The notes: a model not told the origin generated them from the sequence alone. Counted from the stretch's first letter, positions 1 through 64,000 are shown. The stretch is DNA of 64,000 nt from Entomortierella parvispora E1425 (GCA_020891255.1 BQFW01000010.1:1302001-1366000), one strand, 5' to 3'. Translations and numbers: made by a program.

Positions 1-1060
1 TAACTGGTCTTCGCCATCGAGCTGACGCCGCCCTTCGATTTTTTATGATGTGCCGCAGTGAAACCACACGCAGGATGAGATTGATCGACCTCTTTGGCCA
101 GAATGTTGCAAGTGCAGTGCGGAAAGATCAGGAGCAGGAGAGAAAATTCGTCCTTGGTGTGGTTTTGATGACAAGACAAGGAAAAATGAACAATAATGGC
201 AAGATCCGATATAATGTCGTGGTACGAGACACAGATGTGGAAGCGTGTCCTGTCGGTGCTCTAGCCTTTTATCTGCTTGAGTACTGGTTGGTAAGTTTGA
301 ACTTTTTGATTATGACGTACATTTTATGAGCTGGGTGAGGCTCTACCCCTTTCTAATCTGAATTATCTAGCCTACTTCCTCATCGGCTGCCCCTCCGCCT
401 AGAGTAGAAGATCACGACTGGGTCAACTATCACTTGTTGTCAAAGTCCACCACACGAACATCAGAGATACGATATGCCACACAGTACAAGCAGACACGCG
501 AGGTCCAGGATTATCTCAACATTGGTGTCAAAGGCAAAGCAACCCATCTCAGTAGACGACTGGGTGCTTTTTTGGCGCGGCTGACTGGAGCCACGCACGA
601 AGATATATCGAAACACGGCGGCTGGGGGACAAACCGACTCATCACCCATTACCTCGACGGCGTCGATGCATCTGTGGCGTTGCAAATGGCCGGATTTGAG
701 AATGGCCGTACGGAAAACTTTTGGCTGGAGCGTAATGTCATTCCAGACCTCGAGCTACAGCGCATGGTCTTCCCATTCATTGAACGTGCATGCTCAAATC
801 CTGAGGACAAAAAGCACTACGACCCTTTCTGGATCCAGACCATCGACAACATCATGCTGGATCGGAGCATATTCTACGGACGTCAAGAGGAAAATATTAA
901 GATCAAAAAAATCAAGAAAAGGGCTGCACGGAAAGTTCTCTCTGATGAGGCAATCTCGCGTCGACGGCATCTTTGTCTGCTTGCCCACTTGCGGAAAGTC
1001 ATTCTGCAGGACGCCGCCGTCTTTTTATTGGCCGAGAACAAATCATTCAACAAAAATTGA
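1..1060 (+). mobile_element. Crypton-type tyrosine recombinase (NDC10_II-like), 5' end outside the window; intron 291-370; C-terminus truncated or frameshifted
   Basis: The frame from nt 3 reads LRHRADAALRFFMMCRSETTRRMRLIDLF...GKMN...CPVGALAFY. A GTAAGT..TAG intron (291-370) joins it in frame to ...KATHLSRRLGA...GGWG...THYL...LRKVILQDAA. This supplies the YR catalytic set R (CRSE), K (GKMN), HxxR (HLSR), W (GGW) and Y (HYL). Confidence 0.85.
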
Positions 1061-1186
1061 ACCGTGAATTTTATGGAAATGTGACAAATATCGCGCATGC
1101 TACAGACGTGTCACGGATAGGAATAAAAGGAGATGTATCATACAATTATTGTGCCTTTCGAGAAAAAGTACAAAGAAAAATATTAG

Positions 1187-4100
1187 TTATTCTGTGGCCA
1201 ATTTTTGATTTGATATGAGCAGCAATGCATTTGAGCTTAGAATACTTACATAATTTGAGCTGAGACTCAATTCCTGCATGGCACCTGCTTCGGTGCACGA
1301 GGACTGTGATGGTTCCCCAGTCGAAGTCGATCTGGTGTTGGAAGAAAGCGACCAGGTGGGTCGCTTTGGGTCAAAGGGCGGCAGCGTGGCTCGGTCCTCT
1401 GGGTCCGATGTGACGAGAACATAGCCCGCCAATGCAATGTTGACCGCGGCATTTGTGTCGCGTCCTCGTTGGGTGTATCCCACCTTGTATGATTCGCAGT
1501 CAGGGTTGGTGCATTCGATAGCACCGTGGACACGAACCAATCTCATCTCCCCATCCTTCTTTCTCCGTGCTCGCGCTAAACGGACCAACTGGAAACAAAA
1601 TGGACAAGTTTGTGACGACTTGTGCTCGGGGGTCTTCGCGACTGGGGTGTACCTCATGTGCCTCTCCGGCACCTTATTCCCCCCCATTTTCGAGTGCCCC
1701 TTCAATCGTGACCCTACACCCAAACCTGCATCACCGTGTAGCATGAGCGGGATCACAACTGGTCTCGACTTTGGGCAAGCTTCGAGGTGTTGGAGGGACA
1801 TCCGTGGCCTCTCCGGGCTTGTTCGATCTAGCGTAGGTTCAGGTCGGTGATGTATACCACACTTGAGGCAAAATCCGTTGGTCTGAAGTCGGGGCGGGGC
1901 CGTTATCAGCAAAGAAGGTATTAGCGGAGACTGCAATGATGATGGTAGCAAGGATGCATCTGCAGTAACTAGACGGGCGAAGAAAAAAAATCCAATCAAT
2001 CTACAGCTGTGTGACATTTGACTAGCCCCTTTTCATTTTCTGTCAACTTACTGTTGGCCTGTCGGCTGAACGCCTTCCTCTCCTTCGCCGCAATACGATC
2101 ATAGGCGCGCCTTAGTCGTAATTCTTTGTAGTGTCGGAGACTCTGCATCTTCTTGCTGTTTTCGAATTTTCGAAGGTCTTTCCGTACCCTTCGTCGCAGC
2201 TCCTGGGCCTCCTCAATGGCATGTGAGGTGCTTGCTCGTGTGATGGAAGTATCAGCAAGCTTGGTGTATACTTCGTATATCGTCTCCGGCCCGGCCATCC
2301 CTGGGATTGTCGTTTCGGTGACCATCTTTGATCGTACTTGGGACTGTCTAGTCAACCCTCCATGATGTCGGATATTTGACACTTTGGTCTGATGTGCCGC
2401 GGGAAACCTCATCTGCTGAAGAGTAGCAGGAACATAGTCGGGCGGCTCAGGTTCAATACCCGCCAAGACATCAAACCTGTTCTTCATAGAGATGAGGGTG
2501 CTCTCGGGAACGGGGACAGTGTTGAAGAGGACGTGTGCCCCTGGATCCGTGCCTCCCGGCATCAATACCATCTGTCTCTTGGTGGGATCCAAGTTGTTGT
2601 CCTCAATTTCTGCCACCAACCCCTTGATATTTATCGACTCTGCCTTGTCGAGGCAACCAAGTCGACGGATTGTGGGATTTGAGGAGAATGGGCCGGCAGG
2701 AACAGAGGAGGATAGATTGACAGGGGCCGAGGAGGAAGAGCCGGCGGGAACCGCAGAAGACGAGCTGGCAGGGGAGCTGGCAGGTGCTGAAGAGGCCGAT
2801 GACGACGAGGATGTTGTGGAGGAGTAGTATTTGTTATGATCATACTTCTTTTGTCGTAGGTCTTTGATTTCCGCCCGCATACGCAATATTTCACGTTGAA
2901 CATCATGAAAATCATTACGCATTTTCTGCATGTTGGTCTTGAATTGGTCGGTCACCGATACCCGAGCATCCTGAAAATTGGACTTCAGGGTCTTGAGTTG
3001 CTTCTCAAGATTAGCTGCTTTCCTGTTTCGTCCTTGAAGGGCCTTTTCCTTTACTTTGATAGTATCGGTAAGGTCGTCTGCGATCTTTTTTGCCTGCGGT
3101 TTCGTCATTCCCTCCTTTTCTAGTTCCTGCTGCCTCAGTTGGCTGTAAGAAGGCTCCCGCTGCTTTTTCGATTTCTTCGTCTTAAGCCTCTTTTCCTTGA
3201 ACAGGTCCTTTGGGGCATCTTTTCGAATCCCATGTCCCATAATTCGTACAGTGTTTTTGTCGACAAACAGAAGCCTGTCGTGCACAAAATGAAATGTTAT
3301 GGTCATGTTCTTGGTAATGTTCGAATACAATGTCATTCACTCTTGGCACATTCCCTCTTACCGATCAGCAAATACAAGCCCGTATTTTTGGCAGATGGAA
3401 TGGATAACACTCATATCGAAGAAGGCGCTGAATATGACGGGAGCGTTTTTTACTCCAAGTGCCTGTGTTGAACACAAGGTTCCTTCGGCATCGAAAACAT
3501 CAAAATGCTCCTTCTTTGATGAACAAAGCGCCTCCCGAATCCCTGTTGATCCCAATGGGAGTGGATGAAGTTTTCCTGCAGACGATATCGGATAGAGCTT
3601 CCTCGTAAAATCGCCAAACCCCATCGCATGCAGTAGATGATTCGCCAAGTAAGCAAACGGCCCTGTCGCCAGGACATGTCGAGGGATGGTGCCTGATGTG
3701 GGCTTTGGTGTAAAGGGTCTCAGTGCATTGATGATTATCACTGCTGCATCGACCTCGTTCTCCTTAAACGTGTGGCTGTCGAAGAGATGTTGTCGTACAA
3801 TGTCCTTTGTGACCAACCCCGACAACTCGCCGATATCAAGTAATTTGCAGATCACTGTTTCCAAACCGCGTAGGTGTTTCGAGGTTGGCTCCGCCTTCCG
3901 CATTAACTCTAAAACAGGAATCATGTACAAGTCAGACACCACATAGTTTAAATACACAATGTCGGGGATTGGTATGACCTTACCTTTTTCAGCGGCTGCT
4001 GCATGGCAAGGGTCAGAGGTTCTCGCTACCCCCTTTCACCTCCTCCTCTTTGGCCTCTTCCTCCAGAGCCTCTCGGAAACCGTCGTCCTCATCCATCTCC

Positions 4101-6602
4101 TCATCGTCATAGTCGCCATCGTCATCCAACATAACCTCCTGGTGATCGACATCATCGGTAGAGCCCTGAGACTGCGTGCTGGCTATGTTGATGAGACGGA
4201 GCAATCTTTGGACACGGTCGACACGCGAATACAATGGTTCATTGTCCGTCGGATCCGTGAGAATCAAAGTTGATCCAGACCACTCATTGGTGCATTTGCG
4301 AACGGTCCGATCCAACTGATCCAATAAAGAGAAAAGTTTTTTCCTTCTTCTTGACTCCACCCGATTTCTGGGCTTTCGAGCGACCTTACTGTGCATTTTT
4401 TTTTCAGCCCATTTCTTTTTGTTTTGACGGTATCGCTCTTCGCCAAGGGGTCGCAAGTGAATTCTCACGAGATATCGAACCACTGCCCTTTTTATATCGC
4501 CGTAGATATTTCCGTTCCAGATATTGGCAATGTCGGTTGCAGCCGTTCTCAGCAGAGTGTTCAGAGTCTGCGATAATCCTGCTGGACATTCGGCGTTTTC
4601 TCGAAAGTTGTCGTCGTCACTGGCTGTCCTTTGGATACACTCGACCAACGTTATCCAATCCGCATGATTGTTCTCCTTCTCCGTCTTTCGCTTTTTCTCT
4701 GCTGGCTCCGAGTCCCTGTCTGGAGGAAGAAGCTTCTTGGCGAGGAATCCCAAGAAGTTCTGGCTGAAAAGATCGCGTAGATCAGGCACCACGTCGGCGT
4801 TCTTGTCCTCGGACTTCGTGATTTTCTTCAGGAGGTCGTGAGAGACCTTGGCAACCCTGACCACGGGATCTTTCTGAAGTTTAGGATCGCGGATCTGGAA
4901 GCCGGCAGGTAGAATGCCTGTGATATCTACATCCTCCCAATCGTCACTCAAACAGCCCCGAAATACCTGTAGTGGAAACAATGCTCTAAATGTTAGCAAG
5001 AGATTGATCGTGATACTGAAAACAAAACCGTTCGTCACAGAGCTTACCTCCACATGTGCCTTCATACATGCCGCCTGCACCTCTTCCATGTGGTCCGATA
5101 GAAGCGTCTGACTCTCACCGAGTAGATCGATGATTGTTTCCTTCGCATCGGCGTCAAACTCTTTGCGTAGGATCCTCTTTATAGGCAGATCGCACACACG
5201 TATCAGAGTCTCCTTGTCTAGGTCGTCCTCTTTCATTCTCGGCTCGACCTCGTTGGCGCTCCATTTCTCCTTCTTTTCGACAGCGTCACGCCAAAACATC
5301 TCGAAGTTGTCATTTACAAACACTTTGAAGATCTCCAACTGTCGATCGTCAAGTTTGTCCACAAAGTCCTTGACTGATATGCTGCCTTGTGGTCTTTTCA
5401 GATTTTGCTCCAAATCTCTAATGGCGTCTTGAAGAACATTCTGTGGTAATCGGGTTCGAGTAGATTCCTTTTCCAGCAGGCTGGCTCGGGAGGCTTCCAT
5501 TATATCTGCATCATCGACTTTCTTTTTTCTCTTGCTGGTCTTCCGGTCATCAATTTTTTTGACGGCCACCTCAACACCGCCTTTCACCACTTTCCTCAAG
5601 TGCCATGTACTATATGCATGACAAATATGATGTTAGGGGCCTGGGAATCGTTCAATAGGTTCATTTCCCTATACCAGTAAATACTTACCACTTTCCGAGG
5701 AAGCACCTTTCTGCATCCTCAAGATCAAATCCAATCTTGTCTTTTCTGTAGGTTTGGTGTCTTGCTCCAGGACAATACTTTGCAAGTGGTGTTCCTTGCG
5801 TCGACGGTAGACCGGCTGACAGGGCGGTGACTGGTGCGACAACCGGGGACACAAATACGGATAGCGGGGAGACTGACGGAGCGGAGGTTTCTGGTGCAAG
5901 GATTGATGGCGTAGAGACCGATGGCAGTAGCGATTGGATTACCTGCGGCGCAACATTTGAGACAACAAGTGGGCAGTAGGTCCGCATATGTTCAAAGGAA
6001 TCAGCGACGTGCACTAGTGCGACGATAGGCGCGAGAAATGGCTCTATGACAAGAGTAGAGGCGCGCGTGGAGACGACAACGATCTTGACTTGCAAAAGAT
6101 GAGCGAGCCTGCGCATAAGGAGCGTTGAAGGCGTCAGGCTGATAAAGTCATCGGCAGCAGCGTCTTTGAAGCCAAAAGCAGTTTGTCGGGTGCGGTTCAT
6201 AACGTCAGCAATAAGGGCGGAGAGGGTCTTATTGCACTCATCGATGACGAGCCCAAAACGCTGTTGAAGGACCTTCAGAGTCTTTTGAACATTTTCCGCC
6301 CCTGGAAGAGCGTTGCTTTGATCACGTAAGAGAAAGTCCACTCGTTGCTGCAACAACAGTGCTCCCTCTTGAGTCTGCTCAGACAATCGGCTATTTGCCT
6401 CCTCTACAAAATCATCATCATCGATGAACAAAATTGTCGTCTGAAAAGGGGAACATGAGTAATGTGTGGGCTTGCTGACGATAAGAGCAGACAGTCCAAA
6501 GTAAGATGCATCCAGTACCTTTTTCGAAGAGGCGCCAGAAACATCCAGCAAGTGAATCTCCATGTCCATGTCCATGTCCATGGAAACTTGGCTGCTCGAC
6601 AT
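1187..6602 (-). CDS. Giant multi-exon Fanzor1 (eukaryotic TnpB-family RuvC endonuclease), ~1,670 aa; exons ~6602-5689, 5609-5048, 4966-3984, 3908-3362, 3274-2052, 1968-1187; one apparent 1-nt frameshift near 4029-4033
   Basis: RuvC-I GGTDPG (Asp 2545-2547); HGDAGLGVGSRLKGHSKMGG motif; PEHKSSQTCPFC (Glu 1625-1627 plus first Zn pair); CTNPDC; RDTNAAVNI (Asp 1457-1459). Five co-oriented ORFs are joined by GT..AG introns whose phases match at every junction, apart from the one extra base in a G5 run in exon 3. Membership of exon 1 rests on splice phase only. Confidence 0.85.
1240..1340 (-). ncRNA. Candidate Fanzor omegaRNA scaffold overlapping the 3' end of the ORF
   Basis: Minus-strand hairpin CAGUCCUCGUGCACC-GAAGCA-GGUGCCAUGCAGGAAUUG (1306-1268) and an adjacent, partly overlapping UUGAG-UCUCAG-CUCAA hairpin, at the position where TnpB/Fanzor omegaRNAs are usually encoded. 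Boundaries are unknown. Confidence 0.4.
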
Positions 6603-6648
6603 CGCTTCTTAGTCAATGTCCATAAACTTGGAGATTAGGGACGGGTAT

Positions 6649-6763
6649 GGAGAGGATGCTAGAATGCAGAGAGGATGTTAGGGGTGCAGAAAGGACGGTT
6701 AGGGTGCAGAGAGGATGTTAGGGGCGCAGAGGGGATGTTAGGATGCAGAGAGGATGTTGGGGT
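6649..6763 (+). repeat. About six tandem 19-20 bp units, consensus GCAGAGAGGATGTTAGGGGT
   Basis: Units start at 6666, 6686, 6706, 6726 and 6745, plus a degenerate unit at ~6649. Three units contain TTAGGG. Confidence 0.9.
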
Positions 6764-6869
6764 GGGCGAAGAGAGGAAAGAGACGCGCGACCGCGGTTCG
6801 TGGCGTTTTCCATCCTTCACGTACTTCGCGTTGTCACGTGGAATTAGCCGAGACTCGGCAGAGATGTCG

Positions 6870-7824
6870 AATCAGATGGTCTTTCAGAGAACATCACCAT
6901 TCAATTGAATCTTCGGAAGCTACCCTCTCTTGCTGTTCACAATCGGAAAATCGGCGATTTATCTGACCCGCCACCATGGCAGCACAAATGAATGTGAGAT
7001 TCCTACCATCAAATTTGTGCGCACATTCGAGAGTCCGACTCGTCCACCTGGTGTGCGCTGACCGGCCGATGCCAAACCAAATGTCAAACCGTCCAAACAC
7101 TCCCCGGCTAATCTCTTCCAGATCTTGGAGGAGGACAACTATGAAGAAGCTATTGAAAGAGCATGGCGCATGGTGCGGAAGCATGGAGTAAGTTGACATT
7201 GTTGTCCATATGTTCGCTTATTTGACTTACCCCGAAACTCGTGCTTCAGGAAACAGCGGTGGTTCAGGATCGACAATCCAGCGAGCAACAGCATCACGGA
7301 AAGCGGCAGCGGTTGAGAGGATTTAATAGACAGTTGAGGATGGACAGATACAACCTCCAGGATTCATTACAAAGATTTTGTTTACGCAGAGACCTGCCCA
7401 ATATGCTCGAGTGCCTGATCCAGAGGAGCCTTTAGAGATCCCATGCAAACAAATAGACCTCGTGCAACAGTCAAATCAGACTGACCGTGCAGCGCCTTCA
7501 CTCACAGCAAAGCCACAAGGGGTCAACTACAACCACTACCACCATTGCCACCATTGCCACCACCACAACCTTTAGTATAAATACCCCGGACTTCATATCA
7601 ATAAACATCATTCAATCTTCGTGCTCTTCCCTTGGCCTTTACTATTGCATCCCAACAACCGCCACTTTCGTTCAAGCACAGCACTTGGTCCACAAATAGC
7701 GCAGGAAGATAGACGGCGATGGACTCAAGAAGAAGCAGATGGAGCTCAATTCAAACGGATTCGATTAAAGAAAGCCAGAGGACTTATCTCTTGTGGATGT
7801 GGAGAGCCTACGGATGGCTCTTAA
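6870..7824 (+). pseudogene. Possible decayed multi-exon gene of unknown family
   Basis: Protein-like stretches (LFQILEEDNYEEAIERAWRMVRKHG; EDRRRWTQEEADG) and a GTAAGT..CAG intron (~7188-7249), but stops in all frames. Confidence 0.25.
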
Positions 7825-7972
7825 ACTCCTACAGCTTGGTTTGAATGGCCTTGTCCATCTACAACAGGCCGCTCTCCCTCGCCCGCGAGAGAATATGGAA
7901 GACCCTGATCACGCAGATTCTGATTGACACGTTTATTGCTGGATCAAGTGTAAATAAAGTCAATGCTCCAAT

Positions 7973-9068
7973 CTATGCACCGAAATTCTCCTTCAGCCCT
8001 TCGGCGTCATAGCCACAGTGCGAAAACAAATTGATGGCTATAGTCCCTGTTTTTGCACATGCCTTGAATGCAAGGTCTAGAACGATTTCCGGTGCATTGG
8101 CATAAACAATATTTGCATTCTTTTCAATGAAGCGTTTGGTTAGAGAGAAACCAACCTCAATTGGGTTCAATCGGGGAGAATAAGGAGGAAGAAAAACAAG
8201 AAATGCCCTCCTACTTTCAATTGCTTCCCGGAATTCGCTATACATATGAATGCGAGCATTGTCTATAACTACAAAGGAGTTTGGTAGAGGGTAAGGTTGA
8301 AGGTGGGGTAGAATCTTGTCGACAAATGTATCATGAAACGATTCCCGCGTGAATGTTCCAGTAGTGAATTCCCAGGCAAGAAAACCTCTGTAGTTAAAAG
8401 CAGTCAGTGCAGAGACACGAACCCCCCGTGAGAAAGGAACATTTACAATAGCTGGCGTATTGACTGTGGAATAGGCGTACGACCTCAAAGCCGCTCGTCC
8501 GTCCTTGCTCGTCTCATCAATAAATCAATAAACACAAGCTGCTCTGGAAAGAGGTACAGTTCCTTCATATTTTGTCGAAACCACTCGATTTCCTGTGGGT
8601 TTGACTCGCGTGCTCGTTTCTGCAACTTTTTTCTTGTGAGATTCAGATCATTTCGTAAAGCACGGCAAATTGTGGAGACTGATGTATTCTGCAGATCTGG
8701 AATTCAGGTCTAAGCTCCTCTTGTAGCTCCTCAAGGAAGATGCAAGGATGGTGTTTGGTATACGACCCGACGAAAGTGAACACATCTGGTGGCCATCGAG
8801 AAGAGCTTTTGCGCGTATGTTCAATGTGAACGTTCCCTGTGTTGTTGAAATGTCCTGTCCATGTCCCAAAAAAAAAAAAAAAAAAAAAAAAAAAGAGTAA
8901 GAAAAAAAAAACGCGCAGGCGACGCGACTCAACAACGCTGACTTACGATACCATTTCGTGATCGTGTGTTGCGAAATGCCTAGCAACACTGCCACAGCAG
9001 ACCTGAGCAGGCCCATTTATATTGTAGAGCTTAATGGCGCACCAGCGAATATCGTCTGAAAAGGTCAT
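7973..9068 (-). mobile_element. Tc1/mariner-IS630 DD34E transposase pseudogene (one intron ~8857-8946, three frameshifts)
   Basis: Reconstructed as MTFSDDIRWCAIKL../LLGISQHTITKWYR|HF..HPCIFLEELQEEL../VSTICRALRNDLNLTRKKL..FID/ETSKD..VVIDNARIH..LPPYSPRLNPIE, with 34 residues between the second D and the E. Confidence 0.9.
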
Positions 9069-9297
9069 TGGGATGTGGGGTGATGTTTGAGAAGCAACAC
9101 GCACGTTGCAGTTTAAATACTGCAGTCCGAATAGCTGTTTCTCATCTTTTTACCCTTTCTGAATGCGTAAAAAGTTCGCAATTATACTACAAATAAACGA
9201 ATGCCAGGTAAAATACGAACATACCCATGCTTTCTCGAACTATACGCAGAAACTCCTTGTCAGTACGGTTCCAAAACGCACCCTACGCTTCCTGATA

Positions 9298-9695
9298 CAG
9301 TGCACGTCAGCTAGTCACAACAAAAATTCTTTGACCTGAGGATAAATCCCTACTAGTCCGCCAGTTTTATCCTGAATCCAAAAAACTCTGTGGTTTTGAA
9401 CGTTTCACAGCTCATCCTTTCAGAAAGCACAGAGTTTTCCCCTTTGGGATGCCTGTGGCCAAAGTTATTAATGTTGGCCGATCGAGAATTTGGCTAATCA
9501 AGGTATAGAATGCCGAATATATTTATTCCAGTGTATTTTAAAATTTATTAGCGATATCTCTTATGCATCCCCAGTGCGATCTCTAGCTGAGATGAGGAAA
9601 CGCAGTCACATTTATTACAGAGAACTTACAATTTTTTTTGAGATCAAAATTTCGGCGTGCCCTCAAAAATTGTTGTGACTAGGTGGCGTGCACTG
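9298..9695. mobile_element. 398-bp MITE of Tc1/mariner type with 26-bp TIRs and TA target-site duplication
   Basis: Left TA(9296-9297)+CAGTGCACGTCAGCTAGTCACAACAA; right TTGTTGTGACTAGGTGGCGTGCACTG+TA(9696-9697). 24 of 26 positions match; no internal ORF of note. Confidence 0.9.
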
Positions 9696-10606
9696 TATTT
9701 TATTTGTCCTCCGACCACGTTCACGTGCCCCGTGTTGTCATGTGTATTTAGCCTACCAAATTTCTAGGTTAACCGGAGTGACTGTTCATCGATACACATT
9801 TTATCATCATGATATCTGCAAGTCTAAAAGCACAATTAAAAAAAATGCATTTGTACTCAACGCCGCCCACCGATCGCCTACTGTACTGCAATCGCCACAG
9901 GATTATTGTTCGCTCCGTCAGACAGGAAGGTCATTCATGGTCAGGGTCAAACTATCACCGCTTTGCCCACTTCTGAAGGGTCTTTGAGAATGGCTGTTAG
10001 AGCATCCCAACGTTGGTCGCGTGGACAGGGAGCCAAAAGGGTATCTGGTCAATAAGCGTCACACTGGTGCCAAGCACCAGGATTACACAGACGGGGGTGG
10101 TAGAAAGAGATAAAGTGGGCGAGATGCTACAGCCCTTGGCTTATTTAGTCCTGTCCACCCTGCACAGGATCACCGACAAACTAAAAAAAAGCCCGGGGGT
10201 GGAGCGGAGCGTGCTGGTTGGCGGATCTAGCCTTCCCCAGGCTGTGGGACCACGGTTGCACGAAATCCCCCCAAAACGACGTGGCATCACATGACCTTCT
10301 GCGGCAGTCTGACTCTGACCAGACCCAGTCGCGCGAAAGTCCAAGTCTGGGCTGGCTGTGGAACAGGTGGAGAAAGGCAAGCGGCCGTTCGTTTTGCCAT
10401 CCCTTCACTTTTTTCTTTTTTTATATTCTTTCTGCTCTTCACTCTCCTTCTGCCCCCCACTCATTGTCTACTACAACACTCACTCACTCATCCACTCCCT
10501 TCCTTCCTTACTTGTACACTCCTCCTACATCATCCCTGACCTGTCCTTTTCTTCATTCGCTCCTTCTCGTCGTTCCATTCTCTCACGCACAAACTCTTAC
10601 CGAAAC

Positions 10607-13061
10607 ATGGGCCTGTTCTCAAAGCAAACTGCCATTGGCACTCAAATTGGTAACGGCCCGTCCCTTGCGCCCCTCCTCTCCCTCGACAGCAAATGTCCCC
10701 TTCTGTTCCCTGGCATACGTGCGTTGCCGTCCCTCTCTCTCTAACTGTCTCTTATTCTCATTTCTGCGCAGATGCCATCACGGGCCTGCCCGAAATCACA
10801 CAGTGGGACGCGGTCGTGGGTCTCTGCGATGCAGTCAATGCCAAAGACGACGGGTAAAGAGAAACACCGGTTTTGGAACCCGTGAGCCTGCCGGGTTACT
10901 GACTGGACAAGAACTGGCTTGCTTCGAGTCCAGTTAGCGACAGACAATCCGTCAGCCCACCACCCCAAGTCCAGGGTCTTGGGGTCTGAGCAACAGGGAA
11001 CAACAAATAATCGACGTGTACTAACATCCCTGCTCCCTCATTCATTTCCCCCCTTGCTCTCTCCTCCCCTCTGCTTTTCTCGGCCGGATTTGTCAATGGA
11101 AAAATATCCAGAGCAAAAGAGGCTGCCAAGGCTCTTCGCAAAAAACTTCGTATGGGACGACCCCAACAGCAAATGAATGCCATCAGTGTACGTCGACAGG
11201 AGATATATATTTATATATCCAGAGAAATGACTGCTGCATGAAATGACCCAAATGCTGCTTTGCTGCCTTGGCCCAGACTGACACGCTTGGACAAAAACAA
11301 ACCCCTGCACTTGCATATTTCTAGTTGATCCAAGCAATGGTCGATGGCTGTGGCTCAAAGTTCAAAGGCAAGTCTGACAGTGCAATGGTGGGCCAAAGAA
11401 TGCTCCGATGGCTAGAGCCAACAACTAACCGTCTGTCCACCTCTTCACCCTCCGCTCCCAACAGCCCAACTCGCCACCAGCAAGTTTACCGATGATATCC
11501 AGGCCGTGCTTGTCTCCGATGTATGAACCGAAGTTTGCATGAACCTGTTCAATCGTAACAAGAGTGTCTGGAAAACGACAAGTTTAATGGCTAATTTTCA
11601 ACGTGTTCTTGTACAACGTAGACAACCGACGTCAACGTCAAAATTCGCCTGATGGAGCGCCTGCAGTCCTGGGCTGACCAGTTTGCTTCGGATCCAGGTC
11701 TTGCTGCCATTCCCCAACTCTGCTACCATTTGATCAAGAGCAACACCCCTAGATCAGTAAGACCCTTTCCGTATTGCTGCGTTTCTGCGAATGTGGCTCT
11801 CAGACTATCACCGTTACTGATGTTGATGCTATCCATGTTTATAGCAACAACACAACATTCGTGCACCAGGTTCTTCCTCTCCACCACGTGCACCTATTAC
11901 CCCTGAACAGGTAGATGGTTAACACCTGGAGAGCACGCTGTGGACGATTGATGCTGCATGGGTAGGGTTACTCATCTTTGTTGTCCTCCTATTACTGTAG
12001 CAAATGAGACAAATGGCACAGGATATTGAAGTTGCCAGGAACAACGCCCACATGCTGATCGAAGCTGTTTCCTTTGCTGACCCTGAAATGGAAGCCATTG
12101 AGGAGAATGAGCTGATCAAGGTATGGGCACCTCTACAGAGTCTTAAGGACAGTGGACTTACCTATCAAGCCATGAGACAAGAGAATACTGATCAATCTGG
12201 ATGTTAATAGGAGTTCCACTCAAAGTGCACCACATTGCAGCGTGGCATCCAGCAGTACCTCTCGGAGATGACCGAGGCTGCTGCCCCGGACGAGCAGTGG
12301 TTGAGTAAGTGTCTTGGAGCGGGCATTTTTGAGTTACACTTAAAATTGGTGGCGACGAACTAAACCTTTTTTCCCCTACTTCTTTACTCCACGATTGGTG
12401 TTTCCTGTAGCTGCCCTCCTCGCCTGCAATCAGGAGCTTGTGCAGGCTTTCACTGCCTACAACCAAATGATGGAGCGCCAGCATCTCAACAGGGTCACCA
12501 AGGCATCTGAAATGGTCGATGTAGTCCCCCCTCACAGCCCAGAAGAACACTCTCCTAGCCGTCAACAAAGCCCCTCTGAGGACTTGATTTCGCTTGGCGC
12601 TGGTGTTGGTGGAGTTGAGGCTGCCGGAAACGGACATGCCCCTCACAGTGGGGCCTCCAATGGCAATGGGCTTGGAAACGGAAATGGAAAGGGTGTTGCT
12701 CATAACGGATCCTCAGCACAGCCTGATCCGTTTGCGGATGAGCCATACTATGTGACCGGTCCTGCAGATGTGAATGCAGCTGTAAAGATGGGGTATGTCT
12801 TTTTGTTTCATGATTCGGGGTAGCGTATTACACTCGAAGGATGATCCACTGACACCCATTCACCCATTCATTCACTCTAGAAAACGGGCGGATAACCAAG
12901 ACAAGATCTTTGACGCGTCAGCCTACTTTAGACAACAACAATTGGAGCAGGAACAACTTGAGCATTTGAAGCAGCAGCAGCGTCAATTGCATGAGGAAAG
13001 TCTTGGTGGCTCCAGTCAGCCAGCAGCGACAGGTTCTGTGCCAGCGACGACGTTGCCTTGA
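10607..13061 (+). CDS. VHS + GAT domain endocytic adaptor (Lsb5/Tom1-like), multi-exon
   Basis: Exons encode MGLFSKQTAIGTQI, WDAVVGLCDAVN, AKEAAKALRKKL, LMERLQSWADQF, QDIEVARNNAHMLIEAVSFADP and ALLACNQELVQAFTAY (GAT-like). Confidence 0.75.
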
Positions 13062-13862
13062 AGCAAGAAAGCGAAAGGATCAACATGACTGCGTTGCAAT
13101 TACCAGCGATAATACCTCACTTTTTATTTTACATACCTCAAAGTTGCTAGCCTGCACTCAACAAAACCCCCTTGGTGTCCTTCCCACAATTCGTGACATT
13201 AAGAATAATATCCTTTGAAGAATAAAAAAAAATCTTTGCAAACAGGTTAAAATGACCTTCCAGCCCGCTGTAGGGAATATACGTCGTTTGCGCTCGAATT
13301 GATGTTACACAGGGCTATGTGATGGGAACGACCGGGTACACACGACAGGCCCAAGATGTGACGACAGTTGAAGCCAATAAGCATGGGTGAGGCGGTCGGG
13401 GACCTGCAGGGCAAGGGCAGGACATGGCATCAAACTTTGACTTGGTTTGATTGAATAACCAGTTTCTAGCGCGCTAGTCGTCCCCGAGGCAAACAACAGG
13501 CCGTTCAATCGAGCTAACCTTGGCCGCAAAGACCTAAAATGTACCGAACTCCGCCCAAGTCGAGCGGGCAGCGGACGACTTCAATTGCTTGGCTGGCACT
13601 GCTGATCAGATAGCCATCCACCAGGAAATCAATTCAGGGCCAGAGAGACGAAACCTGAATCTCTGTTTTTTTTTTGTACCTCTTCCTTCCTCTTCTCTCT
13701 CCCTTTCTCTCCTCTATCTCCTCTCCTTCTCCCCTACTCCTTCCCCTTTGTCCCTCTTTCGGTTGTTGCATTGCTCATTCCGACATTTGCTTTCGTTTGC
13801 ATTCCTTCCTTCTTTCGCCTCTCTTCCTTCACGCTTGACCACGTCGACCCCTGCAACACACT

Positions 13863-14236
13863 ATGGAGAACAGTGAAATGGGCCGCCCGGCCGACTACAA
13901 CGAAGACGAAGCTCGTCTTGCCAAGGTACGACCCGCCTTGTTTACAAACTATCTTTTTGCTCATGGACAAGCTCCATTGTGAATGGGTGAATGGTCCTCA
14001 TGTTGCACACCAACTTAACGCACTGACACTCTTTTTCTTTGTCTGTTTTGCGACCCCCATTCCCCCTCCAGCTCGGCTACAAGCAAAACATGAAGTATGT
14101 GTGTAGATCGGGCAAAAAATGCGACATGTCGTGCAGGAAGCACGCTCACTGTGATCAAAAAAGAAAGCATCCGTCCACCGTTCACTCACCAGGTTGCTGC
14201 AAGGGTCGTCCGTCGTTCCTTCTTTATTTGCTCTCT

Positions 14237-14270
<34 letters not shown>

Positions 14271-16022
14271 TTCGCTAATAGACGCCAGTTTTCTGGACTT
14301 CAGAACTTTGGATTCACTTTGACGAATGCTTCGGTGCTGATCGGTATCATTCCTCTCTTTGGATTCGGAATGGCTACCGGAGGTCCTGTCGTGGCTGTCT
14401 GGGGTTGGGTCCTGGTGGCCTTCTTTGTCAGTTTTATCGGTTTGGGCATGGCCGAAATTTGCAGTACTTTCCCAACGGCTGGATCTTTGTACTTTTGGAC
14501 AGCAAGATTGGTGAGTGTTGGTCCTACCGAGGGCGTCCATGTGGTGCTATAGGACCAAAAGAGAAAAAAAAATTACAAACAGGTGTTTACTTGGTGCTCA
14601 GAGTTGAAACGGTACAAGGTCTAACTGTTGTTTTCTCTCCCCTCGAATTACAGGGAGGACCGAAATGGGGACCCATGTTCTCGTGGTTTGAGGCCTGGTT
14701 CAACTTGCTGGGACAAGTCGCTGGAAGTTCTGGATCGGTTTTGTCAGCCGCCACGTTCGTCAATACTCTTATTGCGGTCTGGCAGGAAGACTATATTCCC
14801 ACCGGCAAAAAGAACTTTTACATCATGGCGGTTTTGATGGTAGCCTCGGGCGCTGTCAACACTGCGGGAGGACGGGCTTTGAAGCTGGCTTCATTGGTCT
14901 CGGTCTTTGTCCACGTTGTCGGCACGATCGCCATCATTGTCGTGGTTCTCGTCGGTGCCCCTAAACTGCAGTCGGCCAAGTTTGTTTTCACGGACTTTGA
15001 GGATTACACTGGATACACCACCAATTCAAACGCCAGCCCGGTCCTTGTGTTCATGTTGGGTCTTTTGCAGTCTCAATGGTCCATGCTGGGTTATGATGCG
15101 TAAGTGGAGAAGGACCAGTGCTGTGCTTTTAATCTCCCTTTTTTTTTATTTGGCTGATCAATTGACCCGTCGATTTTCACTCCCTCTCCACAGATCTGCT
15201 CACATGTCAGAGGAAACTGAGCGCTCGTATGTGAATGGCCCTCGTGGCATTATGATGTCCATCCTGGCCTCTGCTTTGATCGGTCTCGGTCTGGCCTTGG
15301 CCCTGTCTTTTGGAATCCAGGATTATGAGGCGACCCTAAACAGTCCTATTGGAGCTGCTCCTCAGATCTTTATCGACTGTGCCGGCAAGGTGGGCGGAAG
15401 TATCCTGATCGCCATTGTCATCTTTGCAGGATTCTTGTGCGGTATCGCCACCGTGGCCGCCAACTCTCGTATGCTCTACGCTTTCGCTCGCGATGGGGGT
15501 CTTCCCTACTCGCGTGTGTGGACAGTTTTGGACAAGAGAACCCAGATGCCCATCCGTCTGGTCTGGCTTTCAGTGTTGGGCACTATCATCTTGGCGCTGC
15601 CAGCTCTTGGATCTGCTGCAGCATTGAGTGCCATCTCTGGTATCTCTGTGATTGGATTCTTGATCTCGTATGCCATCCCCATCTTGCTCCGTATCACGGT
15701 GGGTGCAGACACCTTTGTTCAGAACGAGTTTAACCTGGGGCGGTGGTCCAAGCCTATAGGATGGGTGGCCTGCATCTGGACTGTGTTTGTGTTCATCATC
15801 TTCAACTTGCCGCAGACCTGGCCTGTGAAGGAGATGGACAAGTTCAACTTTACGCCTGCAGCCGTGGGCTTCCTGATCATCTTTACAACAGTGACTTGGT
15901 TCTGTTCGGCCCAGTACTGGTTCAAGGGTCCCGTCTCGGAGATTGCGCTCAAGGAGTTGGACGGCGAGGGGACCTTGAAGGGAGATGACGATGGTGTTCA
16001 GAAAGGATCGATCCATAGCTAG
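13863..16022 (+). CDS. APC-family amino acid/GABA/polyamine permease (Uga4/Hnm1-like), multi-exon
   Basis: LGYKQ, GGPVVAVWGW, AEICSTFPTAGSLYFW, GYDASAHMSEETE and SRMLYAFARDGGLP motifs; many TM segments. Confidence 0.9.
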
Positions 16023-16500
16023 AGCATCTTTCAACTTATTCTATTACAACTTGTACATTAATACCATATTCGCCCGGAACAGCCGATTATCCGAAGGAAC
16101 GTTATCTATATCATGAGGGGAGGGTGGAGAGGAGAGGAGAGTGGAAAAGGGAGAGACGGGCGCCGCAGATCTGCGTTGCCCTGACAGCAAAGTACGTCAT
16201 TTTGGGAGCAGTTCTGTGGAACGTACCCACTCCTGGCCCCCCAACCTTCAAACCCAACGCGCAAATATAAAAAGGGGAAGAGGTACCGCAGCACAGGAGC
16301 AACATCAACTCTCTTTCATTCGCGCTTGTGCATTCATTCCACTCTCTCTCTTTCTCTCCACTCCTCTCCTCTCCTCTCTCTCTCTCTCTCTCTCTCACTC
16401 GCTCTTCAACCACGCATTCCTGTTTTCACCAACTCGTATTTCCGTTGTACAGATTTCGTCAGCCGTTAGAATCTCTTCAATCTTTAGCACCCCATCTCAC

Positions 16501-17357
16501 ATGATGACAAGAAACGATCAGGACAATGACAAGACGGTCGACGGCCGGTCTTCTCTCGACATCAACGTCCCCTCTGGACAGGAAGCACTCGGCAAGAGCA
16601 TCGATCGAACCATCACCCCCAACCATGAACCTCGCGTCTTTTTCTTTGATATCGACAACTGCCTCTATCCCAAGGACTCTGGGATTCCAGGCTTGATGCG
16701 TGCCAGGTAAAGCAGAACAGGAACTACCTGTCGGTGGATCAAAAAAAGGGCCTCGAGTTCACCTCCAAAGGCGGGGAAAGAGTGAGAGAGAAATGCTCTC
16801 ATTGCAAAAGACCAATGATCGCTGTTGCATCAGATTGTGGCGCCCCAGTTTGAAAAATACGGGATGATCTACGTTCTCTCTCCCCCTGGTCCTCTTCCCC
16901 CCTTTTTTCCCACCAATGACTCATATTTTTCTGTGTCTGGTTACCAACCTTCTTAATTTTTTTTTTTTTTTTCATTCCGCCCTAGCATCGAACAATACTT
17001 CCGCGACGTCGGCATCGAAAGCAGCCAAGGTATGTTCGATAGAACTGCGCATAAGGGAACAAGGGAATTGAAGAAGGACCTCCTGAACATTGTCCACCGA
17101 GACATGCCTCTTGGGCGATCACCTGCAGGAAAAATTTCGCCCAGAGCAAAAAACAAAAGCTAAATCGAATGCTGATCCACTCCTTCTTTTTTGATAGTCG
17201 TGATGCTCGCCCAGCGCTACTACGTCGATTATGGTCTTGCTATTCGAGGATTGCGTATTCACCACCCTCGTAAGTGTGTCTCTAGAACTTCAGAGTCGCG
17301 CAATGACCGGTCGTCGCTCAATTGCTCGCCAAAAAAGAGAGTACTGACGCTCAGAAC

Positions 17358-17388
<31 letters not shown>

Positions 17389-18288
17389 TTATGATGTCAT
17401 ATTATAGAGGTATATATGAATCTGGATGAATGTCAAACAAGGATGTGCTTCGCAGGACAAACTTTGGATCAGGAAAACTAACATTTTTCATTCATTCTCG
17501 TGTCCGTTGTTTCTCGTGCTTTCAGGTCGATATCAGGGACTATGGTAAGGACTGAGCCGATCTGTTCTACTTGTATATTATACGAGTTTTGAAGCGGGGT
17601 TTATCGTGGCGTACTCACATACGTTACTTTGTCTGCGATCTGTAGATGACAAGGTCGATGGCGCCCTGGATTTAGAACATATCTTGGAGCCCAACCCTGC
17701 TCTCCGTGAGATAATCCGGACAATGAAGATCGAAAAGAAGTGGCTCTTCACTAACGCTGGAAAGAACGTATGTACCTCTTTTTTCTTTTTTGTTGTTGTT
17801 TTCTGAGTACATTCGTTCCTTTTGTAAGCGATGTTGTTATTCTGACAATATTTCTTTTTTTCTTGAAAAAAAAGCATGCTCTGCGCGTCATCAAAGTGCT
17901 AGGATTAGAGGGCCTGTTTGATGGACTGACATACTGCGACTACTTGGAGCCCAACTTCCCCTGTAAACCAGAACCTGAGTCGTTCCGTCGGGCCATGAGG
18001 GATGCCGGTGTTGTGCACCCTTCCAACTGCTACTTTGTGGACGACTCTGCTGCCAATGTGGACAAGGCGATGGATATCGGGTGGACCGCCGTCCATGTGG
18101 CAGACGACCCCGTGGTATCCAACTTTGGACACTTTCAGATTGACAACGTCATTGACCTGCCAAAGGTATTGCCAGAGTTCTGGGACGAGCGCTCTTACTC
18201 GCCTTTGGCCTCGAATGAGGTCCTGACGAACGGAAACAAGACGATCGAGGTCAAGTCACCCAAACCAGCACCTGCCGCCTTGCCATAG
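16501..18288 (+). CDS. HAD-family pyrimidine 5'-nucleotidase (Sdt1/Phm8-like), multi-exon
   Basis: FFFDIDNCLYP (HAD motif I), WLFTNAG, CKPEPESF and YFVDDSAANV motifs. Confidence 0.9.
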
Positions 18289-18747
18289 ATACAGTGCTTG
18301 GATTGCGGGCATACAGATAGACGCGGATGCAAAACAGAAGCAGGAAAACCAACCAACCAGCCCCCCATATCATCGCCAGATCGTGATTGAGGGCTCAGGA
18401 CCTCTCAGCGACAGATGTAGCCCTGTTGATGAATAAATCCAGGGACCTTTCTCATGTTCAGGCACTCAAGTCTATTTTTTTGTCTTTTATTCAAACATCC
18501 GCAATAAAAGCTATATCCAACCGAATGGATTACTGAAATTGTAGCTAGCGCTAGTTGAATCAATGCAGTTGAAAGGGATGCTGTTGCAGAAATCCACAAA
18601 ATCCTGGACCCGTTCTCCTCTTCAACTCGCCCTGCGTCGTCCACAGTTTTCCAAGTCCAAGTCGTTCTCGTGTTGGGATTTGACCTTGAGTGCGCCTAGC
18701 ATGGTATCTTTGATTAAACCAGACGACCATAACCCGCGAATCGCCAC

Positions 18748-18781
<34 letters not shown>

Positions 18782-19015
18782 CACACGTGACCGATCTGGG
18801 CTTTGCTCCTGCTCCCCATGTGTCCCCCTTGTCGTCGTCCCCTTTCCTCCCCTTGTTCCCCACACACAAACACTCCATTCACAGACACACCCACCCCGCT
18901 CATTCATCATTGCCTGTGCTGGGCGCACTCTCCTTCTCTCCTTGTCTCCACTCAAGGTCCCTTGCAGTCGACCCCCTTCTCTTTCTCTTTGTCTGCATCA
19001 CCTCTTCACTCTCCC

Positions 19016-19667
19016 ATGAAGATTAGGAGGATTCGGGAGAGCTGTCTGAAGGCACTCTCGTGGCTACCTGTCGGCATCTGTAACGTCCTTTTTTTGAGAG
19101 CCTTTTTTTTTTGGTTTTTTTTTTTTTTTTTCTTTTTTGATGTCGTGTCATGCCATGTCTTTGTTCGAACCAGTAGGTCGAATGCATCCACAGTACAACT
19201 GACAGACTGTTGTTTCTCCTAATAGGTCTTGCTCTCGTAGGGTGGAGCTATCTGGTCTTTGTGTTCTCAGTATGCAGATATTTGCTAACACACGACCATG
19301 TCTTTCAAGGTAAGAAGACAGTGGCGATCAGAACAGACGGGCGGGTCGAGACAGCAACTGAATGCGGTCTTTTGTTGAAAGGAGATGGAGTGTGGGAGAG
19401 AAAGACGTAAAGAAAAGCACGCGATACGAATGGTATTACCAGAACATTGACCATGTTTCTTTTTTTTCTTTCTTTTCGACTAGGTGTTTTCTACCTGGGC
19501 ATGATGACTACGATTGTGGTGCTTCTCCTTTGGAGTTACTCGTTGGCGACGTTTTTGTCCCCTGGATATCCTTCTGAGGCAAGCTTGCGTACTTTGTGAT
19601 GTGATGCTGACTGAGGACACGATTTTGTCTTTTTCGTTTTTCTTTTCCAGCGTGCAGTAACGGCTGA

Positions 19668-19701
<34 letters not shown>

Positions 19702-21976
19702 TTGATGCCGTTTGTTGATGCCATTTGTTGACTAGATTCTCAAAAAATACACAGGATACAACAGCGCAGACCATGGCGATATCACAATGCTGGATCAGGA
19801 GGATTCGGCTCGCGTGGGCTTACTGGAACCTGAACAGTTTTATCTCTCGCCCTCACCCAGCGCCAATAACTCGCCCCTTATGAAAAATGGACGGAAAGTT
19901 GTGCACAGGGATCGACACCATCATCCTCTGGGACCCAGTCCCGGATCCCCTGATGAAGCAGATCTTGGTGACCCTCATCAGCAACGACCTCACTCGCCCT
20001 TCGTTCCTTCTGGCGGACAAAATCAGCAAAGCGATTCATGGTCGCAGCAAACATACCCGGTCTCTCAAGAGCCATCAACACCTTCTCCGTTCTCCAATGG
20101 CAAAAAGGCATCCTTTTTTTCTCCCGAACCGTCGTTTGAGCCTGCGGGACAGGGTCGGGATCAGAGGGCTGCCCATACTACGGTCCGGATACCGGATGAT
20201 AGTTTGGATGGACAAACTATCGTCGAAAACGATGGCGTTTTGTCCGAGAGTCGCCATCGATTCAGGGGAGGGGACCATGACTATGAGGACGATCAGGAGG
20301 ATAATCGGCCGCTTGGACTGTCTGGCCAGAGATTCACAGTCAAGAGAGATGGCAAGATGCGGTACTGCCAAAAGTGCAAGTAAGGCAGAAGACGAGCAAG
20401 CGGGGTCTTTGCTCTTTTTTATGTCTTCATTTCTATACTGTATATTCTGACTATCAACTGCATTGTGTAGATTCGAGAAACCTGACAGGACACATCATTG
20501 GTACAGTCAAGACTTTTGATTATGATGTCTCTCTACATGTTTTCTCTCCTATATCTCAACTAATCGATCGGACAAAATTACAAATGGCCAATATAGCTCG
20601 TCTTGTAAACGATGCGTACTGAAGATGGACCAGTAAGTTGAACCTGTAGCTTGTCTTTGCTGAGCCAAGAGATTGGGTGTGCCGATTGACCCAAGTTTTT
20701 CTTATTTCCCTATAGTCACTGCCCATGGCTGAACAATTGTGTCGGCCACAACAACTACAAAGCATTCTATGTAAGCACATCTGCGAATCGTCTCAGTGGA
20801 CACTTTTGCCTATCACGGAAATTGAAATTCTAATAACCATCTTGCGCCAATTAGTTGTTTGTGTTCTGGACTGCAGTCTACTGCGTAGTCATGGTCGCCT
20901 GTACGATACCGGTCGTGGCTGAAGTTATCAATGGGCCTTATGTAAGTGGACTTTGGTCTGTGCTCTCGCTATTGATGTGCCTCTTTGCCAAACGCTAACC
21001 CCACACCATTTTAAATAATGGTTAGAATGAGAATGTATTCGATGCGCAATGGATTTTCATGATTTTTATGGGTATTATCTTTGGCTTGTGCCTGGTCCCA
21101 TTTGCTATCCACCATACATTGCTCATCAAATCCAACAAGACGACGATCGAGAGTTTTGAAAAGCACAAGTATCGCATGGGATCTAGCGGCGAAGTCATGC
21201 AAAGTCGAGTCCTCAACGTTTTTGATCTTGGAAAGAAGTAAGTGCTCCTCATCCCCCGTCGCAGCTTTTGTCAGGACCTAGCGAGCTTTATTCAAACCAG
21301 CTTTCAAAATTCTAGGAAAAATTTTATTCAAGTTCTTGGACCTGTCTGGTACCTCTGGCTCATTCCAGTTCGCAATTCTGTCGGTAATGGATGGTCATTT
21401 CCTGCAAACGACTATGGCAAGAGCATGCTTCAAGGTGATGGCGACGATGGCTCCTCTCACTTCCATCGCCGAGGCGTGGCACCTTCCATAGCGTCTTCTT
21501 TCCGTCCCTTGGATCACAGCAATAGTAGTGAAGAGCACCATCGACTTCAAACCCAGCATCCTTACCCTCGACAACACCAGCAACATCAGCAGCAGCAGCA
21601 GCAGTATCATCAATACCCACAACACGACCTGTCTGCCTATGGGGATCGCTTTGACTTGACCACAGATTCAGATCCTCAGTCTCAGGGTCACTATCGACAA
21701 GATTTGACATACGATCTAGAGAACCATGTCCGTCCAGATAGTGATGCTGACAGCGACAATGATGGCCCCTTTGGACGCTCCAATCGATTCCCTGCCCCCA
21801 CGCCCAGACGATTCCGCCAATACCGTCCTGGATTTGCGCCTTCGAACGCGCCTTTTGGGCAAAAAGGTCGCCAGGTCCAAGACTCGGACGATGAGGATGA
21901 TGATGAAGATGAGAGGGATGTTGAACAGGAGGAATATGTCTACGATAGTGATGAGATGGGTCATACTATAGCGTGA
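19016..21976 (+). CDS. DHHC palmitoyltransferase (Pfa3-like), multi-exon
   Basis: RYCQKCK..KPDRTHH..CKRCVLKMDH|HCPWLNNCVGHNNYKAF across introns; C-terminal NKTTIE motif and FDLG..NFIQVLG. Confidence 0.9.
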
Positions 21977-22599
21977 TATCATAATAAACATTAATATACT
22001 GATGACAGTCTACTTCAGCGTTGATGGTGACACTCATGGAGGCATGTTCCTTGTGAGATTGAGTAGACTGAGCTGTGAGCGATGGAGAAACCCCGATAAT
22101 GGAAACCTGTCAGGCACGGAAGGAGTCCAACACGGGCTTTCCACGCCGCGAGCCCCTAGACGAAAAGGGCGGGACATTTATTGAGTTCGACACTTTTCAA
22201 CAAAGAACGCTTGAAATGTCTCCTCTCCTCTTCCTTCCACGGTGTTTATGATATGGCAATATTCTGATCTTTCAAATGAACTCTGGAAAAGCCAGCGGTG
22301 AGGATGGTCGAGTGGAGGGAGGGTCAAGACCCTCCCTTTCTAACACCGTCTCCCGTTTGTACACGGACTTTTTTTGATCTGGCAGACAGCAGTGCTTTTC
22401 CTCCGACGACCACTTCCTATGTCGTTTGTTTCGCCCTTCATCATCCTTTGGACTGTTCTAAAAGCTGGAAGCAATGTAAGGAGGTCTCCATCGCCAGTAT
22501 GATTTACTCCTCCGTGGACAATCAGTCTTCCCGTTGGCTGAACAGGTTATAGTGGAGCGACAGTTCCTATTCTTTTTTTTCTCCTCCCATAGCTTGTCG

Positions 22600-24388
22600 A
22601 CTGGTATCTACTCCTCCATCTTGTCGATTTGGTGTTTGCCGTGGCCAGGGTTCTAACACTAGGTCCAAGAAACATGGGGCTTCGTGTTCGGCTTGAACGA
22701 CGCCTCTTGCTGTCACTTCCAGCAAGCAGTTATTCGGTAGGGCTCATCTCGTACCGTACTTCGTATGGAGAGATGAGGGCATTCGCATCTATGATATGGG
22801 ATGGAAAACAGTTAGTTACTGGCGAATGGGTGCAGGGGAAGGCTATCTTTTTCCGTGAGGATTCTCGTCCGGCCAGAAAGTACGCTCTGTTCTAAAACAG
22901 GGCCTACAGGGGAATTGAAAACAGGAATCGAGGACTTGTCTCTAGAGTGAATACATACTAGCCATGGAAAGGGGAGGAGGAGGAGAGTCAATCGCTCCAC
23001 AACATCGCGGATATAATATGCTAGCTTAGCCGAGTCGACCCATCCATATTCTAGGGCTGTTCCTCGGCTTTTGGTCATTGTTGAATGGACGACTCTTGTT
23101 ATCGCATCAAGCCGACGCTTCTCATGAATTCCCAGCTATCATCCTTGATTTGTCAAGAACTGACCGAGTTCGCACATATTTCTATATAGTTCTGTGGCTC
23201 CCTTCTTCTGCCATGCGTGGGTCTACCATCAGATAAATATAACAACAACAACAAAAAAAAAAGATGTATGTGAATTTTGATGTACCAGCTGAGGAAGTGT
23301 ACTGACAGAGGACGAGCCAAGACAAGCACTTACAGGTTGCATCGAAAAATGGACCATTTGACAGCAACGGTCTTTTTGAGTACAGCCGTAGGCGAGATAT
23401 TTTCTTCGATGTCCCGAATGTGACGAATGGGTCGAGGCTGGTACCGACGTCGTGGTAACGGTTGGACTTGCCACACTAGAAGCACTATTGGATCCACTAA
23501 CACGGGATCTTCAAGTTGGATGCCAGACCTGGCAGTTGGACATTTCTTTTGATACTTGAGGTCCACGACGACAGAACATGTCCATGGGGCTTCTGGACTT
23601 GACGTTCTTCCACTGGGAAGATGCCCGGGTGGTTATTTGCCGAGAGTCGTCAGTCGGTTATAGTGGATAGTTGAGAAGCTGCATTGAGCACTCTGTAAAT
23701 AAACCCTTGCGATCTTCAAAATCGCAGTGGACATCTTTGCTTTGACGGATTGTTGGCGAGTTTGTTGACCAAGTCTAGCAAGAGTTGAGTTGGAGTTCGC
23801 TAATCGAATATCGCAGTGCCACTGCCACCATCCCTTGCTTCAGCTCACTCGGACATTGAGCTCCCAGGATCTAATCCACTTGGCATGGAGCATTAAAGGG
23901 TTTGGATCACGACCCAGGCTCGGACCGATCGTAAAGCTCTTTGGATGCTGTGGACTCAATGCCAGAATCTTGGGCAGGATTGCGTGACACCAAGCACCTT
24001 GAAAACTCAGGAACAATGCTTTTTTTTTCCCTTCAAGGCGCTGTCGATAACTACCACAAACGTTCTTCACCAGTCGAAGAAGCTGGTTTCTGGTTGGCTC
24101 TGGGTTTCTGACTGCCGTTGTCTGCTGGTGCGCTTGCTTCTGAGCAACACGAACAAAAAAAAAGTTGTTGGTATGATTGTTGTGATGTTGAAATGCAAAC
24201 TCGAAATGAATCCAGGTACCAAGAAAGAGTATACCGTTTCTGTGTCAATTAGTTGACCTAGTGTATTTGTCCAAAAGCAGACTGGAACCGGTCATTGCTA
24301 CCTTGAGGGCTGTGGGGATGATGGGGAGGGAGGAGGAAGGGAGGGAAATGCGAATAGGCGCCTGCAGGCCGCTAGCAGCCGACATCAG
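22600..24388 (-). CDS. Hypothetical multi-exon gene, possibly degenerate
   Basis: The first three exons splice in phase (..PTALK|KQAHQ..KNVC|GAWCHAILPK..). Later exons could not be joined without stops and there is no recognisable domain. Coordinates are approximate. Confidence 0.25.
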
Positions 24389-26193
24389 AGCGAGAGCGAG
24401 AGGAGAGGGATTGATCACTCTGAGCCAACGACGGCCAAGATGCCCCCACTTTATCAAACTCTTTGCTTGAAAGATAGCACCGACAGACCCGAACCCTGCT
24501 TTTCAGGCTGGGTTTCTGGGACGTGACCATTTCGTGTCGCATCGAAATTCCCCCTGTCACACAGTGGCACGGCACCGCAGTCAGGATTTCTTTGCTTCTC
24601 CTTTCTCATCTCCCATCCATAGGTCGGCACTCTCCTTCAGCTTTAGTTATAGAACGCTCTGTAGGAGCAATTCTGCATCGAGATCTCATACCAGCACCAT
24701 TGCCGGCCATGTTAGCTGGTCTGACTCTTCCTTGCAAACCAGGGGAGACCCCCTTCCCTCAGCCAACCGAAGAGATTTGGTAATCTTTCCGCTCCTCAGA
24801 GCCACAGCCATGGTATGGTATGACGTTATATTATAATCCTTCATCAAACACTGCGCATCTGCACCCACTGCCAACGCAGTAACTTTCAGTGCAATACAAT
24901 CTAGGTCAACGGAAAAAAAAACGTAGATATCGTATTGCGTTCTGTTCCACTCTTTGTGCACTGCACGTCTGATCATTAACTCTCAGCTCAGCCCTCATCT
25001 GCTGAGAAATAGGCAAAGAAATTCAGGTAGTCTAAAGCCGATATCCCTCTAAGGGCGATATAGGTCTAGTCTCTGACAAACCGTCTGAGAACAGGAGAAG
25101 ACAAGAACGACAAAGTTGACAACTTTGACGAGGATGCAAACTAAAAGTCTTAACGCCACTCATGAAAAGGGCTGACTTTCTTGAAATAGGGCCTGTGGAT
25201 GGTGCTCACAGCCTTTCAAATGAACGACGGTCATCATATCAGACCCCATTCTGTGGAATCAGTCGGCCGTTTTACAATGGCTCTTCGATGCATGGTAGCC
25301 TCCTTCCCCGGCAATACTTGAAGCCACGATACTGATTCAAGCGGATAACCCCTGCTACATCAAAATAGAACTGCAAAGAGGAAGTAGCTAGTCTACTGAA
25401 AAAGCATTCAGCATTGACGTTGATATTATGGAATGTCTAAAGGTCATCACCCGAAGAAGGAATATACCGCTTCTCAAGATATCAAGTCATAGCCCGTCTC
25501 CAGATACCTTGTTCCTGTGCCTGGATGGCAATCCCAGTCAAGTGAAGGAGATTGAAAAGCAATGGTGCCTTAAAGGGAAAGAGGCTACTCGGGATGATGT
25601 CCATTCTATCCGAGGTAAGGCTAGTAATCCCCCGCAACCTTCCTATTGTTCAAGGCACAGAGGTGGTTGGCTCTGAAAACGGCATCCAACAATATCTAAT
25701 GAGTTACTAAAAGAACGCGACCTCGTTCTCAAAAAGATCAACTGGTTGTAATAGGCCTGTCTCCATTGACCAGCACACTGTAAGAATAATGGGATATGAG
25801 GCCTGACGCAACGATCTGCACCATGTCGGTCTAATATTGACATCCGCTTGAAGCAAGAGCTCGCAGTAGTCAATCTTCTCAAGTGCCGTAGATATTGATA
25901 TCATCGACCCTTTCAGAGGGTACTGTAAAGCCGCCAATAAATGGCAAAAAAGCAATACTTGGATCTCAATTCACAGCATGCATACTTGTCGCTCCAATAA
26001 ACATGCAGACGACAATGTTGACCATCCCAGAAGAGTATGGGTCTTTTTTTTTTTTTTGATGTTGAAAATGACGCGTTGCAACTGTATTCGAAAGGGTAAT
26101 TTGGCACAAAGAAGTATTCCTTTTGTTTTTTTGGGGGGGTTCTTTTTTTCTTTTCTTGAAAAAGAAAAAGACGTCTAAATGTCTGTCTTTTTT

Positions 26194-27505
26194 TTAGTTC
26201 TTGGAGCTGGAGACGAAACCGGCACCCTTGTAGCTCTCGGAAGAAACACCAGTGATGGGGTTGATCTTGTTGGCACGAGCGTACTCGTTGGAGGCCTCCT
26301 GCCACTCCTTGGTCATGGTAGAGGGCTTCTCGCCACCTATGAACAATTCCCAAAAAAAAAAAAAAAAAAAAAATCTCGATTAGTAAATGAAACGAAGAAG
26401 ATCCTGAGAAAAGAACTGTCGGTCGGTCAAGTCAGCAGGTGTGACAGATCACTTTGCTCCATGATCCATAGAGTCCCATAGCTCCGCTGAACATCTCCTT
26501 TGCTTAAACGGTCGACAATTGAATGGTCCATGATTCCAATTGAAAGCGGCGATTTGATATAACGTACCCTTGGCACGGATCCAAAGGAAGAGACCACCAG
26601 CGGCGGCAACAACAGCGGCAGTTCCGGCAAGGACCTTGAGGCCGTGGTTAGGTCCGGTCAAGGGGGTACGGGCACCGTGGGGGCCGAAAGCAACCCAGTA
26701 GGCTAGTTGTGTTTGAAAACAGAGAGTTTTTTTTAGTCAGAGTGGCCAGCAAAATAAATAAATAAAAAATGAGTCGTGGATCCATATCGGATATCCATAT
26801 CGGAGCAGCGCGTTTCGCTTTTGTCATTCCAGCTGCAGAGCATCCAGAGGGCGTTGTGGTGGACAGGAAGACACATAATAATTTCAAGGAGCGCGTCGGA
26901 GCAGTGGTGGGGCGCTGATCTGTCTTTTCTCCTGGTGGTGGTGATGGCGTTTCCCGTGGCGTGTTCCGTCTTTGAATCCGGAAGTGCTCTGATTCGGTGG
27001 ATGGTGTGGTTCCTTGGCGGACGACATCCGACAGTTTTACGATGGAGCTCCTTCGGAAAGAGTCCGGAAAAATCCCAAGAAAAAAAACACGCGCATCCGA
27101 TCAAGGGGGACGACTGTGAGCTTGTAATTCAAGATTGCATCTCCTTTCGGAGGGTTTTTTGTCCTGGATTTCCGGGCCGCGATGACCTTGTCGTGAGAAA
27201 GGCAGCAGGCCCGACTGGATGAAGACGCGTCGGATGCTGTGTCCTGATTGATAGAGAAAGCAAAGGAGGAGAAGGAGGGGAACAAAGAGTAAAGCATTAC
27301 CAGCCTTCTTCTGCTCAAGGGTCATCTTGGACCAGTCGCCGGCCTGGGCGGCCTCCAACTGCTTGGTGAGGGAACCCTGCTCCTGGGCAGAGAGAGTCTT
27401 CCAGCGCAACTCCAAGTTGGCGAGGGGGATGGACTCGGAGGAGGCGGTGGAGGCGAAGCGACGCTGGGTGGCGCGGACAGCGGGACGGGCAAGGGTGCGA
27501 ATCAT
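26194..27505 (-). CDS. COX5: Cytochrome c oxidase subunit IV family (fungal Cox5), three exons
   Basis: Mitochondrial presequence, then LELRWKTL..GDWSKMTLEQKKA|AYWVAFGPHGAR..|..TMTKEWQEASNEY..INPITGVSSESYKGAGFV. Confidence 0.93.
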
Positions 27506-28657
27506 TGTGCGAACGGGGAGAGGAGAACAAGGAAGGATTGATTAATGGAAGTGGGCACGCTGCCTTTCTTTGGGTTGTCCGCCTCAAGGCTCCGAAAAGA
27601 AAACTCTTGATGAAATGTGCCCTGCGTCACCGGAAGTTCTTTATCGCTTTTCTAATTTATTTTTATTTCTTGATCCTCACCAGCGCGTCCTTCTGAGCTG
27701 CGACCGTCCCTCCTGTGGCGTGTTCTGACAAGAGTCAGTATCGCAGGAGAGGAGACTCTTGGGTAGCAAGAGAAACTATAAAAAAACAATGCATCCTGAC
27801 CTCAAAAGAGGTATTGTGAGAACGCGGTCGTTTGTCATGGGTCACAAACATCGTCGTCCCTGGACTTCTTGACGGCAATTGAGGATAGGTGAACAAAAAT
27901 GAGTCTAGAGAGCGCATCTTTGCTGTGCTTGGCACGAGCTATCATGTTGTTATACTCCCTGGTCAGGGTGGGGACAACTGCTTCTAGTTGGTGCATTTCC
28001 GCATCCCAGTTCTAGAGTTCTAGGTAATTCATACTCCAATTGGAAAAGGAGCAAGATCTAAACGTTTCTATCGGATCTCAGCAAGTCAAAGGCAATTATC
28101 AAGACTCTCCTGAACGAGCTGCTGTTCACAGGACGAGACAATTAACGAGGACACCTCAGATCGAATGCTTGTCTATTCCAAGCTGTGGTTCGAATCGATC
28201 GACTGATGTCATTTCAGCGGTCAGATCTGCAGAGGATCTATGGCGTACCAGCTCCTGCTCAAATTGAGCAAACGGCGAGGATCATTTGCTGGTCAACTCG
28301 CTCTACAGTCTCAATGTGCTCATTCATGTATCTAGTGAAGCTGTGCTAGCAGCTACTGCAACGCGAAAATTCCGAGTATGAGCCCTTTTTCAGCCATAAA
28401 GATGTTTGGATAAATAAAAGACTCGTTTGCATCCAGTTCCTGTATCAAGCTCGTTCGCTTTATGAAAAATAAAGTGTCGATAAATCTTTCGACTAGGCAC
28501 TAGGGACATTCAATGGACAAGATTGCTTCCCCTGCCCTCTCTGACACAATTTGAAGAAAACAAAAAATCAAAGACATACGGAAAAATGAAGCGCAAACGT
28601 TTAATTCTATGATGAAGGGTAGGGATGAGGGTGGTCTTATTATGTCGAGCGGATCGC

Positions 28658-29500
28658 CTATGCGGTCGCCCCAGGAGCAGCCGCAGCGGGTGGGGGGATC
28701 ACGGCCTCGACCGCCTTCTTCTCAACAGCAGCAACAACGGGGGCAGCACCTGGGATAGCGCGGGGGATCTTGGGGGGCTTGACCTGATCAGCCTTGACCA
28801 CAAACTCGACTGCCACGGGCATCTTGGCCGCAGCCAATCTCAAAGCCTCCTTGGCGTGCTCACGACGGATACCGCCTCCACCAATCTCAAAGACAATCCT
28901 GTTGATACCCACACGGGTCGCATAGTAATCCACGGATCCCTTTCCTTTACCCATACGACTCTCTCCTCCTTTTGAGGTGACGGGAATATCGGGGAAGACT
29001 CGGGTCCAGATCTGAGATCCCTTGACCGTCTTGATCTTACGACGGATCGTGGTATGGGCGGCCTGGATCTGCTTGGCCGTCAAACGAGCACCCTCCTTGA
29101 TACGGAGACCGTACTCTCCAAACTCGACAAAGGTACCCTTGGTCGATCCACCGATAGGGATTGGGATCTTGCCCTTGTGCTTTTTACGATACTTCATCCT
29201 CTTGGGCTGCAAACTGTTGAAACGACGTTGCGTCTTGTTCATGGGAGTAGCCAGGGAACGAATGTTCAGTGGGTTATGGTGAAGAGAGGAGGAGACGAGG
29301 GGAGAGGCATTGTGGCGGATGGAGAGAGGGGTGGTAGTGGAGACAGCGCCAAAGGAAAAGTTGCGGACGAATTGTGATGGTTTCGTGACGGAGGCAAATG
29401 CTGTGGATGTGGAGGAGGATGCAGAGAGAAGGGAGGAGGAAGGGCGAGCGGCACTGAGGAGGAGCGGTGTCCTTGACAAGGCCCGGAAGAGGGAAGCCAT
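28658..29500 (-). CDS. MRPL16: Mitochondrial ribosomal protein uL16m
   Basis: PKRMKYRKKHKG, FGEYGL, RVFPDIPVTSK..RMGKGKG motifs after a Ser-rich presequence. Confidence 0.95.
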   Translation of the reverse strand: MASLFRALSRTPLLLSAARPSSSLLSASSSTSTAFASVTKPSQFVRNFSFGAVSTTTPLSIRHNASPLVSSSLHHNPLNIRSLATPMNKTQRRFNSLQPKRMKYRKKHKGKIPIPIGGSTKGTFVEFGEYGLRIKEGARLTAKQIQAAHTTIRRKIKTVKGSQIWTRVFPDIPVTSKGGESRMGKGKGSVDYYATRVGINRIVFEIGGGGIRREHAKEALRLAAAKMPVAVEFVVKADQVKPPKIPRAIPGAAPVVAAVEKKAVEAVIPPPAAAAPGATA

Positions 29501-29862
29501 GGCGATTGTGTCTGGATGGATGGATGGATGGACGGACGAACAGACAAGAATGCGGGACTCAATCCACATGAACTGCGAGAGGTTGGCCCTGAGTCCGAGC
29601 GCCACCATTAATTATTGGGTGACTGCCCCATGGACTCTGCAGAGCCGAGAGTGTGGGTGAGTGTAAACAACAGATTGACGCTGCACATGCAGGGTGTGCT
29701 TCCGGTGACATAATTACAGCGCCTTTTGTGCGGTGCACCAACAGTGACGTCATCTTATGCCACTCTAACGGGGTGGCCCCTGAAGAAAAAAAATCTTTTT
29801 GTCCCACAGGGTTTTGTTTTCTTTCCCCTCCACCCCACTCCAACCTTTAACCCTTTTCAGCC

Positions 29863-31474
29863 ATGTCTTTCCGTCCCCCTCGCACCTGCTACACCTGCGG
29901 CCAACGTACGTATTGAAAGAATGATGATGAGCGAGACTTGATCCCTGTCCGTTCCTGTCTTGGGGACATGATCCCTTTCTTATGGAAGAGGGTCATGAAC
30001 TCGGATGTCGGCTCAGGAGAAGAGTCTCGTCTTTGGTGAAGTTGGTGGTGCAGTCGGAGGAGTAGTATGGAGGTGGTGAAGTTGTTGTTGTAGTTGGAGT
30101 TGGAGTTGGTGAGGTTGGTCTGTTGGTGGTAGTTGGATCTCCTCTCCCTTCTCTCTTCCCGTCCCATTCGCCGTTCGCCTGGATGGCCCGACACTCGCTC
30201 GACAATGACTCGCTCTTTGAGTGTGCTACGCCTTCGCCATCGCAGCAGGATCTCTCCAGCGGCTTGTCTTCTCGAGTTTCAAAAACGGTCTGAATCTGTT
30301 TCCGTCTTGGCGTCAGCTGCTCCACCTTCGTTCACTTGACCAGTGAACGTTGTCTGGCTTCTGAAGCGAGGATGGCAAGCAGCCTACGAAGTCTTTTGCA
30401 TATCGGGAATCCCGCAGCAGTCAGCCGACAGAGTCACCCAGTGGGCCTCCTCCTGACTGGAGTTTCAGGGTCTCTTGCCAGGTCTCTCTTGCTTGACTTC
30501 CCTCTATCATTCGAATATGGAAAAAAGTCCTTGTTCAATCAAATAAAGCGAGGCGAGGATGAGGAGGTGTATTTACCACATTTTACTCTAATCTAATGCC
30601 CCGCTTATCAGGCCTTCAGGAGGAGGAGAAGGAGGGAGAGTCGTTGCCGTAGTTGGAGGTGTTCTTGGGAGGTGTACTACGAACGATGATGATGATGATG
30701 TCCTGCCTTGCTGATCCATATCCTGTTCTCTTTCCTTTCTCTATACTTCTATGATCTGCGTTGCTCTCTTTTCACTTTCGAAATGTGCGTATTCTGATTT
30801 GCTCTGTCATGTCGTGAAACTTGTCTTGCCTGCTGTGCTCCCTATCCCCCGTGGTTCTTTTGCATGCATGCCTCATTGCTCATGATACACAGCTGGCCAC
30901 CAGGCCCGTGACTGCCAGTCCGCTGGTACCCCTCTCTGCTACAACTGCGGAGAGTCTGGTCACATCTCCCGCGACTGCACCGGTGAGCGCAAGGAGAAGT
31001 CCTGCTACAAGTGCAACCAGGTCGGTCACATCTCCCGCGACTGCCCCTCCGCCCCCGCTGAGGGTGCTGGCCCCGAGTGCTACAAGTGCGGCAAGGCCGG
31101 TCACATCTCCCGCAACTGCCCCGAGGGTGGTTTCCAGGGTGGTGAGCGTCCCCAGCGCACTTTCCGCGACAACAACAACCAGGGCAAGACCTGCTACACC
31201 TGCGGTGGTTTCGGCCACATGTCTCGCGACTGCAACCAGGGTGCCAAGTGCTACAACTGCGGCAACTCTGGCCACATCTCCCGCGAGTGCCCTGAGGAGC
31301 GCAAGGAGAAGGCTTGCTACAAGTGCAACGAGGTCGGCCACATCGTAAGTTCTTTATTCCATCTTTTTTTTGTCTTGATAATTTTGTTTTATTTTTATTT
31401 TTGTATCCGATATTGACCTCTCTCTCCTCTTCTTCCTTCCCTCCTAGTCCCGCGACTGCCCCCAGCAGGCTTAA
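29863..31474 (+). CDS. GIS2: Seven-CCHC zinc-knuckle RNA-binding protein (Gis2/Byr3/CNBP family); exon 1 29863-29905, 987-nt intron, exon 2 from 30893
   Basis: MSFRPPRTCYTCGQ|PGHQARDC followed by six more CxxCxxxGHxSRxC knuckles. Confidence 0.93.
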
Positions 31475-31942
31475 ATTCGTCTTTGTAAATTTTCTCCAAG
31501 AAAGACCTTTTCAATGTTCTAGAACAGAGAGAGGCCTCCCAAGTGTTGCGAGTTGGAAGAAACGAGTTTTTTTTTAAACCAAAAAAGAAATATTTTGATA
31601 TCATCTGGATAAAATAAATCTCCAAACGTGTTGATACCTATCTACCTGCCTACCAGCTCTTTTCAGGACTGTGCTCCCTCGTCTTTGACAAATGGATTCT
31701 TTAGATGGATGACGGGACCCATGATTTTCTCAAGGCAAAGTTTGCGGACCAAATTCCAACATGGTGTTGGTGGACACTTCTCGGCGTTTGCACAGAGCAC
31801 TCCTCCTGTTCCTCTCGATCGACGTCCTTCCACTCTGTCACAATCGATACTTCTCCTGTGGGGGGTTTTTTTTTCTTCTTTTATTTGTAAATCATTGTCC
31901 TCGATTTATTTTCATTGTTGGCCAACAGCCTCTCCTTTGAGC

Positions 31943-34900
31943 TCAAGAAGACTGCGACCGGCCAACGGCACTCCTTTGCTTCAGCAGCCGTAAGTTTGTC
32001 CTACTCAGATTTCGAACATCATTGATAATAGCGTTCGATAGAACAAGTGTATCTGGGGTTGACCGCCAGTTTAGGCGCACTTCAGCTTGCTCTCCATCGT
32101 GCACAACCTTCCATGAGTTAATAGACCTAGCACCATCGCCAACTACGAGACCCATGTCATCGCCAGTATGTTTCCAAGCAACGCTGTAGACGATATCCTG
32201 CAAATCGCTGTCCAATACAAGCAGACATTCTCCCGAATTCGCATCCCACAGCCGCACAGTCTTGTCCTCGCTTCCTGAGGCGATCCAGAGATCGTTAGGT
32301 GAGTAGGCAACTGAAGTGACATGCCAAGTATGACCCCTCAAGGACGATACAATTGTACCTATCCTTGTATCCCATATTATCACAGTTGTGTCATAACTGC
32401 CAGAGGCAATATGGTGGCCACTGGGTGAGTACGACACTGAAGTGACTCTATTGGTATGCCCTTCCAAAGTAAACGCAAGAGTGCCAGCCTCTGCATCCCA
32501 AAGTCGAACGGTGTTGTCCGCACTGCTCGATGCAATCTGGAGGCCATTAGGTGAGTACGCCACGGACATAACACTGTTGGTGTGGTCACTCAAGGATATG
32601 AAGGCGCCGGTCTTTGGATTCCATAGTCGTACTGTCTGGTCCCAGCTCCCGGAGGCAATCTGGTGGCCGCTGGGTGAAATTGCCACAGACGTGACTTTGT
32701 CAAGATGACCCTCCAATGAGGAGATAAAAGCGCCAGTGTGTGCATCCCACAGACGCACCGTCTTGTCGTAACTACCCGAGGCGAGCTGGTGACCGCTGGG
32801 TGAGTACGCAACAGAAGTAACCTTGTGATCGTGGCCTCTCATTAATGAGATTTGCTCCCCAGTTTTGGCATTCCAGAGACGTATGCTGTTGTCCCAACTG
32901 CCTGAGGCGATCTGCAGGCTGTTGGGTGAGAATGCCAAAGAAGCGACACTATGGGTATGGCCATTTGTAGAAGAGGCGAGAGCGCTAGTGTGTGCATCCC
33001 AGAGTCGTACAGTCCAGTCGAAACTTCCCGAGGCGATCAGGCGACCGCAGGGGGAATAAGACACAGAGGTTATGCCATTGGTGTGGCCGCTCAAGGTAGA
33101 GAGAGGCGTGCCTGTCTGTGCATCCCAGAGTCTCACTGTTTTGTCCGTACTTCCAGAGGCGATCTGGTGTCCATTGGGAGAGTATGCCACCGAAGTGACT
33201 CTGCCGGTATGGCCACTCAATGCAAGGATAAAAGCGCCAGTCTGCGCATTCCACAGTCTCACAGTCTTGTCATAACTGCCTGAAGCGATCTGGTGGCCAA
33301 TGGGCGAATACGCCACAGAAGTGACCCTCTCCGAATGTCCCTTCAAGGAAAAGGTAAGATCTTCTGTCTTCGTATCCCACAGTCGTACTAGCCAGTCATA
33401 GCAGCCTGAGGCGATCTGGCAGCCACTTGGTGAATATGCCACCGAACTGACAAAGCTACTGGCATCAAAGGACGAAACAGGCAGGCCAGTTTGTGTATTC
33501 CACAGTCGCACGTTCTTGTCCTCGCTTCCTGAGGCAATACGACAGCCGTTGGGAGAGTACGCCAAGGAAGTGACTCTGGCATTATGGCCATTTAAGGAAA
33601 AGTGAACGGCGCGGGTCTGTGCATCCCAGAGTTCAACGGTATGACCACTAGCTGAGGCGGTCTGGTGGTCATTGGGTGAGTGTGCGATAGCCGTGAAGTC
33701 GCTTGTGTTCCATGGAAGGACCTCCTTCATCCATGTTGCTGTATCGTACTTGAGACTTTGGCCACTTTTAAGACCAACATCCAAGTGTTTCCCATCTGGT
33801 GAGAACACACAATACTGCACGACTCTCAGCACCTTGAGACACGGATACTCGCCAAACGTTACTCCATCCATAGTGGAATGACTCAAGTTAGCCTGGTGCA
33901 ACCAGACATTTCGAAGGACGGTGTTACTCAAATCCGCGTTTTGAAGCTTAGCCGAATCAAAGTTACCACCGCTTAGATCGGCACCAGGGACCCGAATGCC
34001 TCTCAAATCTGCACCATTAAACTGTTTTCCAGCTCGAACCAAGATTGTGATCGCATTGGATGATGCATGACGGAAGGACGGTTCAAACTTGGAGCGCTGG
34101 ATAAGTTCATCGAGATGGCCCTTGAATTTGATATCGCAGCGGACACGTTCAGCAAGGAACTGGAGAATGGCTGGCTTCTTGCTAAGCGTCTGTCGACTCA
34201 ACGGGTGATCACTAGAGGAGACAGAGTCCGCAGCATGGGACGAGTGATCTGTGGAATGGAACAATGGCAGTCCTTTCTTGGGGTCGTATATCGAAAGAGC
34301 GTAGAAGTATTCCAGAATAGATGAATGACTGAATTTGAAAGTATCCATGCTCCCAGTTGAATATCCCTTGCCACTGGTCTGATCTGGGTTGTCTGGAGTA
34401 CAAGTGCGGCGGATCAATTGACATGCCTCCATCAGCAGTTGGGTCCTAGGTTCGATACCAAAAAAATCCCGCTTCCATGACTCCTTGTCCGCTATACTCC
34501 AATATTCCACGGAATTGTTACCGTCTTGCTTGTCAAAGATCGCGTTCGCGAGTCGCTTTGAGAAATCGATACCACGTTCGATGAAGTTGGGCCCCTCTAT
34601 TTCTTGGAAGACCGCAAGGCGATTGGAATCCATCTTGATTCTGGATCGCCGTTCTATCAGTCGCTTCTGCTCGTTCCTGTAATGCAAACCAACAAACTCG
34701 TCGTAGAGCTCAACACGTGTCATTTGACTGGTCGTTCCGGCGACTACAGGAAGAATCTCCAAGATCATGCTGAGCATGAATGGATTCTTGATAAGATCCA
34801 TGACATGGGTGATTTTTTTGAGTCGTTCTAAGTACTGGTCCTTTGTCCATCGCGCTCTGTTGCCGTTGGTCTCTGTGTTCTCTGTGTACTTTGAGATGTA

Positions 34901-37228
34901 CTCTTCGATCTGATCATCATTCAAGGGAGCAATGAAGGCCTCCGTTAGGAGTTCAGTCGAGGACAGACCGTAACAGGCCAGTGCATCCTGCTGGGGTGTG
35001 AAATAGGAACGATACTCTGGACTAAGGTATTGTGTCCGACAGGAGACGATCATTTTAGTCCTCCATTGATTCAGTTCGCTAAACCGGCTGTTGGTGTAAA
35101 GGTTGGATCGACTTTGGCTCTCGTCGTATCCATCGCAGATCAGAATGAATTCGCGCGTACGCAGATCAGCCATGTTTGATTCCGAGAACACCTTCAGACT
35201 CTTCAGATGCTGCTCTGTCAAATTATCTTCCGAGTGTCGAACCGCCTTCAGGTCGATGAGGAGTGGAATTCGACCACCCTGTCTGTAAGAATTCCACAAA
35301 TCCTGCTCCAGTATCGAGTTAAAGGTCGACTTTCCTGTGCCAGAGTCGCCAAGAATAAGCATGACAAGCCCATTACCTCCCAAAAATTGGTGAACGCGCT
35401 CCAGCAAAGGTTTTGGATTCTCATCCAAGGCTTGCAGGTTTGACTTTGACATGGTTGGAATATAAACAGTATGTCGACTGTATGCTTCCAACCGATGGTA
35501 TCGGAGACGTTCAAGAATAAGCTCGAGATCAGGGTTATCGTGAGCCCCTCTCAGTAGTGAAGATGAAGTCGCTAAACAATGGCAGTTTATCGCCACACAT
35601 GGTTGTCGAAGTCGTTGCTCTCTCCCAAGTCCTGCATATTCACACTCGCTGACCCGGTCACGCGCTCGCTGTTGGACCATGTCACTGTTGAGATTACTTG
35701 ATGGACCGGTATTTGGGAGCTCTGAGATGTGGCGGAGGAGTGTAAGAATCCATCTGCAGACGTCTAGGTCATGGTCTGATGCTGAGTTACTCTTGAACAA
35801 TTCTCCAAGAAATTCTACTGCCTCCCTACGCGGAGTTACATCCCACAGTGGGTCGACGGCTATCGTGCCAAGAATTGTGCAGACCCCCCACTGGAAAAAT
35901 GAGTCGTGACGGCAAGCACTGTTGTTGATCAGCTGGTTGAACTCGACCAGTCGACCTTCGATTGCCATGGCTTCCGCCTTCCAAACATCATGGATCCATG
36001 GATTACTATCCTCTGATGCAAAATTTTGCTGCAGACATTTCACGAGTCCTCGTCCACTCACGGCTATGGCACGAGCTGCCTCTGGTATTCCACTAAAGTC
36101 CAGTTGGATGGCAGCTGATCCTCTTAGCAATCCTTCCAAAAGGCCAATGACGTTGCGAGTTACTCCTTGTCTCACTGTCTCATCATCGGGGACTAGCCGC
36201 AAGGTCCGGTACGCGTACTCGACTTGGTATTTTACCATTGGATCCGCGTGCTTCCTCAAATTTGACAGAATCTCGAGCAAAGGCTGGTGTTCACGTTCGC
36301 GGTTCATGTTCACTCCACTTTCCACCATTATAACGAGCACCTTGGAGATGGCAGTCGTCAGATGGATGATGTACTCTGTGTCCCGCTGAGTGCGCAGATG
36401 GTCTCGAACGGTATGAAAGATCTTAGTGAGCACGTTTGCTTGAAGATGGAGCGGAGGGGCACATTCGACCAAGCTGATAAGTCCTTCAACGAGGTGGATG
36501 TTGGGATCAGTATCTTTCTCGAGTTCGAAGAGGAAGCGATTGATCAAGGCTCGGTAAAGGTCCTTTCCCAGAACAGGCCCAAGGAGAATGATCTCGCGAA
36601 TGGCATCCAGTGGTTTGCTCGGGAGAGCGATAAACGTATCTACCATCCGGTTCATCAATTGCTGAATGTATCCCTTTTCAAGCACACGGCCTTCCATTTC
36701 CTGAATCCACTTGTGAGAAGAAGCGGGTTCGTCCATGCTGGTGTCTATGTCGGCGGATGCTGAATCAGACGTTCTACCGGCAGTCCACGCGAGAAGCTTG
36801 GCACAAGCAACTAGCTGAGCTGTTGTCTCTATGCGTCCTCCAGCTTTTGGTAATGGAGTACCTTCCTTTATTTTGGAGGCATTCGCTGAGAAGATATTGG
36901 ACGGTACAGTCTTAACGTTCCAAATGACGGGTGGGGAGTATTCCGTATTGCTGATGTCTCTAGAAGGGCTTGGCACTCCAAATGATGTACTTGGCGATGA
37001 GCTGGACGTGGATCCCCCAGTTGCTGTCGAGGCTGGTGTCGACTTCGGCCTGGTCTTTGGTACCGTCAGGGTTGATGGTGGAGTTCCTGATTTTGAAACA
37101 GCATGCGGGGCTCCTACTGATATTGGCAGTTTGATGATACCAGAAAGAGCGCTTGCCAAGCTTTTTTTTGAAGCAGATGCGCTGCTATCCCAGGCGTGGG
37201 GCTTCGTCAGACTAGGCGACTTGGTCAT
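31943..37228 (-). CDS. NLR-like protein: Arm-like N-terminus, NACHT NTPase, pentapeptide repeats, ~14 WD40 repeats; intronless, 1,761 aa
   Basis: Walker A GDSGTGKS, Walker B LICDGYDE, GADLRGIRVPGADLSGG..ADLSN pentapeptides, and repeated GH..VTSVAYSP.G.QIASGS.DKTVRLWD units. Confidence 0.95.
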   Translation of the reverse strand: MTKSPSLTKPHAWDSSASASKKSLASALSGIIKLPISVGAPHAVSKSGTPPSTLTVPKTRPKSTPASTATGGSTSSSSPSTSFGVPSPSRDISNTEYSPPVIWNVKTVPSNIFSANASKIKEGTPLPKAGGRIETTAQLVACAKLLAWTAGRTSDSASADIDTSMDEPASSHKWIQEMEGRVLEKGYIQQLMNRMVDTFIALPSKPLDAIREIILLGPVLGKDLYRALINRFLFELEKDTDPNIHLVEGLISLVECAPPLHLQANVLTKIFHTVRDHLRTQRDTEYIIHLTTAISKVLVIMVESGVNMNREREHQPLLEILSNLRKHADPMVKYQVEYAYRTLRLVPDDETVRQGVTRNVIGLLEGLLRGSAAIQLDFSGIPEAARAIAVSGRGLVKCLQQNFASEDSNPWIHDVWKAEAMAIEGRLVEFNQLINNSACRHDSFFQWGVCTILGTIAVDPLWDVTPRREAVEFLGELFKSNSASDHDLDVCRWILTLLRHISELPNTGPSSNLNSDMVQQRARDRVSECEYAGLGREQRLRQPCVAINCHCLATSSSLLRGAHDNPDLELILERLRYHRLEAYSRHTVYIPTMSKSNLQALDENPKPLLERVHQFLGGNGLVMLILGDSGTGKSTFNSILEQDLWNSYRQGGRIPLLIDLKAVRHSEDNLTEQHLKSLKVFSESNMADLRTREFILICDGYDESQSRSNLYTNSRFSELNQWRTKMIVSCRTQYLSPEYRSYFTPQQDALACYGLSSTELLTEAFIAPLNDDQIEEYISKYTENTETNGNRARWTKDQYLERLKKITHVMDLIKNPFMLSMILEILPVVAGTTSQMTRVELYDEFVGLHYRNEQKRLIERRSRIKMDSNRLAVFQEIEGPNFIERGIDFSKRLANAIFDKQDGNNSVEYWSIADKESWKRDFFGIEPRTQLLMEACQLIRRTCTPDNPDQTSGKGYSTGSMDTFKFSHSSILEYFYALSIYDPKKGLPLFHSTDHSSHAADSVSSSDHPLSRQTLSKKPAILQFLAERVRCDIKFKGHLDELIQRSKFEPSFRHASSNAITILVRAGKQFNGADLRGIRVPGADLSGGNFDSAKLQNADLSNTVLRNVWLHQANLSHSTMDGVTFGEYPCLKVLRVVQYCVFSPDGKHLDVGLKSGQSLKYDTATWMKEVLPWNTSDFTAIAHSPNDHQTASASGHTVELWDAQTRAVHFSLNGHNARVTSLAYSPNGCRIASGSEDKNVRLWNTQTGLPVSSFDASSFVSSVAYSPSGCQIASGCYDWLVRLWDTKTEDLTFSLKGHSERVTSVAYSPIGHQIASGSYDKTVRLWNAQTGAFILALSGHTGRVTSVAYSPNGHQIASGSTDKTVRLWDAQTGTPLSTLSGHTNGITSVSYSPCGRLIASGSFDWTVRLWDAHTSALASSTNGHTHSVASLAFSPNSLQIASGSWDNSIRLWNAKTGEQISLMRGHDHKVTSVAYSPSGHQLASGSYDKTVRLWDAHTGAFISSLEGHLDKVTSVAISPSGHQIASGSWDQTVRLWNPKTGAFISLSDHTNSVMSVAYSPNGLQIASSSADNTVRLWDAEAGTLAFTLEGHTNRVTSVSYSPSGHHIASGSYDTTVIIWDTRIGTIVSSLRGHTWHVTSVAYSPNDLWIASGSEDKTVRLWDANSGECLLVLDSDLQDIVYSVAWKHTGDDMGLVVGDGARSINSWKVVHDGEQAEVRLNWRSTPDTLVLSNAIINDVRNLSRTNLRLLKQRSAVGRSQSS

Positions 37229-38301
37229 TTTCTGATTCTTGACCTAGGTGTGGGCGATGAGAGATTCAGAAAAAGAGGGAAGGAGGATGCAAATCTTTAG
37301 CGACCCTATTGTGGGTGGACTTGTGGACCTCTATCGAGTATGGTTCTTTCTTTTACTTACCTTTGGATGCACTTCGATTCTACTTTCTAGTTCACTAGCG
37401 ATGTGTGGACCAAATAAAGCGGTCGACTGGGTCTCTCTTGCTGTTTGAAGCGATTTGACAGAAGGGGTTAGTTTTCTGGAAAGCAAGCAGTACCCCCAGT
37501 TTGTTGAGGTGTCGACAGGGTTGGCCGAGGACAGACATACGAACCAGAGGATTGGTCCAAGGAGGTTGGCTCAAAAGAGAGGCAGCGACAGTTGGGAGGA
37601 AAGAAGGAAGGAATTGAATGTCGATCGAGCAAGCACTCTGCTAATGGCTGAATGGAAGGATGAATGCTTGTGGTCCAATGGAGTCAATCAGAAGGAAAAA
37701 GAAGGAGGAACCCACACTTTTTTGCTTCGCCATTCCCACGATCGAACGCCTTTATTTTTCTCCATTTGATATCTGTCACACAGCCAGGAACACGAAGAGA
37801 GCAAGAGACTACAACGTCGTTGGTAGTTGGCCATCGACAGCTGACAAGCGCCTTGACAGTCGAGGTTGAGGTGTCGAAGGAAGTCAAGGAAGTCCGTCGA
37901 CGATAGCAACACGCGTCAACAACGCGACAATTCTCTTCATGGAATAGAGGGGTAAAAAATCATAAACGTCTCTTAATTCATTTTTCTGCCAGAGTCAAAA
38001 TAGAGGAAGGCCAGGACATTGTGGGCTGGTTCAAGTGAACTGCTGCAAGATGAGAAGCCATGTCGAGATGAGGTGTCCCAGCTTCCAGTTGTCTTTCAAA
38101 TACCGCGTCTAATTCGGGGAACTCAGGCATCAACGCTAGGAGCAAAATGCTATTGAAAATGATCGCATGGGGATCCATTATCGCGAGAACTTGACTACTG
38201 CAAAAGAACAGTGCAGTATTTTTTTTTGGTTAATTTTTTTCATGTCAGAAGGATTTTCACATTTATTATTATTTAGAATGAATGAAAGAACCAGTCTGGA
38301 T

Positions 38302-39432
38302 TTAAGCAGCCCAGGAGTCAGTGGCGGGAGCCTCGGACCAGTCAGCGGTGGCGGCATCAGCAGCCCAGTCACCAGCGACGGGGGCAGCGGCCTCAGCACC
38401 CTCGAAAGGAGCAGCCTCACCAGGGGCCCAGGTACCGGCAACGTCAGCGCCAGCGGGCTTCTCAGCAGCGGCGGCAGCGGCCTCCTCCTCAGCCTTCTCT
38501 TCGGGGTCACGGTAGAAGAACATATCGACCATGACGTCCCAAGGAGCGGAGCGGGAGATGGTGCCACGGAGACGGAGGACCTCACGGGCCAACATCCAGT
38601 AGGCAAGACCAATGGCGTGCTTGGAGCGGTTGTTGGTGGGGATGGCAACGTCGACGTAACGGAGGGGAGACTCGGTATCGGCGAAAGCGATAACGGGGAT
38701 GTTGACGTAGGAAGCCTCCTTGATGGCCTGGTGGTCGGTCAAGGGGTCGGTGACGATGATCAAACGGGGCTCCTTGAAGGCACGGGTGATATAGTTGGTG
38801 AAGGTACCGGGGGTGAAGCGACCGGCGATGGCCTGGGCACCGGTGTGCGAGGCGAACTTCAAAGCGGCACGCTGACCGTAGGGGCGGGCAGAGATGACGC
38901 AGATATCAGCGGGGTTCTCGATGGCGACGATGATACGGGCAGCGAGGACGATCTTCTCCCAGGTCTTTCCGATGTTGATGATGTGGAGACCTATTTGTCA
39001 GAGAAACGATATTGGGTACTTTGTTAAGAGGGTGCCTCCAACTTTTTTTGATAGATAGAAAAAAGAGAGCTGTGCCTCCAGCGTCTTTCAATTGCTCGTC
39101 TTTCTCTATAGCCGACTCTGGGTCCACTTCCAGTGAAGGAACAAAGTCCAGACTAGACTGGAGGCCAAGGCGCAGGAAAACTTCCCGAGTCCCACAGTCC
39201 TGATTAGACCAGATCTTGACTCTTCTTTTTTGCTGATCCCCGATCGTCCAAGCAATTCTGATCCCGTCATTTTTTTATCCTTGGTTTGCGTTCTCTTACC
39301 ATCAGCACGACGCTTCCAGACGTAAGGCTCCATGTGAACATCGCAGTTCTTGGTACCCAAGTGGGACTGGGCAGAGAGAAGGAGCTTGATGTCCTCCTCA
39401 GTGGCTTTGAGAATAGCGGGCAATCCAGACAT
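38302..39432 (-). CDS. RPS0: 40S ribosomal protein uS2 (S0/SA), two exons
   Basis: [25 protein letters not shown]| and [30 protein letters not shown]. Confidence 0.98.
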
Positions 39433-39992
39433 GGCGAAAACTAACAGTTGTGATGGATGGATGGAGGTAAGTCATGGTTGATCGAGGGACGTTCGATGAA
39501 GCTGGGAGTGAAGGTTTGTGTTCCTTGTCGAAAGTCGAGATTGTAGGTCCTGATGCAACACGACGTGAATTCGGTTCATCAGCAAATCTCCTTCCAAGGC
39601 ACTCCTGCCCATGTCGTGGGATATATCCACTCTGGTAGCAAACTTGTAAATCATCCATCGATCCCTTGATCAGCCCTTCGCGACTGTATCCAGATCTCCA
39701 TAACATCCATGAACCTCTCTGCTATCGACTGGGATGGATAGTTATGTCCATAGTGTTATCGATGGTCGAAGGTCGTCAAGCATCCATGCCAGCAGATTCG
39801 CTTTCGGGTGTTGCCACAGAACGAATGGAATGATCTTCCACTGAAATCACACATACAAAAATCCGTTTGTTGCGAAAAGGACCGAACCAAATCTCAGCTC
39901 GAGTCTCGTTTTTATTGTGCGCTCAATTAATCACGTGATCATTTTTTGTTTCTTTTCATCCTCGTTTCTGTTTTATTTTCTAGGCTGGACTC

Positions 39993-42900
39993 CTAGCGCT
40001 TGCGCTTCTTCTTGCGGTCATTGTCCGAGTCCGAGTCTGCCTCTCGCTTGGATCCTCCAAACTTCTTGTCATCGGCTATTGAGAGATTGAGAATAAATAA
40101 ATCAGCTTTTGAAAAAATATCACGACAAAACATGCAAAAAAAAAGGACTCAAAAGTCCAAGATATTGGTCCTTACCTCTCTTGGCCTTTTCTTCCAGGGC
40201 ATCCCAATCTTCACCAGACTCCTCGTCCTCATCATCCTCGTCATCCGATCCATTGTCCATGGAAGCATCTGATGCGTACGAACTCTCGTCCGAGGAAGAG
40301 GCAAAATCTGAACCAGACGCCTCAAACTCGGAGCCAGACTCTTCGGATTCTTCAGCATCGGATTCGATCGCCAAGAAGGACCAGCCTCCCTCCTTGTAGA
40401 ACTCTGCCGGATCTTCCTGGATGGTCTTCATGATCGGTCCCCAGTTCAGGTTCACAGGTCCCTCGTAAAAGACAATATCCATCGAGTTCAACCAGTCCTT
40501 GACATTGTCCAATTGAGACATGGGAATGGTGTTCACATGAATGGGCGTCTGGAAGTAGTCCTTAAAGGTAAAGACCATATCAAAATTCTTGAGTCCAAAC
40601 TGAATACGCTCCAAGTGAACAATCTCCACATCTGCAAGAGTGACAACCAAGAAGGGCGACTCGCTCAGGTGCACAAGACAGTCCTGAGTGGGCTTGAGCA
40701 AAACGTTTGTTCTGAACGGCACACCGTTGAAGGCAAGCTCGCGGAAAGGAACATCGGCCTCGACCTTGTTATCACTCTACATTCACAGTTAAAAAAAGAA
40801 GACGAAATTTGTCAGACTCCGCAAGTCTGGGAATTGTTCAACTGTCGCCAATCGACTTCATCACGTCTGCTTACCATCTCGGCAATCTTTTCACTGAACT
40901 GCTTAAACTCCTTGTTAAGAGCAGCACGACGTCTACGTTCCTCCTGTTCTGAAGCTAACTCGTCCTCATCTCCATAGACATATTTGCGACGACGGTTTCC
41001 TGTCTCGTCAAACTGGGCATCCGATGCCTCTCTGTAGAACTGAACATGCTCCGTCTTCTTCTTGCCGATCATGATAGGGTTTTTGAGTTGACAGTGAATC
41101 AAGACAATCAACTCTCCATCGCAAGGCTGGAAGAACAGGTGCTTGATGTTGTTAAATAGAATGTCGATCCTGTTCTCATTCCTGAGAGGCGACACATAGC
41201 GAAGACCGTTTGAGTGAATCTCCAGCTCTCCTGGACGCTTGCCATCCTGACCGGGTCGGGCAAACACATCTGGCAATCTAGGAGGACGCTTGCCTCTGAC
41301 CTCAATCAGCTTATCCTGCTCCACAATATCGGCCAACTCCTTGCGCTCCGATTCCTTCTTCACGGCATTCTTCTTCATCTCCATGATCTGGTTATAAATC
41401 TCCGTCATACGACCGCTGTCGGCACTGCGGAATGACAAGGCGCGGACGAAATCCGAGTTGGGGTCCTCAAATGGCTAGAAATAATCAAACCGTATATAAG
41501 TATATGGTCCAGAGCCATCCTGCAGGTATTATCGTTCGCATCAAGACTTACAATGTCATCCTTCTTTCCAGGCTGGCCAGGTGTGATAAAGTTAAGACGA
41601 AGGTAAACGAATTCGCCTTCATCGGTCTTGGTCGCCTTCTGAAGAGTTGAGATATGGAAAGGAACGGCAAGACCATAGATGGGCAGAACCAAGGTATCGT
41701 TTCTCTGATCCACAACAATTCGGAGACTGCTGACCTCTTTGGGCAGAGCTGTATCTCTCTTGTAACTCTCAAACTTGCGGAAGGCTGCTCTTTGGTCGTC
41801 CTTCTTCAAGCTGCCGCCATCGCCGTAACGCTCTAGACCTTCGGCGTGCTTCTGCTCCGCTAGAAGCTTTTGGTGCTCCTTGCGAGAAAGTTCCTTGCTA
41901 GCATCCTCCTGCTCACTACGGAGCTTTGTGTTCAAAACTGCCGACTTTGCGGCACGCTGAAGAGTCGAGGACTCTGTCTTGACAGGCTCATCCTCAGCTG
42001 GATCCTTGAAGACATAAGAAATGTCCGAGAGACTGGTATCGCACACTGTCAAAATCTGGGCTGACTCGTGGGTGATGCGAACAGTATCGATCAACAAGAG
42101 AGAGTACCTACAATACAACGGCAAAAGACAGTGGTCAGTAAAGCAGGTTGATAATGAAGAAGAAGACAGCCTATGTGGTCACCCCTCGTCGCTTACTTTT
42201 TAGAGCGCTCGTCGGTTGCTTTGGGATTCTCAATATCCTGGAATCCTACTGACAAGCTGAAGATCATATCGGCCTGAAGCTCCTTGTTGTTCTTTCCGTT
42301 CAAAAGGTAGCTGGCTTCCCTGAACTCGATTCCGGTCTATATAATGAAGCGGGGCCATTTTTAGTCCAAGAGAACAACGAAGAGTTGACGATTCACATAG
42401 AGGTCTGAAATTTAAATATAGCCCTGACACTTACACCAAATCCAATGTTCTTGACAAATTTCTTTTCTAGGTCGGGTCTCTTGTTGCGGATAAAGTCCAT
42501 AGCTCTTGCGTACACGTCCTTGATCTTTGCCCCCTCCTTCATGGCATCGAGGATCTTCCGCTGAACATCCAGCAAAAAGGTATAGTTCTTCTCCTGTGCC
42601 TTGTTGGGATCGATGAGGAAGGTACGTCCAATGTTGGAGCAGTAGGATCGGTAACGAACACCAAGTGAACAGATAATCGTTCCTGCATGCAACTCCTTGT
42701 CGTTCGACTCTGCTGAGGTCTTCAAATCATAGTCGCCTCCACTCTGAATGATGGGGGTGTAGCACCACTCGGGGTTCCCTGAAATGGCCTATTAAACCAT
42801 TTTTTTTCCAGAGAGAATTAGTTTGCATGGGTTCATTCTCAAAACAAATAGAAATTGCAAACTTCCTCAGAGCAATACTCACATCAGCAGGGAATTTTAA

Positions 42901-44265
42901 CCGCGTGTACTTTGACTCATCCAAAAGGACTTCCTCAGTCTGATCGGCAAAATCCGAATGAGTGATATTGCGTTCCTCATCAATCAATTTCCACATCTCC
43001 TCGATAAAGTAGTTCTTCATCATAAGTGAGCTCAATTTGGTCGCGCTTTTAGTGGATCTCTGTCAGAGGAAAAAAACATAATGCAGGTATTAGCTTCGGT
43101 CATCAGAAAAAAAAGGGGGGATTTGGGCATGAAAGGTGTGCCATTCTTACGAGTTCCTCGTCGTCCTTGATGGCAAACACATCAGCAACGCCTGCAGAGA
43201 CATCCACGTTCTCAAATTTCTTTGGGGATTCTTCCAAAACAGCTTTCCAGGAACTGGCAAAGTTTCCAATAGGAACGTCCTTTGCAAAAATGCCAACACG
43301 ATCCTAACAGAAATAATCCAGCAGTATTAGTATGGAGATGCCTATAGCACAACAGCAAATAGTCCTAGTCAGGAGGCGCAATCGATTGCTACATGACATC
43401 AACATCCAACATACTCCTTGCTTGGCCATAATGTCAACAATCTTTTGGAACAGTTCCTTGTTGTGAGCCTCATCCTTGCTACGGGCATGGATCTCGATAG
43501 GGAATTGTGGGCCATCCCATGTCTTTAAAGCTTCGAGGATTTTGGCTATAAAAGTGTCCAGGCACAATCGATAATTATGATATCACATTAGGATCCAACC
43601 ATGTCGACACAACCTAGCCGCTACACCACACTCTTCCCTCTTCGACTTCAGCGACATACCTTTGTTAGCTCCAGTGACAATGTGAAGCGTGTCATAAGTA
43701 AAAAGCATCAAGGTCTGTGTGAGCTCATAGCCAAAGAGCCAGATCTACAAGAGTAAAACAAATATCGCGATGGAAAGAACAGTCAGTGCTGCTTCTTCCC
43801 TTTCCCTTTGGCACAAACGACTGCGCAAGAACAAACGAAAAACTGCTTTCACAGTCAAGGAGCCTGTGCGCTGCTGCTGCTGCTGTTTTCTTACCTGCAA
43901 CGCCGTCGTCTTTTGATAAATAACTTCGTCGTCGTTGAGGTTTCCGAGAAGAACCAACAACGAGTTGGTGTTCTGGAAGAGGTCGTCGGCACCATTGGAG
44001 TGCTATAAAGGGATGAGTAGTTGTTTTCAGGAAGAGGAAGGTACATTGTTAGTCCAGATGCATTCCATCCTGATACGCGTTTTATGCGCTGTTTATGATT
44101 CCTCGAGATTGAGGGTCCAAAAACAGAGTCCAGTGCTGCTGAGAAGGAAAAGGTTCAAGCCGAGAAAGGCAAGCCTGACCGTGACGGTACCTTCCAATGA
44201 TTGACAAGACCTCTGGCCCTCCGGTGAAAGAGGCGTGCGTCGATGGTGACCTCTACGGACGGCAT
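39993..44265 (-). CDS. SPT16: FACT complex subunit Spt16, multi-exon
   Basis: [69 protein letters not shown] and an acidic C-terminal tail. Confidence 0.97.
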
Positions 44266-45241
44266 CGTTGATTGTCGGTGTTGATGTCGAAGAGAAGTGA
44301 TCCGCCTCGCTGTGTGCCGCCACTTTTGTCTTTTGAGGGCTGGGCACATGTAGTCACGTGAGATTTTATTTGACCTGCCAAGCCACCCAGCGGAATCATC
44401 AGTTTGGCGACTTTGGCCAAAACGGCGTTGAAGTTCTCCCTCGCTCCCTCAGGGCCAACACGTAGGTCTTCAGGAAAGATAGCGATTCTTTCATTCATTT
44501 GCACACAAACATCTTTCCAACGCATTGGCAGCTCGACGGTGGATATTTAGTGTTCGTCGATGATGATGAATTGGGGTTTCCAGCACTGTTCGCAGGCCGG
44601 TGGTCAAATGTTCTTTGGGCGCAGCCCTTGTCGACCTGTGAAGAACATCTATTATTCTCCATGGACTTAGTCAAGGCTCCTAGCACTGCTTCTCCCTTTC
44701 ATATCACCCAAGGAAAAGAGAAGGAGTATGGCTATGGCCCACTCCGCTGATTGTCCACCGTCGACCCTATCTCTTCATAGACAGACGCTACAAATGACCC
44801 GAAGGCACTGACATGTTCTCTTTCGGCTGTGGGTAACCGAGAGGGATGGACCGTACCTTGTCTGAATAAGGCAAAGCTGTGCGTCATCACCATGCCATGA
44901 TTGCTATAACTGACACCCATCCCCGCCGCAGTTGCACGCTGGTTCTCTTGCCACGCTGTTGTTTGACCCTTTTTGACTCAAGGTTCCCTCCACTTTGTCC
45001 TTGCTCTCAACTTGGAAATATAAATGGCAACGCCGCCATTTTTTTTCTTCCCATCGACCCTTGACCAGCCTCTTTTTTTTATTTCTCTCTCGTTCTTTTT
45101 CTCTCTCTCTCATCCTCTCTTCCTTGATCCCCCTCTTAACCTCCCCTTATCGCAAAAAAAAAAAGTCCATCGAAGATGACTCTTCATTTCCCGCCTCAAC
45201 AGAGTACTCAGCTGGAATCCGCCAAGAAAAAGGCCAGCGAC

Positions 45242-46004
45242 ATGACTCCGGAGGAGTTTGATCAACTCGCCCAGCTCCACGACTCCTTCAAGCCTCTTTG
45301 GGTCACTCCCACCATCCAGGCTGGACCCATACTGCCCTCGGACAAGGACGATTTGGTTGGGTATATGAACGATGAACGTGTCTACAGCTTTTTAATTGGG
45401 CCCCCCAACCCTTACTTGCCCGAACACGCTGATCACTGGATCCGGACTCGAGTCAGCAGAATGACCATCAAGGGTTCCCCATTGCACCTTGCCCTCCGTG
45501 ATATGGAGAAGGGTGGCAAGCTTATTGGATCTGTCGGTTGCTCGGACGAACTGGACGAGAACCTGGATGGCGATGACACAGGGTGAGATAACACCTCCCC
45601 TACGGGGCGAGTGACGATAACAGACCATATAAATGGGAGAAGAGGCTCTGCTACACCAACGAGATCTGCTAACGCTTATTCTACCGAATAGATACTGGCT
45701 TTCCCCCGACTACCATGGACAGGGTATCATGGCCAAAGCCCTAAGACTGGTGCTGCAGGAGATCTCCATCAAGGAAGTTGGAAAACGCAAATACAACTCA
45801 TGTGCAAACGTCGGTAACTGGGCCAGTCGCAAAACCATGGAGAAAGTCGGCTTTGTGGTCCAGCCCGACATTCAAATCGGCCTCAAGGATGGAGTTGAAG
45901 TTCATCAGTGGCGGCTCCGTCTGTATTTAACAGAGGAGGACTTGGCCACTCGAGAGGTTGCGATCGAGGCTACACCTCTACCTTCTTTAGTCGGGGCCAA
46001 ATAA
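45242..46004 (+). CDS. GNAT acetyltransferase, RimJ/RimL family, two exons
   Basis: GKLIGSVG..DTG|YWLSPDYHGQGIMAKAL..NWASRKTMEKVGF. Confidence 0.88.
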
Positions 46005-46157
46005 TACTAGTCGATATGATGGATCTCGTCAATTGCAAAGTTGTCAAATACCAAACAAAAGAATGAACTGAATTATCTCTCGTGAGGGTTTATTTCGCGC
46101 TGAATACCATGCAATGCACAGTTCTTACTTCTATGAACGATCTACATGAAAAAAATT

Positions 46158-46565
46158 CTACAACTGAGCAATCTCAGTATCACCAGGTGCAAACTTGAGA
46201 CTGACACTGTTGACACAATGACGCTCATCCGTTGGCGTGGGGTAACCTTCTCCCTTGAAGACATGACCCAAGTGACCTCCACAGGCGTTACAAACAATCT
46301 CGATCCGGCGACCGTCCGCATCGGGCACTCTGCCTACCGCGCCTGGGACCGCATCAAAGAACGCAGGCCAACCGCAATGGGCTGTGAACTTTTGGTTGGA
46401 GGTATAAAGTGGTGCTTGACATCCTGCGCAGCGGTAGACGCCCTTGTCTGTGGTCTTGACATATTCGCCCGTGTAAGGCATCTCGGTGCCCTTTTCTCGC
46501 AGGACTCGGAATTGCTCCTTGTTGAGAACTGCGCGCCATTCGTCGTTGGTCTTTGTATGGGCCAT
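46158..46565 (-). CDS. MXR2: Peptide methionine-R-sulfoxide reductase MsrB
   Basis: LREKGTE, YRCAGC..LY, CGWPAF, EIVCNACGGHLGHVF, RHCVNSVSL. Confidence 0.96.
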   Translation of the reverse strand: MAHTKTNDEWRAVLNKEQFRVLREKGTEMPYTGEYVKTTDKGVYRCAGCQAPLYTSNQKFTAHCGWPAFFDAVPGAVGRVPDADGRRIEIVCNACGGHLGHVFKGEGYPTPTDERHCVNSVSLKFAPGDTEIAQL

Positions 46566-46845
46566 TTTGGGAGTGTGTGGGCCAGCTTGTTTGTTTGTGA
46601 ATGCGAGGAATGTAAAAGTTGGAGTTGAGAATGCAAGATGATTGCACAGAGCCCTTTTTATTCAACAAAAAAAAAATGTGGCTCTGTCGATCGGCGGATT
46701 CGCGACAACGGATCGGACATGAAAATTGTGCGCTTTTGGGCTTGGCCATCAAAATGCGCGCGAATGCTGGCTGACAAATGTACAGACTTTCTTTATTATT
46801 CTAGAGGGATATCGTACAATGTATTGTACACGGAGCAGGATATTT

Positions 46846-49023
46846 TCATGGCATTGATCGGCGCTGAAGGTTGTCGCGAGTTCTCCTGAGAGGTGGGTCT
46901 TGAAGGTCATCCTCTTCCTGCAGAATCGAGACGGCTATTGGCCGATCAGGCCTGCTGCCACTTGGCGCAAAATCTTGCAAAGGGACAGCGCTTCTGTCAT
47001 CATTCGCCTCAGCCTCCATGGGATAGGTACTGCCCCCTGGGAAAGAATTAGTTTGCGGAGGGGTTGGATAGGCATGATGTGGGGCGGTTGAGTCGACAGT
47101 CCCCCCCGCAAGAGGGCTAGGGGTACGGCCACGCAGTCGATCAAAGGAGGAAGAAAAGAAATGACCAACGCGATCCACAGTGCTAGTGCCATTGTGATGA
47201 TACTGAGTCCGGGCTGCCACCCATTGAGGGCCCATGATAAACTCCATCACCCGATCGTTCGCGACCACTGGCTGTGCTTCCTCGCCAGCGCTGGCTTCTG
47301 CTGGCTCCTCCGATTCGGTCCTGGCAGGCGTACACTCGAACTTACAGAGTGGACATGTCGAGCTTTTACGTGTAAGCCATGGATCTATTTAAAGAGAACT
47401 TGTGTCAGCAACAGCTCTGGATGCCACTGTGGCCCTCTAGGTGGTGGGCACTGAAAAAGCCAGTCATAAACGCACCTATGCACTCGCAATGGAACTCATG
47501 ATGACAGGGTAACGTCCTGATTTGATCTCCATTTGCAAACTCTTCCAAGCACACCGCACAGGTATCCACGATCATAGTGCTGGCTCGCTGCGGTGCTTCT
47601 TCTAGTGCCGTCCTCTTGTCCAACTCTTCTGCTGAAGCCAATGCACGCTCAGATCGAATGGACCTTCCAGCGATGGATCCATGAATCGAATTGGGTTTTG
47701 AAGCTGGCGGTTGAATGGTTGTGCCTTCACCGTCTCTCGTGTTCAGCTCAATGTTTTCAAATCCTTCTCCCTTAGATAACTTTTGTATGGCCACTACAGT
47801 TGGAGCAAGTGTGACTGCGGTCGCAGACAAGACCGCAGAAGAAGTGGATGGTCTCGAGGCTTCCTCTTTATCATATATGCGGACTGGAAACTTGTTCAAG
47901 ACGGCCTTGTCAAGCGTTTTTTTGATCCGAATCGTTCCATTAGGGAGAACATCACCCCCTCGAGCGAGCGCCTCTTCTCTATAGCGCTGTCGCAAGGCAT
48001 ACAGGCGACAGTGCAATATCACTACAGAGTCAGGTTAGAGCGAGAGTAAGAGGGAAATCCAGGACGCCAGTAAGGAACAAAAAAGATTTAAAGAGCAACA
48101 AGAAAGAACGGTTAGACACCAGACACGGATCAAGACATTACGACCAGTTCTTTTTTTCTCCTTGTCTAACCTGAGACCGTGAAGGAAATGCCAAGAAGAA
48201 CCACAATGATGATCAACACAAACTCCCACACGACAGGCAGTCTTTGCTCAGGTGCCAGGTTGATGCGGACTCTATTAAAACTGCTGATGTTGGTCGCAGG
48301 GGTGTTCAGCTGTTGCTGCAGAAAGGTCCGCAACATGGCTCCAGCGTCGTAGGAGATGATCATTCCAGGGATACCAATGGTCGAATCGGTAGCATTAACT
48401 GCTGCAGTAGCACTGTCAAGCGCTGTGGAGCCGGGGTTGTTGTAGATCAAGGCTCCGATGCAATCCGCTTGTAGTGCCTGCAGCATCTTTGCACGGAAGG
48501 TACACGTGCCAGTGTCAACAGGTCCCCCACGTCTGATCAAAGCAATTTTGGGGAGTCCGTACAACTCTGGTGTTGGCAGGGTGGTGTTAGAGTTGTATCC
48601 CGGCGTGCAACCGTAGCCCATGTCCACAAGAAGTCCCTGTTTCCGGCAAGGAACGTAAGAAAGAAAAAATGGTGGCGTTAGAAAGCATTAAAAAAATCTA
48701 TGCACTGTCTCGTTTCGTCGCCGTTGTCTCTCTTGGTTAAAAAGATCATGTACCGAGACTCCATTCTGGGGAAGATTGGCTGTTTTGGCGATGATTCCTG
48801 CTGGAAGCTCGCTCCCAACTGTGACAAGGTCGAGAGTATCAATGTTGCTATTGTCAGTTTTAATATTGACAATATCGTAGGAAAGACGGGCGTATAGGAT
48901 ACCAAAGATGGCTCCTTCCACTGGAGCACAAAGTTGCGAAAGTGTGCAGAAGGTCAGGAAGGTGATGAGCCATCGCATGAAGCTGGAGAGGGCTGATATG
49001 GCGCGGGTGCCGGTGCGCGCCAT
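46846..49023 (-). CDS. PA-domain, TM and RING-H2 E3 ligase (RNF13/Goliath-like), multi-exon
   Basis: Signal peptide; PA motif IALIRRGG..CTFRAK..CIGALIYN; TM segment; CAVCLEEF..IRTLPCHHEFHCECI. Confidence 0.9.
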
Positions 49024-49841
49024 GATGAGGGAGCGCAAAAAGAGTTGAAAGCCGGTCGAGGAGGCGGTGCACGAATTCTAGGAGTTGTATGCACGGGGAC
49101 TGGGGTTTGTAGTGGCGTTGAGCACAGAGGCGGAAGGTGGACGCGTTGGAGAAAGTTGGAAAGAAAAAGAAAAAAATGGTCGGCGAAGAAGGCAAGAATG
49201 GGAATGGAGAGAGCAGTGGATGGGAATCATGGGCCCATGGGACGAATTGACAATGGAGAGAAGAATGGAGAAGAATGGGGAAGTGGAGAAGAGAGAGAGG
49301 AGAGAACAGACAGCACACGACGCCTGTGAGTGGCGGGGTCTCTGAGTCTCTCTGTCTGGAAGAGTGCTTTTTTGGCTCACGGCATGCGGCATGGTTTGCA
49401 CGCACGGTGCACAGATGGTGACACAGTGTCCCCCATCACCAGCAGCATCATCATTGCCGCACTGCACATACAGACACCGTCTGTCTACTTGGTTACCAAG
49501 ATGGCACAGATGGCATAGCTAATCCATCCCTGTCCATTCCAGCCTGGGTCGCTAGAACGGTCCAACGACCCAGCGACGCAACGGTGTCGAGGCGTGAAAT
49601 CCGTGCAATCAGCAAGCATCTTTTCAAAGGGTTCCCCAGTCTCAGCCCTTGCAGGACGCAACTCTGTTCTCTTACTCGTCGTCCGTATTGCTTTTTGAAT
49701 TTGATATGCACCCTTTTACCACATCTTCACCCCAATCCTCACTCTCAACTCCTCATTTCCACACCTCCTTGCCATCTGCCCCCCTGCCCCTCATCTTGTG
49801 CAGCTGTCACCCTTGAACCTTGGCCTCGTTAACTCTGCGAT

Positions 49842-51065
49842 ATGGCCAGAGTTCCGCTCTCCTCGACCGCAACCATTGTAACTGCGACTGCAGCACCCCA
49901 GTGCTCGATCATCTATGCTTCCGCTACCTTTGTCCTTGCAGATCCGACGCCCACACACATCGATCCACGCAATGGATACGATCACAGTCTCTGGCTTATG
50001 GTGAGCATTTCAAGCCGTCTATGCCGGGGCTTTTTACCAAAAAAAAAAAAAAAAAAAAAAAAATGCTGCCCAGATCTCTAACTTGTCGCTCTTATCGATT
50101 CAATCTTTCAGCACAGGATGGACGAGGTCTCGTTGAAGATTATGATTGCCACCGGCATCTTGGCCATCTTTACCCTTCTCTGTAAGTTAATCTCTAGCTT
50201 AGCAACTATGATGCATCACATCAGGCATGCGAGAAAGATATTAATTTTTGATTATTCTGGTCCAGGTTGCATGGCAAAGATACTTCTTCGTCAGATCCGG
50301 CATGATCCACCAGTCCGTGAGATGGATGAAACAACTCCAAGCGTAATCCGGCAGCATGCTATCAACAATTCGTTCCCTATCCGTGTCTACCCTTCACAAC
50401 AGCAGCTCTACATCGACAACAGCAACGACCTTGTCGTTCGTCATGTCCTTGTCCATTTCCCTTTGAAGGAAGAAGAGGAAGTGGACGTAAACACAACTAC
50501 AGCCTCAACAACTACGACTCTGGAGAGCGCGACTCCTCGGACAGGATCTACGAGAATATTCAAGGATTTAGGTCGGATGAGTCGATTTTGGAATCGCCAC
50601 CAAGTGGCCGTTCAGCGCAATACTGCCGTTTCTCCACCCACGACGGAACTCTCAAGCTCAATGGCTATTACACCTCAATCCCCATCCGACCCCTCAACGT
50701 CGATGCCTAGACCAATTGAACCCACAACCAACCCAGTCGACTACTCTATGCCTTTTCCAGAGATTGAGAAGTCCAGCTCAGTGTCCGTATTTGAGGATCA
50801 TTGCTCGATCTGTCTATGCGAATACTCGGATGGCGACCATATCCGAGTCTTGCCTTGTAGCCATGAATACCATGCGGAGTGTGTTGGTAAGTCAGGGATT
50901 GTAATTGACCAATGTAGTTTGGGCAGCCTGGTGAGCTTACTCTCATATCCTTGCATTCCCTCAATAGATCTATGGCTGACAACAAAGTCTAAGCAGTGCC
51001 CTCTTTGCAAGTGCGATCTATCACTTCATACCAATATCCTGGTCGCAACATCGCCAAGTATATGA
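49842..51065 (+). CDS. TM + RING-H2 E3 ligase-like protein, multi-exon; start uncertain
   Basis: TM segment [44 protein letters not shown]|DLWL..CPLCK. Confidence 0.8.
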
Positions 51066-51182
51066 GGATCCTCAGAAAAACCTCCCTTTGTATATAGAGC
51101 TGTTTTTAAAATAATGTATATATTTTCGATTTTCGATTCTATGCCGTGATGCTATTCTATATTATATGTGCCTCTTCTCTTA

Positions 51183-52111
51183 TCATAATGAGGACGTTGT
51201 TGCGGTGTCCTCCTTGATCATGTGGTAGAAAAAGTAATGAAAGGCCACTCCCAGAGTCGAAGTGTTGACGGTCCAGCAAGGTCGCTCCAAGTGTCTCTTC
51301 CGGAAATGGGGCTGACCGAATGTAATATACAGAAACTTGCCACCGACTTTCAAAACTCGGACAACCTCATCAACCTCCTCAGCCACAGTCTTGACGAGCT
51401 CCTCGTCTGGGTTCCATACATCTCCACGATCGCACATCAAGGCATCCATGGTACCCTTGTCAATTACAATATCAAAGGATTGATCCTCGAACTTGAGGTC
51501 TCTGATATCCATCTCAATCCCTACAAGAAATGTAAAAAAAATAAAAATAGAAAGCAATCAGCATCTGTAGCTCTATTGTTGCGGGGGCTGGCGCACTTCC
51601 AAGAATATGATCTTACATTCCATGCCAACACGATCCTTGCACTTCTCAGTCATATTCTCGATAACGGTCTTTGAAAAGTCAATATTGACGATGTTGTGGT
51701 ATCCGTCGTCATACATGTCCTCAGAAAGAGCTATCGGGTTTCATTCAAATGATAGTTCGCTTTGTTAGCTATCCAGTCGTAGATTTTCATACTGATCACT
51801 GTCGAAAGAGAAAATTACATACTGGAGTTGCCGCATCCGAGCATCAATATCCTGGCATCCTTGGAGTTGATATGCTGCGAAAGAAGGGGCTTCAAGTCCT
51901 CATAGGTCTTGAACCAGTCAAAGGACTCCTCCTTAGAATATCTCTCCTCCCTATTTGTGCCCATGTGCGGCGGATTTTGATAGTTAGTCTCTGAAAGGGC
52001 CACAGGCGTATCGAGACGAACAATTCCGTCTTCCGTCTTATTTCCGTTCACTTGCCAATACTCCTGTCTCTTGTAGGCCGTAGGGTCGTCTGGCACTTCG
52101 GCGTAAACCAT
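51183..52111 (-). CDS. SAM-dependent methyltransferase, EEF1AKMT4-like, multi-exon
   Basis: YW|EERY..FDWF, ILMLGCGNS, FDIVIDKGTMDAL, YITFGQPHFRK. Confidence 0.88.
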
Positions 52112-52214
52112 GGTGATGTATGAGGGATTGAAGAATTCTGCAATGGCTCAATGATCTTGACAATCAAATGTAATGTTCTGCACGTGACCGTTTATTGGTG
52201 GCGTTTATCCTGTA

Positions 52215-53683
52215 TCAGTTTTTTGGTGTCTTGACCTTCACCTGGAGACTGAGCATGATTCTACGACCTAAGGCCTTCCCAATAAGCTGACGAGAGTTTA
52301 ATGTAATATCACGGATGACAGCTCCATCTGATCCCACAACAATTTTCTAATAATATACGAAAGCAGCATGTGAGTACAGAGGTCTTGAGGGATAAGGTAA
52401 GGCAAGACAAAACGGGAGTTGATTTGATTACCTTCAATCCTGGACGGTCTACGACAAGGTTCTGGTCAATTCTCAGCACACCATCCTCAAGCTCTGTCCA
52501 TCCGGTGTTGACTTGCTTAATACTATAAGGCACCTTGATAGCACCATAGAGCTCTGATCGAATAATATCTTCTACTCGCTTCAAATGAGACTGGTCGGAT
52601 TTTTGCTCTGCAGGGTAAAGCCAAGGACCAGCCTTGGTGAGGGATAAAAGATGGGTTCGTAGTTCCTGGATTCCAACCATGGGAGTATTGGCGCTCGTGT
52701 AGATCGTTTTAACAAAGTTGGGGTACAACTGTTGGTATTTTTGAGCAATTTCCTGCAGTTTCTCATCCTTGCCTTTGACCAAATCAATCTAATATGTATA
52801 TAATGGAGGCATGGGGTCAGGGTAATGTCGAGGACCGCCGAATTGATTGGTATCAGAGGATCAGGTCACTTACCTTGTTGAAAACTAGTGTTGCGGGGAT
52901 CTTTGGCTCCATCTTTCCCAGCCTCTCAAAGATGTACGATTCTGTGACCTTGCCATGCTCCAACAGCTTGTGGCAATCCATTACCACCAGTAAGTGATCT
53001 GAATCCTCGAGAGCCTTCCAGGATGCGGTAACCAGCTCTCGGTTCAATCTGGACACATTCTTTTCGGGAACGACTCCAGGGGTATCATAAAACAAAACTT
53101 GCTTATTATCTTGCGTCAACACAGCCTTGATCCGCTCTCTGGTGGTATGAGGTCGAAGGGAAACGATGGAGACGTTGCTCTTGACAAGGTCGTTGACGAT
53201 GGTGGATTTGCCGACGTTAGGAGAACCGATCAGGACAATCTTTGCAATCTCGGCGCCTTCTGGCTGCTTAAAATCCCTAATAACTTTGGGTAGACGGATA
53301 TTCATGTCCGCGGGGCTGGCAAAGATGGGCATCGATCTATCGGGCATATTCTGGCGCGACTGCTGACGCCGATCGGGTGTGGGTGTGGGTGTGGATGAGG
53401 AATGGGCACCCTCGTTCTGTGAGAGAGAAAAGTCCAGTTCGAATCCAGAAGCTGCCTGTCTCTCTGAGATCTCCTGGAGCTTCATCCGTTTCTCTCGCAA
53501 GGTTTGTCGGAGGAGTTCGAGCGACCGAGGGGTAGGATCCATAGCACCTACTGGACTGCTTTTGCTGTTCTTGGAAGTGAACTTTCTGCAGAGGGAGCAT
53601 GACTGGGAGCGAACAGCGCTGCCAGCAGTCGGGCGAGACAGGAGGCCCCATGAAGAGGCGATGAGGATTGAGGTCCTGTGCAT
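52215..53683 (-). CDS. Era-family GTPase, probably mitochondrial (ERAL1-like), multi-exon
   Basis: GSPNVGKSTIVN, HTTRE, FYDTPG, LVFNK and a KH-like C-terminus. Confidence 0.9.
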
Positions 53684-53957
53684 GTTCGCCGTGTCGGTGT
53701 CGAGTTGATGCAGAGAGAGTGAGCAAATGAATGAATGTCAAAGAAAAAAAAGCTTGGAACAAAAAAAAAAAAAAAAAAAAAAAAATCGCCGTTGCCTTGG
53801 AGGCTCGTGTGGCTGAGTTTCCGACTGTTGTGGCCTTGCCAGGGGGGGACCTGAAAAAGGGTCGCACACTTTATGCTCCACATCCTTTGTTGCATCCACT
53901 CTTGTTCATCCATCAACGCTTGCCACCATTCAGCGCATTCAGCCAATCATCCGCAAT

Positions 53958-55468
53958 ATGAAATCAGCCCTGAAATGGGATATCCTTGCCAAGTGCAGCA
54001 CCACCAAAGCTAGGGCCGCTGTCCTTACTCTGCCTCACGGACCTGTCAATGCTCCTGTGTTCATGCCCGTTGGAACCCAGGGCACTTTGAAAGGCATTAC
54101 CCCGGACCAAATCGAGGGACTCGGATGTCAGATCATGCTCAACAATACCTACCATCTTGTGAGTGCTCTCCTCTTTTCCTCGGTCGATCCTCTCCTAGGA
54201 GTTGTTCCTGGAGGCAAACGAGCTGACTTACATACCAACCTTTTCTACCCTAGGGTCTTCGGCCAGGTCAGGAGTTGTTGGATGCTTGCGGAGGAGCACA
54301 TACCTTTCAAGGATGGAATAGGAACTTGTTAACAGACAGTGGTGGATTCCAAATGGTGTCCCTGTTGAAGTTGGCAGAGATCACAGAGCAGGGAGTTCAG
54401 TTTGAGTCCCCCCACGACGGATCGCTCATGCTGCTTACGCCTGAGCACTCCATGTCCCTTCAAAACTCGATCGGCGCCGACATCATGATGCAGTTGGATG
54501 ACGTCGTATCGTCTTTGACAACAGGACCTCGTGTGGAAGAGGCCATGTGGAGATCTATTCGCTGGTATGTCTTGTTCAGTTTTTTATCTGTTTGAATCGT
54601 GCATATCGTTTGCCATCAAGGGAGCAATTGCTCGGAGATCACCTTGACTAAAGGAAAAAAACCCATACGTTTTGACAATAGGTTGGACAGATGTATCAAG
54701 GCACACAAGAAACCAGAGACTCAAAACTTGTTTGCTATTATCCAGGGCGGATTGGATCCAGTTCTGCGAAAGAAGTGTATTGAGGAGATGGTTAAACGTG
54801 ATACCCCTGGCTATGCCATTGGAGGACTTTCAGGAGGCGAGGAGAAAGACAAGTTCTGGAGAGTTGTTTCTCAGTGCACTGATCTAATGCCAAGAGAGAA
54901 ACCAATCTACTGCATGGGCGTCGGGTATGTCCATGCTTATACACTCTCTCCGGGAAATATTCATCGTGATCTGTTGTTTAGAAAGTAGACTAACCGAACT
55001 CTACATTTTTCTCTTTTATTTAGTTATGCCGAGGACTTGGTTGTGTGTGTGGCATTGGGCGTGGATATGTTTGACTGTGTGTTCCCTACGAGAACGGCGC
55101 GTTTCGGCAATGCGTTGACGTCGACCGGTACACTCAGTTTGCGTCAGGCCAAGTTCAAGGACGACTTTAGACCTATTGAAGAAGGCTGTGACTGTATCGC
55201 ATGCAAGTCATACACGAGAGCATACCTGTACACCATCGTCACTAAGGAAACTGTGGGTTGCCATTTGATTTCGATCCATAACACTGCATACCAACTGCGC
55301 CTGATGAGACAGATCCGCGAGAGCATCATCGAGGATCGGTTCCCACAGTACATTCACAAGTTCTTCAAGGATCTGTTTGTGGAAAAGAGTGCTTACCCAG
55401 AGTGGGTTGTCAACGCACTCAAGAGCGTGAATGTTGATCTAATTGAAGGCGACAAGCAGCAAGCATAG
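53958..55468 (+). CDS. QTRT1: Queuine tRNA-ribosyltransferase catalytic subunit, multi-exon
   Basis: [48 protein letters not shown] and the CDC..C..H zinc site. Confidence 0.96.
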
Positions 55469-56017
55469 AGCGGACTTGTTTACAAATAAACAGGTCCTTT
55501 TTTCGTTACTCTTTTCAACTAACTGGGCATGGTTGCAAGCTCGATTGAAGACCATGATTGTATGAAGGAAACGGATTTTCATTCGCACAGGCGATGAGGA
55601 AAAGCAAAGGACAGATAGCAAACCATACTAGGCAGCAACGTTGAACATAGAGAGTGAAGAAAAGAAAAAGAAAGAGGAGAAGGAGAAGGGAAACAGACAA
55701 TGAAAAAAAGAGCCCGTCCAGGCGGACAGTCAGGCAGCAAGTCAGTCGTCCCCCCAGGGTTGCATGTCCGTCTGTTTGCACGCCCATCTCGAATCACATC
55801 CATCCATCTTGCTCTCTTGCTCCCTCCCTTTCTTTTGTTGCATCCCCTCATCCCCCCCCCCCCCCCCAACTCCTGTTCCCCCCCCTTTGCCTTTTCACTG
55901 GCCCGAGGATTCTTTCTGTTCTCTTCCCCTCGAGCATCATCTCTCTCCCTCTTGCGGCTCTCCGTCCTGTCATCTGTCTAGCGACACTCCCGCAACGCAA
56001 CCTTTACCTTTATAACC

Positions 56018-58345
56018 ATGGAGTACGAAGACGTCCTAACGAATCAGCCCGTTGTCATTGATAATGTGAGTTTCCGTCCTCCAGCACCTCCTTGACCTGT
56101 TGTTCTATCCGCATCCTCCCTGGCCTTCGCACGCGTCCTACTGATGTCCGTCGACGCGTGACCTGCGCGATGCATGGAGGATTCTCCCATGCTGTAAAAG
56201 TCGTTTCGCCTTGCTGACCTTTTCTGCCATTGTTCATTCTGTCATGGTAAATGCCTGTTCTTCAGGGATCGGGTGTCATCAAAGCTGGCTTTGCTGGAGA
56301 CGACCAGCCAAAGTGCTTCTTCCCCTCATTGTAAGTCTGCAAGCAGAAAGGAGAAAAAGGGACAGAAGACAAAAGCCTATCCTCTTCTCGGATGAGATGC
56401 ATGCTCATGCCAAGGATGCTGCAAGTCAATAACACTGGGGTGCTTACGTCTCTCTCTTTTTTTTTATTACTGCGTCTGCGGTGTCCCCCTTCTGATAGTG
56501 TCGGTCGTCCTAAGCATGTCAGGATTATGGCAGGAGCAGTCGAGGGCGACGTGTTCATTGGCAGGAAGGCTCAGGAACTGAGAGGTCTCTTGAAGATCAA
56601 GTATCCCATTGAGCACGGAATTGTCCAGGACTGGGATGACATGGAGCGTATCTGGCAGTACATTTACTCGGATGAACTCAAGACTTTGTCAGAAGAGGTA
56701 AGCTAGGGTCTGACTCGGTCTTTTAATTTATGATCTGAGAAAACAGGATGGCGACAACGATACCATGGACCAGACAAGAGCAACCGGGTGCTCTTTGTGG
56801 GATGAGGGTAGCAATACACAAGGAATCTGAAGAACAGACACGGAGGAGGGCCTGTTCCTTTATGCAGATTGATGGGGGAAGTGGAGAGTATTTATTCTCT
56901 GGGGACGAAAAAACATTGAACATTCGCTATTGTTCCTCGACCAACCACATCATCGCCTATCATGTGCGACAATTTCTTGTTGATATGACCATGTGCGTTT
57001 TGGATCGACGTGACTACACCAATGCCCTGGATACATCTCGTTTCGCTGTTGTGTCGAGTATCGGACTACCTTTCTGTTATGCCTTAGCCATGTTCTTGTT
57101 TGCTAAGGTCTTGTTGGATTTCTGTATTTTGTTTGTTAGCATCCTGTCTTGTTGACCGAGGCTCCTTTGAACCCAATGAAGAACCGCGAAATGGCTGCCC
57201 AGATCTTTTTCGAGACATTTAACGTGCCCGCCCTTTTCACCTCTATACAAGCAGTCTTGAGTTTGTACGTTAGACTGGTCATGGAAACCGTGGTGTACTT
57301 TCGACGTTCTTCCGTCACTGACTCTTTTTTCTCGTTCATCATATTTGTTATTTCACATTGTAGGTACTCATCGGGACGCACTACTGGTGTTGTTCTCGAT
57401 TCAGGAGATGGTGTAACTCATGCTGTGCCAGTTTATGAGGGTTTCGCCATTCCCCACGCTATCCAGCGTGTTGATATCGCCGGAAGGTAAATGCAGCTAT
57501 AAGGCACGATCGAATTACAATATCGGCCAGAGAACCACTGTATTGATGAAAGGTATCATTCTATTATCTAGAGATGTCACTGAGCACTTGCAGTTGCTTC
57601 TTCGCAAAGCAGGCTACCACTTCCACACGACAGCGGAGAAGGAGATTGTCCGTATCATCAAGGAAAAGAACTGCTACCTGCCATTGTTCCCAGCTAAGGA
57701 GGAGAAGGATGCAGGTGGAAAGAGCGAGGATTTCATCCTTCCAGACGGAAATGTGATCAAGGTATGGGGCAGTGGAGTCCATCTTCGCAAAAAAGAATTA
57801 CCTCGAGGGCGGCTACGCATTATGAGAGCAAGGGCCTTCTGACTGACTTTTTCCGCTTCTTTTTTTTTATTATTTAGCTGGGAGCCGAAAGATTCAGAGC
57901 TCCCGAGATTTTGTTCAACCCAGAGATCATTGGACAAGAGTTCCCAGGAATTCACCAGGTGGTTGTGGATTCTATCAGCCGATCTGATATGGATCTCCGT
58001 AAGTCTCTTTACGCCAACATTGTTCTTTCTGGAGGTTCGACTTTGTGCAAGGGATTCGGTGATCGCTTGCTGCTGGAGGTCAAGAAGTTGGCGCTCAAGG
58101 ACATCAAGATCAAGATCTCGGCGCCACCAGAGCGTAAATACAGCACCTGGATTGGAGGATCCATTCTGGCCTCTTTGAGCACGTTCAAGAAGGTAAGATG
58201 TGAAGAGGACTACCGATGGATAGTGGTGTTTTCATGATCAGAATTTTCAGATTCTAACACGCAGATGTCTTTTGTACCATAGATGTGGGTCTCTGCGGAA
58301 GAGTATCAAGAAGATCCTTACAGGTGTTTCTCGTCCATGTGGTAA
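56018..58345 (+). CDS. ARP1: Actin-related protein 1 (centractin), multi-exon; atypical last residues
   Basis: NQPVVIDN|[63 protein letters not shown]. Confidence 0.95.
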
Positions 58346-58549
58346 AACAGAGGAACGAAAAACATCAACAACCCTTTGGTGCCTCTGAAAGGTGAACATC
58401 AAAGGGGTGGAACATTTGAACAGAAAAGGACGCGTCAAAGACTGAAAATAAAAAATAAAATTTTTGTCCGGTTATTTTCCTTCTCTCCTTCATTCTTCAA
58501 CCAGCAACATTTTGCCCCCATCCAAGGAAGCGTGAACCACCACTGAGCA

Positions 58550-58961
58550 ATGTCCTCCCTCGCTACCCCAGCATCACCCGGTACCTCGCGTGCCACACAG
58601 TATACAGTCCTGAACGCGTCTCTGGAAAGACTACAGAAGAATCTCTCGACCCTGGAGCAGAATGTCGATGTTACCGTGGTGCAATCAGCATGGACCAAGC
58701 GACTCTTGATGATTCACTCTTCACTGTAAGGACTAAAAAAACCCCCCAATTCGAACGAACCGATAGGCCTATCGTGAGTTTGTCTTGGTATTGTTTTTGA
58801 ATTGTCAATTCGCATTCACAAGACTAACGTTCCATTCCTTTAGAATGATGGCATCGTCCAAAGTGCTGCGTGAGGACGTAGACCAGAGCGAAAACAGCCA
58901 GGAGCATAGTGGAGAACAATCGGAGGAAAGACAAGACAGCTTCTACCAAGAGGAGTCATGA
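58550..58961 (+). CDS. HSK3: DASH/Dam1 complex subunit Hsk3-like, two exons
   Basis: TQYTVLNASLERLQKNLSTLEQNVDVTVVQSAW..HSSL|MMASSKVL resembles the Hsk3 pattern (QY..L..QL..L..NL..T..Q..MA.SKV), recognised from memory. Confidence 0.65.
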
Positions 58962-59423
58962 GGGTGTGTTTATGGGAGGAAACCAGGACCAAAGATATCC
59001 TTATACCTACCCAACACTCGTCAACCTTGTGGAGTGGTCCCATGACGAGGAAATGGTTGTAACACCTTCAAATAGACCTTTCCTTTCAATGCCCCCTCAT
59101 CCTCCACTGCAACCCGCATTTCTTGCTGCTTGTACTGGACAAAGTATGGGATCAGGGAGTATACTCATCCGATCCTTTCGCTCGTTATTTGTAAAAATAT
59201 ATACCCATTCTTCTTCTGCTCGATATGAATTTCAGATGAGGAGTCCTAGAGGCATTCCTTGACGAAATATCAAACGTCCAGTTTGCATTTTTCTAATGAT
59301 CAAAGATTTATTGTAACATGGAATGAGGTGAAAAAAAAAACGGAAAGATCTATTACTCATTTTTTTTTTGAAATGAGAAGGGATGAGGTGAGGAGGGAAG
59401 GGAGGGAGTTTTGGCCTGCGCTT

Positions 59424-60371
59424 TTATGAGCGAGTGGTGGACTGATCACGCTTATCAAGCAAATCGTTCACACGCGAGACAACACGACGGCGAGCAGAAG
59501 TGTAGGCAGAGTCGTCCATGTTGGTAGAATCAGCACCTTGGGGCAAAAGGTTCCTCTGTCTCTGCTCCCGTCCGCTGTTGGCCATCCATGATCCAGCGGC
59601 AGGGGGAGGAGTAAGACTCAAGACAACGTTGGGGCGACCATCCGCCTCCAACTCTGCACTCGAAACATAGAAAGACTGGAGGGATTTCGAGAGGTTCTGG
59701 TGTTGTGGTGCAGCATAGCTGGGAAGATGAGCGACCACGCCACTGACACCGATCACAGGGTTCTGACGGCGTTGACCGAGGCTACGTCCCTGAACAATGG
59801 TGGGTGTTGAAGGCTCATAGAATCCATAAGTAGGTCCGACCTTGGCCTTGGTGTTGGATCCAGCGACGATGGTGGCGGACTGGGCAGTGTGCATGCTGGT
59901 GTTGGGGTTGGTATCGTACTGGGAAGCCTTGATGCTCTTGGTCTGAATATCCATAAACTGCAAATGATCCTCGGCCTTGACTTCGTTCTTGGCCAAAGCC
60001 TCCTTCCAAGCCTGTCTCTTGCCCTTGGCCTCCTGCAACAACTTTTGGAACTCGAGCTCGGACATGGCCGAGAGATCCTTCTTGACAGTGATGGGCTGAG
60101 GTTGAGGGGGGCGGGATCGGGGAAAGTTCTCCTTCCAGCGCTGCAAGAAAAGGAATTCTGAAGAGCCGGATTGGAAGGGTGTCTGATGCTCGGCCGTGTC
60201 GAGCTGTTCAATCTTCAAGAGATGAGTTCGGAGCACCGTGGGCAGGTTGCGCTTCAAACCCCAATCGCCCACAGCCTTGGCCTTGGAGGGGGTGGTGTAG
60301 ATCTGTCCAATGCTCCTGTCATAGGTGGCGAGGCGCGAGGTCCTCAGCAGGTGAGAGAACGACCGCTCCAT
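59424..60371 (-). CDS. MRP51: Mitochondrial ribosomal protein Mrp51 (bS1m)
   Basis: FSHLLRTSRLA..QIYTT..GDWGLKRNLP..LDTAEHQTPF. Confidence 0.82.
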   Translation of the reverse strand: MERSFSHLLRTSRLATYDRSIGQIYTTPSKAKAVGDWGLKRNLPTVLRTHLLKIEQLDTAEHQTPFQSGSSEFLFLQRWKENFPRSRPPQPQPITVKKDLSAMSELEFQKLLQEAKGKRQAWKEALAKNEVKAEDHLQFMDIQTKSIKASQYDTNPNTSMHTAQSATIVAGSNTKAKVGPTYGFYEPSTPTIVQGRSLGQRRQNPVIGVSGVVAHLPSYAAPQHQNLSKSLQSFYVSSAELEADGRPNVVLSLTPPPAAGSWMANSGREQRQRNLLPQGADSTNMDDSAYTSARRRVVSRVNDLLDKRDQSTTRS

Positions 60372-60919
60372 GATGTGAATGAACTGTGGAAGGAAAGACG
60401 GATGTAGGGGATGCCAATGGTCCAAATGCGACTTTCGGCAATGTCAAGCCAGGAGCGGAGCATGATTCATGACTGCTGAATTGGCTCACACTCTTGAAAA
60501 CACTGGTCATGTGATCGGCTAACGTGACGACGTCAACATTGATCACATGACCAACGCCACCAATAAATTTTGTGTTTCAGAGAAACTTCTGGCGCGACAC
60601 ACCAAATAGATAACTCTGCAGGATGGTGCGGCATGCAAGGAAGGAGGACACTCTCCCCTTTCAGCAGTCAGAAATACCAGGTAAAGGCGTCATGATTGGG
60701 GACTGTTGCCTCAGTTTCTAAGAAACTCTTCTCAAACCGGTCTTACATTAGGCGATTTTCCGAGGGCATTGGGAGAAGGGCACTTGAGAATATCGCGCCT
60801 TTCAGTTCAACTCTGCGATTTACATAAATAGGCAGGATCTGCCTCCAAACAAAACGACTTCTCTTCTTTAACAAACACCTTCACCGCATCTCATCTCTAC
60901 GAAATCAACCACCATCATC

Positions 60920-61307
60920 ATGGCCGACAAGAAGTTCTCTGACACCATTAGCTCCGCCATCGGAGGCGCCAAGGAGACCTTCGGAAGAGCCGTCGGAAAC
61001 GAGCAGCTCGCTGCTGAGGGTATGTACAACCGCTTCATTCGATCATGAACATGTTTGCACAATTCTGAATAGTCGACCCACTTTAACATTAGGCGCAGCC
61101 CAGAAGGCTCAAGCCCAGACCCATGCCGCTAACACGGCTGCTCAGCAGCAGGCCCAGAGGACCCAGCAGCATGCCCAGGGTGTTGCTGACAACGTCACCG
61201 GACGTGTCAAGTCCACCGTCGGTGCCGCCACCGGAAACACCAAGATGGAGGCAGAGGGCCACATGCAATCGGCTGCAGGATCTGCTCGCCGCACTGTCAA
61301 CCAATAG
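60920..61307 (+). CDS. Small CsbD/YjbJ-like hydrophilic stress protein, two exons
   Basis: Two copies of the G..KET.G...GN.Q..AEG motif (GGAKETFGRAVGNEQLAAEG; GRVKSTVGAATGNTKMEAEG). Confidence 0.75.
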
Positions 61308-61989
61308 GTTGTCAAAAAAAACGCGCCCGTAGGTGGACTAGTTAAAAAAAAACTAGATCTTTTATCAAAAACTTTGGATAGCCACCTAACAAAACGCCAA
61401 GCATCGGCAAGCGCGATGTTGTAAATAAAAGAAAAAACATTCTTCATGACTTGTTCCCAGAGCGCGTGTGTGGTGCGCCAAATACTGTAAATAATGTCTA
61501 CCAACCGCAGACTACGCAAAGATGTTCGGGCGGGGAGAGGTCCCAGTGCTCTCACAATTTTGCGTCTTTGTTTGTTGCAGCAGTGTGCGTGAACGTTGAA
61601 CAGGGTTCGGGTGGGTCCATGTATCGGGTCCGAATGACCGATCGAAGCAACAGCGGCCATTGGGTCAAACCTGAATGCGGGTGCTTTGGGCAACCGAGGC
61701 GAAGCCATTGGAAGAGACCCCTCCCTTTGATCTTCAGAAAGAATAGAAGATGATAGCCGGAAAACAAACGGCGCGACCACCCGTGCCACGCGAAGCGAAG
61801 AGGATTGCCCGCCAGCCGCGTTGTTGTTTTGTGTGGAGAAGTGTGAAAAAGCACGCGCGCTCTCAAGGGCAGAGCAGGGGCGGACCCGCGAACGAAGTGA
61901 TGTTGCAGAAAGTGAACGGCCCATTCCATTCCATCCATTCCTTTTTCGCTTTTCTGTTCCTCATCATTCATTCAATTACGTGGAACGAC

Positions 61990-63817
61990 ATGAAAAACAA
62001 GGCCTCGCTCGTCTGGAACTACCTGGTCCCAAAGGCACCATTGCTCGTCGGGACAACAGTCAGCCATTACACCTACGGACCAACAAAACCGTCATGGAAC
62101 ATCAAGTTTTCTCTCACCATGGCGATGGTCCAGGCATTCGCTGGTCACTTGAGCGACGTCCCTCTGAAACAGGCTCAGGCCATGTCTAGACTTAACGACA
62201 AGTACGCACCTGTCCACGCAAGCGCTGACGTGTCCGAGGCAACAATCCCCAACGAGTACAGGGACAAATCAGCTGGATATCTAGATCAACTACTCACCAA
62301 GGAAGGTCTCGATGCCACTAAGCTCGGCTGGGATTGGAAGAAGGATCCTCGAGCAGAGAAGCCTTTGAAGGGAGAGTGGACGGAGACCAAAGTCAAGGAC
62401 GAAAACTTCAAGGAGGGACGGACAGTGCTGTATTTACATGGAGGTATATGCCCCTTTTGACCTCATCACAGAGGCGCAAGGGTGGAGTCATGTTCAAAAA
62501 GTTTTTACTGACAGGTTCTTCTTTTTACAGGTGGCTACTTCCTGTGCTCTATTCGCACTCATCGATGGGCGAGTTGGAACATGGCCCGATTTGGTGGCGC
62601 ACGCGTCTTTTGTAAGAAGGTTGAAAAAGCTATGCCACCACGGTCCATGATGTTCACGTTCTTGCAGTTGACTTACTGTATAATCGATATTGAATAGCCG
62701 TCGATTACAGATTGGCCCCCGATTCCCCATTTCCTTCCGCTATTCATGATGCCCTGGCAGCCTACTTATATCTGATTGACCCACCAGCGAACTCAGGAAT
62801 TGCCCCCGTCGACCCCAAAAACATTGTCATCATGGGCGACAGTGCTGGAGGAGGTAAGAGGGGCCCGACGTTCATCCTTGTTTGGAACAAACGTGATCAA
62901 AGTACGCCAGCTCACGGATGTTTTATCTCCTTAGGTCTGACGTTTGCCACTATGTACGCCATTAAGGATTCCGGCCTCCCGATGCCAGCAGGGATCATTG
63001 GATGGAGCCCATGGTAAGCCATCGCACTCAAGATTCAGCAAAGAACGGGGCAAAGGTCCGCCAGAGCAACCAAAGACTCACCCCTTTTTTTTTCTATTGT
63101 AGGCTGGATCTCTTGCACTCTATGCCTTCTGTTCTCGCCAACGCACCCTCTGATTACCTACCCGCCGATGGTTTCACTCAGGGGAGCGAGGCGTCCTTGA
63201 AGAATTTGGCCAAACTGGTCGCTAATGCCACGGGTAACGACGAAAGAGCGATCTTGCAAACTCTTCCTTCCGTGCAATACTACGCGAATAACTCGTTGCT
63301 CCACAGCAAATACGTCTCACCGGTCATGGAAGAAAATCTTGAGGGTGCTTGCCCGATCATGTTGGTAAACCATCCTCTCCTGGCCTTTGGGCTCTAAACC
63401 GATGCAGCCCTTTGAAGATCGAAAAGTGTTTTACCACTCTTCACCTCGCTCTGGACTGATTTTTTCACTCCATCTCTCAAATAGATTGCTGGAGACGGCG
63501 AAATGCTTCGCGATGAGTCCATTGTTTTTGCTCAGAAGCACGTCCAGGCTTCCTCGCCAGTCCACGTTCGTGTCTATGACGACATGCCACATGTGTTCCA
63601 GATATTTGGATTCCTGCCCAGCGCCAAACACTCTCTTCGTGAATCGGGTGATTTTATTCGCAAGGTCACTCTTGGGGGCGAAGGTGTGGCGAACAAGAGC
63701 TTTGAGAGAATCAGCGTGAAAGGCGAGAGACGTCCCCTGGAAGATGAGGTCGTTCTGGACTGGAAGGATCGTATTGGTCGCCTAGGAGGTGGACCCAAGT
63801 TTTTGGCTAAACTCTAG
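61990..63817 (+). CDS. Alpha/beta hydrolase, HSL (abhydrolase_3) family, multi-exon
   Basis: LYLHGG|GY, DYRLAP..FPSAIHDALAAY, GDSAGG nucleophile, LRDES, MPHVFQ. Confidence 0.93.
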
Positions 63818-64000
63818 TTATGAAAAAAAGCACAAATATACCATTTTTACACCAACGATTCAAAAGACAATGACGGCACCACAATGGAAGCAAGTCTACT
63901 AACGGGTCAAAAGAATGAGGTAGATTAGCCAACACCAGATGCAATAGAAGTTGCCTCAATGACATGGATAAGAGCATCGATCGCCATCACCGTACGAGTG

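Follow-up and report, generated by a model that had tools for sequence, protein, structure and literature searches.

We consider it likely that the window, i.e. the whole 64,000-nt stretch of Entomortierella parvispora DNA analysed here (GCA_020891255.1, BQFW01000010.1, assigned by an exact protein match), contains a Tc1/mariner-like element of ~8.7 kb with a gene of 8 exons whose intact form specifies a Fanzor1-type protein of 1,626 residues, the window copy being most likely dead. In the proposed arrangement, a decayed DDE transposase gene would be followed by the Fanzor1 gene, which would extend to the final base of the element. The features of the element are as follows (window coordinates).

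1146..9837, minus strand: Tc1/mariner-like DNA transposon copy (~8.69 kb) with DDE transposase remnant and giant Fanzor gene (comparison with L003 and L004)
9829..9837, minus strand: left TIR, 9 nt, TAATTGTGC in the window and TTATTGTGC in L003 and L004 (exact first bases of the element)
7973..9016, minus strand: Tc1/mariner-type transposase remnant, with a DDE_3 ORF (7973-8488) and an HTH-like ORF (8648-9016) (Pfam)
1146..6602, minus strand: Fanzor1 gene, 8 exons (map transferred from the intact paralogue P0134/L003, as for the next three lines)
6602-6519, 6440-5689, 5609-5048, 4966-3984, minus strand: exons 1-4
3908-3362, 3274-2052, 1968-1250, 1154-1146, minus strand: exons 5-8
6518-6441, 5688-5610, 5047-4967, 3983-3909, 3361-3275, 2051-1969, 1249-1155, minus strand: seven GT-AG introns
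5949..6602, minus strand: N1, conserved N-terminal alpha/beta domain (P0134 ~20-190) of OTU-like topology (model pLDDT above 90)
4520..5191, minus strand: REC-like module (P0134 418-614) matching PpFz1 111-237 (VIA-align)
4013..4025, minus strand: inactivating lesion in exon 4, a 5-nt deletion (about 4021) and a premature TGA at 4015-4013 (paralogue comparison)
1436..2553, minus strand: RuvC/TNB nuclease core (motifs, alignments, fold matches)
2553-2539, minus strand: RuvC-I D in the motif GTDPG
1738-1724, minus strand: Fanzor1 G in the motif HGDAG
1630-1613, minus strand: alternative Glu in the motif PEHKSS (with the following CPFC, 1630-1595)
1606-1496, minus strand: zinc ribbon motifs CPFC and CTNPDC (the latter at 1513-1496)
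1462-1436, minus strand: RuvC-III D in the motif RDTNAAVNI
1255..1335, minus strand: candidate omegaRNA scaffold, three consecutive hairpins (conserved DNA blocks)
1335-1317, minus strand: hairpin 1, CCAG...CTGG (conserved block)
1304-1272, minus strand: hairpin 2, a longer imperfect stem (conserved block)
1270-1255, minus strand: hairpin 3, TTGAG...CTCAA (compensatory changes)
1155..1249, minus strand: conserved terminal intron (GTAAGT ... CTAAT ... AAAG), separating the hairpins from the final 9 nt of the element (comparison across relatives)
1146..1154, minus strand: right TIR GCACAATAA, which is exon 8 (Ala-Gln-stop) (exact last bases of the element)

Five minus-strand ORFs (1187-2017, 1996-3336, 3358-3957, 4013-5599 and 5685-6602) and all the motifs quoted for them were found where the sequence-only reading had placed them. 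That reading had assembled them into six exons encoding ~1,670 aa and had presented the gene as hidden. Neither point holds: the intact, 97% identical paralogue GJJ70720.1 shows 8 exons, 7 introns and 1,626 aa, and GenBank already annotates paralogues as hypothetical proteins of 1,626 aa and similar sizes. The corrected gene model was obtained by mapping the exon structure of this paralogue onto the window; the intact copy lies in the same genome (BQFW01000004.1:1565670-1571135). The model starts at an ATG at 6602, has introns of 75-94 nt and stops at a TAA at 1148-1146. Two of the introns sit in frame within ORFs, and the tail of ORF 1187-2017 is spliced out by the terminal intron down to 1187.

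Its fold, its motifs and its transposon context support the assignment of the protein as a Fanzor1-type TnpB relative, as had been proposed. Structure prediction of the C-terminal part gives a RuvC/TNB fold whose nearest match is SpuFz1 from Spizellomyces punctatus (PDB 8GKH, 9CEU-9CEZ), ranked first by Foldseek (E 7e-5, probability 1.00) above GtFz1, PpFz1, Cas12 proteins and Cas12f. VIA-align superimposes 256 residues (model 375-787 onto SpuFz1 362-633) with a Z of 14.8; PpFz1 scores 13.0, Fanzor2 10.4 and TnpB about 10. The predicted catalytic triad is D1220/E1499/D1555, in which E1499 and D1555 align with E541 and D606 of SpuFz1, whose catalytic residues are D383/E541/D606 (PMC10432273). 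Bao and Jurka (2013) described a Fanzor1-specific Gly and Glu, G500 and E536 of SPu-1-1p (PMC3627910); here, G1463 and E1499 are separated by the same 36 residues and both are invariant in eight relatives. The location of the second catalytic Glu directly before the zinc finger is borne out. The published motif D-X(125,275)-[TS][TS]-X-X-[C4 zinc finger]-X(5,50)-RD (PMC3627910) is found with its elements in order (D1220, S1502 S1503 Q T C1506xxC, C1537xxxxC, R1554 D1555), the spacer of 281 between D and [ST][ST] being six residues above the published range of 125-275. In sequence searches, SpuFz1 was the single match of the PDB profile (E 0.0065), and Pfam gave a sub-threshold TNB match on the protein (E 2.9e-4) and otherwise coiled-coil noise.

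SpuFz1 and the giant protein also have in common an alternative Glu directly before the first CxxC (DEYKTS...CPRC in SpuFz1), a second zinc knuckle of the form VHG..CTNP(D/N)C and the RD motif. They differ in size (638 residues vs 1,626), their sequence similarity is detectable around the zinc ribbon only, and the SpuFz1 N lobe (1-361) is matched by neither of our models. PpFz1 from Parasitella parasitica (PDB 9CF0, 9CF1), itself a larger-than-usual Fz1 with insertions (PMC11423790), is like the giant Fanzor in this respect and is collinear with it: residues 111-237 fall on 418-614 (Z 8.4, rmsd 3.0, 126 residues, moderately above the noise level stated by the tool, the next match having a Z of 4.4) and residues 238-843 on 1048-1583. 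However, the giant Fanzor adds about 430 residues (615-1047) between the matched parts and a ~260-residue N-terminal domain plus linker, and its RuvC insertion is of the form CxxC..HH..H..C, whereas that of PpFz1 is a cyclophilin-binding FRI loop.

From its N terminus, the protein would consist of a conserved alpha/beta domain (about residues 20-190), a linker rich in Pro and Ser, a REC-like region (about 265-730) that is helical and contains basic NLS-like clusters, an acidic linker, a further conserved region with a coiled coil (about 800-1130) and a Ser-rich linker and, finally, the RuvC domain and zinc-ribbon TNB with the putative catalytic residues. KRKKK, KKRK and RRRKK are the NLS-like clusters present in the sequence. 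Gene predictions, the conservation of splice phases and structure models support a single gene for the nuclease and the ORFs upstream of it. Relatives were recovered by an exhaustive HMMER search with ORF 4013-5599; word-indexed protein searches were nearly blind (1, 2 and 7 matches), probably as Ser-rich and acidic words filled the candidate list. Eight loci are collinear with P0134, L006-L009 covering residues 28-1610, and intron positions and phases are common to relatives with 25-57% protein identity. For instance, L001 (35-55% protein identity) agrees in the position and phase of introns J2, J4, J5 and J6. L006 is devoid of J6 and reads straight through. Moreover, three Mortierella assemblies have long gene models containing the N2, M and RuvC parts, and uncharacterised AlphaFold DB proteins of 1,112-1,154 aa have the same REC-like plus RuvC layout. 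In one of them, A0A168HZD0 (1,154 aa), residues 1-520 match the N-terminal model and residues 456-1115 the C-terminal one (E 1.9e-26). Searches for RNA runs of E. parvispora gave none, and runs of relatives, compared with the Fanzor1 gene, gave just 37-43-nt low-complexity scraps.

It is quite improbable that predictors fused two genes, one conserved and made of exons 1-4 (about 790 aa) and the other, from exons 5-8 (about 830 aa), a normal-sized Fanzor1. Exon 4 does end in an acidic, disordered linker and there are relatives with the nuclease half only (P0143, 686 aa; P0144, 608 aa), although P0143 is merely the longest ORF of a locus collinear with P0134. However, the window family shares intron J4, at the same position and in phase 1, with L001, L007 and L009, direct reading finds no in-frame ATG in exon 5 upstream of its donor, and exons 3-4 hold a Fanzor N-terminal-like fold. 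Both halves also occur within single AlphaFold DB proteins, and all 8 exons form one open frame in the intact paralogue.

As the product of a single gene, the protein would be unusually large. Fanzor1 proteins usually have 600-700 aa and up to ~800 (PMC11423790, PMC10711439), and the intact paralogue at 1,626 aa falls outside this typical size, which is a descriptive and not a defining feature. The earlier estimate of about twice the usual size was right as to enlargement, though the factor is ~2.5 and the length is not ~1,670. In the literature searched, we found no description of Fanzors so large, or of Fanzors in Mortierella. The family had also been suggested to be lineage-specific, and this applies in part: the layout occurs in the 1,112-1,154-aa proteins too, and the first domain, of ~190 residues, is alone in appearing particular to this group. 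The 850 residues at the N terminus, searched against PDB by sequence profile, had no real match. OTU-fold matches of N1 are recurrent and sub-threshold (Foldseek E above 1, VIA Z 4.4, Atlas TM 0.44), and the family alignment has no conserved Cys in N1; with a sub-threshold fold hint and the catalytic Cys absent, we did not accept N1 as an OTU cysteine protease. The protein atlas suggested DUF8286, which we left aside given its score of 0.5 and the lack of a match in the local Pfam scan.

The window copy itself is probably dead, as judged by comparison with its paralogues. Where these carry TGCGA, exon 4 has a 5-nt gap that shifts the frame and leads to the stop at 4015-4013. Splicing at the conserved sites yields a CDS of 4,879 nt in which translation ends after 783 codons, so that this copy would encode just an N-terminal fragment without nuclease. 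The deletion is not in a homopolymer, which excludes a sequencing slip in a G run as the cause of the frame change at 4016-4035. No further exonic frameshift or stop was found. The D-E-D codons are intact, as had been claimed for the triad, but the gene that contains them is frameshifted. The ORFs proposed to be joined through GT-AG introns do belong to one gene by comparison and structure, but the conserved intron cannot join ORF 4013-5599 to ORF 3358-3957 in this copy because of the shifted frame.

A weak, non-conserved donor at 4029 (GTAGCG) is the only way to an open frame, of 1,610 codons. Used with the normal acceptor, it would leave the frame open up to the normal stop and give a product of 1,610 aa that keeps every catalytic residue and lacks only 17 residues, all in the low-confidence acidic linker; the exons are otherwise free of frameshifts and stops. 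We nevertheless find it unlikely that the copy is still functional in this way. The conserved donor at 3983, GTAAGG, is strong and unimpaired and would be chosen over GTAGCG, which is poor and has no counterpart in use at that position in any relative. Furthermore, divergence between the two gene copies is as high in exons (1.7%) as in introns (1.6%), in keeping with neutral decay.

The window copy belongs to an element with very recent mobility, since its paralogues L003 and L004 have unrelated flanks and an identity to each other of 99.57% over 8,143 nt. Both match the window from 9826 to 1146 and diverge from it exactly at both ends, the Fanzor1 stop codon being the final three bases of the transposon. 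Pfam recognizes DDE_3 (E 2.5e-19) and HTH_23 (E 0.015) in the transposase remnant; in L003, the copy examined, the corresponding frame is broken. In L003 and L004, a TA can be read at both sides and is inseparable from the very short 9-nt TIR; reading the flanks excluded a piggyBac-type TTAA duplication. Fanzor1-carrying Mariner/Tc1 elements, PGv-1 and PUl-1 among them, were described by Bao and Jurka in 2013 (PMC3627910). Like them, the present element has a Fanzor1 gene downstream of a Mariner-type transposase, putative short TIRs with TA-type flanks, the D...[ST][ST]xxC4...RD motif and the Fanzor1-specific G and E; it differs by a far larger protein, a TIR of just 9 nt and the longer D-to-SS spacing.

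Within the last ~200 nt of the gene, three conserved hairpins would precede an intron that is conserved as well. The 3' DNA blocks are invariant across eight lineages despite a disordered protein tail, and the pairing of the third hairpin stem is maintained through compensatory changes in several lineages; an Rfam scan of the 3' region gave no match. The hairpins are ~100 nt from the end of the element, with the intron in between. In L006, the stop lies upstream of the terminal donor, yet the donor and a GAAAGGCA block near the acceptor are kept. By analogy with TnpB and Fanzor systems, an omegaRNA from the 3' end would read into the flanking DNA and guide the nuclease to matching TAM-adjacent sites. 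The emptied donor site would be an example of such a target, and its cutting would favour retention or homing of the element. As in ISDra2 TnpB/omegaRNA, the nuclease gene adjoins the right end of the transposon, conserved structured sequence covers the 3' end of the ORF and the RuvC-TNB core is common. Unlike ISDra2 TnpB, the giant Fanzor gene is eukaryotic, intron-containing and about four times larger, its RuvC-II Glu is relocated, its host element is Tc1/mariner-like and not IS200/IS605, and a conserved intron separates the hairpins from the element end.

A wider reading, which we regard as doubtful, is that these proteins form a distinct, undescribed 'mega-Fanzor' class. In this class, a degenerate OTU-like N-terminal domain and the insertion of ~430 residues would bring in a second activity or a layer of regulation. 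Splicing of the terminal intron would make the guide RNA by bringing the scaffold to 9 nt from the transposon end, beside a flank-derived guide, and the same splice would decide between mRNA and omegaRNA. It is very unlikely that the family is instead a domesticated or catalytically retired Fanzor derivative, with large N-terminal additions that provide the actual function and 3' blocks acting as transposase-binding or splice signals rather than as a guide RNA: the transposase is indeed decayed in the examined copy and, among the conserved blocks, GTAAGT and CTAAT are usual splice signals, but the D, E, D, zinc ligands and Fanzor1 G are unchanged across relatives, mobility is very recent, the pairing of hairpin 3 is preserved and gene and transposon end at exactly the same base, which is also the arrangement of TnpB and Fanzor elements.

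The recently mobile Fanzor1-type family that we favour occurs naturally, with up to 1,626 residues vs about 600-850 in characterised Fanzor1 nucleases, and it combines confidently folded extra domains with an intact copy in a culturable fungus. Giant Fanzors could serve to explore what the RNA-guided nucleases of eukaryotes acquired once they had left bacteria, for example access to chromatin, regulation or recruitment of partners, and to ask how a guide RNA is made from a 3' end that bears an intron. As regards annotation, Mortierella-type fungi are likely to have many Fanzors without a Pfam flag among their 'hypothetical proteins' of 1,100-1,800 aa.

The giant family to which the window copy belongs is a genuine Fanzor1 with unusual size and domain content, and nuclease activity is predicted for it. 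The evidence comes mainly from P0134 (GJJ70720.1, 1,626 aa), the product of L003, an intact paralogue at BQFW01000004.1:1565670-1571135. An AlphaFold2 model of its residues 800-1626 (pLDDT 73), for which 21 family sequences were aligned, has as its best PDB match the Fanzor1 of Spizellomyces punctatus, SpuFz1 (Foldseek, E 7e-5, probability 1.00), followed at lower ranks by GtFz1, PpFz1, Cas12 proteins, Fanzor2 and Cas12f. VIA-align matched 256 residues (Z 14.8), placing model positions 375-787 on the RuvC/TNB part of SpuFz1 (362-633). Furthermore, when an eight-member family profile was compared with the whole PDB, SpuFz1 alone was matched (E 0.0065). Residues E1499 and D1555 align, residue by residue, to SpuFz1 E541 and D606, identified as catalytic by cryo-EM (PMC10432273). 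P0134 has the complete Bao-Jurka motif D...[ST][ST]xxC4...RD (PMC3627910), and the D, G, E, cysteines and RD show no or almost no variation among relatives. The Fanzor1-specific Gly-to-Glu spacing is 36 residues, exactly that of G500/E536 in SPu-1-1p; the single departure from the motif is a D-to-SS spacer of 281, compared with a published maximum of 275 (PMC3627910). The structural, profile and motif results thus bear out the expectation that the C-terminus models as RuvC/TNB.

Most Fz1 proteins have 600-700 aa (PMC11423790), with sizes up to ~800 aa (PMC10711439), and our literature search found no paper linking Fanzor with Mortierella. In P0134, an alpha/beta domain (residues ~20-190) is folded with confidence and is kept in all Mortierella-type relatives. 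After it come a Pro/Ser linker, a helical region in which KRKKK, KKRK and RRRKK clusters occur, an acidic linker and then a long coiled coil, from which a Ser-rich linker leads to the RuvC/TNB core. PpFz1, the Parasitella parasitica Fanzor1, lacks an equivalent of about 430 residues of P0134 (615-1047). The sole recurrent fold hint for the alpha/beta domain was OTU, in three libraries; this assignment was not accepted since the matches were sub-threshold every time and no Cys of the domain is conserved across the family. Between RuvC-I and GDAG, the RuvC domain contains a CxxC..HH...H...C motif that is conserved in, and specific to, the family (P0134 ~1409-1450; window 1847-1876, minus strand). 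This motif may be an extra zinc-binding insertion, unlike the FRI insertion reported in PpFz1.

A 1,761-aa ORF of the window is identical in every residue to a protein encoded on contig BQFW01000010.1 of Entomortierella parvispora (GCA_020891255.1), a member of the Mortierellaceae, and the offset of this match puts the window at 1,302,001-1,366,000 of the contig. In the window, the five minus-strand ORFs of the sequence-only reading are present (1187-2017, 1996-3336, 3358-3957, 4013-5599 and 5685-6602), and all the motifs that it quoted lie at the expected positions:

2553-2539, minus strand, GTDPG
1738-1724, minus strand, HGDAG
1630-1595, minus strand, PEHKSS then CPFC
1513-1496, minus strand, CTNPDC
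1462-1436, minus strand, RDTNAAVNI

Pfam yielded a single relevant result, in the last ORF, where a Cas12f1-like TNB domain scored below threshold (E 2.9e-4). When ORF 4013-5599 was used as query in an exhaustive HMMER search, 132 relatives were recovered; many have 1,066-1,823 aa, and they are annotated as hypothetical proteins in E. parvispora, Mortierella alpina and Mortierella sp. P0134 threaded on its own DNA gives eight exons and seven GT-AG introns (78, 79, 81, 75, 94, 84 and 94 nt). Its locus is 98% identical in DNA to the window copy over the gene and 97% over the whole element, and its exon map was transferred to the window as follows:

6602, minus strand, start ATG
6518-6441, minus strand, intron J1
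5688-5610, minus strand, intron J2
5047-4967, minus strand, intron J3
3983-3909, minus strand, intron J4
3361-3275, minus strand, intron J5
2051-1969, minus strand, intron J6
1249-1155, minus strand, intron J7
1148-1146, minus strand, stop TAA

Because this map differs from it, the proposal of six exons and ~1,670 aa was near but wrong in detail. Two of the introns lie in frame within ORFs of the window copy, and the final one excises an ORF tail, leaving a last exon of 9 nt.

The same reading had joined all these ORFs in one gene. For the family, it is likely that the upstream ORFs and the nuclease half, which meet at J4, are a single gene, as judged by four independent lines of evidence: collinearity, intron conservation, predicted structure and AlphaFold DB proteins. 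In the window copy, with the conserved splice sites, the join is broken by a frameshift near 4021. Eight diverged loci (L001, L006-L009 and L010-L012), drawn from Logan assemblies, soil metagenomes and other Mortierella-type assemblies, match P0134 collinearly on one strand with 25-57% protein identity; residues 28 to about 1610 are covered in L006-L009 and large parts of this span in the others. In L001, the equivalents of J2, J4, J5 and J6 each carry a good GT-AG intron (79-97 nt) with the phase seen in E. parvispora. The J4 intron recurs in L007, and in L009 with the same phase 1. L006 lacks J6, and its reading frame is continuous there. Moreover, a model of P0134 residues 1-850 (pLDDT 78.6) has one clear PDB match, PpFz1 111-237 on residues 418-614 (Z 8.4; runner-up Z 4.4), and PpFz1 238-843 is aligned by the C-terminal model. 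Therefore, a solved Fanzor1 maps collinearly over the disputed junction. Likewise, residues 1-520 of A0A168HZD0 (AlphaFold DB, 1,154 aa) match the N-terminal model and 456-1115 the C-terminal model (E 1.9e-26), and two further AlphaFold DB entries match both halves in the same way.

The window copy itself is frameshifted and, from its sequence, probably a dead member of the family. Its exons differ from those of L003 by three indels (+6 nt, -3 nt and, near 4021, a deletion of 5 nt). At the deletion, the paralogues read GAGAATGCGACCTCTG and the window GAGAACCTCTG, and a homopolymer slip is therefore ruled out as the cause of the frame change. Read through the conserved splice sites, the window CDS (4,879 nt) ends after 783 codons at a premature stop (4015-4013) that precedes every nuclease residue. 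A donor at 4029 (GTAGCG) would reopen a frame of 1,610 codons, but it is weak and non-conserved; rescue by splicing from it is possible but unsupported. Divergence from L003 is equal in exons (1.7%) and introns (1.6%), a pattern that neutrally decaying transposon copies would show, and among the four copies in the comparison L003 alone is intact, two frameshifts being present in L004 and two in L005.

The carrier is a Tc1/mariner-like transposon with recent activity. Both L003 and L004 align to window 9826-1146, and similarity ends exactly at both points. These two paralogues are 99.57% identical over 8,143 nt and have unrelated flanks; therefore, the family has moved very recently. The element ends, TTATTGTGC...GCACAATAA, form a 9-nt inverted repeat at the exact termini, and TA is readable at both junctions. 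A DDE_3 transposase remnant (E 2.5e-19), frame-broken in L003, precedes the Fanzor gene in the same orientation. The last three bases of the element are the Fanzor stop codon, the arrangement that would be expected for a TnpB/Fanzor with a flank-derived guide. The copies also differ in length: window 9284-9697 (~410 nt) and 7443-7649 (~200 nt) are missing from L003 and L004, and near its left end the window copy lacks about 18 nt found in both. In L005, a ~5.4-kb insertion in the transposase region (~996-6371) contains a gene with a hAT dimerisation domain and is a nested transposon.

The last ~40 protein residues are predicted to be disordered, and the DNA over this tail has blocks invariant in eight lineages, notably CCAG-N(7-14)-CTGG. 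The same three consecutive hairpins are obtained when each lineage is folded separately. In a 5-sequence alignment, pairing of the third stem is kept by compensatory changes at three positions, the 5' arms TTGAG, TTGGG, TTGGAC and TTGAAC being paired with CTCAA, CCCAA, GTCCAA and GTTCAA. The more distant L010-L012 have a hairpin at the same place, each with its own stem sequence. On the 3' side of the hairpins come a conserved GTAAGT donor, a CTAAT branch-like block and an AAAG acceptor, with 9 nt left to the element end. In L006, a metagenomic relative (~6028-6142), the Fanzor stop lies about 12 nt upstream of the donor; this locus nevertheless retains GTAAGT and the GAAAGGCA block beside the acceptor, and their conservation is therefore not explained by coding. 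Hence, something other than coding appears to preserve the terminal intron. The guide RNA (omegaRNA) for which this region is a candidate source may include the intron or lose it by splicing.

A Crypton-like tyrosine-recombinase remnant (window 45-1060, plus strand; L005 14498-15543) is recognised by Pfam NDC10_II (E 2e-7 and 3e-6) and, in the window, is oriented tail to tail with the Fanzor element. Another Fanzor copy, L005, is also adjacent to this sequence (99.2% identity to window 1-1044), its junction having a 1.47-kb insertion and lacking 67 nt between two CACA repeats. This shared neighbour could reflect a duplication, a composite element or homing of the Fanzor element, directed by its guide, into the Crypton-like element. 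Immediately downstream of the Fanzor copy of L004, an annotated 1,625-aa protein (14104-19290) has no similarity to P0134; their near-identical length is therefore coincidental. Elsewhere in the window, diverged 126-nt tandem repeats (32231-33632, minus strand, 60-71% identity) lie within a gene of the WD40/ARM type (31943-37228, 1,761 aa), and 30937-31344 contains repeated CCHC zinc-knuckle coding units (CYNCG..GHISRDC), as in a CNBP/GIS2-like gene.
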